Shown here: piece by piece, positions 1 to 64,000 of the stretch
How positions within the stretch are numbered: position 1 is the first letter of the stretch
Layout: every line of letters starts with the position of its first letter
Source of the DNA: Apus apus
Taxonomy: Eukaryota
NCBI RefSeq assembly: GCF_020740795.1
Contig: NC_067310.1
Location: 429,940-493,939 of the forward strand
DNA: 64,000 nucleotides
Reading direction: 5' to 3'
Made by a program: the position numbers and the translations under genes
The notes under the pieces: generated by a model
What the model saw: only the letters and a program-made list of their open reading frames with translations
Databases searched by the model: none
What the model was told of the DNA's origin: nothing

Positions 1-404
1 GCTTTTTAGCTGGTTTAATACCACATTGTTCAGCTACATCAGCTTTTAGCGTGGAAATCTGTGCTCCTGTGTCCACCACAAATGTTACAGGATAGCGTCT
101 TGGCCCAACAGCACAAGTAAGCTCCAAGTCCCCATTTTTGTTTTGAACTAATTGTAGTACATTCTGCCAATTTTTTGGAGGATTGGAAGCTGTAGGGCCA
201 GATTGTTTGTCATTTTCCTGTCGATCATTTCCATTTCCTGTATCAAGATTTTGGTTTTTCTTTCCCCCCCCCCGTCTCTTTGTCTTTCTTTTTGATTTCT
301 TTTTCTTGGCAGAAGGAGGGCTATTTAGTTTCCCAACTTCTTGGGTTTTTCCCTGGATTTCTCTCTTGAATTAGACCTTGAGCTGGGCCGTGTAGCCCAA
401 CTTT

Positions 405-980
405 CTACTGGTCTTTCAGAAGCTGGTAAGAAAGATCTCGAGACAAAAGCTTTGATGGGACACCTATACACCTGGCTTCCTCCTTAAGCTTACTGTAGGG
501 CCCTTTGTCATCACCTCGAGATGAAGCACTTTTGTTTTCAGGGTATTGGCTTTTATGGGTGCTGTTTAGCTTTCTGTTGTTTTTAGATCTATCCACGACT
601 GTCCAGTCACCCCGTGATTTCTCCCGCTGCTTAGGAGGATCCTGGGGTGGCCTGACAACCACATCAGCATAGGAGGGTCGAGTGACTTGTCTGACTGCAG
701 GAGGCTTGCAAACATCTTCAGAATCAGATATATCCTCATATTCCTTGCCGTAGTTTACCAATTCTTTGGCCAAATCAGACCATGTAAATCCTTGCAGATC
801 TCCGTTTTCTAGTTTATGTTTGATTTGCATGGCTACCTCTTTAAATGACAGAGGGAGGCCCCTGATTAAAACCTTAATTCTTTCTGGTTTCACTTGAAGA
901 CTCATAGGACTTTCTTGATCTGGTATTAAATCATGGTCATAAATCATTTGAATTACAGCAGCCTTTTGGACATTGCCCAC
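405..980 (-). CDS. Gag-like ORF (191 aa, MGNVQKAAV...) of the ERV-L-like provirus, probably degenerate
   Basis: It lies downstream of the LTR, PBS and leader on the same strand and has an N-terminal MG. No strong motif was recognised. The minus strand beyond 405 is interrupted by stops. Confidence 0.3.
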   Translation of the reverse strand: MGNVQKAAVIQMIYDHDLIPDQESPMSLQVKPERIKVLIRGLPLSFKEVAMQIKHKLENGDLQGFTWSDLAKELVNYGKEYEDISDSEDVCKPPAVRQVTRPSYADVVVRPPQDPPKQREKSRGDWTVVDRSKNNRKLNSTHKSQYPENKSASSRGDDKGPYSKLKEEARCIGVPSKLLSRDLSYQLLKDQ

Positions 981-2310
981 AAGGTTATAATAGCCCCCCC
1001 GCAGGGTCCTTGGCTCTCCTCTGCTAATGGGATCACTTGAGCCAACACAAAAAGCTGCTCACTGGGTTAGGGACCAGTGGTGTCCCCTATCTCCAGTCGT
1101 TAGAATAATTCTGGATCCCCAGAAGCCTCTAGCTTCTTGTTCACTTAACATGATCTTGTCTCCTCCTGTGAGGGACACTCTCATTACATATTCAATTTCC
1201 GTCTCAGATGGGACCCTGCTGTATTGCTTTTAATTTTTGTCAATTCTAGTGGTGTGTGAGATACTTCCTTAACTACCACATCTTTCCTCCCACCAGTATC
1301 TTCATCACGAGAAAAAGAAGTTCTCACAACCAGGCACAGTTGTTTATGCTCTATTCTCTCCTCCTCATCATCCTCAGAACTGGTATTGTGAGAAAATAAA
1401 TTAGTTGGGACTTTGTCCATATTTGTGGAAAGTTGGTGGACATCTATCTCCAATTTGCTAATCCTTTGAGTGTCACGTGTCATAAAGTTACTAACTGCCT
1501 CATGTAATATCCTAATATCTGCCCTTATACCCTCCTCCTGCTCCTTGGAGGAGGCATGGGGGCTTGCTGCTCTTGTGGCTGTGGCTTTGATTCCAAAATT
1601 GGGTGCTGCTTTTCTCTCCCGGAATGAAAACTCACTCATTTTCTATCTGATTGCTCAGAGTTTACGGGCTTGCATTTCTTTAGTATATTAAAGTCATCCG
1701 GGTCCTCAGTATCCTGACTACCAGAACCTGAGGAATCCTCACAATTAGCAAGTTCCCCACATTTATCACCTGACCAAGACAGGGTGGCACTGGTTTTCCT
1801 CTCCTTTCCCTGCTTTCTTAACCCTTCAATCTCTTGCTGTAACCCTTCATTTACTCACTGCAACCCTTCAGTCCTTTGCTGTAACTCTGCAACCTTTTCT
1901 TGTCATCCCTCCTTTGCTTGCCACACAACCATGGCCAGGACAAAGAAATTTCGGACATTGATGAAATCAAGCCCGTGTTTTTTAATCTCCTTTTTAAGCT
2001 CTTTAGACAGAGGAGTACCATCTTCCAAAGTCATGATGTAATTTGCGAGTCTACTGAGGTCTCCCCCCCATGTAGGCATCATGAATAATTTTGTACTGCC
2101 CCCTCCGTATAGTGTACCCACGCCTCTTAAGGTGCTCCCAAAAGGGACACACAAATGCACATTTTTGCAATTCCTCCTCAAAATTATGGGGGAGGTGAAA
2201 ATGGCGCCTCCTGAACTTCAGTGCTTTCCTCACAAATTTCATTTTCTGCATTTTCTGCATCAGCACTTACAGCATCTGCATCACCTATATCCCCCTTGGT
2301 AGCCATTTTC

Positions 2311-2314
2311 TCTA

Positions 2315-2365
<51 letters not shown>

Positions 2366-2366
2366 T
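2311..2366. repeat. (ATT)n microsatellite
   Basis: About 18 perfect ATT repeats. Confidence 0.95.
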
Positions 2367-2416
2367 TCACAAATTAAGCAATTTCAGAGCGTGGGGGGCT
2401 TCTAACGACCCCCGTT

Positions 2417-2434
2417 ATCCCACTTCTGACACCA
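2417..2434 (-). promoter_or_regulatory. Primer-binding site complementary to the 3' end of tRNA-Leu (TGGTGTCAGAAGTGGGAT)
   Basis: On the minus strand it lies 2 nt after the LTR terminal CA. It is the reverse complement of ATCCCACTTCTGACACCA, the tRNA-Leu(CAA) acceptor end plus CCA as recalled from memory. A tRNA-Leu PBS is the diagnostic of ERV-L elements. Confidence 0.65.
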
Positions 2435-2436
2435 GA

Positions 2437-2881
2437 TGTTGCAAGCTGGTACCGGGGGCTCCCGGCTGTCAGGTGCTTTTGCGACTCCCCCCTCTCAATG
2501 GGGAGGGGTTTGTGAATGAGCCCGAGGGTCACATGCGGTGCTGCCTCTCACAGAGGAACGGCCACTGTGGGACTGTATTGCAGGGGGTAGTTAGAAAGCC
2601 CCCCCACCCCACTACGCTCAGAAATTGCCTCTAAAGCCAAGGTTTGCTCCACAAACTAATTGGTTTATTAAGGGTTAACACAAACTGAGGGATGATGTGT
2701 AGGGACAATGCAGGTGTGAATGGCTACCAGGGATACCAATATGTGTGTAGTGAGAAAGTGTCTTTTAGGGAGGCAATGCAAAGGTGCTTTTAAGGGAGAG
2801 GATTAAGGACCAAACGGAGAAGGGGAGGAGGGGAGGAGGCTGAAGAGGTTGCGCTGTGTGTGCAAGTATGAGGGGAAAGGA

Positions 2882-2923
<42 letters not shown>

Positions 2924-3525
2924 ATGTTCCCCTCCGGCGGCTTGTCCAGCGTCGGTCGGTGGCCGGAGGGCAGGACGGCAGGTCCGTGGTGTCGGAGGGG
3001 CAGCCTCTCGGCAGCGGGTGCAGCGGCCGCTGGTTTCCCCTCCAGGGCAGCAACACGGGGAGGGGGCTCCGGCCCCGACCCCAGGGCTCGGGACCCCGGC
3101 ACGCTCGGCGCTGAGGCTCAGGCTGGACCCGGGGCAGGCAGGCAGGCAGGGTCCCAGCACCAGTGTCCGCAGCAGGGGGGTGTCCCAGGCAGAAAGCGTC
3201 CGAACGGGCCTCAGGGAGGAGGGAAGGGCCCACCTGCTGCCCTCGCCCCTTTGATACCCCCTGACCCACCTGTCCAGTCAGTGTCACTGCCCAGAGCCAA
3301 CGAGCGTCCATGAGCCCCACGTTAGGGCGGTGACTGCCAGGGGCACAGGATGGCTTGTCGCCCATCCTTTCTGTCCCGGGCCACAGCTGTTGTTTTGGGT
3401 TCAGTTGTCCTTGAAAAGCAAGTCTGTTTTAGTTCGTTAGCTGGGGATAATCAGGAGAGGCCTTCGCTGGCTGAAAAGTCATTTTGTTTAGACTGATGTG
3501 GGGAAGAAAAGAACAGTTTCCCACA
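2437..3525 (-). repeat. 5' LTR (1089 bp) of the ERV-L-like provirus. The transcriptional sense is the minus strand (TGTGGGAAACTG...GCTTGCAACA).
   Basis: About 90% identical over its full length to copies at 41209-42310 (inverted) and 59287-60375. It carries an internal (GT)n microsatellite, AATAAA on the minus strand (near 2663-2668) and terminal TG/CA. Confidence 0.8.
2885..2918. repeat. (GT)n microsatellite inside the LTR; also present at 41812-41842 and 59744-59772 in the other LTR copies
   Basis: Direct reading of the sequence. Confidence 0.95.
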
Positions 3526-5790
3526 GTCAGTAACTAAGTTTAGCCTCCCCATAGTGGATTTGACCCCTTTGTGACAAAATGACTGAAAAAGCAAAAAACC
3601 AAGACTCTTGGTAAAAGGCAGGGACTTGTTTTTTGCATTCTTGGCCAAGTATGGGGCTCAGCCCCCTCCTCTCGGAGAAGAATGGGCTCGAGATAATTTG
3701 ATAAATTTTCAGAATGTAATAGACCAAGTCACCTCTTTACAGAGTGAGGCCAAGATTAGGTTTGTTGTACCAGGTAACAAGAGGGCAATAGGCTGTGCTG
3801 GTTTGGGTGTCAGCTTGGTCGCAGCTATTGAGGATCACCTCAAGCAACGTAGTGACCAGGAAAAAATCATGGAATTCCCTGAAAGCTTGGTACACTCTTA
3901 TCAGACGACAATTTCTAGCTTGAAAGAGGAAAACCACTCATCAGGGGTTGCCCTTGAGGTGGATCATGTAAATACCACTGACTTACTGAATGAGGTCTGG
4001 CCTGAGCGTGAGGAAAAGGGCACCCAACAAACTAACCCTGTATACCCAAAAAATGAGTTGGAAGAGGTGAGGAAACTATAGAGAAAGCCCTCAAATGAGA
4101 CCCTTAATTAAAACAGAATATGCTTAATTAAAACAGAACAGCTCCTGCTGCCAGCTCTGTAAGAGTCAGGCATCACCTGCCCTTGGGGGTTGACACTCAG
4201 CCCCATGTCTCCACCCACCCCAGGTGCCTGCAGACTATTTAGGTCCCTCTGTACAAGCCACGCTGCTGTCCAGACACCGAGGCAAAAGGCCAATGGGATC
4301 ATCATGGGGCTGGCCAGGCTGGTGCCCTGTGTGTCCATCCATCCTTCCTGGAAGAGCCAGTGCTCATCACCTCATTGTGGCCATCAGGCTGGGTGGCCAC
4401 ACCCTGCTGAAGGTCGGGGAAGAGCTGCTTCTCCCAGAGCCCGGGGGTTGAAAGCAGCAGCAGGAAAAAATGGTTTTAAAGGTATTAAGGAATTCCTATA
4501 GCTCCAAGACCATGACATCCAACTGCATCTCTTCTCAATTCCAACATTTCCAATGCCTGTAGACATCACTCAAGCTGGATCATGATCCTGGAGCATGAGG
4601 ACCCCTGGAGCAGTGTGAACCACCCCTGTGAAGGTGACTGTGGACAAGTCCCCACAGGAAATGCCCGTTCCCCTCTAGAAGGAGAGGAACGGTGGGAATC
4701 CAGACTGAGGTGAGACACCTCCTGAGATGTGGCTTACTGGACTCTCCTGAAGTCCTGCTGACCATGCTGCTCTTTCCCAGCATTGTCCTACCCCCTTCCC
4801 AGATCTGCTGATGGGCTGAAGGCTCCAAGTTGATCCTGGTGCAGAGCCCCCCCCTCCAGAAGGCCCCAGGAGCAGCTACGGTGGGTGCAGGTTGCAGGTG
4901 AGGGCAAGGGGGATGTGGAGAGGCTGATGGAGGTCTGCAGCCAGCAGCACTGAACCCAGCACCTCATTGCTGTGTCCCCTGGCCATGCAGAGGACCTAGT
5001 GCCCTTTCTGCTCTTCTTTCCTGCTGCAACCAGTGACTCTGCACACATGGGACCCCCAAGCTAATGCTCCACAACCCTCCAGGCAGGCAAGAACAACAAG
5101 ATGCTTTATGCTTGACACAGGATTGGGTGTCCACTGGGACATTCAGCTGGAAGAGGAGAATACCCCCAAAACGATCTTCACACCAGGTTGTGGCTCACCA
5201 TGCTCATCTTCTGCTGATGGGAAGCAGCTCCACACAGTTGGTCCTCACAGATGTGTTGGAGTAATTCTGTTACCTCCAAAGTCCTGGGAGCAACCTTCAG
5301 AGGGACACCAGGGTTTTGCTAAAGATGACCATGGAGGGGTTTAAAAGATGTATTGACGTGGGGCTGAGGGCCATGGTTTAGTGTTGGATTAATGGTTGGA
5401 CTTGGTGTTCAGAAGGGTCATTTCCAACCTCAATAGTTCTGTGGTTTGGTGACTCTTGGCTGCTCTTGGCTTGGCCATCATGCCTCAGTGTGGACCAGGG
5501 CTGAGTTCAAGGTAAATTAATGACATAACCGAGTTCTTCTCAGCTGTGCCAGGACAGAAACCCTGAAGGTAGCTTAGATATTGCTGGGCAAAGAGAAGGT
5601 TTGGTAGATCTCAGGCGTGCACATCGTTTCCATCTTCTTTCCTGTGGGAGAATGATAGAAAGCAAGACTTTCAGTCTGAAGTAGGTGCTGTTCCCTCTGT
5701 GGTGTTCCGAGCTGCCCATTACATCTTGTGCTCTTCCCCCACAGAGCACAAATGCGATGAGACAACCAGCCCACCCCCAGAGGCTTTGAT

Positions 5791-6790
5791 ATGACTGCAT
5801 GTTCCCACTTCCCCAAGCTCCGTGCTGCTTTTTTTGTGCTATTTCTCCTCATGTATGAGGTGGCCCTGGCTGGAAATATGGTGATCATGGTTGTTATCAG
5901 GGTGGAGCAGGGCCTGCACTTGCCCATGGTGTTCCTGGGTGCTCTGTGCTTCTTGGAGCTCTTCTATGTTTTCTCCAACACCCCAAAGATGCTGTTGGGG
6001 TTAATGCCAGGAACTCCTTCTTGGGCTTGTGCTGCCCAGGTGAATTTCTCCTTCACCTTTGGCTTCATGCACTCTTTCCTCTAATGACCATGGGCTATAA
6101 CATGGCCATCTGCCAGCCTCTGGGCTACAACAGCCTCAGGACCTTCTGTGTCTGTGTCTGGCTGGTGTTGGCTTATGGGGTGGGGGGCCTCCTGGGGCTG
6201 CTAAGGACTTGCACTGTCTTCCAGCAACCCTTCTGCCAAGGGTCTAGGACACCTCTCTGCTGGGACCTCTCTGTGTTGGGACATCTCTACACCCAGACAA
6301 CTCTCTGTGGATCAGCAGGTGACACAGTGTGTGCTGATGTCCCAGTGTAGAGATGTCAGTGAAGAGCTGATGGTGGAGAGTTGTCCCTCTCCATCTGCCA
6401 GTCCCACCAGATTGACCATTTCTTCTGCCACATGCCCCCCTGCTCCAGCTGGCTTGTGCTGGTGGTGAGATGGTTGCTGCTGTCCTTTCCATGACTGCTT
6501 CGCTGGGTTGCTTTCTGCTCATCCTCCTCTCCCACACCCTCCTCCTCCTCTCCCACACCCTCATCCTTGGCCGCATCCTGCAGCTGCCCTGGGCAGGGAG
6601 TTGACACAAGCCCTTCTCTACCTGTTCTTCCAATCTCACTGTTCTGGTCACGCACTACGTTGTCTACCTGCCAGGCAAATGGCCCCAGGCTGCAGTGGTG
6701 AGGCCTCTCCTTGATGTGTCCTCCGCAGTGTTCACCCCCTTCCTAAGCCCCATCATTTTTTGGCTGTGAAGCACAGACTTGAAAAAAATG
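5791..6790 (+). pseudogene. Olfactory receptor pseudogene (class A GPCR, OR family)
   Basis: The translation shows OR hallmarks: N-terminal TM1-2 with LHLPMVFLGALCFLE (LHxPMYFFL-like) and an MAICQPLGYNS motif (MAYDRYVAICxPLxY-like). C-terminal PIIF residues align to NPIIYSLRN. The reading frame is broken by frameshifts and stops (ORFs 5791-6084, 5946-6350, then out of frame). Confidence 0.8.
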
Positions 6791-6999
6791 TCCTTTGGAA
6801 TTTCTTGAGGAAACTTAATCATCAGGAATGTGAATTTTTTGGCCAGAGTCCAGTTGCTACTACCAACTATTGTTTGTTTTCCTTGGGTGCTTCCTCGCTG
6901 CTTTCCTGCTTTGTCAGGAAAGGAGTAATTCCTGTGGCTCTTCTGTCTTTCCCACCCCGAGGATGGCAGAGCTTGCTTGGCTGGAGTGTTCTCGTTTAA

Positions 7000-7800
7000 C
7001 TAGATATATAACCTGGTATTCTATGGACATCTGAGAGAAGTCTCTCAATCTCTGGCCCTTGTCCTTGTTGGGGACTTGCCAGATGTCAGTTGGAAGCATC
7101 ACAGAGCAGAGAGGGAACAGGCCTGGAGGTTCCTGGAGTGTATAGAGGATAATTTCCTGACCCAGCTGGTGAGGGACCCTCTAGGGAAGGTGCCCTGCTG
7201 GACCTGCTGTTTGTCAAGAGAGATGGGCTGGTGGAGGGTGTGATGGCTGGAGGCCATCTCGGGCATAGTGGCCATGAAATGAAGTTCTCTGTTCCTGGAG
7301 AAGTAAGGAGGAGGGCCAGCAGCACGGCTGCCTGGGACTTCTGGTGGGCAAACTTGAACCTGTTTTGGAGACTGGTTGACAGGGTCCCTTGGGAGGCCAG
7401 TCCTGAAGGGCAAAGGAGTCCAGGCAGGCTGGACATTCTTCAGGAAGGAAGTCTTAAAGGCACAGGAACGGGCCCCCCCGTGCCGGAAGATGAGCCAGTG
7501 GGGTAGAAGACCAGCCTGGCTGAATAAAGAGACTTGGCTGCTACTCAGGGGAAAAAGGAGAGTGTGTGGCCTTTGGAAAGAGGACAGGCTGGTCAAGATG
7601 ACTACAAGGATGTTGTGAAGCTGTGCAGGGTGAGGATTAGGAGGGACAAAATCCCAACTTGAAATCAAGCTGGCTGCAACTGTCCAAGATGACAAGAAAA
7701 GCTTCTATAAATATATTAACAACAAAAGGAGGACTAAGGAGAACTTCTGTCCCTTACTGGATGCAGCAGGAAACACAGTGATGAGGGGTGATGTCAACGT
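7000..7800 (+). mobile_element. CR1 LINE ORF2 fragment (region N-terminal to the RT)
   Basis: The translation (LLFVKRDGLVEGVMAGGHLGHSGHEM...RPAWLNKETWLLLRGKRRV...KKSFYKYINNKRRTKEN) matches the chicken CR1 ORF2 consensus. Confidence 0.8.
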
Positions 7801-8496
7801 TTGACTCAGGTCCGACAACAATGCTCTCGATCCCCTCCCCCCCCCCCCCCAGGTAGGGAAGGAGAGAGAGAAAAAGAGAGAGACTTGGCTGGATTGAAAA
7901 CTAAACTACACAGCTTTAATTAAAACACTAATGAATCACACAAGAAAATATATACAATTATATACAGATATATTCAGATATGGGCAAAAGCCTCTCGCCT
8001 CCCCCCACCCCCAGCAACTCCCACAGCATCTCCTGAACTGGGAAGAGTCCCGAGGAATCCCGGAGCTGCTGCTGGAGAAAGCGGAGAGTTATGAGGGTCA
8101 GGAGAGCTCGAGCCTAAGGGTCGACGGTGATGGATGAGCAGAGTCCTCCCTGGACGCCGGCCATGGATGGAAGAGAAGGGAAGAAGAAGAAGAAGGAAGC
8201 TGTCTTCTATGATCTCTGACCTTCCTTTGAGCTTACGTAGATATATGGAATGGAATATCTTTGGCCAATTTTGCTGTCTGTCTAACTCAGCCTCCCACGG
8301 GGGGGGTCAGAGATCTCCCCATAGTGTCTGAGCCGGCGGAGTGAAGGTGTAACCTTGAAGCCTCAGTAGTTAGAAAAACATTCCACTGTCTTATCAGCCT
8401 AGCAGAACACACAGTTGCTAGTTAAAAGAAAGCTTACTGAAGGAAAAAAAAATCAGTGAAAAGAAAAATTGGCTTAATCCTGGCTCAAACCAGGAC

Positions 8497-9012
8497 AGGT
8501 GAGGAGAAGGCTGAGGTATCAACGGCACCTTTGCCTCAGTCTTTAGCGGTAGGACCAGTTCCTTGCTGGGTGCACAGGCCCCTGAACTGGCAGACAGGGA
8601 CACAGAGCAGTTTGAAAACCTCATCATCCAAGAGGGGACAGGCAGTGACCTGCTGCACCACTTGGATGTCCACAGGTCCGTGGGGCCGGATGGGATCCAG
8701 CCGAGGGGTCTGAGGGAGCTGGCAGAAGTGCTCCCCAAGCTCCTTTCCATCACTTTCCAGCAGTTCTGGCTGACTAGGGAGGTGCCAGTAGACTGGAGAC
8801 TGGTCAATGTGACCCCAGCTACAAGAAGAGCCATAAGGAGGATCCAGGGACTTGCAGGCCTATCGGCCTGACCTCTGTGCTGGGGAAGTTCTGGAGCAGA
8901 TCATGCTGAGGGCCATCACATGGTCCCCTCTCCTTTCAGCCCTCTGCTGACCAAGGTGCGTGTTTATTTCCATAATGCATGGCCACCCCCCCATATCCCC
9001 ATGCTCTCCCAT
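8497..9012 (+). repeat. Left arm of a near-identical inverted repeat pair; the sequence is CR1 RT-derived (MGPDGIQPRGLRELAEVL...VDWRLVNVTP)
   Basis: It is about 99% identical to the reverse complement of 16384-16908. The six-frame ORFs in the two arms are identical apart from single residues. Confidence 0.8.
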
Positions 9013-9663
9013 CAACATGCCCCCGCCCATGGACCTTCAAAGGTCTCCTCCAGCCCACGTAATTCTGTGAGTCCATAACTGGACGTGTTCCAGGTCAGGC
9101 TGCTCCAGCAGCTTGGAGCAACCTCATCTGGTTGAAGCTGTCCTTGCCCCTGGGCAGGAGGGGCTCCATCCCGAGGATGGACGGAGCTGGTGGCAGCTCC
9201 ATCACCCAGGGCAGCAGGTCAGTGGTTGCCATGACACCATAAGCAGCCAATCAGCAGTTTCCATGTCACCATGATGTCACCATGGGCTGCCCAGGGGTAT
9301 CCAAGGGGCCACGGGGTGGTGTGTCCTACACTCTGGAGAAGCGTCCAGAGGATGAACACGAGGATGAGCTCCCCTGTGGCTGTCGCCCCTAAGAAGCAAC
9401 TTGCCAGCATGAGGTGGACTGAGGTGGAGTTCTGGGATGGGATGGAGCCCACTTTCATGATGCCCAGCATCACAGCTGAAGGTACAGCCCTCCAGCCGCT
9501 GCAGGAACGTTGTGGCGAACAAGGGTGGCACTGCAGCCATCTCAGGGGTGTCACTGTCTGGGCATGACACTGGGCATCTGCCACGGCAGCATGGCTCGGG
9601 AGATAGTGGAGGGCTGAGAGCTGGTGGACATGGAGGATGACCTGGTTCTCCTTTGCTTTCCAG

Positions 9664-9725
9664 AGCGAACAGCCATCTGGGACACGGTGGCTGGCTCCAT
9701 TCAAGATCAGCTCCTGCTGCACAAG
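9664..9725 (+). CDS. CCDC81: CCDC81-like exon (..RTAIWDTVAGSIQDQLLLHK)
   Basis: AG acceptor and GTAGGT donor. The peptide matches the conserved N-terminal HU-domain region of CCDC81 (..IWDxVSxxIQEQLLLxKGVRIP..) recalled from memory. Confidence 0.55.
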
Positions 9726-10115
9726 GTAGGTCAACACCTACATCCTCCTCATCCACCCAGAGGGGTGGGAAGTCCGCGTGGCCCCAGAGCATGCCCCGCA
9801 GTTCCTTTTCACGTCCTCCAAAAAGCAAGAAACTCACCCCAAAGGTCCCCACCCATGAACAAACAAGCCATGTGGTGTCACCTCTGGCAGGTGGTGTTGT
9901 GACAAAGGCTGGTCCTGTTTTCTGGGGACCTCCCAAATGCTTTTTTGGAGGAGAAAGGACTCGGCATGACCAAAGCACTCCCCACTGCCCCAGCTCATGC
10001 CTCTGAAGAGCAGGAGTGGGCAGGATCCAACCTGAAGCACCATCCCTGGTCAGGCCCACCTCTAGATTTTCCCTCTGCACAATCTTCACCCTTTGGCTGT
10101 TCCGCTCTGCTCCAG

Positions 10116-10269
10116 GGGCTCCGAATTCCCAGCCTTGGCTCCTTTGACGCTGTCCCCAAACAGATCCAAGTTGGGGGTGAGGTTGTGACCATCCAGAGGC
10201 CTGTGTTTCACCTGGCCAGGAACCTCGTGGTTGTCCACAACCTACGGGACAACAAGTCCTACCTGCCTG
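10116..10269 (+). CDS. CCDC81: CCDC81-like exon (GLRIPSLGSFDAVPKQIQVGGEVVTIQRPVFHLARNLVVVHNLRDNKSYLPG)
   Basis: In frame with the previous exon. Flanked by a CAG acceptor and GTAAGA donor. Matches the CCDC81 motif RIPxxGSFD...TIQxPVFxLxRN. Confidence 0.65.
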
Positions 10270-10399
10270 GTAAGATGGTGAATGAAATCTCGGATGATTG
10301 CATGGTCATTGCGTCCCATCCCTGGGTCTGAAACACCAGCAGAAGCTCCACAAGGTGAGCATCTCCATCCCTCTTGTGTGTTTTTGCAGGCAACAAGGA

Positions 10400-10645
10400 G
10401 CTGGAACCCCTCAAATACTCCAAGGTGGCTACAGCCATCTCTGTGTCCCGACGGAAAGTGGAGGGCTGCATCCAAGGCACCGTGTCCCTCCTCTCTCACT
10501 GTCTGGGGAAGGGGAAGAACGTCTCCCTCATCCTGAAGGATGTTGGGGTGCTCCTCATAGAGGGCAGCAAGGTGCAAATGAAGTTCTACTATGACTTCCT
10601 GGACAGGATGTCTGGGAAGGAGAACTTGGAGAAAGCTGTTTCCCA
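10400..10645 (+). CDS. CCDC81: CCDC81-like exon (GNKELEPLKYSKVATAISVSRRKVEGCIQ...KDVGVLLIEGSKVQMKFYYDFLDRM...)
   Basis: Phase-consistent with the previous exon. GCAG acceptor and GTGAGC donor. Strong similarity to the CCDC81 motif NKELEPLKY...NDVGVLLIKGTKVQMKFYCDFL. Confidence 0.65.
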
Positions 10646-10841
10646 GGTGAGCGTGTGGGTTTCTCCGTGGGGTGGGCAGTCCCACGGCAGTGTCCCAGCA
10701 CTGCTGGCATGTGACCCACCAGGACACGGCCACTTGGGCCAGGCGAGATCTATGGTGCTACCAACAGCTCTCACTCCTTTGACATTGAGGGCCTCATCCC
10801 TGCTGAGGACGTCCTGCCATCTTTGTGCTCCTCCACTGCAG

Positions 10842-10927
10842 GTCCCCCAGCTGCTGAACATGACTGTGTCCCCGGTGGTGCCCGTGGCCTCACTGACTTT
10901 CTCTGGCCATGTCATCATCTTTCCCGA
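10842..10927 (+). CDS. CCDC81: Probable further exon of the CCDC81-like gene (VPQLLNMTVSPVVPVASLTFSGHVIIFPE)
   Basis: CAG acceptor and GTGAGT donor, in frame. Confidence 0.4.
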
Positions 10928-11314
10928 GTGAGTATGTTGGTGGCTGGAGCCACTCTTTGTCATAGATGTCCAAGGTAGCGTTTGCTCCTCATGATGACAT
11001 GTGTCCTCCCATGGGGACACAAGGCAGCGACTCTTGTAGCTGTCCTGGGGTTGTAGTTGCTCCTGTGAGGCTGATGTGATGGGAAAGACAGAGGAATTTA
11101 GGTGACACTTTCTTCTCCTGGTGTCCTGGAATCCTTTGTTGGGTGACTGCACTTCCTGGGATGGTCCTCAAGGTTGGGGCATGGTGGACTTGGGGAAAAC
11201 CTGGTGGCCTTTTGGAGAACAATGCCAAAGCCTGCCTGTGAGAAGGAGATCCCAGTGAGCAGCAAGGGCTGGTGGTGCTCTGGGTCACGTTGGTGTCTTC
11301 CCCTTCTTTTCCAG

Positions 11315-11430
11315 GTTTGAAATGGAGGTTGTGTCCAAACCACCACCCAGGCCTCTTCTCAAGACCTTGAAACAAGACCCTGGTGAGGTCGAGGAGATGA
11401 GGAGAGAGAGTTTTCCATCTCCTGGACAAG
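11315..11430 (+). CDS. CCDC81: Probable further exon of the CCDC81-like gene (EFEMEVVSKPPPRPLLKTLKQDPGEVEEMRRESFPSPGQ)
   Basis: CCAG acceptor and GTAGG donor. The phase is consistent with the 10842-10927 exon. Confidence 0.4.
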
Positions 11431-11699
11431 GTAGGAAAGGTCAAAGCAGCTCCCGGCTCCTTTTGGTGACACAGGCAACCAAATTTTCCAGGGAAGTCGC
11501 CAGCCTTGTGTGTCACAACTTCTCTCCTTTCTGGTTCCAGTGGGTTTTCCTGGTTTTCCCTTTGCTCCTGGTCCAAGTCCAACTCACGAAGACTTTGGGA
11601 AAGTAACAGAGCCAAAGAAGAGGAGAATGTCTCAGGTCAGGTGAGGCTGGAGGCTTTGGGCAGTGCCTGGACGGGGTCCCTTGGCTCAGAGGTGGGTGA

Positions 11700-11757
11700 T
11701 GCCCTATTCACAGAAACATTCAAGGTCAGGTTGGACAGGGGGCTCGGAGCAACCTGG
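11700..11757 (+). mobile_element. CR1 3'-end fragment
   Basis: The segment ggtcaggttggacagggggctcggagcaacctggt is characteristic of the CR1 3' terminal region. Confidence 0.6.
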
Positions 11758-11900
11758 TGTCGCGAGCCGGTATCGGGGGCTCCCGGCTGCCCCCCCAATG
11801 TGGAGGGGTTTGTGAATGAGCCCGAGGGTCACACGTGGTGCTGCCTCTCACAGAGGAACAGCCGCTGTGGGACCGTGTTTTAGAGTGGAAGTTAGAAAGC
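11758..11900 (-). repeat. About 140-bp fragment of the ERV-L-like LTR (U5 end)
   Basis: The segment tgtcgcgagccggtatcgggggctcccggctg...gtttgtgaatgagcccgagggtcaca aligns to the first roughly 140 bp of the LTR copies at 2437, 42310(rc) and 59287. Confidence 0.7.
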
Positions 11901-13204
11901 ATTAGGTAATGCAAAAAGTGCTGTGCCCTTAAAGCGTTGTGTCTGTGAGAGGGTTGTGGATCAAAGGAAAGGGAGCGTGACCCCCCTGTCCAGCCAGTGT
12001 CACTGTCCAGAGCCACTTGGCACCATGAGCCCCAAGTTAGGGCGGTAACTAGCAGGGCAATGCAGAACTTGTTGCCCATCCTTCCTGTCTTGTACCACAT
12101 CTGCTGTTTTGGTTTTGTTTGTCCTTGAGCAGCAGGCCTGGTTTTGGTCCATTAGCTGGGTATAATCAGCAGATTTATGAGGGGAAGAAGAAGAACAGTG
12201 TCCCACACCTGGTCTTGTTGACGATGTCCTTGCCCATGGTCTAGCTGGACCTTCACAGTTCCTTCCAACCTGAAACACTCTGCGAGTCCATGATCAGAAG
12301 ACTGCAAAGTCAGGTTGGATGGGGCTTGAAGTTACCTGGTGTGGTTGAAGATGTTTCTGCTCATTGCGGGGGCTTGGACCAGATGGACCTGCAAAGATCC
12401 TCTCAACCCCCATGTGGCTCTCAGGGCAGGCTGGATGCAGCCTCAAGCCATCATGTCCTCAGGCAGATCTCTCCCATTGTGTCTTTGCAGGAAGCAACTG
12501 GTGATATCGCGGGATTCCTCTGCCAAAAAGCAGCTGGTGACCACCCAAGCCAAGGGCAAGCCTGCTTCCAAAGGCCGAGCATCGAAGCAGGTGGTGAAAT
12601 CTGAGAGCTACAGAGGAGGAGGAGGACGAGGAGAAGGAGGAAGAAAAGGAGGTGGAGGAGAAGGAGGACCAGAAGGACCAGGATCAGGAGGGCAAGGAGG
12701 AGGGGAAGGATGGGTGGAGAAAATCCTTGCTGAAATGGCAGTGCCGAAGACAACGAAGGCCCTGCCCAGCCATTCCCAGCCAGCCTTGACTTTCCAAACA
12801 CCGCTGATCGCTGTGTTTTCGGCTGAGAGCTCTGACATCTGGAGCCCACTGCAGTAGGCAACTCACCAGGTTCTCCCAGGCACTCCCAGGGCCACCAGTG
12901 AGATCAAGATGGCCAAAATAGTAACATTGAGGCCTGAAGAATTCTGGTCAGTGGTGGAATAACCTCATGTTGTGGTTTAAGTGGCCCCTGTAGGTTGTTG
13001 ACACCTATCTGAGGAACTAGAGAGAGGGTCTTTAGGCCTCCGAAGGAGCTGAGAGGGGTCAGGATTCCCTCTGGCTTGCTGCTGTCCTCTATACAAGCCA
13101 AGAGAACTGGGAGCTCAGCCCCTTTTTCTTCCTGCACCTTCTTCCTTGCAGCTGCTGCTGCTCAGAGGTTCTTCAACTCACCAGGTGCTCTCCAGAATCC
13201 AACT

Positions 13205-13505
13205 CCATCAGGTGCATTGAGGAGCTGTGGACCCCTCTCCTGAGGCAGCCTTGCTCCAAGGGTCCCTCACCCACCTACTCCTGCCATCCTTGAGATGGGT
13301 TTTTTATCTGTCTGTGTGTCAGTTTATAGAACTGTTCTCCCCGACACCTGTTACTCCCTTTTCCGTGTTAGAGTAAATTTGTTCCAGATCCCATCTCCAG
13401 CCCTTCAGTCTCTCTTCCTTGTTCCCCTTCTGTCTTCCCTTGGGAGGGTGGAGGGGGGTAATAAGGAGCAATTCTGCCTTCTGGTTTGTACTTTGCCCTG
13501 ACCAC
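13205..13505 (+). repeat. Unclassified interspersed repeat (LTR-like); the second copy is at 55492-55765
   Basis: The two segments are about 80% identical (ggacccctctcctgaggcagccttgc...cagtctctcttcctt...ccctgaccac). Confidence 0.6.
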
Positions 13506-13539
13506 GAAACCAGGACACCTCAGAAGATGACAGACATGG

Positions 13540-14350
13540 GGGTCTGGGACAATTCATAGAATGCCAGGTTGGAAGAGACCTCAAGGATCATCTGGTCCAG
13601 CCTTTCTAGGTACTACTCTAGATTCTATCAGATGGCTCAGCACCTGGTCAAGCTTAGACTTAGAACTATCCAATGTGGGGGAATCCACCACTTCCCCTGG
13701 GAGACTATTCTAATGTCTGACCGTCCTCATGGTGAAAAATTTACCTCTTGTGTCCAGTCAGAATCTCCCCAGGAGCAACTTGTGCCCATCACCCCTTAAC
13801 TTTTCCATGTGACTCCTCCTTGTAAACAGGGACTCTCCAACTTCTTGGGAGTCACCCTTGAAACACTGGAACATGGTGAAAAGGTCTCTCCTGAGCCTTC
13901 TTTTCTCCAGGCTGAACAAACCCAGTCTGCTCAGCCTCCCCTCATATGGCAGGTCCTCCAGTCCTCTGATCATCCTTGAGGTTTTTGTAGAGCAGGGCCC
14001 AAAGCTGAATACAGTACTGCAGGTGTGGTCTGACAAGCGCCGAATAGAACGGGATGATGACTTCTTGATCTCTGCTGGTGATGCCCTTGCTGTTGCAGGC
14101 CAACATCCTCTTGGTTTCTTTGCCCTTCAGTGCACTGTGCACTCATGTTGAGCCTGTTGTCCACCAAGACCCCCAGGTCCCTTTCCACAGGGCTGCTCTC
14201 CAGCCAGCTGGGTCCCAGTCTGAACTGTGCTCCTGAGTGATGTGCTCCCAGACCTTACACTTCTCCCCATTGAACTTCATAAGGTTCCTGCTAGCCCACT
14301 CCTCCAACCTCTCTAGGTCATCCTGAAGGGTGGCTCTCCCTTCTGGGCCA
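13540..14350 (-). mobile_element. CR1 LINE fragment (ORF2 C-terminal region, antisense to the plus strand)
   Basis: The minus-strand translation FSLEKRRLRRDLFTMFQCFKGD... is typical of the CR1 ORF2 C-terminus. Confidence 0.75.
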
Positions 14351-14439
14351 CCACCATCTGGCAGCCACCATCTGAGAGCTGCCACCAGATGCCACCACCA
14401 TCTGGCTGCCACCAATTGGGTGCCGGACACATCAACACC

Positions 14440-14650
14440 ACCGAGCCTCTCAGCACAAGGGAAAACGTCTGGATTGTGAGGGTGACAGAGCACTGGGACA
14501 GGCTGTCCAGAGAGGCTGTGGAGTCTCCTTCTCTGAAGACATTCCAAATCCCCCTGGATGCCGTCCTGTGTGACGTGCTCCAGGCAGTCCTGCTTTAGCA
14601 GGGGGTGAACTAGCTGATCTCTAGAGGTCCCTGCCAACCCAACGATGCTG
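14440..14650 (+). mobile_element. CR1 3' end
   Basis: The peptide RVTEHWDRLSREAVESPSLKTFQ..LD matches the CR1 ORF2 C-terminal consensus. Confidence 0.8.
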
Positions 14651-15384
14651 TGATTCCATGACTCCCTGAGGGGACACCTGGCTGCTGGTGGGGACACAGC
14701 ACTGGTCCAGCCCCCCTTGCACCCTGAGTTCCCCAAGGCCCTTGGCCGTGGTTGGGCACCTGAGCCTTGCTGCTGGTTTCCCAGCCCAGCCCTGCTTTTT
14801 TGTTCCCTGCCCCCCACCCTCTCAAAGATGCTTCTAACTCCTGTGATACTGAATTTGTCCACACAGGTGTCACGTGTTTAGCCAATTTACTCACATTCCC
14901 ATGAAATGGCTCTGATTTTCTTGTTTGTTTTCTGTTCAAATTACATGAAGTGTGAATCCTTCAGTTTTGCTGCCAAGCCCTGTGACACCCCAGAGCTTTC
15001 CAAAATCTGAAATAGTGAGAGACAGATTCAGCCATCGTCCTGCCACCAGTGCACTCGCCACAGGCCACCACCAGTGCTGCTGGTCAAAGGAGGTGGCCAA
15101 CCACACCTGCAGCAGGACCACGCAGAGAGGAGGTGGAAAGGGCCGCTTGGTAGAGGGCATGGAGAGCGCATGTCCTAACCCATCCCACCAGGAGCAGAGG
15201 GAGAGTCCTGCCACAAGCCCTGCAGCCAGACGCCAGCCTTGACAATGCCATCCTGTTGATGTGGCACCTGAAAACAGGGATCTGTGACCCCTCAGGGACT
15301 GATGGCAGTGTGCTCTGTTCCTCTGCCATCTGGCTTTCCCCAGACACTGTTTCCTGGGCAGATTGGGCATCGGCTCAGCTTCCC

Positions 15385-16000
15385 TGGGTCGGGATCATAG
15401 AATCATAGAATCTCAGAAAGGTTAGGGTAGGAAGGGACATTAAAGATCATCTAGATACAACCCCCTTTGTGGGCAGCGACACCTCCCACTAGATCATGTT
15501 GCTTAGAGCCCCATCCAACCTGGCCTTGAACACTGCCAGGGGCGGAGCTTCCACAGCCTCCCTGGGCAACCTGTTCCAGTGCCTCACCACTCTAACAGTA
15601 AAGAATTTACCACTAATATCCAATAAATCTCCCCTCGTCAAGTTTTTAACCATTGTCCCTTGTCCTCTCACTACATGCCAGTGCAAAGGGTCCTGCCCCA
15701 GCTTTCTTGTAGGCCCCTTCAGGTATTGGAAAGCCGCTGTAAGGTCACCTCAGAGCCTCTTCTTCTCCAGGCTGAACAACCCCACCTTCCTCAGCCTGTC
15801 TTTATAGGGCAGGTGCTCCAGTCCTCTGATCATTTTTGTCACCTTCCTCTGGACTCACTCAAGGCACTCTATGTCCTTCTTACATTGAGGGCTCCAGAAC
15901 TGGACATAGTATTCCAGGTGGGATCTCACAAGAGCAGAGTAGAGGGGGAGAATCGCCTCCCTCAACCAGCTGGCCAAACTTCTATTTGCTCTTTTCACTG
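15385..16000 (-). mobile_element. CR1 fragment
   Basis: It begins with catagaatcatagaatc, the reverse complement of the CR1 3' terminal octamer repeats. The minus-strand [31 protein letters not shown] is CR1-like. Confidence 0.8.
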
Positions 16001-16383
16001 ATGGCTCCTGTCATCTTGTAGGGAACCACCAAAAGTGGAAAGCTGCTGTGTTGGGTCCTACACAACTGGTTGCAGAGGCAGCTGAAGGAAAAGGTGAATT
16101 GAGTCAGTTTGCAGAGGTCAAAGCCATCCAGCTGGCTTTGGACACTGCTGAGTGAGAGGGGTGGCAAAGACTATTTCCAGCTGGACCAGCTTATGAGGAG
16201 GGCTCCTTGGATTTGGGCTGGGGTCTGAGACATGATAGGGGTTACAGGCACCCCATACTCACCCCTTGGGTGCCAGGAGTTGGCAGCAGGGATGGAGATT
16301 GAGCAGGGGACCCATGGGGTGGGTCCAAGGGCTGGGATCTGGACAGGGGGGGCACACTTGGGTGGAGGGGGGAGGAGGAGAGT

Positions 16384-17075
16384 GGGCATGTTGATGGGAG
16401 AGCATGGGGATATGGGGGGGTGCCCATGCATTATGGAAATAAACACGCACCTTGGTCAGCAGAGGGCTGAAAGGAGAGGGGACCATGTGATGGCCCTCAG
16501 CATGATCTGCTCCAGAACTTCCCCAGCACAGAGGTCAGGCCGATAGGCCTGCAAGTCCCTGGATCCTCCTTATGGCTCTTCTTGTAGCTGGGGTCACATT
16601 GACCAGTCTCCAGTCTACTGGCACCTCCCTAGTCAGCCAGAACTGCTGGAAAGTGATGGAAAGGAGCTTGGGGAGCACTTCTGCCAGCTCCCTCAGACCC
16701 CTCGGCTGGATCCCATCCGGCCCCATGGACCTGTGGACATCCAAGTGGTGCAGCAGGTCACTGCCTGTCCCCTCTTGGATGATGAGGTTTCAAACTGCTC
16801 TGTGTCCCTGTCTGCCAGTTCAGGGGCCTGTGCACCCAGCAAGGAACTGGTCCTACCGCTAAAGACTGAGGCAAAGGTGCTGTTGATACCTCAGCCTTCT
16901 CCTCACCCCTCATCACTGTGTTTCCTGCTGCATCTGAAAAAGGGTGGACATTCTTCCTAGTCCTCTTTTTGCTGCTCATGTATCTGTAGAAGCATTTCTT
17001 GTGATCGTGGACAGCTGCATGAAACAGAGCATTACCCAAACTCTGACTTCAAACAGTTCACTGCTTGTAGGGTGT
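16384..17075 (-). mobile_element. CR1 ORF2 fragment; 16384-16908 is the right arm of the inverted repeat pair
   Basis: The translation is the same as at 8497-9012. Towards the 5' end it continues as CR1 (KKCFYRYMSSKKRTRKN...), where it is more diverged from the 7000-7800 copy. Confidence 0.8.
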
Positions 17076-17899
17076 AAATCTCTCATCTGGGCCTACTGCT
17101 AGTGAGTGTGAAAGCCTTTTGTGTGAGCTGGTCTGGAGTTTTAGGGAAGAAATACAAGGGTCCTTGAAGAAGAAAGAAGCCGTTCAGCTGAGACTAGGGA
17201 TGCCTCCTGTAACCAGTTCTGCTGCAGAGTCAGCCGAGAGAAATGGGAGAAGAGACAGAACTCGGCCAAAGGTTCCTGTGAGGAAGACTCAAGGATGAAG
17301 TAAACAACCCCCTGGTCAGAGGGGTGTGCCCACACAATATGGAAAGAAACAGGCAAGGGAAAATGGGGAGGATGGGGACAGGAGGGGAACGGGGAGCTGG
17401 TATTTCTGCAAGGGGATACTGGGATGTCCAGGGGGAAGGATGGATCTCCAAGGGCTCCAGGACATGAGGGGAAGAGGGCCGGGGCCATGTCCAGGAGGGG
17501 ATGATGGGCAAACGAGCTGCTCATGGGAGATGGGGGTGAGGCTGGTTCAGCGGGGGGGGCAGAGGAGCAGGTCTGTGTGCCAGGGCAGTGCAAGGGACAT
17601 GGGTGCAACAAGAGCTGAACAGTGTCTGCAAGAGGGGACTGTGGATCCAGGACCTTCAGAAATCATACAGGGCCATCTCCAACTTCTCGGGGCCATCCAC
17701 AGCCTCTCTGGGCCATCCTCAGCCTCTCTGCACAAGCTGCTCCAGTATCTCACTATCCTTCCACACGAGCTGATGTCATGCTGGGCAATAATAAAGTGGG
17801 ATCAAAGAAGGGGTTGGGGAATGTGTCCCAAGGCAGGTGTCACTCTCCAACTGGCTGGGCAGCTGGGTGGGAGCTGTGATTCTCCCTCTGTGCTCAGCA

Positions 17900-18240
17900 C
17901 TGGTGAGCTTGCCTTGAGTCCTGGGTGCAATTCTGCACCCCTCACTTCAAGGAAGATCCTGAGGTGCTGGAGCAGGTCCAGAGGAGAGCAACAGGGCTGG
18001 TGAAGGGACAGGAAGGAAAGTCTTACAGACAGAGGCTGAGGGAGCTGGGCTTGTTTAGCCTGGAGGAGACTCAGGGGGGACCTTCTTACTCTACTACCTG
18101 AAGGGAGGTTGTGGTCAGGTGGGGTCTGGGCTCTTCTCCCAGGAAACCAGTGACAGGACTAGAGGGCCTGGCCTGAAGCTGCTCCAGGGGAGGTTTAGGT
18201 TGGACATTAGGAAGCACAGCCACTCAGACTCATTCATCTC
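17900..18240 (+). mobile_element. CR1 3' fragment
   Basis: The translation contains LEHCVQFW..VQRRATGLVKG...LFSLEETQ...[15 protein letters not shown]. Confidence 0.75.
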
Positions 18241-18399
18241 CCAGTGGCTCCCAATATCCCCCCAGTGCCCCTCAGTCATTCCAGTGCCTCCAGTTCCCTT
18301 GTACCCACCGCCCCAGCCCCTTCCAGTGCCTCCCAGAACTCTCCCAGTTTCTCCCCAGTGTTCCCAGTACCCCTCTGTGGAGCCCCTCGACCTGACAAA

Positions 18400-19010
18400 C
18401 CCCCAATTTGGGGAGGGGGGTGGGGCCTGGGGGGGGGCACCGCCCCTCCCCCATCACACCTTATGGGGCTTCCCCCAGATCCGCTCCCCTGGGGCCCAGA
18501 GGTGCAACACACAAACCCTCCCCCCCACCCCAACAGCCACTCATTTTTGGTTCCCCCAACTTTGCGCCACAATTTCAGTCCCCCCCTTTCAGTTCCTCCC
18601 TAATTAAGTTCCTCTCCATTAAGTGCCCCAACTTCGTCCCCTTCCCCCATTTGGTTCCCCCCGACTTGTGTCCCCCTCCTCCTTCAGTTCTTCCTCAATT
18701 CAGTTCCCCCCTCTTTCATTCTCCCCCTAATTTAATTCCCCAACATAGTTCTCCCCCTAATTTTGGTTCCTCCCCAATTTAATTCTCTGTAACTTTGGTT
18801 CCCTTCCCCTATAGTCCCTCCCATCCTTTGTTTCCCCCCTCCATTTAATTCCTCCCCCATTAGTTCCCTCCTCCACTTTGGTTTCCCCCTTCAGTTGCCC
18901 CCCCCCAACTTTGTTCCCTCCTCCTTTAATTCCCTCCCCAATTCAGCCCCCCCCACTTTGCTCCCCTCCCCTATCAGTCGTGTCCCCCCCCAGATTTCAC
19001 TCCCCGCCTC
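18400..19010. repeat. Degenerate pyrimidine-rich tandem array of roughly 20-bp units (...ttggttcccccc / ttcagttcc...)
   Basis: Reiterated related motifs are visible over about 600 bp, on the C/T-rich strand. Confidence 0.6.
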
Positions 19011-19019
19011 ACTTCCCCC

Positions 19020-19540
19020 ACAGAATCACAGAATGATGGAAGGGACCTCTAGAGATCGAGTCCAGCCCCACCGCCAGAGCAGGACCACCACAGAATCTAG
19101 GGCAGATCACACAGAAATGCATCCAGATGGGTCTTGAAAGTCTCCATAGAAGAAGACTCCACAACCTCTCTGGGCAGCTTGTCCCAGGGCTCCCTCACCC
19201 TAACAGGAAAGATATGTTTCCTCATGTCATCCAGAGGGACCTGGAGAGGCTGAAGAGGTGGGCCAGGGTTATAGACAAGGAAAAGAGAGACAATCATAAG
19301 ATCAGAGATGGATAAATGGGGCAGAGTAGAACATCTACATATGCAAGCAGCAAGAGTTGTACAGCACAACACTAGAAGTAACACACACGAAAACTGAAAT
19401 AGCCAGAAAAAAAGAAGATGCAGTGGAAGAAGCCACAGGCTGAGACTTGAGCTTTCCAAGTACCAAAGGGAAAGGATCTTGTACAGCTTTTGAGCACAGC
19501 TTTTTGCACCCTGGGGCAAGAACAGAAGCACCACAGCACT
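19020..19540 (-). mobile_element. CR1 fragment
   Basis: The minus-strand ORF IFPVRVREPWDKLPREVVESSSMETFKTHLD is CR1-like. The plus strand begins with cacagaatcacagaatgatgg. Confidence 0.75.
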
Positions 19541-20639
19541 TGAGACATGAGACCTGGCAGCTCCCTAACGGCCAAGGTAGGAAATTGGCAGGTTTAACCA
19601 TCCTAAAGCCAGAGGAGGTCTCTTGAAGAACACAAGAGTAACAAATATTAGAAAACATGCCAGAAAATCCTTAGCAAGTTCACAGAAATGGTGCTGATAC
19701 AAAACCAACCATCACTTCCTTCAATAATTCCCAAGAACAGCAGCAACAGAGCTGTCTGACCAACCCCAGGAAGGCAGCAATGAGGCTCAAGAGACACGAG
19801 CGTTACCAGAGATGAACATTCATCATGCACTCTGCCCTTACATGGAAGTTGGCAGTAGAATGCCCAGGTGTTTAAAGTGTGGAGATGACAATGTGGGGGC
19901 AGCAGCCTGTGGAGAGAAGCAAATGCACCTCAGAGGCACAGGGCAGAGCTGGGCTCTTCAATACCGAAGAAGATGCAGCAGCACAAAGCTGATCAATCAG
20001 CTCATCTCAAAGGCAGGTGAAACACAGATGGGCTCCTTGCATCTTTCAACACGGAGCAAGAAAGAACACCACAGCTCAGTAACACCACAGAGCAGAACTC
20101 ACTCATGGACAAGGCAGCCAGGAACTGAACAGGCTGTGGAGAATTAACACCTTCATCAGCACCAAACCCAGCCTTTTTTCCACTGGTCACCATCAGCCCA
20201 AGTGGGTGACTGTGGCAGCTGTGACAGCTGCTGCAGCACAGGAAACAGAATCTGAGTGTGTTCACCTGCCAGTCTGGCCACTTCTTTCAGGTCACACCCA
20301 AGGACTTAAAATTACAGCATCACAGGATCACAGAATGGTGGGGGTTGGAAGGGCCCTCTGGAGATAGAGTCCAAGCACCTGCTAGAGCAGGACCACCTAA
20401 AGAAGTCACACAGGAACATATCCAGAAGGGTCTTGGAAGTCTCCAGAGAAGGAGACTCTACAACCTCTCTGGGCAGCCTGTTCCAGGGCTCAGTCACCCT
20501 CACAATGCAGAAGTTCTTCCTCATGTTGAGGTGGAACTTCTGTGCTCCAGTTTTAATCCATTGTCCTTCATCCTATCACACAGCACGACTGAAAAAAGAC
20601 TGGCCCCTTCTTCTTGACACCCACCCTGCAGATACTTAG

Positions 20640-20930
20640 AGCTATTAAAAAGATCCCTTGTCAGTCTTGAGATGGGGACACAGGGACATGGGGGGGACAT
20701 GGGGACAATATGGGGGTGACATGGGGACAGAGGGGTGTGTGGGGGGGTCAGGGAGGCAAGGGATGGGGGGGGACGGGGGTGACATGGGGACAGGGGTGCT
20801 GTGTTGCATGTGTCCCCTTGTTTGTGGGAAGAGACACAGGGGACCCCCCATGACCCCATGTGTTTTAGGGGGGGACATGGGAGGACATGATGGGACATGG
20901 GGACAACATGGAGGGACATGAGGGGTAAGC
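20640..20930. repeat. GGGGACATGG-type tandem repeat
   Basis: Repeated ggggacatgg/gggggtgacatgggg units. Related arrays occur at 22650-22700 and 29050-29290. Confidence 0.7.
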
Positions 20931-21059
20931 CCCCTACTCGTGGAGCTGCAACTGGGGCCAAAGCTGCCCCAAACTGCCCAGAACTGCCCCAAACCGCCCT
21001 CCCCCCCCCCCATCCCTTCTGCAGCTCCCTCCAGAAGGGGACCCCTGTCCCCCCCCCAG

Positions 21060-21700
21060 CTCCCCCTGTCATAGAATCATAGAATCATTTAAGGTTGGAG
21101 GGGACCTCAGAGATCATCAAGTTCCAACCCCCCTGCCATGAGCAGGGAACCCTCCCACCAGACCAGGTTGCACAAAACCTTGTCCAATCTGGTCTTAAAA
21201 AAACCTCCAGGGATGGGGCATCAACAACCTCCCTGGGCAACCCATCCCAGTTCCTCACCACCCTTAAAGTGAAGAATTTCTTCCTAATATCTAATCTAAA
21301 TCTCCCCTCTCTCAGTTTAAAACCATCACCCCTTGTCCTGTCACTATCTTCTCTGATGAAAAGCCCCTCCCCAGCTTTCCTGGAGCGCCTTCAGGCACTG
21401 GAAGGTGCTTTAAGGTCTCCCTGGAGCCTTCTCTTCTCTAGGCTGAACAGCCCCAATTCTCTCAGCCTGTCTTCACATCAGAGCTGCTCCAGGCCTTTGA
21501 TCATCTTGGTGGCCCTTCTCTGGACCCTCTCCAACAGGTCTATATCTTTCTTGCGCTGAGGGCACCACAACTGTACACAGTGTTCCAGGTGGGGTCTCAC
21601 TAGAGCAGAGTTGAGGGGCAGAATCACCTCCCTGGCCCTGCTGGCCACACTTCTTTGGATGCAGCCCAGGTTGCAGTTTGCTCTCTTGGCTCCAGGACAC
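21060..21700 (-). mobile_element. CR1 fragment
   Basis: It starts with catagaatcatagaatc. The plus-frame translation is the typical CR1 antisense peptide ([26 protein letters not shown]...). Confidence 0.75.
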
Positions 21701-21749
21701 ACTGGGGGCTCATGTCCAGCTTCTCATCTCCTCCCACTCCCAAGTCCTT

Positions 21750-22450
21750 CTCCTCAGGGCTGCTCTCCAGCCATTCTCTTCCCAGCCTGTATTTGTGCCT
21801 GGGGTTGTGCCGACCCAGGGTTGTGCTGTCCTTGTCCTCCCCCGTCCCCCCCACTTTCCCCCCGTCCATGTCCCCCATCCCCCCTCTCCCCTCCTGCAGG
21901 TCGCTCCAGAAGGGGTCCCCGCGTTCCCCCTCTCCCCTCCCGCAGCCCCCCCGGTCGGCACCCGCGGCGCTCTCTGCGCCGCCTCCAGTAGCTCATCCAG
22001 CAGCTCGTGGCCGATGAGGTCAAGTCGCGAGAATCGGTCGCAGGGGCAGAGGCTGAGCTGGGGACAGGTGTCGGCCTGGGGGTCCCCGCAGTCGGGGAGC
22101 CGAGGTGGGGGGTCGCACCTTGGTCTGCACTTCCCGCTTGCGGGCAGGGAGGAGGAAGATCTTGACAGAAGGGGCCGGGGGGGCCCGTGTCCGGCCGGGG
22201 GGGGGGCAAGTCACGACCCCCAGAACTGGTCGCTGTTGGGGACCGTGGGCGCAGCGCAGGGACAGCGACAGGGACCGCAGGGGGAAGGAGGCGGGTGGTC
22301 CCGGCACCCCCCCGGTGCTGGCCCCCCCCCCCCCCCCCGCTGCCTGTACCCCCCCGTACAGCTCGGGCTGCAGTTGGCTCACGTTGGGGGGGCTCAGCTG
22401 CTCCACGCGATCCTCGGAGGGGCGAGGAGGTGCTGGGGGAAGAAATATAG
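21750..22450. promoter_or_regulatory. CpG island / GC-rich block with no assigned gene
   Basis: Very high G+C and CpG content, poly-C tract at 22326-22345. Overlapping 300-aa ORFs lie on both strands, which is typical of compositional artefacts. Confidence 0.4.
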
Positions 22451-23469
22451 GGAGGTTGAGGGGGGCCGTGGGAATAGCCCTCCTGGGTGGGATGAGGCAC
22501 TTCTGCACCAACCCCCCATGCGCAAGGAGGTGTGTGCGTGTGCCCAACGCACAAGAGGACGTGGGGGTGGGGCTGGAGGGGACACAGGGTGTGTGTGGGG
22601 GGCACTTTTACACCAACCGCCCCTCCCATGCACAAGTGTTTGGTGTCCCCTGTGTTCCCCCCTAAAAGACATGGGGACATGGGGGTGACGTGGGGAATAA
22701 CGACCTTAAAACCAGTAAGGTTATAAAGAAGGTATGTTTATTCAGCGCCGGGTGCACGGGGGATCGCTCTCCACAAACGTGCACACCCTGGAGCTGTTGG
22801 CAAGCTCATTATATACCACAAAGTAATACATATTCATCCCTGCTGTTGCATATACATTCGGTGTCCGAGGATAGGGAGGGGTTATTACAATTAGTTCCGG
22901 GAAATTATTATCACAGTTGCCACCCCGGACTCCTCCTTGCTGCATCTGCGCAGTGTCTCCTGGGGGTCGCGGGCGGGGGTCTTTGGGATGAAGGCCGTAT
23001 GTCTTCATCGCTGTGCACTTTTCACCTCTGGCATTCCTTTTTTTCCAATCTGGTTGATCTGCCGAGGTCTGCACGACCTTTCTGCTTTCGCAGCAAGCTC
23101 CTGTTCAAACATCCCCTCACACAATGCCCTCATTTACATTCCAAGCCTTATCTAAGCTAAACAATGCCATCTTGTTTACTCCTTATGTGCTAGTCCCTTT
23201 TATCAGGGGGCCCCCTGTGCCCCCTCCCACACACAAGGGGACATGTGCGAAACAGCACCCCTGTCCCCCCGTCACCCCCATACTGCGTCACTCCAGTCGG
23301 TCTCGTAGTGGGGGGCCCAGGAGGTGTCCGGAGTCTGGCGCCCTTCTTTTGTACAGTTAATTCCTGGGACACACCAGGTGGCCACCCAGTCACTGTCCCA
23401 CCTGTGCAGAGCGGTCGGGATCTCTCCTGCCCCCCCTTGGTCCAGTTATCCCTACAGACCTCCAGTCTG

Positions 23470-23700
23470 TTCTGCCAAGCTGTGTTTGACATGGAGCACT
23501 GTGCTGGAGAGCAGAGCTGGAGAGGTGAGAGGCAGAGCTGGGGTGAAATCCTGGTGATTGGTGAGGAAGAAGGGGAAGAAGGTGCCCAAACATAAGTTTC
23601 CTTGCAACCCGTGGCGAGATGGCAGCTGTGCCCCTTCACTCATGGAGGAACGTGGTGGGACATTCCCTGGGGACACCAGGAGGGGTGAACTTGGCCGGTG
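23470..23700 (+). repeat. Unclassified interspersed repeat; the second copy is at 46830-47040
   Basis: The shared core is gagctggagaggtgagaggcagagctg...gaagaaggggaag..gtgcccaa.c..aagtttccttgcaaccc.tggcgagatggcagctgtgcccct.cactcatggaggaacgtggtgggacattccctggggg...gtgaacttgg. Confidence 0.65.
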
Positions 23701-24012
23701 GCCTCGGATGATGCAGCTGCGGGAGCCCCCGGGCCAGGGGAGGTGCCTGTTCCCGAAGCCCCCGTGACTCTGGGCAGCGCTGGAGCAGCTCGCCACGATC
23801 CCGGCAGAGCCCATTATTCGGACTGTGCTGTGGTGGAGCTAAAATGGACTGTCGTAAGATAACTGAGACACTCCCCTTTAATCAGGTTTTCTGACACCAG
23901 CCCAATCACAACCATGGGATTCCTGCCCTTCCAGCGACACAAACAGAGCAATGACGACCGGAGCGATCACGTGGGCTCGCTCCAAACCGGAGCGGACGCG
24001 GACGTGCCGGGC

Positions 24013-24096
24013 GGTGCGGGCGGAGCCCCTCGCGGTGCGGGCGGAGCCCCTCGCGGTGCGGGCGGAGCCCCTCGCGGTGCGGGCGGAGCCGCTGAC
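24013..24096. repeat. 21-bp minisatellite (ggtgcgggcggagcccctcgc), four copies
   Basis: Direct reading. It is translated as (SARTARG)n in minus-strand ORF 23878-24114. Confidence 0.9.
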
Positions 24097-24199
24097 GCCG
24101 CGCGCCGAAACCAAAGCCTGGGTACCGTGATATATTTAAATAGTTGACACGGTTTATTTTAAATAAAATACACGAGAAAATATGCTCAGAATAGAGGGT

Positions 24200-24620
24200 T
24201 TAAAACGAGAGAGGAATTGAGAACGCAACTGTGGGAACGCGTGGGTTGTCCTGGCACGGTCCCGGCGGAGCTGGTACCCGAGCAGGAGAAGCGAAGGAGC
24301 TGAGGAGTCAGTGTCCGACGCACCCTCAGTGAGGCCTGACGCTGTGCGCGCTTGGAAGAGCCCCGCGTTTCTTCCCCCGGGGACAGAATCCCACAGAAAG
24401 CAAGTGTGAGACCGGAAAGGAGCCGCCGCCCGAGGCCCGGCGACCGAGGAGATCCCCGGGCGGCGGCGGCGGGTGGTGACGCGCGTCAGACGGGCAGGCG
24501 GCAGCGGCGGGTGCGGGAGGTGCGGGGAAGCGGGCGGGAGGTGCGGGGAAGTGGGTGGGAGGTGCGGGGAGGTGCGGGAGGTGTGGGGAAGCAGGCAGGC
24601 AAGCAGCAACTTGTGATGGT
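24200..24620. promoter_or_regulatory. CpG island containing a G-rich imperfect tandem repeat (gggaggtgcggggaag) at 24514-24600
   Basis: High CpG density. AATAAA-type signals on both strands at 24150-24170 suggest adjacent transcript ends. No gene could be assigned. Confidence 0.35.
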
Positions 24621-24999
24621 AGATGCTTGTAGGGGATGTTCCTGCAGTGAACAGGAGGACGTGAACACCAGAGAACTGCTGCTGTCTCTGCTGGGTTTAT
24701 GGCACAGAAGGTTCCTGGTCCCCTCGTAAGATTTTACAGCAAAGCTCTTTATTCAGAGATCATCAAAGAGCATCGTCTTGTGGGGAAGGCAGGAGAGAGG
24801 CACTTCTAGGGGATCAAATTGACCTTCTGCTGGCCGGTGCCATTACGTTTTCTTGGGGACAGGAGCACTTCCTGCTGAAGGCAGAGCTGAAAACTGTTTT
24901 ATCAGCAAACGGGATCCCAGCGTGGCAGGGGCTGGAGATCATCTAGTCCAACAGCTCTGACAGAGTAGGTTCTCCCAGAGAAACAGGAGGGTCCCAGGT

Positions 25000-26420
25000 G
25001 GAACAGGATCGGGTCCAGGTGGGCTTTGAATATCTCCAGAGGAGACTCCACAACCTCACCAGTCTGTCTCAGGGCTGTCACCCTCACAGGAAAGTTCTTC
25101 CTCATGTTCAGGTGGAGCTTCCTGTGTTCCAGTTTGTGCCTGTTGCCCATCATCCTGCTGGTGCCTCTTGCTCAGGCACCATGGAGAGGAGCCTGGCCCA
25201 ATTCTCCTGACACACCCCTGGAGATATTGATAAGCACTCATAAGATCCCCCCTCAGTCTTTTCTCCAGGCTGAGCAGCCCCATGTTTCTCCTAAGAGAGA
25301 TGCTCTAGTCCCCTCCTCATCCTCGTAGCCCTCTGCCAGGCTCTCTCCAGTAGCTCCTAATCTGTCTTGTACTGGGGAGCCCAGAACTGGCTACAGTATT
25401 CCAGATGTGGCCTCACCAGAGGAGAGTAGAGGGGTGGAAAACCTCCCTCGACCTGCTGGACACACGTCTTCATGCACCCCAGGAAGCCATTGGCCACCTT
25501 GGCCACCAGGGCACATAACTGGCTCATGGATAACTTGGTGTTCATTAGGACTCCTAAGGTCTTTCTCCACAGAGCTGCTCTCCAGCAGGTCAGCCCCCAG
25601 CCTGTGATGATTCAGGGGGTTGTTCCTTCTCAGGTGCAGGACCCCACACTTCCCCACATTGCACCTCATGAGGTTCTTCTATGCCCAAGTCTCCAGCCTG
25701 TCCAGGTCACCCTGGATGGCAGCACAGCCCTCTGGGGTTTCACCACCCCTCCCAGTTTGGTGTCACCAGTGAACCTGCTGAGAGGACACTGTCCCTTCAT
25801 CCAGGTCACTGATGAAGATGTTGACAGGACAGGACCCAGCACTGACACCGAGGGACACCACTGGCTACAGGCCTCTGGCTGGGTCCCATGCTACAGCTCA
25901 GAGCTCTGCCACCAGCCAGTCTTCAGCCCACCTCCCTGTCCACTCCAGAGTCTAGAAGCAAACCAGTAATTCCTGGCACTACAGGTGCCAGGGAAACCAC
26001 CCCAGTGTGTGGTGCCAGGCAAGATGAGGTTCTGTTTCCTCAGCTGTAGTGTCATCTTCAACCCTGCAGACTTTCTCCTCCTGACAAAAGCTTCACCCCA
26101 TGCAAATGAAACCTTGGATGGCTTTTGGAGGTGAACACAAACTTCTCCCAGGTGGTTCCATTTCACTGGAAGAAGGCACTGGAACTGGTTGCCCAGAGAG
26201 GTTGTGGCTGCCCCATCCCTGGAGATGTTCAAGGCCAGATTGGATGACGTTTGTGCAACTTGGTCTGGTGGGAGGTGTCCCTGCTTATAGCAGGGAGGTT
26301 GGAACCTGATGATCTTCAAGGCCAGATTGGATGAGGTTTGTGTAACTTGGTCTGGTGGGAGGTGTCCCTGCTTATAGCAGGGAGGTTGGAACCTGATGAT
26401 CTTCAAGGCCCCTTCCAGCC
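25000..26420 (-). mobile_element. CR1 LINE, about 1.4 kb (RT C-terminal part)
   Basis: Minus-strand ORFs MGLLSLEKRLRGDLMSAYQYLQGC... and ...GKCGVLHLRRNNPLNHHRLGADLLESSSVEKDLRS.. match the CR1 ORF2 consensus. Confidence 0.75.
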
Positions 26421-26559
26421 TTCACCATCCTGCGATTTTCTGACTCTGAGTCCTTTATGCAAATGTGTTTTGATGGTAGGTCATGGGGTGTGCTTCAAAA
26501 GAGAATGGAAGAAGTCCTGCATGAGCCCTGGATGCACATCATGCCACACACTTGGGTAC

Positions 26560-27000
26560 TTAATTCTTCCACTTCACGTTTGATGTCACTTTTCATGGAA
26601 TCAGACTGGTTTGGGTGGGAAGGAACCTTAAAACTCATTCAGTCCCAACCCCCCTCCATGAGGGGCTCCCACCAGCCCAGGTTGCTCCAAGCCCCATCCA
26701 ACCTGCCCTTCAACACTTCCAGGGATGGGGCAGCCACAGCTTCCCTGGGCAACCTGGGCCAGGGTCTCACCACCCTCACAGTGAGGAATTTCCTTCTAAT
26801 GTCCAACCTCAATCTCTTCTCTTCCAGTTTTCATCCATTCCCCCTTGTCCTATCACTGCCCTCTCTGGTGAAAAGTCCCTCCCCAGCTTTCCTGGGCTGG
26901 GGAAGGTGCTCTAAGGTTTCCCCAGACCCTTCTCCAGGCTGAACACCCTCAACTTTCTCATCTCAGCCTATCTCCAGAGCAGAGCTGCTCCATCTCCGTG
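26560..27000 (-). mobile_element. CR1 3' fragment
   Basis: The CR1 antisense-frame peptide is visible on the plus strand (..PPSMRGSHQPRLLQAPSNLPFNTSRDGAATASLGN..). Confidence 0.6.
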
Positions 27001-28009
27001 GCCTCCTCTGGTCTTTCCAGGAGCTCCATGTCCTTCTTATGTTGGGGGCTCCAAAACTGGACACAGCTTGTCTGCAGGTGTCTGCAGGACACCTCCTGTC
27101 CCACCACAGGGCTCCTAATCTTCACAAGCCTAGAGAAGCAGGAAGGAGCCCCAGTTACAGACTCACAGGGAGGCTCCTGCCAAGGCTGTCAGAAAAGCCT
27201 CGGCCCCACCATCTGGTTCCAATGCTTGTTGGGAAAAGACCTGTGGGATCATCCAGCCCAATTTTGAACCTCACTCTGACCATGATGAGGAAGTGCCAGT
27301 GTGGGATCCTGGGGTCTCAGTAGGTTGTGGGGAGGGAAGGACTAGGGGGCTTCAGGGAGGAATAAGGGGGAAATTGAGAGATCAAAAGGTTCTGTCATAA
27401 GGGAGAACTTGCTGGTTGGTTGGGCCATGCCCTGGTCTGTCCTGCCTGCCCATGGGGCCCCTTCAGCAGCGCCCGGAGCCAGCCCAGGGGTGTTGGGGGG
27501 GATTGGTCTGTGGGGAATGGAGGGAGGGAAATGGATGGGGAGAGGGGCTAGGGGCCCCCGGGGGCGCTGGGTCCAGCCTGACACCCCAGACAGGCCAGAG
27601 GCAAGTGCCCAGGGTTGGGCACGATGAAGTCACTACTGCCCAGTGACAAAACCAGGGGTCATTGTGCTGCTGTGACGTCGTGGGCCCCTCCCTGGGCTAC
27701 AGCCCTACCATCATTGTGACGTTACTTGTGCTGGGACTTGACAGCTGGTGACCTCACAGTTGCTGACACCAGCTGGGCTATGACAGCATCACCCGCCCCA
27801 CATTGCTACAACATCACAGCCTCCAGCCCCACAGATATGGGATGATCTCCTGGCTTAGCAGATGGCACTCGAGGCAGGCCCAGTGTCGTTGTGACATCCC
27901 AGCGTCCCACAAACAGCACTGCTGCCACCTGCTGCCTTTATTGGGCCGATTCCAGAGATTCCAGCTGCTCTGGACATCAGGGAAGGAGGGCAGCAGGGCA
28001 CCAGGGTCC

Positions 28010-28146
28010 TCAGAGCGCAGGGCCCGGGGGGGTGGCATTGTCCAGGGCCGGGGCCAGTCCCAGCAGCCCCCGAGCAGTGGCGAAGAGGTTGAGGGGGGCG
28101 GCGCCGTCAGTGATGAGGGTGGATTGGAGCCCCAGGCCCTGCAGCA
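28010..28146 (-). CDS. MVP: MVP last coding exon ([47 protein letters not shown], stop TGA at 28012..28010). A minus-strand AATAAA lies near 27946-27951.
   Basis: Matches [32 protein letters not shown]... A stop codon is followed by a polyadenylation signal about 60 nt downstream. Confidence 0.8.
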
Positions 28147-28397
28147 GCTTCACCTGCGGGGACCGGGGCTCAGACAGGGCGAGCCCCGCCCCTCACAAGC
28201 CCCGCCCCCTCGCCAATCCCAGCCCCCACGACGAGCCCCTCCCCGCCCACCAAGCTCCGCCCCACGCCAGGGCCCCGCCCCCGCCGCCCAGAGGTGCCGT
28301 GGCCACCGCAGCCCCACCCAGCCCTGCCACGCCCCCAGCCGCGGCTCCACCCCCTCACAGGCGGCCACGCCTCCCGAGAGCCACCCCAGCCCGCACC

Positions 28398-28583
28398 TGC
28401 AGCTCGGGCCCGGCTCGGGCGATGTCCCGGATGGTCTCGGGCCCCAGGGCGGCCGCCACTTCCCGCACCCGCGAGGCCTCCACGTCCGCCAGCGCCTGCG
28501 CTCGCGCCGCCTCCGCCTCCGCCCGCGCCCGCTGCGCCCGCACCTCCTGCGCCTGCACCCGCTCCAGCCGCGCCAGCTCCGCC
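28398..28583 (-). CDS. MVP: MVP exon (EAELARLERVQAQEVRAQRARAEAEAARAQALADVEASRVREVAAALGPETIRDIARAGPELQ)
   Basis: Matches [63 protein letters not shown]. Confidence 0.85.
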
Positions 28584-28687
28584 TCCTGGGGGCGGGGGCA
28601 GCCTTAGGACACGCCCCCGCCCATAGCTCCGCCCCCTGAGGGCGGGGACAGCCCTCGGGCACGCCCCCAAGCCCCGCCCCGCACCGT

Positions 28688-28813
28688 CTCTATGGCGATG
28701 GCCTCGGCCTTCAGCTTGGCCTGCAGGATGGCCGCCTCCCCCTCGATGCGCGCAGCCTCGGCCCGGGCCTGCGCCTCCGCCCGCGCGGCCCCCGCGCTCT
28801 CCACGGCTGCGCT
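28688..28813 (-). CDS. MVP: MVP exon ([43 protein letters not shown])
   Basis: Matches [43 protein letters not shown]. Confidence 0.9.
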
Positions 28814-28892
28814 GCAGGGGAGAAACAGAGTCACGACCCTGGCCAGCCCGGGTGCCTCCGAGTGCACGCGGGGAAGATGGCCTACCTGAGGG

Positions 28893-29003
28893 CCTCCAGC
28901 TCCAGCAGCTCCCTGCGCGTCCGCTCAGCCTCCGCCTGGTCCAGCAGCCGCTGCCGCTCCAGGCGTCCCCTGGCCTCCTGTGCCAGCCGCTCCGCCTCGT
29001 GCC
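28893..29003 (-). CDS. MVP: MVP exon ([38 protein letters not shown])
   Basis: Matches [38 protein letters not shown]. Confidence 0.9.
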
Positions 29004-29049
29004 TGGGGACAGGGGGACGTTGTGGGGGTATGTGGACACCAGGGACGTG

Positions 29050-29290
29050 GGGCACGTAGTGACATGGGGCAGCAATCAGGCATTTTGAGGATATGGGTGA
29101 TGTAGGGGGCATGGGGAGAGTGGGGGACACGGTGTGGGGGACTAGGTAGGACGCAGGGGACATGGAGGGACATGGGGGTATGGCAGCATGGAGCTTTTGG
29201 GGAGACATAAGGAAACACTGGAGGGCATGGGGGACATGGAGAGACATTTGGGGACATGGAGATCCAGAAGGGCCTCCTGGGTGTTAGTGC
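29050..29290. repeat. Intronic GGGGACATGG-type tandem repeat (MVP intron)
   Basis: Reiterated ggggacatgg / gggcatgggg units. Confidence 0.7.
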
Positions 29291-29352
29291 TGATCTCACC
29301 CTCTAGCTGCAAGGGACATGGGGGACACAGGACGAAGCTGGTGGCATGTGAA

Positions 29353-29571
29353 GTGACCTGGCAGCAGCCTCCTGGGAGTTGGTGGCGATCTCAATGGCCA
29401 GCTGGACGCTGCGCTGCAGCGCGTCGCGGGTGCGCTGGTCCACGGGCTCCACACTCTGGATGTCGACACTGGTGACCACCAGCCCGTTGGGGGCGAAGCG
29501 GAGCTGCTCCCACAGCCGCCCGCCCTCGTCGAAGCCAAAGACAGCCGAGCAGATGAGACGGTTGGAGTTCT
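29353..29571 (-). CDS. MVP: MVP exon ([70 protein letters not shown])
   Basis: Matches NSARIIRTAVFGFE...[47 protein letters not shown]. Confidence 0.9.
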
Positions 29572-29847
29572 GGGGACAGCAGGGACACATGAGACACTCG
29601 GGGATAACGGCATCACCTGGAGACACCAGGAGTGGTGCTGGGGACACCAGAGAAGAGGGATCTCAGGGAACACGTGGGTTAAAGGCCAGCACGGATAAGC
29701 TGACGAAAAGTTCTTGGGACATCAGGGACCCGAGGCAACACGGAGAGAGACCCAAAGTGACCCAGGGCACCAGCGAGGGATGTGGAGGCAGTGGTGGCTG
29801 GACAGAGGGGATGCAGTGGGTAGAGGGACACCAAGGAGACCTTGTGA

Positions 29848-29980
29848 AAGTCATCAAAGGTGACAGCGGCCACGGCGCCGCGCACGCGGGAAGCCAGGGC
29901 CTTGCAGGCGTCACCCACGAAGTCCGGGACGCTGAAGAGACGCCCCAGGGCCTGGGGGTCCTCAGGGACCTCGAAATGCC
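29848..29980 (-). CDS. MVP: MVP exon ([46 protein letters not shown])
   Basis: Matches [48 protein letters not shown]. Confidence 0.9.
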
Positions 29981-30195
29981 TGGAGAAGGGGTAAGGGGGG
30001 GCTGCCCTCATGGCTGCCGGCCATGGCCGAGCCACCCCCCTGGCTCCTCCTCAGGACCAAGCCCCACCCTCTGGCTCTAAGCCCCGCCCCCTTGTCTAGC
30101 CCCGCCCATGTATCCCGACTCCACCCCCGCCCCACCCCCCACCTATCACTCAGGCCCCGCCTGCTCAGGCCCCGCCCCGAGGCCCCGCCCACCAG

Positions 30196-30392
30196 TTGTA
30201 GGCCAGCTGCAGCTGCAGCCGCGCGTGATCTGCAGTCTCGATGGTGACGATGTCGGCGCAGAAGTCGGGGCCCAGGCGCAAGCAGAGGCTGCGGCGGGCG
30301 TGGGGGCGCTTGGGGCGCCCAGCTGAGAGGGACAGGACTGTCAGCTGCTCCCCAGGGCCCAGCATCACCAGCTCGGGGCCCAGCACCACCCT
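30196..30392 (-). CDS. MVP: MVP exon ([66 protein letters not shown])
   Basis: Matches [66 protein letters not shown]. Confidence 0.9.
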
Positions 30393-30635
30393 GTGACAGG
30401 CAGACAGCATGTCAGGGGAAAGGGTGACAGCCCAAAGGGCCAAAACATGCCCAGAAGCCACCACACGCTGCTCCCAGCACTGTCACCTGCCCCCTTGGGG
30501 CCCGGAGCCACCCTGCTGGGACAAGGACATGCTGTGACATGTGGGTGCCCAACACCACCTTGGGACCTACCAAGGACACCATTCACATGCCAAGGATGAT
30601 GGTCACAATGCAAGGACACACCAAGGACAAGTCAC

Positions 30636-31110
30636 AGAATCACAGAGTGGGAGGGTCATAGTATGGCTAAGTGGGGAAGGAACCTGGGAACCTCTGGGAA
30701 CCTGGTCTAGTGGTAGGGGTCCCTGCTCATACCTGGGAGGTTGGAACTAGATAAACTTTAAGGTCCCTTCCAACCTTAATAATTCTATGATTCTATGATC
30801 TTGTCCAACCTCATGCTTCAGCTGGGCCACCCAGAGCTGGCTGCCCATCACTGTGTCTAGTTGGGTTCTGAGTACCTCCATGGATGGAGACTCCACCACA
30901 ACCCTGGGCAACCTGTGCCAGTGCTCGGTCACCCTCACAGTGAGAGTGTGTTCCCTGATGTCCAGAGGGAACCTCCTGTGCTCCAGTTTGTGCCTCTGCT
31001 CCTCTCCCTGGACACCTCCACTCTCTCTGCAGGTCCCTTCAGGTATCTGGAAACCTTAAGGAGGTCCCTCTGAGCCTTCTCTTCTCCAGGCTCAACAGTC
31101 CCAGCTCTCT
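30636..31110. mobile_element. CR1 fragments within an MVP intron (a plus-oriented 3' end at 30636-30800, then a minus-oriented fragment)
   Basis: CR1 terminal ..aggttggaactagataaactttaaggtcccttccaacc..attctatgattctatga at 30636-30800. The minus-strand ORF VTEHWHRLPRVVVESPSMEVL is CR1-like. Confidence 0.75.
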
Positions 31111-32979
31111 CAGCCCCTCCTCAGGTGTAAGGTGCTCCAGTGCCTCCATCATCTTCATGGCCCTTCATTGGCTTCTCCATGTCTCTTGTCCTGGGGAGCC
31201 CAGCACTGCAGGTGGGGCCTCCCCAGTGCTGAACAGAGGGAAGGGTCACCTTCCCAACCTGCTGGCAACGCTTCCCATTGGCCTTCTCTGCAACAGGAGC
31301 ACACTGCTGGCTCATGGTCAACCTGGTGTCCTTCAGGACCCCAAGGTCCTTTTCTGCATGTGCTGGTGCCTGGGGCTGCTCCTCCCCAGGAGCAGGAGGA
31401 TCAGCTCCCCTTGCTGATCTTCCTGAGGTTCCTGTCCACCTGTTTCTCCAGCCTGTCCAAGTCCTTTGGGGTGGCAGCAACACTCCGGCCTCTCAGCCAC
31501 CCCTCTCAGTTAGGTGTCATCTCCAGACTTGCTGGGAGGCCACTGCCCCATTGTCTGGCCACTGGACCAGCTTTCAGTCCACCTCTCCACTCATCCAGCC
31601 AGAGTTTATCAGCTTCTCCATAAGGATCTTGAGGGACACAGTATCAAAGAACTTCAAGGTCAGGTAGACAACAGCCACTGCTCTCCCCTCATCTGCAAAC
31701 CCAGCCATTTCACTGTAGAGTGGTTGGTCAAGCATGACTTCCCCTTGCTGGAGCCATGCTGACTACTTGTCCCTATTGCCTGGAAATGGCTTCCAGATTA
31801 GCTGCTCCACCACCTTCCCAGGGATCCAGGTGAGGCTGAGTGTCCTGTCCGGGGTCCTCCTTCTTGCCTTTCTGGAAGGTGGGAGTGACCTTTCCAGGCT
31901 TTCGACACTTTTCCCAGTTGCCATGATCCACCAAAGGTCATGGAGAGGCCACTCATCAGCCAAGTGCTCAGCCCCTTCAGCCCCAGCAGGGCTCATGGAT
32001 CTACACATTTGCTCAAGTATTTTTTACCTTCAACCTCCTCCACCAAGTGGTGTCTTCTGTGCTCGAGACCAGCCCTCTGGAGTTCACGAGCCCCGAGAGT
32101 GACTCACAGACTGAAGCCAAGGAGATGCTGTGACACAAGAGTTCTTGCATTGTCACTTGCTCCCTGGGGCCCTACGTGACCAACTCTATACCCAGCACCG
32201 CTCTGTGATGTGCCACAAACACAGGAAGGGCAGGACTCACATGCCAAGGAGACACCACTTCTCACACAGTCACCTGCACCCTGATGTTCAGCACCCTCCT
32301 CTGTGCCCTCCATCTCCATATCCTCCTCCCATGTACACCACACAGTATGTCCAGCATCCTGGCTTGTATCAGCACTGGTGTGTCCAGCAGGACCAGGGCA
32401 TGGATCGTCCTCCTGTGTTGGGCACTGGGGACACCTTGAATCCTGGGGCCAGTTCTGGGCCCCTCAAAACAAGGACATGGAGGGGCTGGAGCATGTCCAG
32501 GGAAGGGAAATGGAGCTGGGGAGGGGGCTGGAGCACAAGGAGAAGGGGCTGGAGAACTTGTGAGGAGCAGCTGAGGGACCTGGGGGTGTTGAGCTGGAGA
32601 GGAGGCTGAGGGGAGACCTTCTGGCTCTGCAGCTGCCTGAGAGGAGGTTGGAGCCAGGGGGGGTCAGGCTCTGCTCCCCAGGAACAAGTGATGGGACAAG
32701 AGGAACTGGCCTCAAGTTGCCCAGGGGATGCTGAGATTGGATCTTGGGAACATCTTCATGGAAAGGGTTGTCTGGCCCTGGCCCAGGCTGCCCAGGGCAG
32801 GGGGGGGAGTCTCCATCCCTGCAGGTATCTAAGAGCCGTGTAGATGGTGCTGAGGGACATAGCTCAGTGGTGGCCTTGGTAGAGTTGGGTTAGAGGTTGG
32901 ACTCGATGATGTCCAAGGCCTTTCATAACCCAAAGGGTTCTGGGACCTCCCTGGCCCTCCATCCCCTGCCCCCATGCTC

Positions 32980-33232
32980 ACCGTGCCCGTCGCTCCCGGT
33001 AGTCGTAGACCTGCACAGCTGCATTGTGGGGCACCTGGTAGGTGACGGCGCGGGTGCGGTCGCGCTGGGGGGGCCCAACGTGGGGGCTGGAGGAGCCCTG
33101 GAGCCCCGCGTCCACCCTGTGGGGGTCCCCACGGGCCTCAGCCAGCAGAGCCTCCACCCCGGGGGGTAGCTCCTTCTCCCACAGCTCCTCTGACTCCGTC
33201 AGCATGTAGGTCTGGCCAGTCACCACCCGTAC
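32980..33232 (-). CDS. MVP: MVP exon ([45 protein letters not shown]...[24 protein letters not shown])
   Basis: Matches [30 protein letters not shown]...[25 protein letters not shown]. Confidence 0.85.
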
Positions 33233-33279
33233 CTGCAGGCAGAGCCACCTCAGGGGGCTGCCAGGAACTGGGAGGAACT

Positions 33280-33960
33280 GGGAGCACTGGGGTGGGGAGT
33301 TGCAGGCACTGGGAGCAGCGATAGGGGGGACTGGGATGAGGTGGAGGGGTATTGGGGAACTGGGAGGGGGTTTGGAGGCACTGGGAGCAGGAATAGGGGG
33401 TACTGGGAGCAGGGATAGGGGATACTGCAAGCAGGGACAGGGGGGACTGAGAGGACTGGGACGAGATGGAGGCATACTGGGGCACTAGAAGGGAGTTTGA
33501 AGGCACTGGAAGGGATTTTGCAGGCACTGGGAGCAGGGATAGGGGGTACTGGGGGCACTGGGATGAGGTGGAGAGGTATTGGGGCACTGGGATGGAGGTT
33601 GGAGACACTGGGAGCAAGGATAGGGGGGACTGGGAGCACTGCGATGAGATACATGGGATACTGGGAGTACTGGGAGGCTGGGGGGGACACAGGGCTGGGG
33701 TAAATGGTTAGTGGGAGTACTGGGATGGGGCTGGGGGCACTGGGGATGTGTGGGAGGTTACATAGGCTATAGAGGGGCTATGGGGGGGCATGGGGCCTAT
33801 GTGGGGGCTTTAGGGGCTATGGAAGGGGCTTTGAGGAGGTTCTAGGGGCTATGGGGGGGCTATAGAGGGGCTATGGGGAACTTTGTGGAGCTGTGGGAGT
33901 CTATAGGGGATATAGGGGGGATACTGGAGGGCCACAGGGGCTATAGGGAGCTGGGGGGGC
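33280..33960. repeat. Intronic tandem repeats: about 40-bp units (GGCACTGGGAGCAGGGATAGGGGGTACTGGGA..) followed by GGGGCTATGGGGG-type units (MVP intron)
   Basis: Direct reading of the sequence. Confidence 0.8.
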
Positions 33961-33995
33961 TCTCAGGGCTGTGGGGGGGCTGTGGGGGTCACCTT

Positions 33996-34152
33996 GCCGG
34001 TGCGGATGTCCCGCACGTAGATGCCCTCGTTGTCCCCCAGGGCCACCGCCCGGCGCCGCTCCAGGACCCTCACCTCGGCGGGGGGCACGTACTCCAGGGG
34101 TCCCCGGGCCAGCCAGCGGTCCCCTGCCCGCCGTGTCACCTCTGTCCCCTTC
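33996..34152 (-). CDS. MVP: MVP exon ([54 protein letters not shown])
   Basis: Matches ..[48 protein letters not shown]. Confidence 0.85.
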
Positions 34153-34609
34153 TGGGATTGGGGGGGGGATGGCGTCAGACAGTGGCCTGGGGGTGCAGGG
34201 ACCTCCCCCCTGCCACCCCCTGGATGGGGACATGGCCAGTCCCTCTGTGGCCCTGATGACGTGGGGACAGGGACCCCTGCCCATTGTTCCCCAGCCTAGG
34301 GACACTGCAAAGGGGACTTCTGCCAACCCCCCCCGGCCTTGGGACACAGGGATGAGGACAGGAGTCCCCACCATGTGTCCCCTGGGACCTCCCTAGAGTC
34401 CCTCATGAACCCCAACTGTTCTCAGGTGCCCCAGCTGTCTCCCAGGCTGCTCAACCCCTCCTGGTTTCCCCCCACCCCAAGTTGTCTCCTTTGTCCCCCA
34501 ACCCACTCCTGGTTGCCCCAGTCATCCCAGGCTCCCTGGATACCCCTGCCCAGTTTCTCCCAGATGTTCCCAGGAAATCCTGGAACTCCAGGTGTCCCCC
34601 TGGGCCACC

Positions 34610-34737
34610 TCATCAGTGTCCTTGATGGTCTGGAGGGCCTGGAGCAGCAGCCCCTCATCCTCAGAGAGCACGTAGACATCCTCGATGCCAGCCTGGAGGC
34701 GCTCACCTGGCTGCAGGAAGAAGGACTTCTCCCCCTG
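34610..34737 (-). CDS. MVP: MVP exon ([42 protein letters not shown])
   Basis: Matches [43 protein letters not shown]. Confidence 0.85.
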
Positions 34738-35380
34738 GAGACACGGGGACATGTCATGAGCAGGGCAGGAAGGTGGCAGGGTGGTGAGGACATGGGGCAG
34801 GGGCATGGGGACATGGTGGCACACAGGGCAGGGATACATGGGGGATGTCTTAGGGTCCCTGTGGGCCACTTTCAAGATCTTCAGGGGTGTCTACAGGTAT
34901 GGCAGGGCCAACTTCAGGTTCCTGGTGGCTTCCTGCAGGTTCTTATGGAAGCTAAAGGTCTTAGGGTACCTTAGGACCACCTTTGTGACCTTTGGGGATG
35001 CACTTGGGCACCTCAGGGCCACCTGTGGTCCTCAGGTCCCCTCAGGGACCCTTGGGGACAACTCAAGGGTATGTGAGGATCCCTCAAGGACACCTTATGG
35101 ACCTTCAGGGACACGTCAAGGGTATACTGTGTCCCTTGGGGCCACCTTGGAGACTTTTGGGGTCTCCTCCACATATACAAAGTTCCCTTCGAGCCAGCCA
35201 GGTGTCCCTTGGGGCCGTCCTTGGGTTCTGAGAGCCACACTTGGGTCTCTTGGGGCACCCAATCGAGGTGCATCATGTAAGTTTTGGGGGTCCCTTGAGG
35301 ACCACCTTTGGTGCACCTACATGCAAGCTAAGGTTAGGTCCCTTGGGGCCACCTGCAGGTCCCCAGGGGCTACCCTGCCC

Positions 35381-35617
35381 ACCTTGATGACGCGCTGCTG
35401 GCCCAGCTGGGGCTGCCCGTTGGGCCCCACGGGGTCGAGGACGACGCAATACTGCCGGGGGCCCAGCGTGGTCACCGTCACCTCAGCCACCACCTCCTCA
35501 AAGACCTCAGGGATGTAGGCCTCACTCTGCGCCTGCGTCACCAGCCACTCCTCGCCCGTGCGCCGCACCCGGCCCTGCTCGTCCTCAAAGGTCCTCGTGG
35601 CCCGGAGGTGCAGGGCC
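35381..35617 (-). CDS. MVP: MVP exon ([78 protein letters not shown])
   Basis: Matches [79 protein letters not shown]. Confidence 0.85.
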
Positions 35618-35927
35618 TTCTACAGGGTGGGGGACACACACAGGGGAATGTGGGGGACTAGTGGGACACCCATGGGTGCAGGTGCCACAGGAAGACAGTG
35701 GCTTGGAGATCCCCAAGTCCCCTGGAGGCTTGGGTCCTCATCACCCACAGGGGCAAAGGGTTGAGGCCATGGAGAGGATCAGGGGGGAGATGGGACCCGT
35801 CACCCTTCCCTGGAGGGTTCCTGTCACCCATGGGTGCAGGGTAATAGGGACACAGGACCCCCAAACCCAACCCAGAGGGGTCTACCCACCCTGGGCACCC
35901 AGGAGGAGAGGGTGAGGATGGACAAGT

Positions 35928-36027
35928 ACCTTGTCGGTGAGGATGTAGGCGTCCACCACATCCACCACCTCCTCGTAGACCCCAGGCAGGTAGGCGCCCA
36001 CCTGCTTCACCAGCCACTCCTCCCCTG
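35928..36027 (-). CDS. MVP: MVP exon ([31 protein letters not shown])
   Basis: Matches [31 protein letters not shown]. Confidence 0.85.
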
Positions 36028-36780
36028 GGAGCAGGGGCAGGGGTGACATTGAGGTGCTCAGGGAGGGAAGGGGATGGGGAGCCCGAGGGGTGCTGGGGTG
36101 GGAGGGGGCTGAGGAGTAGGCAGCAAAGGGGGGGCCACAGGGGTGTTGAGGGCCCTGAAGGTCCTAAACATCCTAAGGGTGCTGAGGGCAAGGGGTCCTA
36201 CAGGTGGGGTGGCAGCCCTGAGGATGCTGGGGGTCCTAAAGGCGGGATGGGAAGAACCGGAGGGGTCTGGGTTGGGGGCCCTAGGGGAATTTGGGGTTCT
36301 GAGAGTCCTGTGGGTGCTGGGGGATAAGACGGGGGATCCCAGGGGTGCTGCAGGGGGGAAGGAGGGGTTATGGGGGCTGGGAGTGCTGGGGGTCCCAGAG
36401 GTGCTGTGGGGTGCGAGAGGAGTGTTGTGGAGGAGGGGTATGGGAGTGATGGGGCTTCCAGGGTCACTAAGGGATGGTAGAGGAATCCTGGGAATGCTGT
36501 GGAGTAGGGAAGGGGTGCTGGGGACTCCTGGAGGCCCCCAGGGGTTCCTGTCAGATGACACAAAGCTCCCAAGGGTGCTGGAGGGTAAGGGGACATGGGG
36601 TGGATACAGGGTGTCCCAGGGATGCATCCAGAGGGGGTCCCATGAGGGCCACCAGTGGCACGGGTGACATGGTGCCAGGTGACCCCAGGGAGAATGGGGG
36701 TGATATGGTGCCAGCTGATCCCAGGAGGGTGGTCTCTGTCCCCAGGAGCCCAGGGGTTGTCCCCAGGTGGTACCTGTCAC

Positions 36781-36904
36781 CCGGCGGGTGCCTGAACGGT
36801 CCAGACACTCCTTGCGCGCGCGCAGCCGGATCGCCTGGTTGTGCCCAATGACCGTGGCCTGAAGGGTCTCTGCCACCTCCACCTCCTTGCGGGGGATGTA
36901 GGTG
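36781..36904 (-). CDS. MVP: MVP exon ([44 protein letters not shown])
   Basis: Matches [44 protein letters not shown]. Confidence 0.85.
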
Positions 36905-36990
36905 CCTGTGGAGATGGGGGGAGGGCCTCTGTCAGCTCAAGGGGCCCACCCAGGGTATCCCAGAAGGGGTGACCCCCCCCCCAGCTCACC

Positions 36991-37113
36991 AGGACCCTCG
37001 AAGAGCCACTCATCTCCCGCCACGAACTTGTTCCCGTCCCGGTCCTGGAAGTCGAGCAGGGCCCGCAGGCGCAGGGCTGTGTCCGCCAGCACCGCCCGCA
37101 GGGGCGTGACACC
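36991..37113 (-). CDS. MVP: MVP exon ([42 protein letters not shown])
   Basis: Matches [47 protein letters not shown] acceptor and GTGAGC donor. Confidence 0.85.
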
Positions 37114-37149
37114 CTGGGGACAGAGGGGACAGCAGGGCTGGGACAGCGG

Positions 37150-37560
37150 TGGCACCGCCCAGGTGGGAAGGGGTTGGGGAGGACACCTGGGGACAATGGT
37201 GAGTGACACAGGGGGGATGAGGGGGACACTTGAGGACAATGGTGGGTGACATGGGGGGATGGGGATGGGGCACTTGGGGACAGTGGTGGGTGACATGGGG
37301 GGTAGGGATGAGGTGAGGGTACTTGGGGCAATGGTGGGTGACACAGGGGGGTCACTGTAGGGGCTAAGGGGCATGGTTGGGGTCCATGGGGGTATAGGAG
37401 GTCATGGGGGGGCTAGAGGATGTTCTTGGGGGGCTATAAGAGTGCATGTGGGGCCTACAGAAGGCCCTGGGGAGATACAGGAGGTCCTGGGGGGGCTATA
37501 GGAGGCAGTGTGGGGGGGTGCTGTGGTGGCCACAGGAGCTGCCCAGGCCTCAGGAACCGC
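37150..37560. repeat. Intronic G-rich tandem repeats (ggtgggtgacatggggggatgggg.. / ggggctataggagg..) in an MVP intron
   Basis: Direct reading of the sequence. Confidence 0.7.
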
Positions 37561-37679
37561 GGGAGATGGCAGAGCTGCTGGGGCTCGGGGGGGGACATGG
37601 GAGGCTAAGGCAGGTGACGGGGGCGGGGGCTATGGAACCTTGGGGGCCAGAGGAGCCACAGGGGGAGCCCTGGGGGTAC

Positions 37680-37884
37680 CTGCTGGATCTCCTCGCCAGG
37701 GTAGAGTGGGAAGGGCTCCTGGGCCAGGCGTATGTCCAGGTCGCCGTGGCGCAGCCGGGCCTGGCCAGACCCGTCCAGCAGCGCCGCCCCCCCCGGGCCC
37801 CGCTCCACCGGGTTCAGCACCAGGCAGTAGTGCCGGGGAGGCACCAGCACCATGGCCCGGGGGGCAAACACCACCCTGCAGGGA
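37680..37884 (-). CDS. MVP: MVP exon 2 of the coding region ([24 protein letters not shown]...[25 protein letters not shown])
   Basis: CCTGCAG acceptor and GTACCC donor. Near-identical to the mammalian MVP region ..[41 protein letters not shown]... Confidence 0.85.
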
Positions 37885-37939
37885 CACAAGGGAACCCTCT
37901 GCTGCCCTCAGCTCTACAGAGCCCCCCAGGGGGATCTAC

Positions 37940-38460
37940 AGAGCCCACTGACCCCCCTCAGAATCATCCCAGAATGACTGAGGCTGGATAAGATCTGAGA
38001 TAATCGAGTCCAGCCCGTGACCTGACACCCCCACATCTCCAGACCATGGCACTAAGTGCCACCTCCAGCCTTTCCTGGAGCACCTGCAGGGACGGTGCCT
38101 CCACCACTTCCCTGGGCAGTCCATTCCAATGTCTGATCATCCTTTCCATGAGGAAGTGCTTCCTAATGTCCAACCTAAACCTACCCTGGAGCAGCTTCAG
38201 CCCAGGCCCTCTTGTCCTGTCACTGGTTTCCTGGGAGAAGAGCCCAGACCCCACCTGACCACAACCTCCCTTCAGGTAGTAGAGTAAGAAGGTCCCCCCT
38301 GAGTCTCCTCCAGGCTAAACAAGCCCAGGTCCCTCAGCCTCTCCCTGTCCCTTCACCAGCCCTGTTGCTCTCCTCTGGACCTGCTCCAGCACCTCAGGAT
38401 CTTCCTTGAAGTGAGTGGCCCAGAATTGCATCCAGGACTCGACGTGGGACCACAAAAGCC
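37940..38460 (-). mobile_element. CR1 3' fragment within MVP intron 1
   Basis: The minus-strand ORF ..[50 protein letters not shown] matches the CR1 ORF2 C-terminus. Confidence 0.8.
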
Positions 38461-38916
38461 CTAGGAAGCCCTACAGAACCTCCAGGGCCCTGTAGAAGCC
38501 TCAAGCTCACCAGCCCTACAGAGCCCCACAGCCATAGGAGTGTTCACCTACTGCCCCATGGGATCCCCATCACCCCATAGGGCCCCTGCAGCCCTACAGA
38601 GCCCCCCCACATCCCCAGGGCCCTATAGGACTCAAATGCTCCCCAGGGCCCATGGAGCCCCATAGTCCTCAAGAGGCTCCTAGTACCCACTAGGGCCCTG
38701 ATGAGCACCCAGAGCTCCTCCAGATCCTCTCAAGTGGCCCCACAGGATCCCTCAAACACCTCCTCCAGCTCCACAGAGAGCTCCCCCTCTTCATCCAGGT
38801 TGCCCAAGAGCCACACAAACCCACCCCTGCCCCATAGCCCCACACTGGGCAGTCCTTCCAGGCACAGAGGTGGGACCCATCATCCTGGAGATCCCCTCCT
38901 GCCCCACAGAACCCAC

Positions 38917-39035
38917 CTCTCATGATCCTGTCGGATGTAGGTGTGGGGCCCGACCTCCACGCGGGTGACATTGCTGTTGAGGTCCAGCACATGGACATAG
39001 TGGTAGGGGGGGATGCGGATCACGGGATCCTCCAT
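38917..39035 (-). CDS. MVP: MVP first coding exon (ATG at 39035..39033)
   Basis: Translation [39 protein letters not shown], followed by a GTGGGT donor. It matches the MVP N-terminus [39 protein letters not shown]. Confidence 0.85.
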
Positions 39036-39477
39036 GGGGCAGGTGGCTTCACCGTGGGGCAGGAGACCTTCCTGGGGTGGAGATGAGATTGCTGTGGGGC
39101 AGAAGAGATTGCTGTGTGGCAGAAGAGATGATTGCTGTGGGGCAGATGATTAACATGGGGTGGATCCGCTCATTGCACAGGGTGGGGCAGACGGAAGACC
39201 TGGTCACGGAGCTCCTGGTGAGGTGGAAGCCCTTGTCATGGGGTGGAAAAAACTTGCCATGGGGGCACACATGGGGGGACTGTATGGGCAGCTCATGGTG
39301 AGTGGGGGGAGATAGGCAGAAGGGTCCCCCCATGGGGGAGTCTAAGTGGGGTGGGAGCCCTTGGCACCAGATGGGGAAGGTGCAGGACAGGCACTGGGAG
39401 GTGAGTGGGGTTGCTGGGGGGATGGAGGAGCTGCACACAGGGTGGGACAGAGCCCAAGGGGCAGGGAGTCCCTCCAG

Positions 39478-39740
39478 GGGTGGGGAAGGGCTGCTGTGGG
39501 GCAGGCAGGGCTGCTGTGGGGCAGGCAGGGTTGCTGTGGGGCAGGGAGATTTGCTGTGGGGCAGGCAGGTTTGCTGTGGGGCAGGCAGGGTTGCTGTGGG
39601 GCAGGCAGGGCTGCTGTGGGGCAGGCAGGGTTGCTGTGGGGCAGGCAGGGCTGCTATGGGGCAGGCAGGGCTCCTATGGGGCAGGCAGGGTTGCTGTGGG
39701 GCAGGCAGGGTTGCTGTGGGGCAGGCAGGGTTGCCATAGG
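39478..39740. repeat. 21-bp minisatellite (ggctgctgtggggcaggcagg), about 12-13 copies, between the MVP ATG exon and the promoter CpG island. Related degenerate copies lie at 39060-39170.
   Basis: Direct reading. It is nearly perfect, with the sixth repeat base alternating c/t. Confidence 0.9.
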
Positions 39741-39769
39741 ACTGGGGAGGGGGGGAGACCTCACCGTGG

Positions 39770-40110
39770 GGCCGGAGAGCTCCGCGTGGGGCAGGACAGC
39801 TCGGCCTGTGGGTCGGGAGCTCCCGGAAGAGCCTTCGCCGGCCCAGCCCCGCGGACAAGGCCCGGCCCAGCCCCGGGGCCTCCCCCGCCGCCCCGGGCGG
39901 GACCTGCCGCTCCCAGGCTGCATTTCCCTCTCCCGGAGCTCGGCTCCCCCCTCCCCCCGCCGGGCCGAGGTGTTTCCCAGCAGCGCCGGGAGAAGCGGGC
40001 GCGGCCTCCGGGGCAGCGGGGGCGGCCCCGGGCCCCGTTGTTCGGCAGCGGCCGCGGGCCGGGGGTGCGGGGTGCGGTGACAGGCCCTGGGAAGCGGGAC
40101 ACAAACCACC
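39770..40110 (-). promoter_or_regulatory. MVP: CpG island, probably the MVP promoter plus a non-coding first exon
   Basis: Extreme CpG density immediately 5' of the gene (minus strand), about 0.75 kb upstream of the ATG exon. The intervening sequence is probably a 5'-UTR intron. Confidence 0.5.
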
Positions 40111-41208
40111 CCCCCGGGCATGGATCCACAAATGAGTCAGCCCCTGTCACCCCATGTCACCTGCAGGCACCACCAGCCTGCAGCTCCGCAGCAGCAGCCG
40201 GGGGGGCCACCCCCCATCGCCCCTCACCCCGGTTTCCCTCTGCTGTGCCAGGGATCCCTGCGGACCCGCCCTCGGGCCGCCTCTGCCGGGGGACACGGGA
40301 GGGGGCACAGATGGGGACGATGAAGGGGACGTGGGGCACTGGGGGCATTCAGCGACGGGTGAGGGGACAAGGGGCAAGGGAGGGGGTGCTGGCGTCCAGG
40401 TGGGTGTGGGTGGCACTAGCGGGTGATGGGGCGACTGAGGGAAGAGTGGCAGGGAGCACTGGGTGGGACTGGGGGAAAGGGGACCTGGAGAGCACTGGGG
40501 AGGAGTGACATGTAGAGGGGCTGGGTGGGAACATGAGAACAAGGGGAAGATAGAGGGGGGGTGAGCCTGATGGGACACAGGAGCAGGGGAGAAATGTGGA
40601 GACGGGTTGGGGGGTGAGACAGAGACCAGGGGATATTTGGGAGCTCCTCCTTGACACCTCCTACCCCAGGTGCCACTGTCATCAGTGCCACCCCGGGGCC
40701 AGGGTGGAGGCCAATAGGTGGGGGGTGGGGGCTGTCTCTGTCTTCAGAGTGGAGGTCACAGTGATGGTGCCCCCTGGTGTGTCCTTAGGGTCTGGGGTGG
40801 TGATGGATCCCCACCACCTCCAATATGAGCATTGGTCCCCAGGGACAGGGTGTTACCACCGAACACCACCCTCTTCTCTGTAGGCCAACTTGCCCAGCAC
40901 TCTAGGGACACACCTGTCACCTCCAGGCCCCCAGCTCAAAGACAGGGAGCACCAACCTTCTGTTTTTTCCTGAAGATCTCTGTCCCTGGGTTGTCAGGGA
41001 GCAGGGCTCCCATGCAACTGGGACCCTTGGAGACCTGGCTCCAAGGGAGCTCTGCCCAGACAGAGTGGGCTGGAGAGGATGTGTTCCCTGGACTCCCAAG
41101 TCCCCCAGATGCAAGCTGAGGTGGTTGGGTGGGCAGAAGGCACCTGGGCACCTCCAGAACCTGAGGGGGTGATGCAGGAGGTGGAGGCTGGGGGGTTGGG
41201 TCCCTCGG

Positions 41209-41807
41209 TGTGGGAAACTGTTCTTTTCTTCCCCACATAAGTCTAAACAAAATGTCTTTTAAGCCAGCGAAGGCCTCTCCTGATTATCCCCAGCTAACGA
41301 ACTAAAACAGACTTGCTTCTCAAGGACAACTGAACCCAAAACAACAGCTGTGGCCCGGGACAGAAAGGATGGGCGACAAGCCACCCTGTGCCCCTGGCAG
41401 TCACCGCCCTAACGTGGGGCTGATGGACGCTCGTTGGCTCTGGGCAGTGACACTGACTGGACAGGTGGGTCAGGGGGGATCAAAGGGGCGAGGGCAGCAG
41501 GTGGGCCCTTCCCTCCTCCCTGAGGCCTGTTCGGACGCTTTCTGCCTGGGACACCCCCCTGCTGCGGACACTGGTGCTGGGACCCTGCCTGCCTGCCTGC
41601 CCCGGGTCCAGCCTGAGCCTCAGCGCCGAGCGTGCCGGGGTCCCGAGCCCTGGGGTCGGGGCCGGAGCCCCCTCCCCGTGTTGCTGCCCTGGAGGGGAAA
41701 CCAGCGGCCGCTGCACCCGCTGCCGAGAGGCTGCCCCTCCGACACCACGGACCTGCCGTCCTGCCTTCCGGCCACCGACCGACGCTGGACAAGCCGGAGG
41801 GGAACAT

Positions 41808-41845
<38 letters not shown>

Positions 41846-42310
41846 TCCTTTTCTCATACTTGCACACACAGCGCGACCTCTTAAGGAGGACCGGCGTCGG
41901 GTTTCCTTTCCTCCTCCCTCCTCCCTTTGGTCCTTAACCCTCTCCCTCAAAAGCTCAGGACCTCTTGCATTGCCTCCCTAAAAGACACTTTCTCACCACA
42001 TACATATTGGTATCCCTGGTAGCCATTCACACCTGCATTGTCCCTAAACACCATCCCTCGGTTTGTGTTAACCCTTAATAAACCTATTAGTTTGTGGAGC
42101 AAACCTTGGCTTCAGAGGCAATTTCTGAGCGTGGTGGGGTGGGGGTGCTTTCTAACTCCCCCCCTGAAATACGGCCCCGTGGTGGCCGTTCCTCTGTGAG
42201 AGGCAGCGCCGCGTGTGACCCTCGGGGTCATTCACAAACCCCTTCACATTGAGAGGGGGAGTCGCAAAAGGATCCTGACAGCCGGGAGCCCCCGGTACCG
42301 GCTTGCGACA
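41209..42310 (+). mobile_element. Solo LTR of the ERV-L-like family (1102 bp, TG..CA), flanked by a 5-bp target-site duplication CTCGG (41204-41208 and 42311-42315)
   Basis: Full-length alignment to the LTRs at 2437-3525 and 59287-60375 in inverted orientation. AATAAA lies on the plus strand within the LTR. Identical pentamers flank it, and there is no internal retroviral sequence. Confidence 0.85.
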
Positions 42311-42529
42311 CTCGGTCAACTGGGTAGATTGGAGAGTGAGCCACAGGATCGTTTAGGTTGGAAGGGATATCTTAAGGTCACCTGGTACAACCTGCTGTAC
42401 AGTGCATCATGCTGGGACAGGGCAAGAGCATCTAGTCAGGAGCAAGGGTAACAGCCCAAGGGGTCCAGGACATGCCCAGGAGAAACCACTGCATGCTTGT
42501 CCCAGCACTGTCACCTGCTCCCTGGGGCC

Positions 42530-42850
42530 TGGAGCCACAGAGTCACAGAATCATGTTAGGGGTTGGAAGGGACTTCTGAAGATCATCGAGTCCACCCCCC
42601 TGCTGCAGCAGGAACACCCAGGGCAGGTCATACAGGAACGTGTCCAGATGGGTCTTGGAAGGAGGCTCCACAGCCTCTCTGGGCAGCCTGTCCCAGGGCT
42701 CTGTCACCCTCACAGTGCAAAGTTTCTCCTCATCTTGAGGTGGAACTTCCTGTGTTGTCCCTTGGTGCCGTTTCCCCTGTACCCGTCACAGGCACCACTG
42801 AACACAGACTGGCCCATTCTTGACACCCACCCTGTATATATTTGGCTTCA
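42530..42850 (-). mobile_element. CR1 fragment
   Basis: It starts with cacagagtcacagaatcatgttaggggttggaagggac, then the CR1 antisense-frame peptide. Confidence 0.7.
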
Positions 42851-43394
42851 GTGTTGATCCTAATGTGAGCAGAAGATTGGGCTGGAGACCACTCAAGGTC
42901 TCTTGGTATGAGGGTGAGAAGGTCCAGCTGTGGAAGGGGTTAACCAGGCTGGCAGCAGCAACCCAAGGGGGAGTTTCCCTGGAGCTGAGATAAGCATCAT
43001 CCTCGTGATTCAGTCACCCTGGAGGGACAGCAGAGCATCTGGGGACCCATGGATGCTCACAGGGTGCTGGGTGCTGGTCTGCCACGTGCATTGCTCATTG
43101 TTTTGTGGTTTTATAGTTAGATTTTAGCAAAATTGTGTGCATTTCACCTCAAGGTACAATAAAAAATCCCCAACGCTACTAAATGTTCAGGAAAAGAGTG
43201 AGAGAACCAATAGCAAAGCAGCTGGCAAAGCCTGAACCCCTTGAGCCCTGAGGTTCAAAGTTGTTTACCTAAGAAGTGAAAGCAGAGGTTTGTCAGGTGC
43301 ATCCAGTGTTTTTAGCCTCACAGAAAAAGGAAATACATCATCTCCCTTTTTATCTTTGCAAACTCTTTTGTAATATCTCTAACATTCCTTACTT

Positions 43395-43600
43395 ATTATT
43401 ACTTAGCCCTGGAACAGGCTGGCAAGGAAGGTTGTGGAGTCTCCTTCTCTGGAGACTTTCAAGACCCATTTGGATGCATTTCTGAGTGACCTGCCCTAGT
43501 GACCTAGGTGGTCCTGCTCTGGCAGAAGGGTTAGACTCAATGATCTCCTGAGGTCCCTTCCAACTGTCACCATTCTGTGCTTGATTCTGTGATTCTGTGC
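43395..43600 (+). mobile_element. CR1 3' end
   Basis: ..PWNRLAREVVESPSLETFKTHLDAFLSDL.. and the terminal attctgtg octamer repeats. Confidence 0.8.
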
Positions 43601-45589
43601 TTATTATTCCTCTGTTTACACTGACAACAGTATAAATTATAGACTGCACAGTCCGTTGCCTTGTTGGACTAGAATCCTCTCTCTTGGCTACCTAGGATGT
43701 GTTTTTCTCTAATTGGTCTTATCCAATTCTTGCTGTTCCATGGTTATGCAAGCTCAGGTTTTATTCTGCATGTCCCTTATGTTCTCTTTTTATGTGTCAC
43801 ATAATCAGCAATTAAACTAATGACAATTATGCTCTCTATGCCCTCCCACCCAGATAGGAGAGAGAGAGAGGCAGGGGCAGAGTAAACAGGAGCTGAGGGT
43901 TGATACAGAGGTCAGGAAGGCACAAGCTGAGGGTTCAAAGGAGGTGGATGGACAGAGTCTCCCTGGACACTGGCCATGGACAGAAGATGAAGGAGAGAAG
44001 GGACTTGCTGAAAGTAGCAGCAAGTTTTCTTGATAATGCTGGAATGTTCATAGTTACTGCTGAGAGATCAAGGCCACTTTGCTCTGCTTGTTGAATCTGC
44101 TGCTTTGGACACTTAAAGAGCAGAAGAGTTGGATCTGCAACCCTCCTGTAGGGAGGAGCGGACTAGACAGGTGGCAAAACTGGCCAAACAGATTATTCCA
44201 CCCCATGTACACAATTATTGGTACAAATTCAGGGATTATGGAAGTCAAGTCCCTTCTCTCTTTCTCCAGGCTTTGGACCCTGAACACAAAGGAGACTTCT
44301 TGGTTTCGACCAGAGCTGGCTTTGGTGCCCAGTAGTGCCACACAACATACCACCCCTCCTGTCCTGAGTGACCACCATAACAGATGGAGCCCAAAGTCAT
44401 GGACCTGCTGACCTCAGGGGGCACTTTGTGGACACGTCACAGACATTTTACAGGGGTGGTCAACTGATGGAGGGAATGCTGTCTGGGTGTTATCCCAAAG
44501 GATGGGAAAGGGAGTGGTGGTTCCTGAGTATGTATTGGATGGTGTGGGAGATGACTCTGCCTTAAATGGTGTGAAATAAGGGGTGGAGTGTGGTGGTTTC
44601 AGCCTAGCTGCTCACTGAGCACCACACAGCTGCTCACTTCCAGCCTGGCAGAGCAGGAGGCCTTTTCATGCCCAGAGGGGTCTCAGGAGGGGTAGGCTGG
44701 GCTCAACCTTCCCTCCTCCTCCTCCCTGGGTTTTGTGGTTGAGTGGCGCTGCTGCGGCCTTGTTGCAAGGACACCCTGGGTTCTGGTGTTGGCAGAGGCC
44801 AGGAAAGACATTGCTCAGCACACTTAGTATGGTCCCCATGGGAAGGACATCTGCTTGTTGTTCCAGCTTTATTAAACAAAAATAATTCTTCAAACACTGT
44901 CATTTTAGAGGGGAGGATTTAATCTCTGCAAGGCTCAGCAGGGCCAGCAGCACAGCAACCTCAGGTTCCAGTTTGATGTTGGCATATCTCTTGCCAGGAT
45001 GAACATGACATCAGTTGCCAGGAACAAGACCAAGGCTTCAGTGCCCCAGGGGCAAGAGGTCTGCAGCAAAAGGAAGCAGAGCAGGCATGAACACCCACAG
45101 CCTGCAGAAACACCCAGGAGTCCCCTCCACTTCCTGCCAGCTCCACCCCTTTCCCTGGCCCGGAGGAGCAGGTGGGACAAACAGAGCAGCTGGAAGTTGC
45201 TGCTCAGGAATGCTCCATGTGCCCCCAACATGCTCCTCTGCCCACGAAGTGTGTCTCTGGAGCAGGAGCAGGCATGGCAGCCCCTGCCCAGGCCCTGTCC
45301 CTGCCCCACCAGCCCCAACCAGCACAGCTCTGCCCCTACTCACTCTTACCAATATTGTTCAGCTGGTCCTGCTCAGGGTCCTCAGGCACAGCAGAGCAAG
45401 TCCTGTGCATGGAGCTCCTGTCAGACCTGCCTAGCACAGCCCCAACGTGCCAGCTCGGCCACACATCCTCCTGCCCTTCCGCAGGGCTGGCCCCAGGCAA
45501 GGAGAGTCCTCAAGAGAGGACCCCAAAGACAGTGCCTGGGGGCTGTGGTTCACCGATGAACCTGACAGCCAACACTCTCAGAGTGCCTG

Positions 45590-45900
45590 AGGGTCATAGA
45601 ATCATAGAATCATCAAGGCTGGAAAAGACTTCAAGAGCATCAAGTCTACCCTACAACCCCTAACCACTAAACCAAACACCATGTCTACCCCTTTTTTGAA
45701 CATCTCCAGGGATGGTGCCTCCACCGCCTCTCTGGGAAGCCTGTTCCAAGGCCTCACCAATCCTTCTGTGAATAATTTTTTTCTAATATCCAGCCTGAAC
45801 CTCCCCTGGCACAGCTTGACCCCATTTCCTCTTGTCCTATAGCTGGTCACCAGGGAGAAGAGCCCAGCACTCACCTCACCACAACCTCCCTTCAGGTAGT
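45590..45900 (-). mobile_element. CR1 3' end
   Basis: Plus strand catagaatcatagaatcatcaaggctggaaaagac.. The minus-strand ORF ..[24 protein letters not shown] is CR1-like. Confidence 0.8.
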
Positions 45901-46429
45901 TGTAGAGGGTGATGAAGGTCTCCCCTCAGCCTTCTCCTCTCCAGGCTGAACAGCCCCAGGTCCTTCAGGTATGGCAGGCTTTGATGCAGGTGTTCTTCCT
46001 ACCTCCTCCTGCTGTGCTCTAACTGCAGGCTCTGGGTGGGCAGAGCTTTGATCCTGCAACGCAGGGCCAGTTGCCTCTGGCTGCACCTCCCTTCCTACTG
46101 CTCTCTCCACCCCTGTGAGCACTGCACCCCTGCATGCAGACCAGGTTCACTGGCCCAGAGCAGAGGGACCTGCCTGGGTGAGAGGGCTTTGTTCCTGGGA
46201 CTATCCGGCTTTCTGGGAGTAGGAACAGTCCCTGGCTCAAGTATCTGGGGTGACAAGCCACCATGGGATGACTATGGGGTGTCCCATGGGGTAGGTCACC
46301 AAGGGCCCCATTGTGACCTGCTGTCCACTGCAGGGGGGCAGGGACCCTGCTCACCACTGACCTCACTGGTCCTCTTGGGGTGTCCTCAGGCCCACCTGCC
46401 CATATGTTCCCTCAGAACCTTCCCATGGA

Positions 46430-46560
46430 TGTGGTAGAGTTGTCACCACTGGAAATTTTCCAGATGCAATTTGACAGGGTGCTGGCTAATCTCATTGGAA
46501 GTCCCTTTCCTATCAAAGGTTGGACCTCATGATCTCATGAGGTCCCTTCCACTCTGGGCT
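46430..46560 (+). mobile_element. CR1 3'-terminal fragment
   Basis: ..ggttggacctcatgatctcatgaggtcccttccactctgggctgttctaggattctaggatt. Confidence 0.7.
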
Positions 46561-47269
46561 GTTCTAGGATTCTAGGATTAACTCTGTTGGTGAGTGATCT
46601 GGGAAAATGGTTTAATAGAAGTTGTTTTGCTGCTTGTTATTGAACTTAACTATGGATCCCCATGAGCTGTGTGGAAAAGGCATGAAAAAGGAACAGAAAA
46701 GACAAACAGGATCTGGTGTGAGTGCAGTGACAGGGGTGTCATCAGAGGGGCAATAGATGCACCTCTGCCATTAACATGTGAAAGGACTGAGAGAAGAGCT
46801 GAGCAGAGCACTTATTAGGTAGAAAAAAAGAGAAGAGCTGTGCTGGAGAGGTGAGAGGCAGAGCTGAGGTGCAGATCCCAGGTGGCTGGTGAGGAAGAAG
46901 GGGAAGGTGCCCAAGCAGAAGTTTCCTTGCAACCCATGGCGAGATGGCAGCTGTGCCCCTGCACTCATGGAGGAACGTGGTGGGACATTCCCTGGGGGTG
47001 CCAGGAGGGGTGAACTTGGATTTGCTGCCAGTGGACATGGATTTGCTGCACCAAAGGAAGGGCTTCCCTTGCAAGGCCAGTGTCCAGCTTATTGGGATGA
47101 CCACCAAAGGAGGGGCTCTTCTTGTGAGATCAGGGCCCAGTTTATCAGGGTGGTTGCTAAATGAGGGTCTCTCCTTGTGAGAACAGAGACCAAGTGGCTT
47201 AATGAATGAGGACCCCACCCGAGCACAATGTCCATTTTGTCAGGGTGGGTGTTTTGAGGCAGTTATTTG

Positions 47270-47560
47270 TTTAGGGACTATACAGATGGGATGAGGCAGA
47301 ATGATGTTAAAGTAGGAGGGGGGACATTAATGTTAGACATTTGGAAGAAAGTCTTTAGTGTGAGAGTGGTGAGACACTGGAACAGGTTTCCAAAGGGAAG
47401 TTCTGGATGCCCCACCTCTGGAAATGTTCAAGGACAGCTTGGACTGCACTTGGAGTAACTTGGTCTGGCTGAGAGGTGTCCCTGCCCATGCAGGGAGTTT
47501 TGAACTAGATGATCTTTAAGATCCCTTCTACCCCAAACCATTCCATTATTCCATGATTCA
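47270..47560 (+). mobile_element. CR1 3' end
   Basis: ..VVRHWNRFPKG.. followed by ..gttttgaactagatgatctttaagatcccttctaccccaaaccattccattattccatgattcatg. Confidence 0.8.
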
Positions 47561-50500
47561 TGTTTTCCAGGTCTGCTGGACAGCACTGGTGGTGCTTGTG
47601 TGGAAAAGCAGCAGGGGTTCGGAGGCCATGGGATGGACAAGCTTCAGCACTGCACCTGTTGGTCAAGGACAGCTGGCAGAGCTCCTCAGAAGCTGCTGGA
47701 GCTTGCCTGCAGCCCTCCAGCAATCAGGGTCTCTCTCTCTCTGACTCTCCTGCACTGGCAACAACAGCCCCTGGATCAAGGCTGAAGCTCCCAAAGGATC
47801 TCAGGCAGTGTCCTCAGAAGAGTTTTTCAGGACTCTGAAGGGCAAAGGCACTTGGCAGGAACTTGGGGTGAATTTCATGCTGAGCAGGAGATTGGTCTAG
47901 AGACAGACCCAGTCCCTTCCCACTGGAACAGTTCAGGGATGAATCTGTGATCTCTGGTGGTGGCTCCTGCATTTCTGGCAGGCCTCAGCTCCTCGCCTGC
48001 TTGTGGGGCAGCACCAAGCATGGGAACCCTCAAGCCAGACCTTCACCAGGGCCTCCTGTTTACCACAGGGCCTGAAACCTTGGAAGCTGAGTACTCCCTT
48101 GTGGATGAGGGCTTGTTCAGACAGAGCAGGCTCTCCTCCCAGCCTGCCACCACTGGCATGGCAACAGGGTGACAAAGGAGAGTGACACATGCAGACAGGA
48201 AGGTGACCTTCCCACCTCCCTGAGGTCCCTGGAAGATCCAGTCCAACCCAGCAAGATGGGAAGAGCCCTAAACCTTTCAGGTGCCATTTGTAAGGTTGAC
48301 CAGATCAGTCTAAGAGGATGTGGGAGGTGGGGTTGTTACTGAATTGACTAAATTTTGATTATTTAGAAGGCCTGGGCCTGGTTGGGCCTGACCAAGACAA
48401 GGCTTTTAGGAGAAACCATTCACATAGGAATCATATTGGGAGGGGAAGTGGGTGATTATGTTTTACTTCAGTAGTCACAGAACCCACATGTACTAGACAA
48501 GCAGCACATGCAAGTAGCTAAGGTCTAGTGTTGCATAAAGGGTAAGATATTATGCTTAAGCAGCTACCATGGAAAGAATAATGCAATAATAAATCCTGAA
48601 CCTATCACACAGTGGCCAAGGTCACAGTAACCTGTTATGCTGCTTGAATATCCCCTTACCCCATTCTAACCTGATTTGAATATCAGGGACTATAATCAAT
48701 AGGGTGACCAATTATTTTTGTTAGAAATGAATATGTATGAAGTTATGTAACTTGCAGGGGCCAATCAATGCTAAGGTTAAAATTAACAAATAATTAAAAG
48801 CAAGCATTATATGCATTTTTATGTTAAATATTTTAGACAACAGAAATTTAATATATAAAAACCAGTTGATTGTAATTAAACTCAGGATACGCTAGGAGGA
48901 GTTATCCCCCATATCCCTGCACGCTTATAAATAAGTGTCTGCTTATCTACATCACATTGGTTTTGATCAGTTATTTTCCCCATATTTGATGACCATTTTT
49001 GGTGATCCAGATGGGACCTCAGTGGGAGAGACCAGAGGAGTCAGGGACCTGATAAGTTCTAGCTGGCACCAAGGAAATTCTTGGGGATACCCATTGATCC
49101 CCGATCCAGAAGGCTCTTTGCAATGTCTCCTGGAATTGCTAAGACACTTCTTATTTGGTTTAGGGTTTGAGTCCCTCAGTCTGTATTTAGAGGGGGTTTG
49201 AGTCACCCAGTCTGCCTGTCAGACATCCTGAAAGCTGCGCAGGGTTGGACTAAGAGGGGACCCATTTGGAAGCTGGGGCGTCTGCCCATAAGACATAAGC
49301 AAAAGGTAGTGCAGGGTTGGACAAATTGTGATAATAGAAATTTAAGTGCACATAAGTCTTTGTCGGTATCTTTATGTACATTTGTAACTGGTTATGTACA
49401 TTTTTGTTGGCATTATTGTGTGTGTGTGTGACTGAAACGTACAAATAAGTATGAAGCGAGTGCAGAGTTCTGATCCCTGGGTCTATTTATCCTGCCAGGG
49501 GTGCAGCTGGAGAAGAACAAAGTGAAAGACTGAGCAATTTGTGTGAACTTTAACACAGTTATAATGATTTTCAAGTTAACACATTTGTTTAAGAATAAAA
49601 GTGTTAGTAATTTAGCTTCTGATGAAAAGATACTGAAAACTTCCCCATTAGGGTATTTATTAACCCATTGGGGAGAATTGCAAGATGATTTGCAAAAAAG
49701 CCAAATGATAGAGTATTGTAATCATTGGTGGCCCCTGTATGTTTTAGAAGATCAGGAAAAATGGCCCACAAATGGAACTTTTGAGTTATAACACTATATT
49801 ACAACTAATGGTGTTTTGCAGAAGGGAGGGGAAATGGAAGGAGGTGCCATATGTAGACTTGTTATTTTATCTGAGGCAACAAACTGATTGCCAGCAAGAA
49901 TGTAAATTGATTAGCAGAGTCAATCTAGTAATGGCTTTAACTTCTGAAAAGAAAAAAACAAAGAGATCTTTCTCTATGTGTGTTATTGGAAAGAAGTGCA
50001 TCAAATGTATGGTGCCAAAACATGAAATAGGACTGGAATTAGATGTAGCTCCTTCACAAAGAGGACAGGAACACCACAGACAGGGACAGTGGCATGAAAG
50101 GGATAATGAATCGGTAGAAATGGTGGAGCCAGAGAGTAGTGGAATGAAGTATGAGGAAGAAGGACCTTCGAGAGTTGTGGTGCATACCCCTGTATCTCAG
50201 AGAACTAGGCAGCAAACACAGGTGGTAGCCCCTTTGAGACAAGGAGTTGGTCAAGAGGGACCTGTGCATGTGAAAGTACCTTTTTCAATTGTGGATTTGG
50301 TGTCTTGGAAGCAGCTGCAGGACCTTATAGGGAAAATCCTGAGAAGGTTGGTAGGATACTAAACACCACTATTAGGACACAGAATCCGAACTGGAATGAT
50401 ATCCAAGTGATACTGGATTTGATGGATGGGACAGAGAAGCAAGTGGTATTGAGGGCTGCTAAGGCACAGGCAGAAACAGCAGTGCTGAATGGGGCAGCAA

Positions 50501-51461
50501 GGGGGACTCTAGAGCAAAATTTTCCTTCTGGAGATGCAGAGTGGGATCCAAACTGTGTGGAGCATAGGCAGAGACTGAATTGGTATTGGAACTGGGTTTT
50601 GTATGGAGGGAAACATGCAATACCTAAGGCTGTGTGAAGTGAGACAGGATAAGAGCAAATCTCCTTCTGTGTTTCTAGAAAGATTAGAGGAAGCAGCTGG
50701 AAAATACACTAATTTGGGAGTGGATACAGATACAGCACAAGTGCAACTGGTCTTAATCTTTATAGGACAACCTGCACCAGACATAAGGAGAAAGCTTCAG
50801 AAACTGGATGGTGAAGATTCAAAAAATCTGAATGTTAGAGGTGACATGGAAAGTATATAATAACAGAGAAGGAAGAAAGGAGAACTAGGGAAAACAGGCT
50901 GCTGGCAGTGGTAACAGGAATACCTGTGAGAGGTAGAGGACACAGGGGAAGAAGGGGGGACATAGGGAGAGGTGGAAAACAGAACTTAAATGCTCCCTTG
51001 GGAATAAATCCGTGTGCTTACTGTAAAGAAGAAGACATTAGAGGCGAGAGTGCCCAAAATGGAGGGGAGGTCAGCAAGAGGCAGCAAGATTGATGATGTT
51101 AGATGAATGAAGGGAACCAGAGGGGAACCCAGCTGAACCTCAGGTTGTAATTAAGCTGGGAGAAAAAGAGGTTACGGTTTTGGTGGACACCAGAGCAACA
51201 TTCTCAGTTTTGAATACTTGTAAAAGGAAATTGGGCACCAAAAAAGCAAATATAATTGGGCCACGGGGAAGGAGGAAAATAGGCCATTCCTTCAACCCCT
51301 GGATTTAAAATTTGGGAACAAAACAATTACACATGAATGTACCAGAATGTCTGATACCCTTATTAGGGAGAGATTTGTTATCTAAACTAAACACACAAAT
51401 TGTTTTTGAAAATGGAGAGCTCCTCTGAAAAATACCTGAGTCAAAGACAGGAGAAAGTTTA

Positions 51462-52470
51462 ATGATACAAGAAAAAAGAAAAGAACAAGAAATTCCACGA
51501 GAAGTGGATTTGGCAGTAATCCCTACAGTATGGGAAACAGATAAACCTGGCAAACTGAAATTAGCACAACCTATTAAGATAGAATTGAAACAGGGTGCAA
51601 AGCCAATGAGGATTAAACAATATCCAATCAAACCAGAAGCCAGGAAGGGAATTAAGAAATTAATTGATAAGTTTATAGAATATAAAATTCTTGAAGAGTA
51701 TGAACCCAAGTACAATACCCCAGTCTTACCAGTGAGAAAACCTTCAGGTGAGTATAGGTTGGCACAGGATCTGAGATAGTTAAGGACATACACCCTGTAG
51801 TGGAAAATCCTTATACTTTTTTAACAGCTTTGAGGGAGGAACATCAGTGGTTTACAGTGCTTGCTTTAAAAGATGCTTTCTTTTGCATACCTCTGGATGA
51901 GGAAAACAGAAAACTGTTTGCCTGTGATGTGAGAATCCATAAACAGGGCAAAAGATGCATTTCACATGGACAAGGCTACCACAAGGATTCAAGAACAGCC
52001 CAGTGATTTTTGGAAAGCAACTGGCCAAAGAACTTGAAATATGGAAACAAGATGATTCAAGAACAAAACTGGGATATCTGCTTCTGTAGTATGTGGATGA
52101 CATGCTGATTGTTACAGAAGAGAGTTCTGCCTGCATAAAGGTAACAATAGAACTTTTACGTTTTCTTGGACTAAATGGGTACAAGGTATCCAGAAATAAA
52201 GCCCAAATAGCAAAACAGACTGTGACATATCTGGGCTTCAAAATTTTAAAAGGGCAATGGCGATTGGGAAGAGACTGTAAGGAAGCCATTTGTGGCATCC
52301 TGGAACCCAAAAACGTTCACGAACTGAGGGCATTTCTGGGAATGGCCAGGTGGTGTCGTCTGTGGATAATTAATTATGGTTTAATAGCCAAGCCACTGTA
52401 TGAAGCCCAAAAGAAATCTTCCTTTTTATGGGGTCCAGATCAGCAGTGGGACTTTAAAGACCTGAAATGA
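51462..52470 (+). pseudogene. Reverse transcriptase region of the class I ERV (frameshifted)
   Basis: ORFs 51462-51779 and 52093-52470 carry RT motifs, with YVDD at about 52084-52095. Confidence 0.75.
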
Positions 52471-53566
52471 GCACTAATGTCTGCACCTGTCCTGGGACTT
52501 CCAGATTTAACCAAAGATTTCCACTTGTTTGTTCATGAAAGACAGCGTCTAGCATTGAGAGTGCTGACCGAGAGAATGGAAAGCAGGAAGAGACCAGTTG
52601 GATATTCCTCCAAACAACTGGATGCTGTAAGTACTTGTCTCCGAGCAGTTGCTGCTACAGTGATGCTTATCCAAGAAGCCTGAAAACTGACTTTGGGAAG
52701 AACAACAACAGTGTATGGCCTGCACATGGTAACTGTTAAAACAAAAGGGAGGACATTGGTTATCCCCTAGCAGAATTATGAAATACCAGGTGGTGTTGAC
52801 TGAACAGGATAATGCAATTTTGAAAACAACTAACCTAGAGAATCCTGCAGTTTTTCTAAGTTCTTCACAGGAAGAAGGACAACTGGAACATGACTGCCAC
52901 ACCACCACTGAACATGTGTATTCCAGTTGGGAGAATTTGAAGGACATCCTGTTGGAAGACCCTGACTGGGCAGCAGTTTTGTGGAACATGGAGTTCAATA
53001 CACTGAATATGCAGTAACAACTGCAGACTCAGTCATAAAGGCAAAAGCATTGCCTGGCACCATGTCAGCCCAGAAGGCAGAGTTTGTTGTCTTAGCCAGG
53101 GCCCTTAAATTAAGTGAAAGAAGGAAGTTGAACATTTGGACTGATTCAAAATACGCCTTTGGGGCAGTACATGTCCATGGGGAGGATTATTATCCTCCCA
53201 AGGATCAAACATTAAACATCAAAATGAAATTTTACAATTACTGCAAGCTGTTCAAAAGCCTACCCTGCACTGTAAAGCACATTAGGTGGGAAATACAAAA
53301 GAGATTGGATGGAATAACTTACCAGATAGACCTGCAAGGAAGGCGGCAAGAGAAAAGTCTTTGCAAACGACTTTGTTTCCAATGAAAACAATAACTCCTC
53401 CAAAGGAAAAAACTAAATATACAGAGGAAGATGATAAAATAGGAAAATTATTGAATGTAAAGAAAAATTCAGCTGGGTGGTGGGTCACACCTAATGGACA
53501 GGTAGTAATACCACCTTCCTAATAAGAGAAATAATTCAGACAAAACACAAAAAATGTCATTGGGGT

Positions 53567-54010
53567 GTGGAAGCCTTAGTTACCCTTTTAAAAAGGCAAG
53601 TGGTATCAGTCAAAATGTTAGGGATAGCCAAAATGATAACTACAAAATGTGATTTGTGTTTAAAGAATAATCCAGTGATGGAGAAAAAAGTTCAGATGGG
53701 TAAGCTCAAATCTCGCACAGAACCAGGTGATTATTGGCAAATAGACTTTCCAGAGCTATCCAGACAAAATGGGTATCAATGCTTTTTGGTGGGGGTTGAC
53801 GTTTACAGGATGGCCAGAAGCCCTTCCTTGTCACACTACACAGGCAAAAGAGGTAGTAAAATGGCTATTACAAGAATTAATATTGAAGTTTGGAATCCCT
53901 GTTGGGATCTCTTCAAACAGAGGTCCAGATTTTGTTGTTGAAGTTGTGCAAAGTGTATGCAATAAAATAGCATTCTTAACAATTCAATATATAATTAAAA
54001 TTTCATGGCT
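53567..54010 (+). pseudogene. Integrase N-terminus and core of the class I ERV, truncated at about 54010
   Basis: ORFs 53567-53941 and 53769-54026. Retroviral sequence ends abruptly at an AT-rich block. Confidence 0.7.
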
Positions 54011-54227
54011 GCTATCTTCATTTTAACAAGTGAATAATACAGAGTAATACAGAACATGAGTATAACTTTGAAAAATAAAACAAAACACTAAATTCAAATT
54101 AAAAAGGAAAAGAAAAACAACACAACCTTCAACCTAATCTATTAAACTTCTACAGTCATGTTACACAAATGCAGCTTTAAAAGTGATTACAGAAATGCAA
54201 TTATAAAATGACAAAAGGTGGTTTTTA

Positions 54228-54556
54228 ATGCTCTTAATGTTTAATTGTGTATTAAGGCACTTAAAAAACAAGAGCGTAAAAAGTGATGGTGCATGAGTGC
54301 AGTTATTCAACATATAAATAACAAAATGTAGCATAACGAAATATAACACTAACAAAACATATACAACAGGAGTATAGCTTTAAAAAATACAATGTGTTTT
54401 AATAGTATTTTAAGGCACTTAAAAAGCAAAACAGTGTATAAAGTGATGGTGCACAAGTGCAATTATACAACATATAAAAGATAAAATATAGCATAATTAA
54501 ATATAATAACAAAACATATACAATAACAATATAACTTGAATAAAAACTGCTCAGCA
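54228..54556. repeat. AT-rich tandem duplication (two units of about 165 bp) abutting the truncated ERV
   Basis: The two units are about 85% identical. Minus-strand ORFs 54161-54355 and 54399-54617 are paralogous translations. Confidence 0.75.
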
Positions 54557-55491
54557 CAGGGTTTTTCTGTTCAGTTTCCAGATCAGCCTCGACGATGAAA
54601 ATTTCCTGCTCACCCAATATTGTGCAGCGTGTTTGCAGTTGCCTGAAGAAGAAGCCAGGGCAAAGAAAAGTGCCCCATTTCCTGCAGACAGGTACGCCTG
54701 GCTGAGGCTGAAGGCATCTTTCACTAGAGTTAGTCCTCAGTCACAAACACGAAAGGAGCCCTGGGACAGATTTTTCTAGACTCCAGCCATCACTTCTCCT
54801 CCCATGACCATGGTTGCTTTCAGCACCAGCGCATGACAGACACACTCGCTGCTGTTTGCTCTTGATTTTTGCTGTCTCTCAGTCATGGCTGGTGTTTGTA
54901 GCTCATGCGGTGCAGCCTGTTCTGAGTCAAGAGAGAAGAATCAGTGACAAAAGAGTGTTCAGGCAAACTTCAAGGAGTCGAAGGCTTGTAACACACAGCA
55001 TCGAACCTGCTCTGATCTGAGGCCAGATGTCCCCAGAGCAGCTGCCCCTGTTCCATGGTTGTTCCTCCAGAGTCCCCGCTTGGCAGGGACTGGTGCTGGT
55101 TCAGAGCAGGCAGCCCCTGAGACACTTTCCTTCTGTTCCTGGATGCTTTTAATCATCCAGAGTGTTCAGCTCCAGGGCTCTTTCCACGGTGTGAGTGCAC
55201 ACAATCTGTTGTGTTGCATCCGTGAGCGTTTTGAGCTGACAAGCAAATGTGGGGAAAATGTGTTTGTTCCCAGCCGTTTCCTTGGGAGTTCTTGAATCTC
55301 TTTCTGGATTGTAGCCTCTCAAGGTGCCCCTCATGTTTTTCCAGGGACCTATTTGCCCCTGTCTGCTGCCAAAGTAACACCAGGAATCTTGTCTCTTTTC
55401 TCCCCAGCCTCTGCTGGACTTGAAACTGTCCATCCTGGAGCTTCTTCCAATGGAGTTGCATCCTACAAATATGGATGCTGTGAAGAGCCAT

Positions 55492-55765
55492 GGACCCCTC
55501 TCCTGAGGCAGCCTTGCCACAAGGGACCATCCGCCCCTGTTCCTGTGATCATCAAGACCTGTTCTGTGTATATCTGTATGAAGTTTCTAGGTTTGTTCCT
55601 CCCCCCATGTGTGACTCCCCTTTCCGTATTGCAGTAAACCTGTTCCAGTTTGAATTCCCAACCTTTCAGTCTCTCTTCCTTATTCTCCCTTTCTTTTCTC
55701 TCGGGAGGGTAACAGAGAGCAGTTCTGCCCTCTGGCTTGTGATTCACCCTGACCACTAACCCAGG
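55492..55765 (+). repeat. Second copy of the unclassified LTR-like repeat (see 13205-13505)
   Basis: Aligned to 13205-13505. Confidence 0.6.
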
Positions 55766-56219
55766 ACAGAGGGGATAGTGTTTTCCTGCTGGGGAGCCCC
55801 CCCCTTTGTTTTTATCCACACAGGCTGTGCTGACTTCAGCAGCCCCACATCTGAACTCGTCTGACTGCACTTTTCTAGACGTCTGGGCCTGCCTGATCCA
55901 CAAATACACCGACAGCCAATGATTCTTTGTTAGGATTTTGAAGGTTCATCCCTCCGTATTTTAAGAAAGCTTGTGTTAGTCTTCCCCGGGAATCACTGGG
56001 GTGGTCATCTGGCCTCTGTTTACATTCCTGTACTTTGTCCTTGTGAGCTCTAATTGCATTTATCGAATCTCTAACCACTGCTTGGCAATGGTTTCTCTCT
56101 GTTTGCTGATTGGGATCCCAACTGGGATCTGCCTGAGTCCAGTCAGTCTGATTTCCTCCTGCCTGCTAGGATCGATTTCACATTCTTTTCCAGGGGCTCC
56201 AGGTGATGGGTGTCTACAT

Positions 56220-56900
56220 CTAGGTCCCAGGTGACTGGAGGGTGGCTAATGTGACCCCATCTACAGGAAGGGCCAGAAGGAGGATCTGGGGAACTCCCGG
56301 CCTATCAGCCTGACCTCAGGACCAGGGAGGATCATGGAGAGGCTCATCCTGGGGAGCTCTCCTGGCAAGTGCAGGGCAGGCAGGAGATCAGGGCCAGCCA
56401 GCAGGGGTTTAGGAAAGGGAGGCCTTGCTTGGCCAACCTGATCTCTTCCTATGACCATGGGGACCTGCCTTTTGGATGAGGGGAAGGCTGAGGACATCAT
56501 CTCCCTGGACTTGGTGAGGCCTTGGACAGCATCTCCTGGAGAAGCTGGCGAATCATGGCGTGGACAAGTGTTCTCTTCACTGGGTACAAAACTGGCCAGA
56601 GGGTGGCCGGTCACCAGGGGTGTCCCTCAGGGCTCCCTTTTGGGGCCAGTTTTGTCCAGTCTCTCATCACTGATCTGGATGAGGGGATCCAGTGCAGCCT
56701 CAGTCCATTTGCAGACGACACCGAATTGGGTGGGAGTGTCGACCTCCTTGAGGGCAGGAAGGCTCTGCAGAGGGACCTGGGCAGCCTGGATCCATGGGCC
56801 GAGGCCAGTTGTGTGAGAGTCAGTCAGGCCACGTGCTGGGTCCTGCCCTTGGGTCACACCAGACCCAGGCAAGGGAGGGAAAATAAATCTGGAAGAGTAT
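56220..56900 (+). mobile_element. CR1 ORF2 RT fragment
   Basis: Translation ..DWRVANVTPSTGRARRRIWGTPGLSA.., ..YKTGQRVAGHQGCPSGLPFGASFVQSLITDLDEGIQCSLSPFADDTELGGSVDLLEGRKALQRDL.. (the FADDTKL-type RT motif). Confidence 0.8.
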
Positions 56901-56989
56901 CAAAAAGATGCTCAGCTTGCAGGGTAGGACAGAGGTGTTTAAAGATGTGTGAGCAGGAATGAGAGGATGATACTGACCTGGTGGTTGCC

Positions 56990-57500
56990 CCCCACCATCG
57001 GATGGGCCACTCGGCAGGGTGATCACCAGACCAGGACACGAGGATGGTGGTTCCCCTGAGTTCAGTCCAATAGTTGGAAGAACAAGGGGTAGACAAGAGG
57101 AAGCAATTCAAGCCCCCCCTTTGGCCGCAGTCGGCAAGGAGGGACCTGTTACAGTGAAGGTTCCTTTCTCAATCTCAGATGTAAGTAATTGGAAAATCAC
57201 TGCTAGGAGCTGTAGGGACATTCCAAATAAGGGGACAAACACTTTTGAGATGATTTTAGACACAGGACCCAGATTGGAAAGAGGTTGAAGCCATAATAGA
57301 TGTTTTATTTGATAGCAGGGAACGGGATATGATTTGGAGAGCAGCAAAAACACGTGGAAGCACAAATTCCCTCCAGTGCTTTGCCAGGAATGGTGGAAGC
57401 CCCTTTCCCATCTGTTGACCCAGGATGGGACCCTAATCTGGGGATGCATTCAGGATCAGGAATGCAATGCCTAAGGCTATTAACATATCTCAGTGATATT
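56990..57500 (+). mobile_element. Isolated gag (capsid) fragment of a class I ERV related to the 49-54 kb element
   Basis: PLAAVGKEGPVTVKVPFSISDVSNWK.. and ..DVLFDSRERDMIWRAAKTRG.. parallel the CA of the 50.2-50.6 kb gag. Confidence 0.65.
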
Positions 57501-59286
57501 CCCAACTGAAACCTGATGCGTTGAGGATCATTCTGTGCTCCGAGCCGCTCTAACGCAGCAGTTCTCTCTCCCTTTGCAAGGCTCCTGGTTGCTCTACATT
57601 CCACATCATCTTCTGTTCCTGCTGGGCTCCAACAACTCTCTCTCAACACGGTTTGCTCCCGGAGCAGTGTCCTTGCAGGAGCTGCTGCTCGGATCCTGCA
57701 CCAGCAGCCCCGGGCACACGGCTGCCTCCTGGGGAGCAAGACAGGTTTGTCTGTGGGGGCTCCACGCTGGAGCAGTTCAGGAAGGACTGCAGCCCATGGG
57801 AAGGACCCACGTGGAGCACTTTAGGAAAGGCTGTACCCGGTGGGAAGGACCCATGCTGGAGAAAGGGAAGACCATGAAGAGGAAGGAGCAGCAGAGACCA
57901 AATGTTCTGGACTGACCACCAGCCCCATTCCCCAGCCCTGCGTGCCACTCAGCAGGGGAGGAAACAGAGGAACGAGTAACGACGGAGTGAAGTGGAGCCT
58001 GGGAAGAAGGTGGCGATGGTGGTTGAGATTTCTCTTTGCTTTTTACCATCCCCATCTATTTTACTTGGCAATAAATTAAATTCTCAGCTGATAGGACTTT
58101 GGCTTTTTTCAGTGCTTGCTCCTGAGAGCAAATGCTGATGATGTTCCATCAAGCAAAGGAAGTGGGGCAGGATCTGCTGGCTGCAGAGCAGGAGGGGTGG
58201 CTGGGACCACCAGGGCCCTGAGCTGTGGCTGCACAAGCACTGGCAGGTGGCAGCAGGTGCCAGGGGAGGAGGACTTGGCCATGGGCAGTGGCTGCTGCCA
58301 CACTGCCAGGCCCTGTTGCCAAAGTCTCTGCAGGCTCATCACATTCTGCAACACGTGGTTTTTCTCTTGAAACTTTTTTCTATCCAAATAAAATTGCTGG
58401 TGTTGCTCCCCAGGCCCCGTCAGAGATACATTCAAGGTCATAGCAGTAGAGAGGAAACATTCTGTCCCTTGAGCCTTTCTGGGGAAGAAGCAGGTGGAAT
58501 TCACTCTTCAGTGGAGGTTGTACGTGCAATTGTGGCAGGAACCAACAGAGTGAGGAAAGTGATGGACTCTGAACCATTTTCTTTCAGAGAGGACCTCTTG
58601 GCACTGTAACAGCTAATTCTGCATATACATCAGCTCTAGGCTCAGTAGAAGTTAAAAGAAAAACAGAATGTAAGGAACTAACGGAAAAGGAATATCAAAG
58701 AGGAAAAAAGAGTTATTTATACATCCACAACATGAATTCTTGCCTTAAAAAGCTACTTAAGAATTGAAATAAGTTCTAGAGAATGACAATGAGTGTGACA
58801 ACAGCATAGTTCTGCTTCTGTATAAGGACTACTCAAAATAGACTGTGCGACCTCAAGTTGTTGACTGAATATTAGGGGGTGTAACAGCAGCCTGTGAAGC
58901 AATAAACGTAATAGAGAACTTGTCCCTGTTTCATCTGATTCAAAAAGTCAATTTCAAACCAGTAAATCTTAGGTTTCAGACAGGCAGAAGACTTGTTCAT
59001 GCAACACAGATAGATTAAGGATCTTATTTCCAAGATGTTAGAGAGGAGTATAAATAGATTTAAAAAGGTATTTAAAGTCACAGACATATTTCAGCTTGCA
59101 TTGCAAATGGTACTTCTGTCCACGCAGCAAGGAGGACATATCTTGATAGCTGTGTCTCGTGATCCTAAGCAGGCCAACTCGAAGCCTTTCTGAAGTGCTT
59201 AGGTAAGAGCTTCAGATGCAGATATTTCACTCGTGGACAGAAATCACCCATCCTTACCCAGAACAACAGAAAAGCATCCGTGAAGG

Positions 59287-59737
59287 TGTCATGAGCTGGT
59301 ACCGGGGGCTCCCGGCTGTCAGGATCCTTTTGCGACTGCCCCTCCGATGTGGAGGGGTTTGTGAATGAGCCCGAGGGTCACACGCGGCGCTGCCTCTCAC
59401 GGAGCAACGGCCACCGCGGGGCCGTGTTTCCGGGTGGTAGCTAGAGAGCACCCCCACCCCACCACGCTCAGAGATTGCCTCTGAAGCCAAGATTTACTCC
59501 ACAAACTAATAGGTTTATTAAGGGTTAACACAAACCGAGGGGTGATGTTCGGGGACAATACAGGTGTGAATGGCTACCAGGGATATCAATATGTATGTGG
59601 TGAGAAAGTGTCCTTTAGGGAGGCAATGCAAAGGTGCTTTTAAGGGAGAGGATTAAGGACCAAAGGGAGGAGGGAAGGAAACCCGACGCCGGTCCTCCTT
59701 AAGAGGTCGCGCTGCGTGTGCAAGTATGAGAAAAGGA

Positions 59738-59775
<38 letters not shown>

Positions 59776-60375
59776 ATGTTCCCCTCCGGCTTGTCCAGCG
59801 TCGGTCGGTGGCCGGAAGGCAGGACGGCAGGTCCGTGGTGTCGGAGGGGCAGCCTCTCGGCAGCGGGTGCAGCGGCCGCTGGTTTCCCCTCCAGCGGCAG
59901 CAACACGGGGAGGGGGCTCCGGCCCCGACCCCAGGGCTCGGGACCCCGGCACGCTCGGCGCTGAGGCTCAGGCTGGACCCGGGGCAGGCAGGCAGGCAGG
60001 GTCCCAGCACCAGTGTCCGCAGCAGGGGGGTGTCCCAGGCAGAAAGCGTCCGAACAGGCCTCAGGGAGGAGGGAAGGGCCCACCTGCTGCCCTCGCCCCT
60101 TTGATACCCCCTGACCCACCTGTCCAGTCAGTGTCACTGCCCAGAGCCAACGAGCGTCCATGAGCCCCACGTTAGGGCGGTGACTGCCAGGGGCACAGGA
60201 GGGCTTGTCGCCCATCCTTTCTGTCTCGGGCCACATCTGTTGTTTTGGGTTCAGTTGTCCTTGAGAAGCAAGTCTGTTTTAGTCCGTTAGCTGGGGATAA
60301 TCAGGAGAGGCCTTCGCTGGCTGAAAAGGCATTTTGTTTAGACTGATGTGGGGAAGAAATAAACAGTTTCCCACA
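59287..60375 (-). repeat. LTR (1089 bp) of the ERV-L-like family. It is probably the 3' LTR of the minus-strand provirus whose pol lies at 61.3-64.0 kb.
   Basis: Full-length alignment to the 2437-3525 LTR. TG..CA termini. No PBS on its U5 side. The element's internal region lies on its U3 side, and a purine-rich tract (aaaagccacggggtgaga) abuts U3. Confidence 0.7.
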
Positions 60376-61322
60376 TCTCACCCCGTGGCTTTTAAGGCAG
60401 CAAGTTGTGAAGTTTTATGTGCATTAATATATACTATATCTGGATTCCTGCCCAAATCCTTTACCTCCTCATTTGATCCTTCCCCTCCTTGGGTGTTAGC
60501 TGGAATATATACGTAGGAACAAGGGAACAATTCCCATACAGTGTATACAATGATACGTCTAACAATCTAACATATCTTCGAAAGCTCCAGGACTACTACT
60601 TATTATTATTTTTAACAAACAAGTAATGCACAGTATTAATAAAACATTGTAAACATTCAAATTTACCAATCATCTAGTCTAAATCACCTTCTTACTAACA
60701 TATCAGACTCTTATTACTTCTGACAGTTATTAGATTGCTCAATTGTTATTCTTGAACCAGACGAGAGCATTTATACTATCATTCACCCTTGGATCCTGAG
60801 GTGCTTGTTCTAGTGGGAATCTTTAGTGAAGTCGTCTTACTCGAGCACAGTTCATTCACGAAGGTCATACGCTGGCTATACATGGATATAAGATTAGGAA
60901 TAGAATAATTGCAGTTATTATAACACAAACTCAGTTTTCAAGGAAGAAGAAAAGAAAAAATTGATCATTTAGGGAATTCCCAAACTTAAATCAAGTTCTT
61001 GTCACTTCAGTGAGTTTTGTAATAATGTTCTGATTTCCATCCAAGATAACATATTGCAAACAGCAACTCAAAGGCAAGTACAGAAGGAGACAATATTACA
61101 GAGCACCTTGTTTAGGCCATGGGGTGATCAGTCCCACAGCGGTCACAAAGTAGCTCCTCTGGAGTCCAGTAACAGGTTGATCAGGCCTGGTACTGTCACC
61201 AGGATGTCTCTGGCTCTTTAAGCTGTCATGCTTTGCAATATATTGATTAACATCGTTAGACATAAATACACAGAGATACAAACACACATACAAAACTGAA
61301 ACACCGATTTACTCAACATGAA

Positions 61323-62207
61323 TTATCCATTTTGTACTGATTTTATGTTTTCATTGAAATTGGATGCAACCCATGTATTTGAATTCACCGGTGTTTGTAA
61401 GGTGAGCTTGACCTTACCAATGTGCGGCAAATTTGCCAGGACAATTTGTCCAGGATGGAGAGGAGTTTTAGATTGCTTAAAAGACCTTTTATTTTCTCTG
61501 TGATCTTGAGTGGGTAATTCAGGGAAAAAGTCATTCAGGTGGGGGCACCCATTCACTCCCCACCTATTGTTTATAGTAGTGACTGCACACCTTAACCTTT
61601 CATCCCATTTCGAGTCCTGTGGGTGAATAAGGCTTTTAATTAACCCATTAGTGTGTTCCACTATCCCATTAGCTTGTGGGTAGTATGGGACATGAAATGT
61701 CCATTTAATACCTTCCCTCTTACCCCACCATTGTACAAGGCGTGAGATGAAGTGAGTTCCATTGTCAGACTGGATATTTGTGGGTTTAGGTAGAATTCCA
61801 AAGACCTTTTCTAAGAAGCAAATCATGTTTTCACCATTTGCCTTAGAAACAGCTTTGGCACAGGTCAATCCTGACACCACTTCCACAATCACAATGACAT
61901 ATTGTTTGTTTCCTGATCTTCGGAAGGGACCGATGTGTTCCACCTGCTATGTGGACCACAAGGGTTTTCCTTCCCTGATATGCAGAGTGTCAGTTGTTAG
62001 GGGATGTTCCCCAAGTCTAATTTTGCAAAGATCACATGAGGAAATAACTGTTTTGCACTGCTCACGGGTGACAGGCCACCCACGAGCTTGTGCCTTTTTG
62101 TCTAGATCAAAGATTCCTGAATGGCCCCTCTTACAGTGAAGCCATTCGAGCAATCTTTTCCATTCCTGATTTCCTCCTTCTGTGATAGCTAATTGGATTT
62201 CCTTCAC
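61323..62207 (-). pseudogene. Integrase (zinc finger plus catalytic core), split over two frames
   Basis: The ORFs 61947-62207 and 61323-61943 on the same strand are separated by a frameshift. Confidence 0.65.
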
Positions 62208-62536
62208 ATCAGTCCTAGCTAGCTCATCAACATAGTTATTCCACTTACTAGCTTCATCCTTTAGAGCAGCTTGGTGTGAAGGTACCCATCCTACATGAAA
62301 ATTAGGATTCTTTTTGGCAATTTTCAGAATTTATTGCCACTTCTCTTTACGTCAGACAGGCACTCCGTTAATTTCCCAATTATTACTTTCCCAGAAAGTA
62401 ATCCATTCCACACAGCCTTTAAAAACCGCAAAGGAATCTGTGTAAATGTATACAGTGTCCTTGGAGGCTTTTTCTTTTAGGAAAACATTAAGAACAGCGT
62501 CCAATTCTCCCACTTGGGCACTGCCCTTATCTTGGT

Positions 62537-63907
62537 TTATGATTTGTTCGCCTGTGGAAGTTTTAACTGCAGCAGATTTGAACAACTGAGTTTTCCCTTC
62601 TCTTCGGGATCTGTGAACCAAGCATTAACCATTTCACTTCTATATTCTGGGGCTTCTTTGATAGGACTGGGAGCTTTCATTATCAAATCCTTTTCATTTG
62701 TAGATTCAATTTGTTCCTGAATTTTTAATTGTTTATTTGGACCTTCTTCAAGTTGGAACAGTGCAGAATAGTACTCAATTTGACTATACCATTTTCTGAT
62801 TGTCCCCTTTTGGGATATTCCTTCTGGAGGGGCCTTTCCAGACAGTACTTGGTTAACTACCTTGAAGGGGCCTCGAAGAATTACTTTTTGTTTTTTAATG
62901 ATCTTGCTGATTTCTTTTAGTGCTGTACACACTGTTAGCAATCCCTTTTCCAGAACAGAATATCGTTTTTCTGAATCTTTCAATGACTGAGAGTAAAAGC
63001 CAATTGGTTGAGTACTCCCAGTAGGTCCCTGTTGCCAAAAATGATATGATAGGGCACTGGTTGAAAACCCCCACTCTATTACTATTGGATCCTCCGGGTG
63101 AAGGGGCCCCAGAGTTTGGTATGTCTGCGCCTCCAATAACAACAGTTCAAGGGCCTCATCATGAGATTGATCCCATTCCCAGTGACGATTTTTCTTTAAT
63201 AGATCAAAAAGAGGACGTGCTATGATGGATAGGTCTGGGATATGCTTTCTCCAATACTGGAAGGTTCCTAGTATTCCTTGTAGTTCTTTCTTATTGGTGG
63301 GTGCCTTTATCTCTCCTAAGTAAGATAAAGTATCGGAAGGAATATTCCAGGTCCCCCCTTTCCATCTTATTCCCAGAAATTTTGCCTCTTGGGATGGAGG
63401 TTGCTTTTTCTCTTCAGGGATTTCTATTTGCATATCGGTGAGATGCTTGATGATGGCATCATAAACTGCTTTTACCTCCCCCTCACTCTGGCCCCCTACC
63501 AGCACATCATCTATGTATTGATAGACTTTTACCTTGGAATTATTTCTGATTTCTGGAATGTTTTCCAGTTCACACGCAAGTGCGTGATGAGCTAGTGTGG
63601 GTGAGTGTTTATATCCCTGGGGCAACCTTGTGAAAGTGTACTGCACCCCATCCCAAGGGAAGGCAAAATACTTCTGGTCCTCAGGATCAATAGGGATTTG
63701 GAAGAACATATCCTTTATGTCCAGGGAGGCCAGCACTGGGTGTGCTGCTTCCTGGATCTCTAACACCAGATCAGCAATGTTAGGTACAGCAGCTGTGAGT
63801 GCATCTGTATTGGCATTCAATTTCCTGTAGTCGACTGTCATTCTCCATTTACCATTGGGTTTTCTTACAGGCCAAATTGGGGAGTTAAATGGTGAATGAC
63901 AGGGCAC
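62537..63907 (-). CDS. Retroviral reverse transcriptase, uninterrupted 456-aa ORF (the N-terminal PR/RT junction runs past the window edge)
   Basis: All canonical RT blocks are present in one frame (see the 60376-64000 entry). Confidence 0.75.
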   Translation of the reverse strand: MPCHSPFNSPIWPVRKPNGKWRMTVDYRKLNANTDALTAAVPNIADLVLEIQEAAHPVLASLDIKDMFFQIPIDPEDQKYFAFPWDGVQYTFTRLPQGYKHSPTLAHHALACELENIPEIRNNSKVKVYQYIDDVLVGGQSEGEVKAVYDAIIKHLTDMQIEIPEEKKQPPSQEAKFLGIRWKGGTWNIPSDTLSYLGEIKAPTNKKELQGILGTFQYWRKHIPDLSIIARPLFDLLKKNRHWEWDQSHDEALELLLLEAQTYQTLGPLHPEDPIVIEWGFSTSALSYHFWQQGPTGSTQPIGFYSQSLKDSEKRYSVLEKGLLTVCTALKEISKIIKKQKVILRGPFKVVNQVLSGKAPPEGISQKGTIRKWYSQIEYYSALFQLEEGPNKQLKIQEQIESTNEKDLIMKAPSPIKEAPEYRSEMVNAWFTDPEEKGKLSCSNLLQLKLPQANKS

Positions 63908-64000
63908 AATAATGCCCTTTTGTTTTAGATCAGAAATGACTTCTTTGATGCCTTCCTTAGCAGCAACAGGAATGGAATACTGCTTAATATTTGTGATCCT

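Follow-up and report, generated by a model that had tools for sequence, protein, structure and literature searches.

Copies of a probably ERV-L-related, env-less LTR retroelement with a tRNA-Leu(CAA) primer-binding site in Apus apus

The window that was analysed, 64,000 nucleotides of Apus apus DNA, carries a partial provirus at each edge and two solo LTRs in between. LTR A at the left edge (2437-3525, minus strand, 1089 bp, ends TGTGG...AACA) belongs to a provirus that extends past the left window edge, and LTR C (59287-60375, minus strand, 1089 bp) to a second provirus that extends past the right one. Solo LTR B (41209-42310, 1102 bp) lies on the plus strand, opposite to A and C, and is flanked by a 5-bp target-site duplication (TSD), CTCGG, at 41204-41208 and 42311-42315. 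Solo LTR D (11758-12207, minus strand) is complete at 450 bp, has the ends TGTGGG...CGACA and is flanked by the TSD CCAGG at 11753-11757 and 12208-12212. All four LTRs start with TGTGGG and end with ACA, giving the TG...CA termini of an LTR. When the window was searched by blastn with LTR A, B was 93.1% and C 92.8% identical to it, and D matched as two blocks of 77-79%. The exons of the host gene MVP run from 39032 to 28049 on the minus strand; solo LTR B is oriented oppositely to this gene and lies about 2.2 kb upstream. The window also contains CR1-like repeats, minisatellites and, at about 49.7-54.5 kb, an unrelated ERV of class I. An Rfam scan of the window at the gathering threshold gave no family.

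The initial annotation had recognised the minus-strand LTR at 2437-3525 with a putative primer-binding site (PBS) 2 nt beyond it, as well as a second LTR of 1089 bp in the same orientation at 59287-60375 beside an env-less pol region. The coordinates confirm the former, and a region of RT, RNase H and integrase without env the latter. It also placed a solo LTR and a 140-bp fragment between the edges; the solo LTR is B, while the supposed fragment is the complete 450-bp LTR D with a TSD of its own. LTR D is without the central part (about 640 bp) of the long LTRs, including their GC-rich core, and represents an older, short-LTR related subfamily and not a fragment. B and D are the solo LTRs that remain after LTR-LTR recombination. 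LTR A has a candidate TATA-like signal, TTAAAAG, at 2793, a (CA)17 repeat at 2885-2918 and AATAAA at 2664-2669; its putative U3, R and U5 limits are drawn solely from these signals.

Downstream of LTR A on the minus strand, the PBS is separated from the gag ATG at 2306 by a leader of about 110 nt, in which an (AAT)16 microsatellite is situated (2317-2364, minus strand). The gag region itself (170-2306, minus strand) is degenerate with several frameshifts and stops, and its N-terminal part is coiled-coil-like. The part from 1253 to 744 is 42% identical to residues 175-367 of gag in an element of the wood stork, Mycteria americana, and 50% identical to a gag from Hirundo (barn swallow). No Pfam match was found for gag, whether from provirus A or from Mycteria, nor any match to a solved structure, and a strict regular expression for the MHR did not match in gag. 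The Cys-His box CX2CX4HX4C is absent in all frames of the gag region of provirus A and likewise in the intact Mycteria gag. HERV-L, MuERV-L and foamy viruses have likewise been reported to have a gag without this box (PMC2717909). The start of the protease (1-169, minus strand) carries the motif VDTGAQ, matches Pfam aspartyl protease families with E = 1e-6 and is 56% identical to the Mycteria protease before it is cut by the window edge.

Directly outside LTR A, abutting its outer edge, is a stretch on the plus strand (fragment E, 3526-4130) that comprises the leader and N-terminal gag of a separate ERV-L-like element. Over 3530-3589 it shares 80% nucleotide identity with the leader of the Hirundo element, the region 3605-4072 shows 36% protein identity to residues 5-156 of the Hirundo gag, and the motif RPLIKTEY is found near 4100. 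The position of this fragment indicates that provirus A lies in or against an older ERV-L-like relative.

The provirus at the right edge contributes a defective pol (61326-64000, minus strand) with RT (DYRKLN, YIDD), an RNase-H-like tether, RNase H and integrase (HX4HX28CX2C). The Pfam matches are RVT_1 (3e-26), RNase H (3e-13) and rve (4e-11), and the lesions comprise one frameshift, three in-frame stops and an E replacing the first catalytic D of the integrase. Between the integrase and the 3' LTR is an AT-rich non-coding stretch of about 950 bp (60394-61325, minus strand) with no ORF. Its three frames gave no relevant Pfam match at E <= 1 for a dUTPase or env after the integrase, and tblastn with the env of a Grus element found no match there. 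The element was described as env-less in the initial annotation, and the stretch between integrase and LTR C bears this out in ORFs, Pfam and tblastn alike. Directly upstream of LTR C is the polypurine-tract region AAAAGCCACGGGGTGAGA (60376-60393, minus strand), where the purine-rich GGGGTGAGA adjoins the LTR; the motif CACGGGGTG is common to the tracts of the window, Mycteria and Grus elements.

Because the PBS follows LTR A and the polypurine tract precedes LTR C, A is a 5' LTR and C a 3' LTR. The two are different partial proviruses, both of them dead copies, and inside the window they overlap in their LTRs only and not in their coding parts. The order gag-protease-RT-RNase H-integrase is thus split over A and C according to Pfam; the intact relative in Mycteria has it in full. 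That A and C belong to the same family is based on the shared LTRs and from the common relative, to which the gag, protease and pol of the window can all be matched (Mycteria L001).

The PBS of provirus A (2417-2434, minus strand) reads TGTGTCAGAAGTGGGAT with TG before it, that is TGGTGTCAGAAGTGGGAT, and follows LTR A after a spacer of 2 nt (TC). It is complementary to the 3' end of tRNA-Leu(CAA) in 18 of 18 positions. The 18-mer occurs once in the window, and the chance expectation is about 0.11 sites even when three mismatches are allowed. The initial annotation gave 18/18 for Leu(CAA) and 17/18 for Leu(CAG), and published mammalian tRNA-Leu sequences, human and mouse, against which this bird PBS was checked, agree with both figures. 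The human tRNA-Leu-CAA-2-1 ends in ATCCCACTTCTGACACCA, to which the PBS is complementary at 18/18, and tRNA-Leu-CAG-1-1 in ATCCCACTCCTGACACCA, at 17/18 (PMC10359600); a probe for mouse tRNA-Leu(CAA) starts with the identical 18-mer (PMC7997516). Scans for tRNA genes in the window and in six further loci found none. Complementarity between PBS and tRNA extends over 18 nt and no further, the usual length for primer-binding sites.

The PBS is enclosed by an inverted repeat in which a leader arm (2378-2413, minus strand) pairs with a U5 arm (2583-2628, minus strand), as seen in both the repeat and the RNA fold. The fold has z = -4.15, and none of 200 shuffled sequences folds as well. An analogous PBS-enclosing stem between U5 and leader is found in the Mycteria element, with another sequence (z = -3.05). 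Holding the PBS is a putative function of this stem.

The best database proteins for the window RT come from various birds and are 55-59% identical. The most informative relative is an intact young provirus in Mycteria americana (L001; JAUNZN010000033.1, 7526-15045), with LTRs of 769 bp that are 99.87% identical to each other and a TSD of CCCTT. It has the identical 18-mer PBS 6 nt after the LTR, a gag ORF of 481 amino acids and, in the -1 frame, a pro-pol ORF (PR-RT-RNaseH-IN) of 1057 amino acids. The latter stops right after the integrase and lacks a dUTPase, and the following 1.3 kb contain no env ORF. The pol motifs are DYRRLN, YIDD, HX4HX28CX2C and DX57DX35E. L001 thus resembles the window element in its PBS, 5-bp TSD, gene order, lack of an env ORF and of dUTPase, U5-leader stem and CACGGGGTG. 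It differs in that its LTRs are unrelated in sequence to those of 1089 bp, in its PBS spacer of 6 nt versus 2 nt, in its protein sequences (42-56% identity: gag 42%, PR 56%, pol 54-56%), and in being a young, intact provirus, the copies in the window being defective. Another copy in Mycteria (L006) matches the PBS in 17 of 18 positions.

Relatives in Hirundo, Grus and the flatback turtle (Natator) carry a different site, TGG[C/T]GTCACG[G/A]ACAGGAT, which we believe to match a tRNA-Ser(CGA) isodecoder; this tentative assignment draws in part on the existence of a tRNA 5' fragment, GTCACGGTGGCCGAGTGG. A literature search with the alternative primer-site sequence returned unrelated primers only. 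The element of Grus japonensis (L004) has a pol that is 51% identical to the Mycteria pol, the primer site TGGTGTCACGGACAGGAT and a gamma-type env (Pfam TLV_coat, E = 2.9e-8); it is like the window element in its ERV-L-type gag-pol and belongs to the same broad clade. Since this crane relative carries env, the env-less state of the lineage in the window is probably derived. The initial annotation held that a tRNA-Leu PBS defines class III ERV-L elements. This does not hold, because relatives as close as those in swallow, crane and turtle use another site and the PBS accordingly does not define the clade. Primer usage rather shifts between sister lineages: the env-less elements of the stork and the window use Leu(CAA), and those of crane, swallow and turtle another tRNA.

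In a comparison by tabulated motifs, the window element is like MuERV-L and HERV-L in having a tRNA-Leu PBS, no env, a gag without a Cys-His box, DYRKLN, YIDD and HX4HX28CX2C (PMC8278194). It is unlike them in that a dUTPase follows the integrase in the mammalian elements and none does here, and in that the host is a bird. Among bird ERVs, a survey of 758 genomes distinguishes three ERV-L-related major groups, L1-L3 (PMC12287698), placed with ERV-L by RT phylogeny, and in chicken ERVL exceeds every other LTR family in abundance (PMC11602149). The L1-L3 groups and the chicken elements called ERVL by RepeatMasker (Birddawg, GGERV22, GGLTR4A; PMC11602149) are abundant, multi-copy and often present as solo LTRs, and it is most probably among these avian ERV-L-related elements that the window element belongs. 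XtERV-S, a class III ERV of Xenopus, has an ERV-L-type gag-pol and falls in the same broad clade, and differs in its class I env, Ser primer and dUTPase-like segment (PMC8278194). By RT and integrase score, foamy viruses are the closest exogenous genus; they too have a gag without a Cys-His box, but they differ in having YVDD, a DSG protease, HX3HX29CX2C, env and accessory genes, none of which the window element has.

The elements in the window are, with a probability of about 0.88, copies of an env-less ERV-L-related bird LTR retroelement, class III in the broad sense; this assignment is based, independently of the PBS, on pol motifs, scores against solved structures, gag, the absence of env and the TSDs. 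The pol motifs DYRKLN, YIDD and HX4HX28CX2C are identical to the pattern of MuERV-L (Y12713) in all three positions, where foamy virus has DYREVN, YVDD and HX3HX29CX2C and MLV has DLREVN, YVDD and HX3HX32CX2C (table in PMC8278194). Against solved structures the window RT scores 152 bits with foamy virus PR-RT, 137 with MLV, 99 with Ty3 and 75 with HIV, the Mycteria Pol scores 166 with foamy virus and 154 with MLV, and the top solved match of the window integrase is PFV integrase. The lead of foamy virus over MLV is modest, and an MLV score only about 10% under that of the foamy RT could be taken to place the element in class I (gamma- or epsilon-like), with a tRNA-Leu primer used by chance. 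Such an origin is very improbable and is already disfavoured by the motifs, since the window has YIDD and not YVDD, DYRKLN and not DLREVN, and HX4HX28CX2C and not HX3HX32CX2C. Neither a Gag_p30 match nor a Cys-His box is found in its gag, whereas the window's true class I ERV does match Gag_p30 and is about 30% identical in RT. The TSDs of 5 bp at B, D and Mycteria L001 (CTCGG, CCAGG and CCCTT; A and C run past the window edges) also argue against class I. The TSD of ERV-L is 5 bp. Nor does the window element have the features of a spumaretrovirus, having YIDD, a DTG protease and no env. The strict features of ERV-L that are present comprise the tRNA-Leu PBS, the lack of env, the MuERV-L pol motifs and the gag without a Cys-His box; the dUTPase is the one that is missing.

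This missing dUTPase, in the window as in the intact Mycteria provirus, gives some weight to a narrower label, namely that the elements are not ERV-L proper but a separate deep ERV-L-related or SnRV-like lineage that originally had an env and lost it in this branch. We hold this to be a serious candidate at somewhat below even odds. The gamma-type env and different primer site of the Grus japonensis relative point the same way, as do a weak env-like remnant in the post-pol region of Mycteria (E = 0.005) and the bird survey, which puts finch ERVs formerly called SnRV-like in group L1 (PMC12287698). Against it, the motifs equal those of MuERV-L at just the positions in which foamy virus and MLV depart from it, and for the most part a separate lineage would refine the ERV-L-related reading rather than replace it, with the same mechanism under another label. 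A quite different question is whether the LTR copies could be segmental duplications of a single insertion, as a 400-bp core almost identical in A, B and C might suggest. This is scarcely credible and is ruled out by the surroundings of the copies: every copy has different flanks, B runs in the opposite direction to A and C, and A is a 5' LTR with the PBS after it while C is a 3' LTR with the polypurine tract before it. B and D carry their own TSDs, and as these are unlike each other (CTCGG versus CCAGG) the insertions are independent. The proposal of the initial annotation that the copies represent distinct integrations is therefore upheld by differing flanks, TSDs and orientations, but its count of four insertions of one family has to be revised to three copies of one subfamily (A, B and C), one older short-LTR copy (D) and one element of a different ERV-L-like lineage (E).

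A divergence of 7-10% between the LTR copies had also been stated. Substitutions amount to 4.1-6.3% per pair, or about 7% with indels included, and the divergence is not uniform along the LTR. Between the pairs of A, B and C it is 2.5-5% in the 5' 200 bp, 0.5-1.0% in a 400-bp core of U3 and 6.6-11.9% in the 3' 500 bp. The core is GC-rich (72% GC, about 30 CpG), and its contrast to the rest persists for non-CpG changes alone (Fisher p 1e-5 to 5e-10). Most CpGs have been lost from the 3' part of LTR A, which has 9 where C has 23, while the core of LTR A retains all 30. A tentative explanation, which we consider possible though rather unlikely, is that the core is a recombination hotspot homogenised by ectopic GC-biased gene conversion between copies within 57 kb, or a promoter module swept by recombination. 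In the latter form, the core may have been acquired recently, being absent from the older LTR D, and may have spread through diverged sublineages during reverse transcription. A more mundane possibility is that the assembly was consensus-polished over a GC-rich stretch that is difficult to sequence. An ORF of 171-198 amino acids that runs through the core was rejected as a gene, since the copies do not keep a common frame there, and it is taken to be a by-product of GC-richness; a search of 5.8 billion proteins gave no homologues of it.

The life cycle of an ERV-L-related element of this kind can be outlined from established retroviral biology, and of its steps the 5-bp TSD is directly visible here. 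Transcription would begin in the 5' LTR. The 3' 18 nt of tRNA-Leu(CAA) would pair with the PBS just past U5, presented in the U5-leader stem, and prime minus-strand DNA, and the plus strand would be primed by the polypurine tract beside the 3' LTR. The integrase would then insert the copy, leaving the observed 5-bp TSD. Having no env, the element would spread inside germ-line cells, by intracellular retrotransposition.

The locus was read correctly, and the repeat is of an ordinary, already known kind. Among LTR repeats in bird genomes, ERV-L-related elements are the most common, and surveys of them span hundreds of species. What the locus contributes is a set of delimited copies, a verified tRNA-Leu(CAA) PBS and 5-bp TSDs, and its importance reaches little beyond annotation. 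The position of solo LTR B near MVP is the sole conceivable regulatory angle, and the mosaic LTRs with their near-invariant GC-rich core are of possible interest to repeat specialists. The locus is also evidence that the avian branch is without the dUTPase of the mammalian ERV-L elements.

The three long LTRs of the ERV-L-like subfamily in the window share a GC-rich core in U3 at 2940-3330 (LTR A), 41400-41800 (LTR B) and 59790-60180 (LTR C). This core is about 400 bp long with 72% GC and approximately 30 CpG, and its identity is 99-99.5% across the three copies, whereas the flanks diverge by 2.5-12%. The contrast between core and flanks persists when non-CpG changes are considered, and CpG loss in LTR A is found outside the core only. 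The short solo LTR D, which belongs to an older related subfamily, has no GC-rich core. Gene conversion between the copies is one candidate explanation for the near-identical core and a recombinant promoter module is another, while an assembly artefact is a third candidate.

Primer usage has switched within the pol clade of the window element, because relatives in this clade have a different primer-binding site. In Hirundo rustica (L002, 7678-7695), Grus japonensis (L004, 8255-8272) and Natator depressus (L003, 9954-9971) the site reads TGG[C/T]GTCACG[G/A]ACAGGAT, which we take to be probably of tRNA-Ser(CGA) type. What it shares with the tRNA-Leu(CAA) site of window provirus A is at most the initial 8 nt, which read TGGTGTCA in the Grus version.

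The crane relative L004, with an LTR pair 98.96% identical, also carries an env. This gene is of gamma type and nearly open (approximately 13500-15280; TLV_coat, E = 2.9e-8), and it follows an ERV-L-type pol. The locus is a bird parallel to the frog element XtERV-S, where a class III gag-pol is combined with a class I env.

The window also contains a degraded class I (gamma-like) ERV on the plus strand at approximately 49700-54500, with matches to Gag_p30 (3e-7), RT, RNase H and the zinc domain of integrase. This element is unrelated to the ERV-L-like elements of the window, and identity between its RT and theirs is only about 30%. An inverted repeat of 525 bp with 99.2% identity is found at 8498-9022 and 16384-16907 with the arms 7.4 kb apart, an 80%-identical extension at 7675-7791 / 16903-17019 and a further 77% match at 56222-56354; either an inverted duplication or a further repeat family may account for it. 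In addition, multiple diverged fragments of CR1-like LINEs occur at several sites (13881-31157 and 26218-47556; direct-repeat families D3-D5, D8-D10, D14 and D18-D20), as is typical in birds and reptiles.

The region 28049-39032 on the minus strand contains MVP, the major vault protein gene of the host. Approximately 17 exon matches are collinear with an MVP query sequence between its residues 4 and 853, and the exon at 36.8 kb gives a Pfam Vault match. The distance from the gene to solo LTR B, which is upstream of it and in the opposite orientation, is about 2.2 kb. Two minisatellites with a period of about 20-22 bp are situated in a GC-rich region just upstream of (39378-39777) and inside (33252-33652) the gene.

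An apparently intact, env-less provirus was found in the wood stork, Mycteria americana (L001, JAUNZN010000033.1, 7526-15045), in which a remnant at 13597-13782 shows weak similarity to env (E = 0.005). This provirus appears to be very young: a comparison of its LTRs gives 1 difference in 769 positions, and both the gag and the pro-pol ORF are open. These features suggest that retrotransposition in the wood stork is recent or ongoing.

Follow-up and report, generated by a model that had tools for sequence, protein, structure and literature searches.

The window analyzed here, a stretch of 64,000 nucleotides from the swift Apus apus, contains a CCDC81-like gene lying between the two arms of an inverted repeat (Table 1). 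The gene holds a match to HU-CCDC81_euk_2 (E 6e-26) and a weak match to HU-CCDC81_euk_1 and, as far as its sequence goes, is apparently intact. It starts about 250 bp past the plus arm, and the other arm lies 5 kb downstream of it. The arms are about 7.4 kb apart, and the spacer holds the whole recognizable gene, as the initial annotation of this DNA had said of its exons.

Table 1. Features of the inverted repeat, the CCDC81-like gene and their surroundings in the window
Feature	Position	Strand	Remarks
5' part of plus-strand CR1, outside high-identity repeat	7073-7759	+	ORF2 ~aa 46-276
Outer 32 bp of plus arm	7760-7791	+	Identical to 16934-16903; cut off from main arm by LTR
Solo-LTR-like element, 706 bp	7792-8497	-	TGT...ACA ends; 5-bp target duplication GGTGA
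Main part of plus arm	8503-9022	+	CR1 ORF2 ~aa 289-425 to 8924, then non-CR1 tail 8925-9022
Very short CR1 3'-terminal fragment adjoining plus arm	9023-9074	+	Orthologous to Chaetura L001 8256-8312
CCDC81-like gene, six coding segments	9271-11441	+	Homologous segments without internal stop codon
Coding segments, approximate	9271-9480, 9663-9725, 10107-10268, 10389-10649, 10836-10928, 11292-11441	+	
CR1 3' portion	15492-15977	-	ORF2 aa 666-828; tblastn; same strand as minus arm
Minus arm, 551 bp	16384-16934	-	Non-CR1 tail 16384-16481, CR1 16482-16934
Motif pair X1 and Y1	X1 16420-16449, Y1 16450-16466	+	Imperfect repeats Y2 17310-17324, X2 17325-17355
5'-most 85 bp of minus-strand CR1	16935-17019	-	ORF2 truncated ~aa 249; orthologous to Chaetura copy
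Flank F of minus arm, unique	17026-17840	+	Single-copy in window

The arms had been described as near-identical, at about 99%, and placed at 8497-9012 and 16384-16908, limits that proved correct to within 10 bp. Indeed, pairwise BLASTN aligned 8498-9022 on the plus strand with 16907-16384 on the minus strand over 525 nt, with three mismatches, one one-base indel and 99.24% identity. The plus arm is interrupted by a solo-LTR-like element, whose excision adds 32 bp outward to the high-identity tract. The full arms are then 7760-7791 plus 8503-9022 against 16934-16384 (551/552 bp), with 548 matches, three mismatches and one indel (99.46% identity), and they consist of perfect blocks of 53, 90, 64, 302 and 39 bp. 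The V/M and T/M residue differences reported between the translated arms are present, but they are one single G/A difference, at 8680, read on two strands.

Outward past 7759/7760, the two copies remain aligned as CR1 in register over a further 85 bp, where their identity is only 72.9% (62/85; 7675-7759, the last 85 bp of the 5' part of the plus-strand CR1, against 17019-16935), and the total detectable homology between the arms is 636 bp. This step in identity is sharp (548/551 versus 62/85; Fisher p = 8.5e-19) and falls inside the CR1. On the inner side, homology between the arms stops outright at 9022/16384, and the inner end of the plus arm, 9022/9023, is joined without homology within a C-run, where possible microhomology amounts to at most ~5 bp and is ambiguous. 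Up to both of these edges the identity is even, without a decayed homologous margin, which fits one event setting both boundaries.

To place this likeness in context, we surveyed repeats across the whole 64,000-nt window, counting pairs of at least 100 bp with E<1e-20. Among the 42 pairs found, most of them 70-85% identical, the arm pair alone exceeds 96%, and none of the other CR1 pairs is above 91.4%. The likeness of the arms is neither chance nor ordinary CR1 similarity: it is neither CR1-typical (below 90%) nor confined to a CR1 core, a point on which the initial annotation was borne out. By convention, segmental duplications, or low-copy repeats, are at least 1 kb long and at least 90% identical. 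The identity of the arms is of this order, and includes unique sequence; their 551 bp of high identity are shorter than the conventional length.

We delimited the CR1 content by tblastn with a composite CR1 ORF2 reference of 828 aa. Both arms are derived from ORF2 over ~450 bp, and in both the CR1 ends at one ORF2 position, ~aa 425, with its 3' part missing. It is followed in each by a common non-CR1 tail of 97 bp (8925-9022 and 16481-16384, with one mismatch). The 5' ends differ, since the CR1 of the plus strand reaches aa 46 (7073) and that of the minus strand only aa 249 (~17019), where it is truncated; the suggestion that both arms end at the same CR1 positions thus holds for the inner ends but not for the outer ones. 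A further CR1 portion (15492-15977) lies 504 bp downstream of the minus arm; the two may or may not come from one original element.

The insertion in the plus arm has the marks of a solo LTR: TG...CA termini, a target duplication in the 4-6 bp range (GGTGA at 7787-7791 and 8498-8502) and an empty homologous site, both in the minus arm and in Chaetura pelagica. It had been taken for a 650-bp A-rich insertion preceding the plus arm; it is indeed absent from the minus arm, but it is 706 bp long and lies inside the repeat. Read on the minus strand, the element carries TATATA at 534-549 and ATTAAA at 578, and its start (TGTCCTGGTTTGAGCC...) presumably resembles avian ERV LTRs. Elsewhere in the window, only 43910-44000 is similar to it, over 92 bp at 76%.

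The outgroup comparison rests on a single assembly, the Chaetura pelagica contig KN126322.1 (L001), which is gapped and short-read and has 3.4 kb of N immediately to the left of the copy in question. This contig is collinear with window positions 4008-17876 (BLAST identity 88-93%; spacer 95% in global alignment), and its spacer has the same orientation relative to the outer flanks 4008-4131 and 17328-17840. The match between the Chaetura copy and the minus arm continues past the outer boundary through the 85 bp to flank F, and the right side of the Chaetura locus matches the minus arm across the inner boundary into the spacer. The minus copy is thus seamless, continuous with Chaetura at both ends; neither end is a breakpoint, implying that this is the donor or native copy. 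It keeps the ancestral sequence and context, the non-reciprocity expected of gene conversion. The plus arm is chimeric, lying between a different, longer CR1 on its outer side and the short CR1 3' end on its inner side. Because that fragment (9023-9074) is orthologous in Chaetura, it is older than the copy event and separate from the plus arm. The 97-bp tail is contiguous with the spacer in both species.

Comparison with an outgroup, which had been proposed as a way of dating the duplication, confirmed that the pair is recent. The K2P distance between the arms is 0.0055 and that of either arm to Chaetura is 0.082, a ratio of ~7%. Polarized with Chaetura, the four differences between the arms fall two private to each arm, and two of the three mismatches are at CpG sites (8524 and 8680). 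The CR1-plus-flank unit of Chaetura is found to the left of the gene and has plus orientation, with flank F adjoining the CR1. The distal part of the flank also occurs on the right, forming a 96.7% inverted repeat around the CCDC81-like gene (L001 6161-6613 versus 17921-17466).

We conclude that the arms are probably a young inverted paralogous pair produced by one recombination-type copying event, a right-to-left non-allelic gene conversion or templated repair. The native sequence would be the minus-strand copy, in which a CR1 fragment truncated at its 5' end gives way to ordinary unique DNA. In a different, longer CR1 of opposite orientation, ~7.4 kb away and directly upstream of the CCDC81-like gene, a fork may have stalled or a break arisen, and the minus copy would have served as repair template. 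CR1-CR1 homology would have paired one end, leaving the identity switch at 7759/7760, and synthesis would then have crossed the CR1 fragment and the 97 bp of non-CR1 DNA, 551 bp in all. The other end would have been sealed without homology in the C-run at 9022/9023, beside the pre-existing short CR1 3' fragment, with loss of the remainder of the recipient CR1. The outcome would be a hybrid CR1 and a 551-bp inverted repeat around the gene. After copying, each arm would have gained about two private changes; an ERV would have inserted into the plus arm and later collapsed to the solo LTR. As to the pathway, we infer either gene conversion in which one end was homologous and the other non-homologous, or template switching of the FoSTeS/MMBIR type; the short, ambiguous microhomology of the inner junction prevents a confident choice of name.

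The pair might instead be the remnant of an older, longer inverted repeat homogenized by repeated gene conversion, that is, by concerted evolution, which we consider possible but doubtful. The ancestor shared with Chaetura would then already have had an inverted duplicate of at least 1.4 kb (distal and proximal flank, CR1 fragment and tail). In the window's lineage, its left copy would have been trimmed by deletion between two direct CR1s, yielding the hybrid CR1, and the surviving 551 bp recently re-homogenized with the right copy. Consistent with this, the Chaetura repeat copies are 96.7% identical to each other versus 88-90% to the window's flank, and the Chaetura CR1 unit has the place and orientation of the plus arm and, like it, precedes the short CR1 3' end. 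Homogenized inverted repeats lasting across species are also known, for example in the yeast flip/flop region (PMC9731477). However, such a history takes more events (an ancestral duplication, two deletions per lineage and conversion in both); the left copies do not share one inner end, which is at 9022 in the window and at the equivalent of 8957 in Chaetura; and a second copy of flank F is absent from the window. Moreover, undiminished identity at both edges is the prediction of a single recent event and is atypical of an old patched repeat. Nevertheless, the Chaetura distal flank repeat implies that some inverted-repeat architecture may be older than the divergence of the two species, and an earlier left-hand copy could have given rise to the plus arm.

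Two other explanations fare worse. Target-primed CR1 insertions keep their 3' end (3' UTR and an ATTCTRTG-type terminus) and are variably truncated at the 5' end only. If a recently active CR1 subfamily had inserted twice independently, in opposite orientation by chance, this would account for the ~450 bp of ORF2 in each arm, but both arms are 3'-truncated at ~aa 425 and lack such a terminus, 97 bp of non-CR1 sequence is shared past the truncation, identity falls to 73% within the CR1 at 7759/7760, and the rest of the window's CR1 pairs reach at most 91.4%. The common non-CR1 tail and the chimeric structure refute this hardly credible scenario, and the initial annotation was right to prefer a recent recombination-derived copy: the arms are 99.5% identical and share one CR1/non-CR1 junction and the tail that follows it. 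An assembly artefact, with one copy derived from the other by pasting or polishing, or with a false inverted duplicate made by a mis-join, is highly improbable. Trouble is known to arise with near-identical short repeats where bird sequence is rich in repeats and in GC, and exact-sequence look-ups of junction-spanning ORFs gave no independent copy. Against this, the copies differ at four positions and by the 706-bp LTR with its clean target duplication, the flanks of each are distinct and coherent, and the Chaetura assembly independently supports both arm sequences at 92% identity.

The proposed copying event has counterparts in known systems. Like non-allelic gene conversion between dispersed retrotransposons, it leaves a patch of ~550 bp of near-identity in LINE copies that are otherwise 73% alike, with a sharp, in-register step at one end and an unchanged donor. 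Gene conversion tracts usually measure a few hundred bp and seldom exceed 1 kb (PMC3961182), a range that includes the present tract. The outer side, where identity drops in register from 99.5% to 72.9%, has the pattern of a conversion patch; on the inner side homology simply ends. Unlike classical two-ended conversion, the tract leaves the CR1 into 97 bp of donor-specific unique DNA, and its non-homologous end made new recipient sequence and deleted the rest of the recipient CR1. These features point to coupled homologous/non-homologous repair or to template switching. In FoSTeS and serial replication slippage, microhomology junctions and inverted incorporation via reversed repeats have been described (PMC2583991). 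As there, or in MMBIR, a nearby segment was incorporated inverted with a net deletion in the recipient, and one junction has a few bases of possible microhomology. The other junction, by contrast, lies in 85 or more bp of 73% homology in exact register, which argues for homology-directed invasion rather than microhomology at the outer end.

The arms are in turn a plausible substrate for inversion of the gene-bearing segment by NAHR, a potential rather than an observed rearrangement. With 551 bp and a longest perfect block of 302 bp, they are at the lower edge of documented drivers: the minimal efficient processing segment is ~134-232 bp in mitotic assays and ~300-500 bp in human meiotic NAHR (PMC2583991), and the inverted repeats of 24 human NAHR inversions span 654 bp to 24.2 kb (Aguado et al., 2014, PMC3961182; Giner-Delgado et al., 2019, PMC6748972). 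As in the human cases, inverted copies more than 99% identical, here with a perfect block of ~300 bp, bracket a gene segment of a few kb. The swift pair differs in its 551-bp length and in having one arm split into 32 and 520 bp by the LTR; and, unlike human polymorphic inversions, the swift locus is known in one orientation, the same in the only interspecies comparison.

The event class is ordinary and already known, and its wider interest hinges on orientation polymorphism of the segment. The locus is nevertheless a clean, datable case of old transposon fragments still driving structural change in bird genomes. Under the proposed copying event, two opposite-orientation CR1 fragments only 73% alike would have sufficed to template repair, and a near-identical "CR1 pair" need not imply recent CR1 activity. 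Repeats of this kind are candidates for mediating small inversions, and easy error sites for assemblies and short-read variant callers.

Finally, the locus invites comparison with the flip/flop region of yeast chromosome XIV, where the inverted repeats are 4 kb long and carry functional genes, and where both orientations have been documented in every species (PMC9731477). In both systems a gene segment lies between inverted repeats that are more alike within than between species, and the related species Chaetura also has an inverted repeat around the CCDC81-like gene. Unlike those of yeast, the swift arms consist of transposon debris and measure 0.55 kb, the two birds use different segments as arms, and a flipped state is not known. 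By analogy, the swift gene might sit in a persistent flip-flop cassette, its repeats being re-created or re-homogenized time and again in different lineages and the 7.4-kb segment toggling in populations, although we think this unlikely. Each such toggle would join the gene to, or part it from, the sequence upstream of it, the new solo LTR included. The repeats cited for such a reading are 551 bp at 99.5% in Apus apus and at least 456 bp at 96.7%, in an adjoining segment, in Chaetura. At the right side of the locus, the motif sets X1/Y1 and Y2/X2 bracket a block of ~875 bp that is missing from the corresponding side in Chaetura.

Two near-identical inverted arms bracket the CCDC81-like gene, as the initial annotation had proposed, and both a repeat search and BLASTN confirmed them and allowed their coordinates to be refined. 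The repeat search found two inverted pairs that abut each other, one at 100% (8616-9022/16384-16790) and one at 99% (8498-8617/16788-16907), and BLASTN gave a single 525-nt alignment of 8498-9022 with 16907-16384 (99.24%, with 3 mismatches and 1 indel). Once the LTR-like element in the plus arm and one copy of GGTGA were excised, near-identity ran 32 bp further out (7760-7791 = 16934-16903). Over their full length the arms match at 548 positions and differ by 3 mismatches and a one-base indel (99.46%, K2P 0.0055); the perfect blocks measure 53, 90, 64, 302 and 39 bp, and identity is undiminished to both edges. Outside the arms an in-register alignment continues for 85 bp (7675-7759 versus 17019-16935) at only 72.9% (62/85), after which similarity between the two copies ends. 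This outer step in identity is abrupt (Fisher p = 8.5e-19). When the window was compared with itself, the arms were the only pair above 96% among 42 repeat pairs of at least 100 bp; most of the others fall at 70-85%, and the next-best CR1 pair reaches 91.4%. The arms do, therefore, lie far outside ordinary local CR1 similarity.

The same annotation described the plus arm as preceded by a 650-bp A-rich insertion. There is indeed an insertion, but it is a 706-bp solo-LTR-like element, and it lies inside the repeat, since near-identity resumes for 32 bp beyond it. The minus arm carries GGTGA once at the corresponding site. Read on the minus strand, the element has TATATA motifs at 534-549 and ATTAAA at 578; judged by its sequence, its anatomy is that of a solo LTR. 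Because the homogenized tract spans the insertion site, and neither the minus arm nor Chaetura has the LTR, the ERV inserted, and was reduced to a solo LTR, later than the homogenization.

Coordinates of the repeat arms and associated elements in the window
Feature	Coordinates	Orientation	Basis or remarks
Arms	7760-7791 + 8503-9022 and 16384-16934	inverted	alignment after LTR excision
Solo-LTR-like element, 706 bp	7792-8497		starts TGT, ends ACA; GGTGA 5-bp direct duplication at 7787-7791 and 8498-8502
Plus-strand CR1	7073-7792 (aa 46-287); 8518-8891 (aa 293-417), similarity on to ~8924	+	composite ORF2
Minus-strand CR1	17018-16515 (aa 249-417)	-	composite ORF2
Tiny CR1 3' end, inner neighbor of plus arm	9023-9074		orthologous to Chaetura contig 8256-8312

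Conceptual translation of the arms retrieves bird CR1/jockey-like reverse transcriptases, with E values down to 8.5e-111. We assembled an 828-aa composite CR1 ORF2 from three of the retrieved proteins and a 19-aa C-terminal tail taken from a fourth (P0128), and mapped it back. The copies have different CR1 5' ends and a common internal end point at about aa 425, where the RT domain begins. The claim that both arms end at the same CR1 positions thus holds for the inner ends but fails for the outer ones (CR1 5' ends at aa 46 versus aa 249). A Pfam scan of the arm translations gave no match, because the arms stop just where the RT domain starts. Past this end point, the two copies have in common 97 bp that are not CR1 (8925-9022 = 16481-16384). 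Independent retrotransposed insertions retain the 3' end of the element and have nothing in common past it. The common 3' truncation and the common non-CR1 tail, together with the chimeric structure of the plus copy, rule out two independent CR1 insertions. We also observed in this tail (8933-8963 and 16442-16472) a 16-nt micro-exon-like sequence with consensus splice sites, cctttcag/CCCTCTGCTGACCAAG/gtgcgtg; we found no evidence of its use, and it may be a coincidence.

The best protein match for the central exons is a partial CCDC81 from Chaetura pelagica (chimney swift; 99% identity). A contig of this species, KN126322.1 (L001 in coordinates below), is collinear with window 4008-17876 at 88-93% BLAST identity. 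In global alignment K2P is 0.05-0.08 and the spacer is 95.3% identical; the match is closer than any paralogous repeat within the window, and marks the window as DNA of a swift-like bird other than the one in this Chaetura assembly. The CR1 unit is present once in Chaetura (L001 6910-7476), truncated at aa 249 like the minus-strand CR1. This unit aligns with the minus copy across its outer boundary, through the adjoining 85 bp and into the unique flank (17026-17752), and does not match the 85 bp of the plus copy. The right side of the contig aligns with the minus copy across its inner boundary (...CATGCCC/ACTCTCC...) into the spacer. Since Chaetura sequence is continuous across both boundaries, the ends of the minus arm are not breakpoints; this continuous ancestral sequence identifies the minus arm as the likely donor. 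On its outer side the plus arm adjoins a different CR1, which is longer. On the inner side it abuts a tiny CR1 3' end; in Chaetura the sequence ahead of the ortholog of this fragment is quite another one, the 3' terminus of a further CR1, including its ATTCTGTG repeats. The inner junction falls in a C run, with ambiguous microhomology of at most about 5 bp. On this comparison the plus arm is bounded by a junction at each end.

Chaetura also has a specific insertion of about 380 bp (L001 ~8313-8695) at the equivalent of 9070-9074; it starts with TG and has a GTCCG duplication at its borders, and so resembles a further lineage-specific solo LTR, again a short way upstream of the CCDC81-like gene. 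A hummingbird locus (Oreotrochilus) is orthologous to 9066-12630 at about 73%, with N gaps on both flanks, so that the arms are not covered. A treeswift locus (Hemiprocne), with exon identity of only about 72%, is probably a paralog and is uninformative on the arms.

Either arm differs from the Chaetura copy by a K2P distance of about 0.082, and the distance between the arms, 0.0055, is about 7% of this. As dated by these divergences, the homogenizing event falls well after the split from the Chaetura lineage. Polarization against Chaetura assigns two derived changes to each arm: those at 8680 and 8983 to the plus arm, and the 1-bp deletion and a CpG change (8524 G>A) to the minus arm, implying that the arms have drifted independently since one homogenizing event.

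The simplest account would be a one-event conversion, or templated repair, of the plus arm from the minus arm. For a lesion in the plus-strand CR1, the inverted minus copy, 7.4 kb distant, would have served as repair template, with strand invasion through CR1-CR1 homology and a switch at 7759/7760. Synthesis would then have run through the CR1 fragment and 97 bp past it, before non-homologous or microhomology joining sealed the end at 9022/9023, with loss of the rest of the recipient CR1. Such an event would be classed as non-allelic gene conversion in which one end is homologous and the other is not; equivalently, it could be described as a FoSTeS/MMBIR-type template switch through a reversed repeat. 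Junctions with 2-5 nt of microhomology and inverted incorporation via reversed repeats have both been described (PMC2583991), and a tract of 551 bp is within the usual range of known conversion tracts (PMC3961182). Because identity is undiminished to both edges, a single boundary-setting event is favored over patchy conversion within an old repeat. Plain NAHR inversion was rejected on logical grounds as the source of the identity: a crossover swaps the inner halves and leaves the copies diverged. The arm pair would thus be a new case of a well-known event, TE-templated ectopic conversion yielding a small inverted low-copy repeat.

Could the inverted-repeat architecture instead predate the species split and have been kept by concerted evolution, the plus arm being a trimmed remnant of an older left copy? 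The Chaetura CR1-plus-flank unit does occupy the place where the window has its plus arm, left of the gene and plus-oriented, and each side of the Chaetura gene carries a copy of the distal flank; the two copies form an inverted repeat at least 456 bp long and 96.7% identical. Concerted evolution of inverted repeats around the CCDC81-like gene would also have a parallel in the yeast flip/flop region (PMC9731477). However, this history takes more events, and it leaves unexplained why the left copies have different inner ends (9022 versus the equivalent of 8957): we searched the Chaetura left copy past the 8957/16449 equivalent, for the second half of the 97-bp tail and for spacer, and homology stops there. 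It would still need a recent conversion to reach 99.5%. We therefore regard it as unlikely, although it is the main competing account. Under either history, sequence must recently have been transferred between the sides by recombination, which bears out the earlier suggestion of recent copying or conversion between the arms. That the pair is an assembly artefact is very improbable, as four sites distinguish the arms, one arm alone carries an LTR with a cleanly duplicated target, the flanks of the two arms are coherent and distinct, and Chaetura has genuine sequence that matches each arm at 92%.

The right side in Chaetura lacks a block of about 875 bp (window 16450-17325), which in the window is bracketed by imperfect 30-35-bp direct repeats (16420-16449 and 17325-17355). 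The block comprises the minus-arm CR1 and proximal flank and lies between short motif sets at 16420-16466 and 17310-17355; the matching Chaetura positions are L001 17434-17540 on the right, where there is a single hybrid motif without the block, and L001 6540-6660 on the left, the side that carries the block. On the sequence, this difference could reflect a templated insertion or a deletion mediated by the short repeats, in either direction. The arms of the Chaetura inverted repeat around the orthologous gene lie at L001 6161-6613 and 17466-17921 (96.7% over 456 bp), the left one abutting a 3.4-kb N gap; the repeated segment is equivalent to window 17328-17752, which is single copy in the window. 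In seeking one history that yields both the window and the Chaetura arrangement, we considered duplication combined with deletion, a pair of nested inversions, and reciprocal conversions. Several of these are consistent with the sequences, and with two species no single one is compelling.

Inversion of the 7.4-kb gene-bearing segment via the arms is a reasonable candidate polymorphism. The arms are inverted and 99.5% identical, they include a 302-bp perfect block, and the 7.4-kb spacer is short. However, the smallest inverted repeat among 24 human NAHR inversions is 654 bp, longer than the 551-bp arms (PMC6748972). The 302-bp block is at the lower edge of the human meiotic NAHR estimate of 300-500 bp and above the 134-232 bp of mitotic assays (PMC2583991). 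The LTR that interrupts one arm is a further limit, and the orientation of the spacer relative to both outer flanks is the same in the window and in Chaetura. The locus would gain in interest if both orientations of the segment exist.

Between the arms lies a single CCDC81-like gene on the plus strand. Its six coding segments (~9271-11441) cover residues 1-268 of a 271-aa stork homolog, the matched segments contain no stop codons, and HU-CCDC81_euk_2 matches with E = 6e-26. Because the gene begins about 250 bp past the plus arm, its proximal upstream region holds that arm and the LTR. The remaining spacer (11.5-16.4 kb) consists of CR1 debris and unannotated sequence. None of eight window ORFs that span junctions was present in the protein collection by exact look-up, and a protein search with a 75-aa ORF across the inner boundary of the minus arm returned no candidates.

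The spacer also contains, at 11752-12173, a partial, older copy of a repeat of about 1.09 kb, present in Chaetura as well (L001 11342-13175). Three copies of this TGT...ACA-bounded repeat, 93-95% identical overall, lie at 2437-3525 (+), 41209-42311 (-) and 59286-60375 (+); all three are essentially identical along a central GC-rich block of about 450 bp and far more diverged in the 5' third. They are probably LTRs. Two kilobases from the last copy, a 456-aa ORF (62537-63907, minus strand) has RVT_1 (E 2.8e-26) and RNase H-like RT_RNaseH_2 (E 1.2e-16) matches, and is by these domains a fairly intact LTR-retroelement/ERV pol. Another minus-strand ORF (36058-36882), within the GC-rich block at 28-42 kb, matches the Major Vault Protein repeat domain (PF01505, E 1.7e-07), a sign that an MVP gene may lie on that strand in this part of the window, where GC is 60-70%. 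In contrast to that block, 48000-54600 is low in GC (0.40-0.42), with a strong plus-strand purine skew that reaches 0.26 for GC and 0.24 for AT; at 54240-54523 there is a tandem repeat of 1.8 copies with a 160-bp unit. Finally, the GC-rich part holds G-rich minisatellites with periods of 20-87 bp at 24011-24090 (a perfect 21-bp x 3.8 array), 26224-26410, 33295-33639, 37170-37516 and 39054-39734, the last including a 20-bp x 12.4 array at 39487-39734.

What the first reader, a model, noticed from the sequence alone, without database searches (positions are those of the whole stretch)
27930..40110. Complete major vault protein (MVP) gene with a traceable exon chain
Sixteen minus-strand exons translate collinearly into a full MVP: N-terminal vault repeats, a shoulder domain and a C-terminal coiled coil. 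Residues diagnostic for MVP are conserved, for example [75 protein letters not shown] and GP.TIRD.A.AGPE.Q. Introns are short and packed with G-rich tandem repeats and CR1 fragments. This is the one functional host gene that can be annotated here with high confidence.
Basis: partly seen in the sequence, partly recalled or inferred. Interest (0 to 1): 0.5.

Follow-up and report, generated by a model that had tools for sequence, protein, structure and literature searches.

The report
Common swift major vault protein gene

Summary
On the minus strand, 16 coding exons (ATG at 39035, TGA ending at 28010) join through 15 canonical GT-AG introns into one open frame with no stop or frameshift. The translation is 100% identical over all 853 residues to RefSeq XP_051497520.1, "major vault protein isoform X3 [Apus apus]". 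It has every Pfam MVP domain and aligns end to end with solved human and rat MVP structures (E = 0, about 68% identity). All 16 exons are collinear with the annotated MVP gene of a cuckoo, with dN/dS = 0.11, so the gene is under purifying selection. An AATAAA lies 67 nt after the stop, and a CpG island lies about 0.8-1.4 kb upstream of the ATG.

Corrections:
- One quoted motif is the sequence of other species; the swift has [22 protein letters not shown].
- Tandem repeats dominate only introns 2 and 8.
- CR1 fragments occur only in introns 1 and 9.
- The exon-8 acceptor is a NAGNAG, giving 853 or 854 aa.
- RefSeq isoforms X1 and X2 replace the last exon with a CR1-derived exon at 25217-25056.

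Verdict: an already known, conserved housekeeping gene, of low interest.

The parts
38917..39035 (-). Coding exon 1 (CDS part). The ATG at 39035-39033 encodes [13 protein letters not shown]...; donor is gag|GTGGGT.
   Evidence: The start is identical to RefSeq XP_051497520.1. An in-frame TAA lies 38 codons upstream with no intervening ATG.
37680..37875 (-). Coding exon 2 (repeat domains R1-R2; Vault_2 48-107)
   Evidence: 83% nt identity to the cuckoo exon.
36990..37113 (-). Coding exon 3
36774..36905 (-). Coding exon 4. It follows the 84-nt intron 3, which is in frame but contains a stop.
35930..36024 (-). Coding exon 5
35383..35619 (-). Coding exon 6
34609..34734 (-). Coding exon 7
33993..34151 (-). 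Coding exon 8 with a NAGNAG tandem acceptor (cccAG|AAG|ggg). Starting at 34151 gives 854 aa; this is the acceptor homologous to the cuckoo's and is used by RefSeq X1. Starting at 34148 gives 853 aa and is used by RefSeq X2 and X3.
32982..33232 (-). Coding exon 9 (Vault_4 / start of Vault_3)
30193..30390 (-). Coding exon 10 (Vault_3 R9 into the shoulder). 94% nt identity to the cuckoo.
29841..29979 (-). Coding exon 11 (shoulder domain; [14 protein letters not shown])
29358..29569 (-). Coding exon 12 (end of the shoulder, start of the cap-helix; [23 protein letters not shown])
28886..29002 (-). Coding exon 13 (cap-helix)
28685..28811 (-). Coding exon 14 (cap-helix; [19 protein letters not shown])
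28397..28585 (-). Coding exon 15 (cap-helix; GPETIRDIARAGPELQ). TRF rows at 28477-28586 are GC-rich Ala/Glu/Arg coding sequence, not intron.
28010..28153 (-). Coding part of the last exon 16, the conserved C-terminal cap-ring segment [17 protein letters not shown]... The TGA is at 28012-28010.
27937..27942 (-). AATAAA poly(A) signal 67 nt after the stop, followed by a GT-rich tract (tgctgtttgtggg). It is the only AATAAA/ATTAAA within 500 nt.
   Evidence: Similarity to the cuckoo runs through this region to 27885.
39800..40400 (.). CpG-island-like block (GC 73-79%, CpG o/e 0.5-0.72). Inferred promoter and non-coding first exon. A candidate donor lies at 39765|39764 (cacg|GTGAGG) and a candidate acceptor at 39073-39072 (ccccAG|gaagg).
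   Evidence: The transcription start and 5' exon are inference only.
39054..39734 (-). Two arrays of a 20-bp minisatellite with sense-strand core CTGCCCCACAGCAA, at 39054-39146 (4.5 copies) and 39458-39734 (12.4 copies), between the CpG island and the ATG.
   Evidence: A homologous array is present upstream of the cuckoo MVP.
37970..38299 (-). CR1 (chicken-repeat-1 LINE) ORF2 C-terminal fragment in intron 1
   Evidence: E = 1e-30 to another copy in the window. Dispersed copies appear. The CR1 identity rests on the ...RHWNRLPREVVE.PSLE.FK.RLD... motif known from the family.
30843..32796 (.). CR1-like fragments in the 2591-nt intron 9 (30989-30843 on the minus strand; 32704-32796 on the plus strand)
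25056..25217 (-). Alternative terminal coding exon used by RefSeq isoforms X1 and X2 (GCVRRIGPG...SPETDW*). It has acceptor ctccAG|ggg and lies inside a CR1 fragment about 2.8 kb beyond the canonical stop.

Best explanation
This is the single-copy, intact major vault protein (MVP) gene of the common swift, Apus apus, transcribed from the minus strand.

Shown here: sixteen coding exons spanning about 11 kb are joined through canonical GT-AG introns into an mRNA encoding an 853/854-residue protein. The protein has the standard MVP layout. Repeat domains R1-R9 cover about residues 1-519, the SPFH-like shoulder 520-634, the long cap-helix 635-802, and a short C-terminal cap-ring segment 803-853.

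Inferred from the very close similarity to human and rat MVP, whose structures are solved: 39 copies associate side by side, mainly through the cap-helix coiled-coil bundle, into a half-vault. Two halves then join through their N-terminal R1 domains at the waist to form the 78-mer vault shell. The Asp39:Arg42 salt bridge at the waist is conserved here as D37:R40. The shell houses PARP4, TEP1 and vault RNAs.

Also inferred: transcription probably starts in the CpG island at about 39.8-40.4 kb and ends about 10-30 nt after the AATAAA at 27942-27937.
For: - Exon model: 16 exons, all GT-AG, no stop.
- Identity: 100% over 853 aa to RefSeq XP_051497520.1, MVP isoform X3 of Apus apus.
- Pfam: Vault (4 stretches, 1e-67), Vault_2 (2 stretches), Vault_3, Vault_4 and MVP_shoulder, all far above the curated cut-offs.
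- Structures: PDB human MVP 11dr and rat 4hl8/4v60 at E = 0, aligned over residues 2-843 with only small gaps.
- Conservation: 68% identity to primate MVP; the cap-helix aligns without gaps (168 of 168 positions); 21 of 29 inter-subunit contact residues listed in PMC13347060 are identical.
- Orthology and selection: all 16 exons are collinear with the annotated MVP gene of Phaenicophaeus curvirostris, with dS = 0.39, dN = 0.043 and dN/dS = 0.11 over 826 codons.
- Gene ends: the start codon and C-terminus align with MVPs from birds to lungfish; AATAAA lies 67 nt after the stop; a CpG island lies upstream.
- Copy number: tblastn found no second MVP-like locus in the window.
Against: - No expression data could be examined, so the transcription start, the 5' UTR structure, poly(A) site use and the relative abundance of isoforms are not shown.
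- RefSeq's isoforms X1 and X2 end in a different, non-conserved, CR1-derived exon. The canonical last exon is therefore not the only predicted 3' end.
- 8 of the 29 human contact residues differ (one is a conservative K to R change).
- Vault assembly by the swift protein has not been tested.
Confidence: 0.97

Rival explanations
1. The locus is a recently inactivated or non-functional MVP copy (an unprocessed pseudogene) that merely still looks intact.
For: The gene sits among ERVs, a solo LTR, CR1 fragments and gene fragments. The neighbours seen next to MVP in the cuckoo and the ostrich are absent from the window. Expression was not tested.
Against: The 2.56-kb frame is intact and all 15 introns have GT-AG sites. 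dN/dS is 0.11 against the cuckoo. The product is 92% identical to other neoavian MVPs. NCBI annotates the locus as the species' MVP, with three isoforms, on the same 688-kb contig.
Confidence: 0.02
2. The gene is functional, but its main product is not the canonical protein. As in RefSeq isoforms X1 and X2, splicing from exon 15 skips the canonical last exon and uses a CR1-derived exon at 25217-25056. This replaces the conserved cap-ring tail with 52 unrelated residues.
For: NCBI lists this form as X1 and X2 (XP_051497518.1, XP_051497519.1). The alternative exon has a good acceptor (ctccAG) and an open frame.
Against: The alternative tail has no counterpart in any other MVP aligned. The canonical tail is conserved from lungfish to mammals. 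The canonical exon 16 has a strong acceptor (ccccgcAG) and is followed by AATAAA. The exon 16 sequence is conserved with the cuckoo. The CR1 sequence is read out of its own frame.
Confidence: 0.1

Closest known systems
Apus apus major vault protein, RefSeq XP_051497520.1 (isoform X3); also X1 XP_051497518.1 and X2 XP_051497519.1
   Same: The amino-acid sequence is identical over all 853 residues when exon 8 starts at 34148. The start codon and stop are the same.
   Different: Nothing differs for X3. X1 uses the upstream NAG (34151, adding one Lys). X1 and X2 use the alternative last exon at 25217-25056. The 854-aa combination (34151 plus the canonical last exon), which has the length seen in merganser and cuckoo MVP, is not among the three RefSeq isoforms.
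Human MVP (893 aa; PDB 11dr and related) and rat MVP (861 aa; PDB 4V60, 4HL8), the shell protein of the 78-mer vault
   Same: The alignment is collinear over residues 2-843 (E = 0), with about 68% identity. The domain order is the same: R1-R9, shoulder, cap-helix, cap-ring. The waist salt bridge D39:R42 and most lateral contact residues are conserved.
   Different: The swift protein lacks the mammalian Pro/Gly-rich C-terminal extension (853 aa against human 893). It has a loop about 10 residues shorter in the shoulder, around human residues 604-617. That overlaps residues 608-619, which are missing from the solved human and rat MVP structures (PMC13347060). 8 of 29 listed contact residues differ.
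Other avian MVP genes (Phaenicophaeus curvirostris, Mergus octosetaceus, Struthio camelus)
   Same: All 16 swift coding exons have counterparts in the same order in the cuckoo locus. Protein identity is 86-92%. The start is the same ([13 protein letters not shown]). A C-rich 20-bp repeat lies upstream of the ATG.
   Different: The flanking genes differ. The cuckoo has a Robl_LC7 protein and a gamma-glutamyltranspeptidase; the ostrich has a KIF22-like kinesin and a TLC-domain protein; the swift window has only ERVs, CR1 and gene fragments. Several bird models carry N-terminal extensions translated from the upstream repeat. In the swift such an extension is closed by an in-frame TAA.

Membership tests
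Major vault protein (MVP) | N-terminal array of vault repeat domains (Pfam Vault PF01505, Vault_2 PF17794, Vault_4 PF17796, Vault_3 PF17795) | tested here: met
   Vault 1e-67 (4 stretches), Vault_2 7.6e-33 (2 stretches), Vault_3 1e-33, Vault_4 1.3e-19. All are well above the gathering scores.
Major vault protein (MVP) | SPFH-like shoulder domain (Pfam MVP_shoulder PF11978) directly after R9 | tested here: met
   residues 520-636 match profile positions 1-118 of 118, E = 1.4e-48.
Major vault protein (MVP) | Long C-terminal cap-helix (human 647-814) followed by the conserved cap-ring segment | tested here: met
   swift 635-802 aligns to human 647-814 without gaps at 68% identity; the tail [22 protein letters not shown] is conserved across vertebrates.
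Major vault protein (MVP) | Full-length collinearity with experimentally solved MVP chains | tested here: met
   E = 0; query 2-843 against human MVP 4-854 and rat MVP 4-852.
Major vault protein (MVP) | Residues that make the half-vault to half-vault and lateral contacts | tested here: met
   21 of 29 residues listed in PMC13347060 are identical, including D39:R42 (swift D37:R40), N22 and Q38. One change is conservative and seven residues differ.
Major vault protein (MVP) | Orthology: an intact gene under purifying selection at the species' MVP locus | tested here: met
   identical to RefSeq Apus apus MVP; all 16 exons match the cuckoo locus in the same order, dN/dS = 0.11.
Major vault protein (MVP) | Assembly into 78-subunit vault particles that associate with PARP4, TEP1 and vault RNA | not testable with these tools
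   Inferred only from sequence similarity to human and rat MVP. No vault RNA or other Rfam family is found in the window.
Major vault protein (MVP) | Transcription and use of the predicted splice junctions, transcription start and poly(A) site | not testable with these tools
   No RNA-seq data are accessible. The only indirect support is the RefSeq model, the AATAAA and the CpG island.

The most novel reading that the evidence does not exclude
Two unusual readings remain open.

First, the swift MVP gene may genuinely produce a lineage-specific isoform (RefSeq X1/X2). In it, an exonised CR1 fragment at 25217-25056 replaces the conserved cap-ring tail. Such a product might act as a cap-modifying or assembly-limiting subunit of vaults.

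Second, the 20-bp CCCCACAGC-core minisatellite between the CpG island and the ATG may be a conserved avian cis-regulatory or 5'-UTR element rather than neutral repeat DNA. It is shared in expanded form with a cuckoo and in weak or degenerate form with the ostrich and a merganser.
Probability: 0.1. Interest if true: 0.3.

Novelty: already known. Interest (0 to 1): 0.06.

Why it matters
It matters little beyond annotation. The result confirms that reading raw sequence alone recovered a correct 16-exon model of a GC-rich (70% GC, GC3 88%) avian gene, down to the start and stop codons. It also identifies the window as Apus apus. The vault's cellular function is still unclear, but this locus offers no new handle on that question. 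The gene is a typical vertebrate orthologue that NCBI has already annotated.

Tried and rejected
- Contig look-up by exact protein for the swift isoforms X3 and X1 found nothing on record. The annotated neighbours on the swift contig therefore could not be read.
- Rfam gathering-threshold search and tRNA search of the whole window found nothing. No intronic RNA gene or vault RNA is present.
- tblastn with a human CDIPT sequence recalled from memory (the gene next to MVP in human 16p11.2) gave no hit. blastn of the cuckoo locus flanks found only CR1 repeats in the window. Local synteny is therefore not shown.
- Pfam gave no hit for the CR1 tail ORF (37964-38254), several gag-like or unknown ORFs (408-1058, 3587-4078, 49748-50359) or ORFs next to the CCDC81 domain.
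- An N-terminal extension like those in some bird MVP models was considered and rejected for the swift. An in-frame TAA lies 38 codons upstream of the ATG at 39035, with no ATG between.
- Pseudogene status was considered and rejected because the frame is intact and dN/dS is 0.11.
- The bacterial promoter/terminator scanner was not used because it does not apply to a vertebrate gene.
- Structure prediction was not run. Full-length identity of 68% to solved structures makes it unnecessary.
Full report
**Observation**

A tblastn search of the window used a human MVP sequence recalled from memory. That guide later proved to differ at one residue from the primate MVP returned by the database. The search gave a collinear series of minus-strand matches from 39032 down to 28049 and no second MVP-like locus.

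For each gap between matches I then enumerated all GT/GC...AG pairs that keep the frame open, and scored them against the guide. The result is 16 coding exons:

| Exon | Coordinates |
|---|---|
| 1 | 39035-38917 |
| 2 | 37875-37680 |
| 3 | 37113-36990 |
| 4 | 36905-36774 |
| 5 | 36024-35930 |
| 6 | 35619-35383 |
| 7 | 34734-34609 |
| 8 | 34151 or 34148-33993 |
| 9 | 33232-32982 |
| 10 | 30390-30193 |
| 11 | 29979-29841 |
| 12 | 29569-29358 |
| 13 | 29002-28886 |
| 14 | 28811-28685 |
| 15 | 28585-28397 |
| 16 | 28153-28010 |

All 15 introns are GT-AG with pyrimidine-rich acceptors. The joined CDS (2562 or 2565 nt) has a single stop, at its end.

**Identity**

The translation hits Pfam Vault (four stretches, E = 1e-67), Vault_2, Vault_3, Vault_4 and MVP_shoulder (1.4e-48), all far above the curated thresholds. 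It aligns over residues 2-843 to solved human MVP (PDB 11dr and related) and rat MVP (4hl8/4v60) with E = 0.

A search of the large protein collection returned, as best hit, "major vault protein isoform X3 [Apus apus]". It is 853 aa long, with 100% identity and coverage. Other bird MVPs follow at 84-92% identity, reptiles at about 72%, and amphibians and mammals at about 68%. With the exon-8 acceptor at 34148 my model equals that protein letter for letter. Its accession is XP_051497520.1, on a 688,416-bp contig. The window is therefore common swift DNA, and NCBI has already annotated the gene.

**Integrity and constraint**

I fetched the annotated MVP locus of the cuckoo Phaenicophaeus curvirostris. 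All 16 swift exons have collinear counterparts there at 82-95% nucleotide identity, whereas most intron sequence does not align. Nei-Gojobori estimates over 826 shared codons give dS = 0.386, dN = 0.043 and dN/dS = 0.11. That is clear purifying selection.

The CDS is 70% GC with GC3 of 88%, as is typical for GC-rich avian regions.

A recent cryo-EM study of the human vault lists 29 residues that make inter-subunit contacts (PMC13347060). Of these, 21 are identical in the swift protein. They include the waist salt bridge D39:R42 (swift D37:R40), N22 and Q38. The cap-helix (human 647-814) aligns without a gap.

**Gene ends**

The residues [13 protein letters not shown] align with the start of MVP in birds, reptiles, amphibians and mammals. 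In the swift, an in-frame TAA lies 38 codons upstream with no intervening ATG.

A CpG-island-like block lies at about 39800-40400, with GC 73-79% and CpG o/e 0.5-0.72. It probably holds the promoter and a non-coding first exon. A consensus donor (cacg|GTGAGG, 39765|39764) and an acceptor (ccccAG|, 39073-39072) would define a 5' intron of about 690 nt. This is inference only.

Downstream, the only AATAAA/ATTAAA within 500 nt lies at 27942-27937, 67 nt after the stop, and is followed by a GT-rich tract.

**Mechanism**

Shown here: the gene encodes a full-length MVP with the standard domain order.

Inferred from the solved homologues (PMC13347060; PDB 4V60/4HL8): 39 chains pack laterally, chiefly through the cap-helix bundle, into a half-vault. 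Two halves then dock through their R1 domains to give the 78-mer shell.

- The quoted [22 protein letters not shown] is the sequence of other species, for example the cuckoo. The swift has [22 protein letters not shown].
- Introns are indeed short, at 74-2591 nt with a median of 355.
- TRF arrays cover 312 of 566 nt in intron 2, 502 of 760 nt in intron 8 and 101 of 243 nt in intron 15. They cover little of introns 4, 6 and 10 and none of the other nine.
- The arrays in introns 2, 4, 6 and 8 are G-rich on the + strand, so C-rich in the pre-mRNA; those in introns 10 and 15 are C-rich on the + strand.
- TRF rows at 28477-28586 are coding sequence of exon 15.
- CR1-like fragments occur only in the two longest introns, 1 and 9.

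**Variants**

The exon-8 acceptor is a NAGNAG (cccAG|AAG|ggg). The upstream AG (34151) is the one homologous to the cuckoo acceptor. It gives 854 aa, the length in cuckoo and merganser. RefSeq X3 and X2 use 34148, and X1 uses 34151.

RefSeq X1 and X2 also replace exon 16 with an exon at 25217-25056. That exon lies in a CR1 fragment read out of the CR1 frame, and it encodes a tail with no counterpart in other MVPs. Which 3' end predominates cannot be decided without RNA data. Conservation favours the canonical exon.

**Surroundings**

The rest of the window is mostly repeats.

- ERV pol lies at 61326-64000 on the minus strand.
- A degraded gamma-retrovirus-like ERV lies at about 49.7-54 kb on the plus strand.
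- A gag/protease lies at 2-2200 on the minus strand.
- Three copies of a 1.1-kb LTR-like repeat are present, one of them (41209-42311) about 1 kb upstream of the MVP CpG island.
- About 18 CR1 tails are scattered over the window.
- An olfactory-receptor fragment and a CCDC81 HU-domain ORF are also present.
- No Rfam family or tRNA was found.
- The genes flanking MVP in the cuckoo (Robl_LC7 protein, GGT) and the ostrich (KIF22-like kinesin, TLC protein) are not in the window.

**Verdict**

It describes a conserved, already annotated gene, so novelty is "already known" and interest is low.

Noticed in passing
window 39054-39146 and 39458-39734 (minus-strand sense); L001 8737-9863: A 20-bp minisatellite with sense-strand core CCCCACAGC sits between the CpG island and the MVP start codon. 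The swift has 12 exact cores within 1.5 kb upstream of the ATG, out of 15 in 20 kb. The cuckoo has 32 of 42 in the same position. The ostrich has 3, and the merganser has only degenerate copies. In several bird gene models this repeat is translated as an N-terminal extension (SSAPQQ...LLPH).
   Followed up: partly
window 34148-34153: The exon-8 acceptor of MVP is a NAGNAG tandem site (CAGAAG). It adds or removes one Lys, and RefSeq isoforms differ in which AG they use. The cuckoo has CAGGAC, so the tandem site appears to be swift-lineage specific.
   Followed up: yes
window 25056-25217 (minus strand): RefSeq Apus apus MVP isoforms X1 and X2 end in an exon carved out of a CR1 fragment about 2.8 kb beyond the canonical stop. 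This replaces the conserved cap-ring tail with 52 unrelated residues.
   Followed up: partly
window 2437-3525 (+), 41209-42311 (-), 59286-60375 (+): Three copies of a 1.1-kb repeat are 93-95% identical. They are probably ERV LTRs: two adjoin ERV coding remnants, and the third looks like a solo LTR only about 1 kb upstream of the MVP CpG island.
   Followed up: partly
window 61326-64000 (-), 49700-54000 (+), 2-2200 (-): Endogenous retrovirus remnants are present. One is a long open pol (RVT_1, RNase H, integrase) that runs off the right end. One is a frame-broken gamma-retrovirus-like element (Gag_p30, RVT_1, RNase_H, Integrase_H2C2) in a 41% GC block. One is a gag/aspartyl-protease at the left end.
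   Followed up: partly
window 5761-6081 (+): An ORF matches only the first 81 of 280 positions of the Pfam olfactory-receptor profile 7tm_4 (E = 6.7e-7). It is probably an OR gene fragment or pseudogene.
   Followed up: no
window 10359-10928 (+): An ORF has a strong match to CCDC81 eukaryotic HU domain 2 (E = 6e-26). It is possibly part of a CCDC81-like gene, which would qualify the claim that MVP is the only host gene here. Neighbouring ORFs gave no Pfam hit.
   Followed up: partly
window 8498-9022 (+) vs 16907-16384 (-): A 525-bp inverted duplicate is 99.2% identical, much younger than the other dispersed repeats. Its ORF gave no Pfam hit.
   Followed up: no
L001 (Phaenicophaeus), L002 (Struthio), window flanks: The genes next to MVP differ among birds. 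The cuckoo has a Robl_LC7 protein and a gamma-glutamyltranspeptidase. The ostrich has a KIF22-like kinesin (as in human 16p11.2) and a TLC-domain protein. None of these is in the swift window.
   Followed up: partly

Follow-up and report, generated by a model that had tools for sequence, protein, structure and literature searches.

A solo ERV-L-type LTR with an intact CTCGG target-site duplication upstream of the MVP promoter in Apus apus

The ERV-L elements (HERV-L, MuERV-L with its MT2 LTR, and avian ERV-L) include an example of co-opted LTRs, namely the MT2/MuERV-L LTRs that drive mouse 2-cell-stage transcripts. Target-site duplications are typically 4 bp long in class I endogenous retroviruses (ERVs) and 6 bp long in class II. 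A 5-bp duplication is characteristic of ERV-L (PMC8278194, PMC5930517), and TGT/ACA ends are a conserved motif of class III ERVs (PMC8278194). MuERV-L combines a 5-nt duplication with a Leu primer binding site, and the solo LTR is the commonest ERV form (PMC5930517). The reverse transcriptase (RT) motifs have been tabulated as DYRKLN and YIDD for ERV-L, DYREVN/YVDD for foamy virus and DLREVN/YVDD for MLV (PMC8278194).

Here, a 64,000-nt stretch of the Apus apus genome (GCF_020740795.1 NC_067310.1:429940-493939), hereafter the window, was analysed around a 1102-bp element, LTR A, that lies upstream of the major vault protein gene (MVP). LTR A is an ordinary, well-formed solo LTR of a lineage-specific avian ERV-L family. 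With a probability of about 90%, we read it as the solo leftover of a class III ERV germline insertion. At 1.1 kb, the swift LTR is long compared with that of MuERV-L (about 0.5 kb), and it carries a GC-rich insert of approximately 670 bp, including a (CA)n tract, that is absent from an older relative (copy D) in the window. The family shares with the known ERV-L elements the TGT...ACA termini, the 5-bp duplication and the tRNA-Leu primer binding site, and further a DYRKLN/YIDD RT, the lack of env and the frequent survival of solo LTRs (PMC5930517, PMC8278194). It differs from MuERV-L in that U5 is linked to the primer binding site by 2 nt in the swift family and by 5 nt in MuERV-L (PMC5930517). 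No dUTPase is recognisable in the swift provirus linked to copy B.

Boundaries and structure of the LTR

Self-comparison of the window identified further copies of the family, designated B, C and D. LTR A, its duplication and these copies are as follows.

41204-41208, strand not assigned: left copy of the target-site duplication CTCGG (sequence reading and string extraction)
41209-42310, plus strand: solo LTR A, 1102 bp, TGT...ACA (full-length alignment to copies B and C)
42311-42315, strand not assigned: right copy of the target-site duplication CTCGG (sequence reading and string extraction)
59287-60375, minus strand: copy B, 1089 bp, 3' LTR of a provirus that extends past the right window edge; 95% identity to LTR A
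2437-3525, minus strand: copy C, 1089 bp, 5' LTR of a provirus that extends past the left window edge; 93% identity to LTR A
11758-12207, minus strand: copy D, 450 bp, older relative and solo LTR; 76-78% identity to LTR positions 1-264 and 938-1102

LTR A (41209-42310) starts with TGTGGGAAACTG and ends with CGGCTTGCGACA. Both termini are canonical (TGTGGG...GCGACA), and the element is collinear with copies B and C over its whole length. In the three-way alignment of A, B and C, similarity starts at TG and stops at CA, and the 10 flanking columns on each side are unrelated. Because similarity is confined to TG...CA, the boundaries are set independently of the CTCGG pentamers, and the extent given in the initial annotation (TG..CA, 1102 bp) is now fixed by alignment. 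The same annotation had described a solo LTR with an intact CTCGG duplication. On re-reading, the two pentamers were identical and abutted both ends, with no internal retroviral sequence next to the LTR, which bears this description out.

A 5-bp repeat alone is weak evidence, as short repeats are plentiful in GC-rich sequence, and the element might in principle be a chance TG...CA stretch with a fortuitous pentamer, a copy made by segmental duplication, or a truncated provirus. Against these explanations, three further family members in the window have the same termini, similarity is cut off exactly at TG and CA, and a 5-mer match at fixed positions is expected by chance with a probability of only about 0.001 at this base composition. 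No primer binding site, polypurine tract, internal retroviral sequence or retroviral ORF abuts either flank; the left flank is unique in the self-comparison of the window, and the right flank resembles other window sequence only through a CR1-like repeat that starts approximately 90 bp past the LTR. Shared termini, exact similarity edges, the odds of the duplication and clean flanks together effectively refute these three explanations.

CR1-like fragments lie directly to the right of LTR A, at 42340-42840 and 43405-43600, with the octamer motifs of their 3' ends visible as cacagaat in one orientation and attctgtg in the other. LTR A inserted approximately 25 bp beyond the 3' terminus of one such fragment.

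Within LTR A, two sequence elements are readily located.

41813-41842, plus strand: (CA)15 microsatellite, a feature of the family
42077-42082, plus strand: AATAAA polyadenylation signal, kept in copies A, B and C

The AATAAA presumably marks R, in which case U5 would comprise approximately the last 200 bp. The (CA)n tract has 15 repeats in A, 15 in B and 17 in C. No canonical TATAAA occurs in LTR A, and the lone TATA-like candidate is a conserved CATATT at 42003, approximately 74 bp upstream of AATAAA. Thus, among the elements that had been attributed to the LTR, AATAAA and the (CA)n tract are present on the plus strand, but the TATA-like element comes down to CATATT. The sense strand of LTR A is the plus strand, as set by the primer binding site that follows copy C and by the purine-rich tract and pol sequence that precede copy B.

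Family members in the window and the class of the retrovirus

The proviral members of the family supply the internal features that a solo LTR by definition lacks.

2417-2434, minus strand: primer binding site TGGTGTCAGAAGTGGGAT, 2 nt past copy C, with complementarity to a tRNA-Leu 3' terminus plus CCA
60376-60384, minus strand: purine-rich tract GGGGTGAGA, which precedes copy B
61323-63907, minus strand: pol of the provirus of copy B, broken into several frames (RT/RNase H, an RNase H fragment and integrase)

The primer binding site after copy C identifies this copy as a 5' LTR. It belongs to a partial ERV-L-type provirus at 1-3525 on the minus strand, which consists of the LTR, the primer binding site and gag-like ORFs at 405-980 and 1184-1639 (together spanning 405-1639), and which is flanked at its 5' side by the pentamer CTGAC. 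A second partial provirus of the same family, at 59287-64000, contains copy B. Its RT/RNase H ORF of 456 aa is open (62537-63907) and has RVT_1 and RNase H-like domains. The provirus also carries an RNase H fragment together with the zinc domain and the core (rve, 61323-61943) of a fragmented integrase. As these two proviruses have the same orientation and lie approximately 57 kb apart, they could mediate non-allelic recombination that deletes or duplicates MVP.

Copy D has a perfect 5-bp duplication of its own, with CCAGG at 11753-11757 and at 12208-12212, which is a second, independent case of the same integration signature. It has neither the GC-rich core nor the AATAAA region of the 1.1-kb LTRs.

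The sequence features of the family support its assignment to the ERV-L type (class III), as the initial annotation had proposed. TGT...ACA termini go together with 5-bp duplications at two independent insertions (CTCGG for A, CCAGG for D), a tRNA-Leu primer binding site, ERV-L-like RT motifs and a foamy-virus RT as the nearest solved structure. The primer binding site was read in the proviral family member C, and TGGTGTCAGAAGTGGGAT has the sequence expected for pairing with the 3' end of a vertebrate tRNA-Leu(CAA) plus CCA. The 20-mer TTCGAATCCCACTTCTGACA, the complement of the primer binding site, is present in many metagenome contigs and was the 3' end of a tRNA-Leu gene in 7 of the 10 contigs scanned with ARAGORN. 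No tRNA genes were found in the window itself. The RT ORF (62537-63907) contains TVDYRKLN and YIDDVLV. When it was searched against solved structures, the top matches were to foamy-virus PR-RT (E = 7e-37, 131 bits), with a modest lead over MLV/XMRV RT (approximately 1e-31, 114 bits). In the copy B provirus, the integrase core and the 3' LTR are no more than approximately 950 bp apart, and this stretch has stops in every frame, which indicates that env is absent. In this stop-filled region after the integrase (60376-61322), no dUTPase ORF could be recognised; PF00692 (dUTPase) is carried by distant pol homologues only, and the gene could be degraded or truly absent in this provirus.

An origin of LTR A among class I (gamma-like) or class II (beta/alpha-like) ERVs would be compatible with the missing dUTPase and with an RT score to MLV not far below that to foamy virus, and a gamma-like ERV remnant (Gag_p30, RT) does occur at 49.7-54 kb of the window. 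This remnant, however, has no sequence in common with LTR A. The 5-bp duplications at both insertions, the Leu primer binding site, the DYRKLN and YIDD motifs (PMC8278194), the foamy-virus RT at the top of the solved-structure matches and the absence of env also count against such an origin, which we consider very unlikely.

The gamma-like remnant is an unrelated element at 49772-53941 on the plus strand, with a Gag_p30 ORF (50305-50637) and RT fragments (51462-52470). No LTR pair was detected for it within the window.

In a large protein collection, the closest pol proteins came from other bird orders and were 57-60% identical, and the search returned no swift copies. The family therefore appears to be specific to the swift lineage. 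Lookups of the two longest LTR ORFs for more copies gave no match, nor did an exact 30-mer from the LTR core against viral contigs. As documented by the copies in the window, this apparently swift-specific ERV-L family combines a tRNA-Leu primer binding site with an LTR that is unusually long and rich in CpG.

Uneven divergence and the history of the insertion

A GC-rich part of the LTR is nearly identical in the three long copies.

41409-41838, plus strand: CpG-rich LTR core, 430 bp, 70% GC, 28 CpG, near-invariant in A, B and C

The core corresponds to LTR positions of approximately 200-630 and is located at 59760-60190 in B and 2900-3330 in C. Among the three copies, 4 of 426 alignment columns vary within the core, compared with 60 of 572 elsewhere (Fisher P = 3e-11); the regions outside the core differ by 3-11% among copies. 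In copy C, 11 of the 19 CpGs of the 3' part are gone, but all 28 in the core persist. LTR A keeps this CpG-rich core (observed/expected 0.5-0.6) near the MVP promoter, a point against its assumed neutrality.

Uniform neutral decay after insertion cannot produce this contrast between core and flanks. Candidate causes include ectopic, possibly GC-biased, gene conversion among nearby copies, and mosaic LTRs that arose when subfamilies recombined and that have a U3 core under selection. A third candidate is germline hypomethylation, but alone it would not explain the missing non-CpG changes. The comparison rests on three copies, which are too few to choose between these causes. More speculatively, the U3 core might be actively homogenised, by gene conversion or by hypomethylation together with selection, and the copy beside MVP would then be a CpG-island-like regulatory module rather than an inert one; we regard this as improbable. 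In its gene-conversion version, which is possible, the events would be repeated, ectopic and GC-biased, with the CpG-island-like core serving as a recombination hotspot in a bird not known to have PRDM9. If the core were indeed actively homogenised, the LTR beside MVP would act as an enhancer or divergent promoter.

For the insertion itself, we favour a simple history. A class III (ERV-L-type) retrovirus integrated, probably in the germline of a swift ancestor, where the 5-bp staggered cut made by integrase duplicated CTCGG. A full provirus would have resulted, and homologous recombination between the provirus's own two LTRs would then have removed the internal genes, leaving the one 1102-bp LTR that lies between two copies of CTCGG. 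The sequence itself shows the integration and the remaining solo LTR, and the steps between them are supplied by established retrovirus biology. The match of CTCGG at the two ends indicates that the LTRs that recombined belonged to a single element and not to different ones. LTR A is assumed to be a selectively neutral passenger at present, approximately 1 kb upstream of the MVP promoter.

Avian neutral rates are a few times 10^-9 per site per year. Relative to the majority consensus of the three copies, LTR A has a K2P distance of 0.017 overall and 0.033 in its 3' third, which would correspond to an age of roughly 5-15 million years, an unreliable estimate given that divergence is strongly uneven along the LTR. 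If this age were true, an empty site would be expected in hummingbirds and probably in distant swifts. The MVP locus of Nyctibius bracteatus aligns upstream only to window position 39886, short of the insertion site, and CR1 repeats alone match beyond this point. When copy D served as the outgroup in a recombination test, the 'shared derived' sites were mostly parallel CpG decay. The uneven divergence is a caution against dating LTRs of this swift family by divergence. The presence or absence of LTR A would make a clean marker in studies of swift phylogeny or population genetics.

The MVP neighbourhood and a possible regulatory role

The features of MVP that face the LTR are as follows.

28013-39035, minus strand: coding exons of MVP, with the ATG at 39035
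approximately 39770-40440, minus strand: CpG-dense region, probable MVP promoter and non-coding exon 1

Within the window, the core of each exon matches Apus apus MVP at 100% identity. A likely splice donor of exon 1 (cacg|gtgagg) lies near 39765, and a likely acceptor lies near 39072. Measured from 41209, where the LTR borders on this region, it is approximately 0.8 kb to the edge of the CpG island and 2.17 kb to the MVP ATG, and the distance to the probable transcription start region would be approximately 1.1-1.4 kb. The distance of 1.1 kb to the MVP promoter that had been proposed is a fair estimate with respect to the CpG island and this putative start region. The opposite orientation of the two features was also correctly called, the LTR being on the plus strand and MVP on the minus strand. 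LTR A and MVP thus form a head-to-head pair in which the LTR has its U3 end towards MVP.

The arrangement has some likeness to that of the co-opted MT2/MuERV-L LTRs, with an ERV-L-type LTR approximately 1-2 kb from a host promoter, a CpG-rich U3 and a polyadenylation signal. LTR A is divergent from MVP, so any effect would need enhancer or antisense activity. It might be supposed that LTR A was co-opted as an enhancer or as a bidirectional or alternative promoter of MVP, with (CA)n length modulating its activity. The MVP CpG island and probable start site are only approximately 0.8-1.4 kb away, the U3 core is still CpG-rich with no CpG lost, and the two MVP transcripts recorded for isoform X1 are compatible with alternative 5' exons. 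On the other hand, as the sense strand of the LTR is plus and MVP is on minus, the LTR cannot be a conventional sense alternative promoter of MVP. Sense transcription would lead away from MVP into a CR1-rich, gene-poor stretch, and a canonical TATA box is absent. Moreover, the (CA)n tract and the intact core also occur in copies B and C and are therefore properties of the family and not local adaptations. Solo LTRs are in general mostly neutral (PMC5930517). The suggestions of the initial annotation that the LTR might act as an alternative promoter or enhancer, and that microsatellite length variation could modulate this, therefore find no backing here: the element is divergent, and the tract was inherited from the family at 15, 15 and 17 repeats. 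Judging from the sequence, a real regulatory role of LTR A for MVP is unlikely. LTR A matters little as it stands, and its importance would grow only if the LTR influences MVP.

A coding or structured-RNA role of the LTR core was also considered and rejected. Four LTR ORFs had no match in Pfam, the region 40500-43000 had no match in Rfam, and the 171-aa ATG ORF is disrupted in copy B, where a 1-bp insertion shifts its frame.

Two RefSeq accessions of Apus apus MVP, XP_051497518.1 and XP_051497523.1, have the same isoform X1 sequence, indicating two MVP transcripts, which probably differ in the 5' UTR. A 20-bp minisatellite at 39487-39734 (12.4 copies, 93% matches, plus-strand unit AGGGTTGCTGTGGGGCAGGC) lies between the probable exon-1 donor and the ATG, and is therefore probably in MVP intron 1. 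A degenerate 20-bp array at 39054-39146 is related to it.

In another part of the window, a 525-bp inverted repeat (8498-9022 and 16384-16907, 99.2% identity) encloses 7.4 kb of sequence, in which a CCDC81-like HU-domain ORF (10374-10931, PF18289) and the solo LTR D are located. The repeat may have arisen recently by inverted duplication, or its two arms may be the termini of another mobile element.
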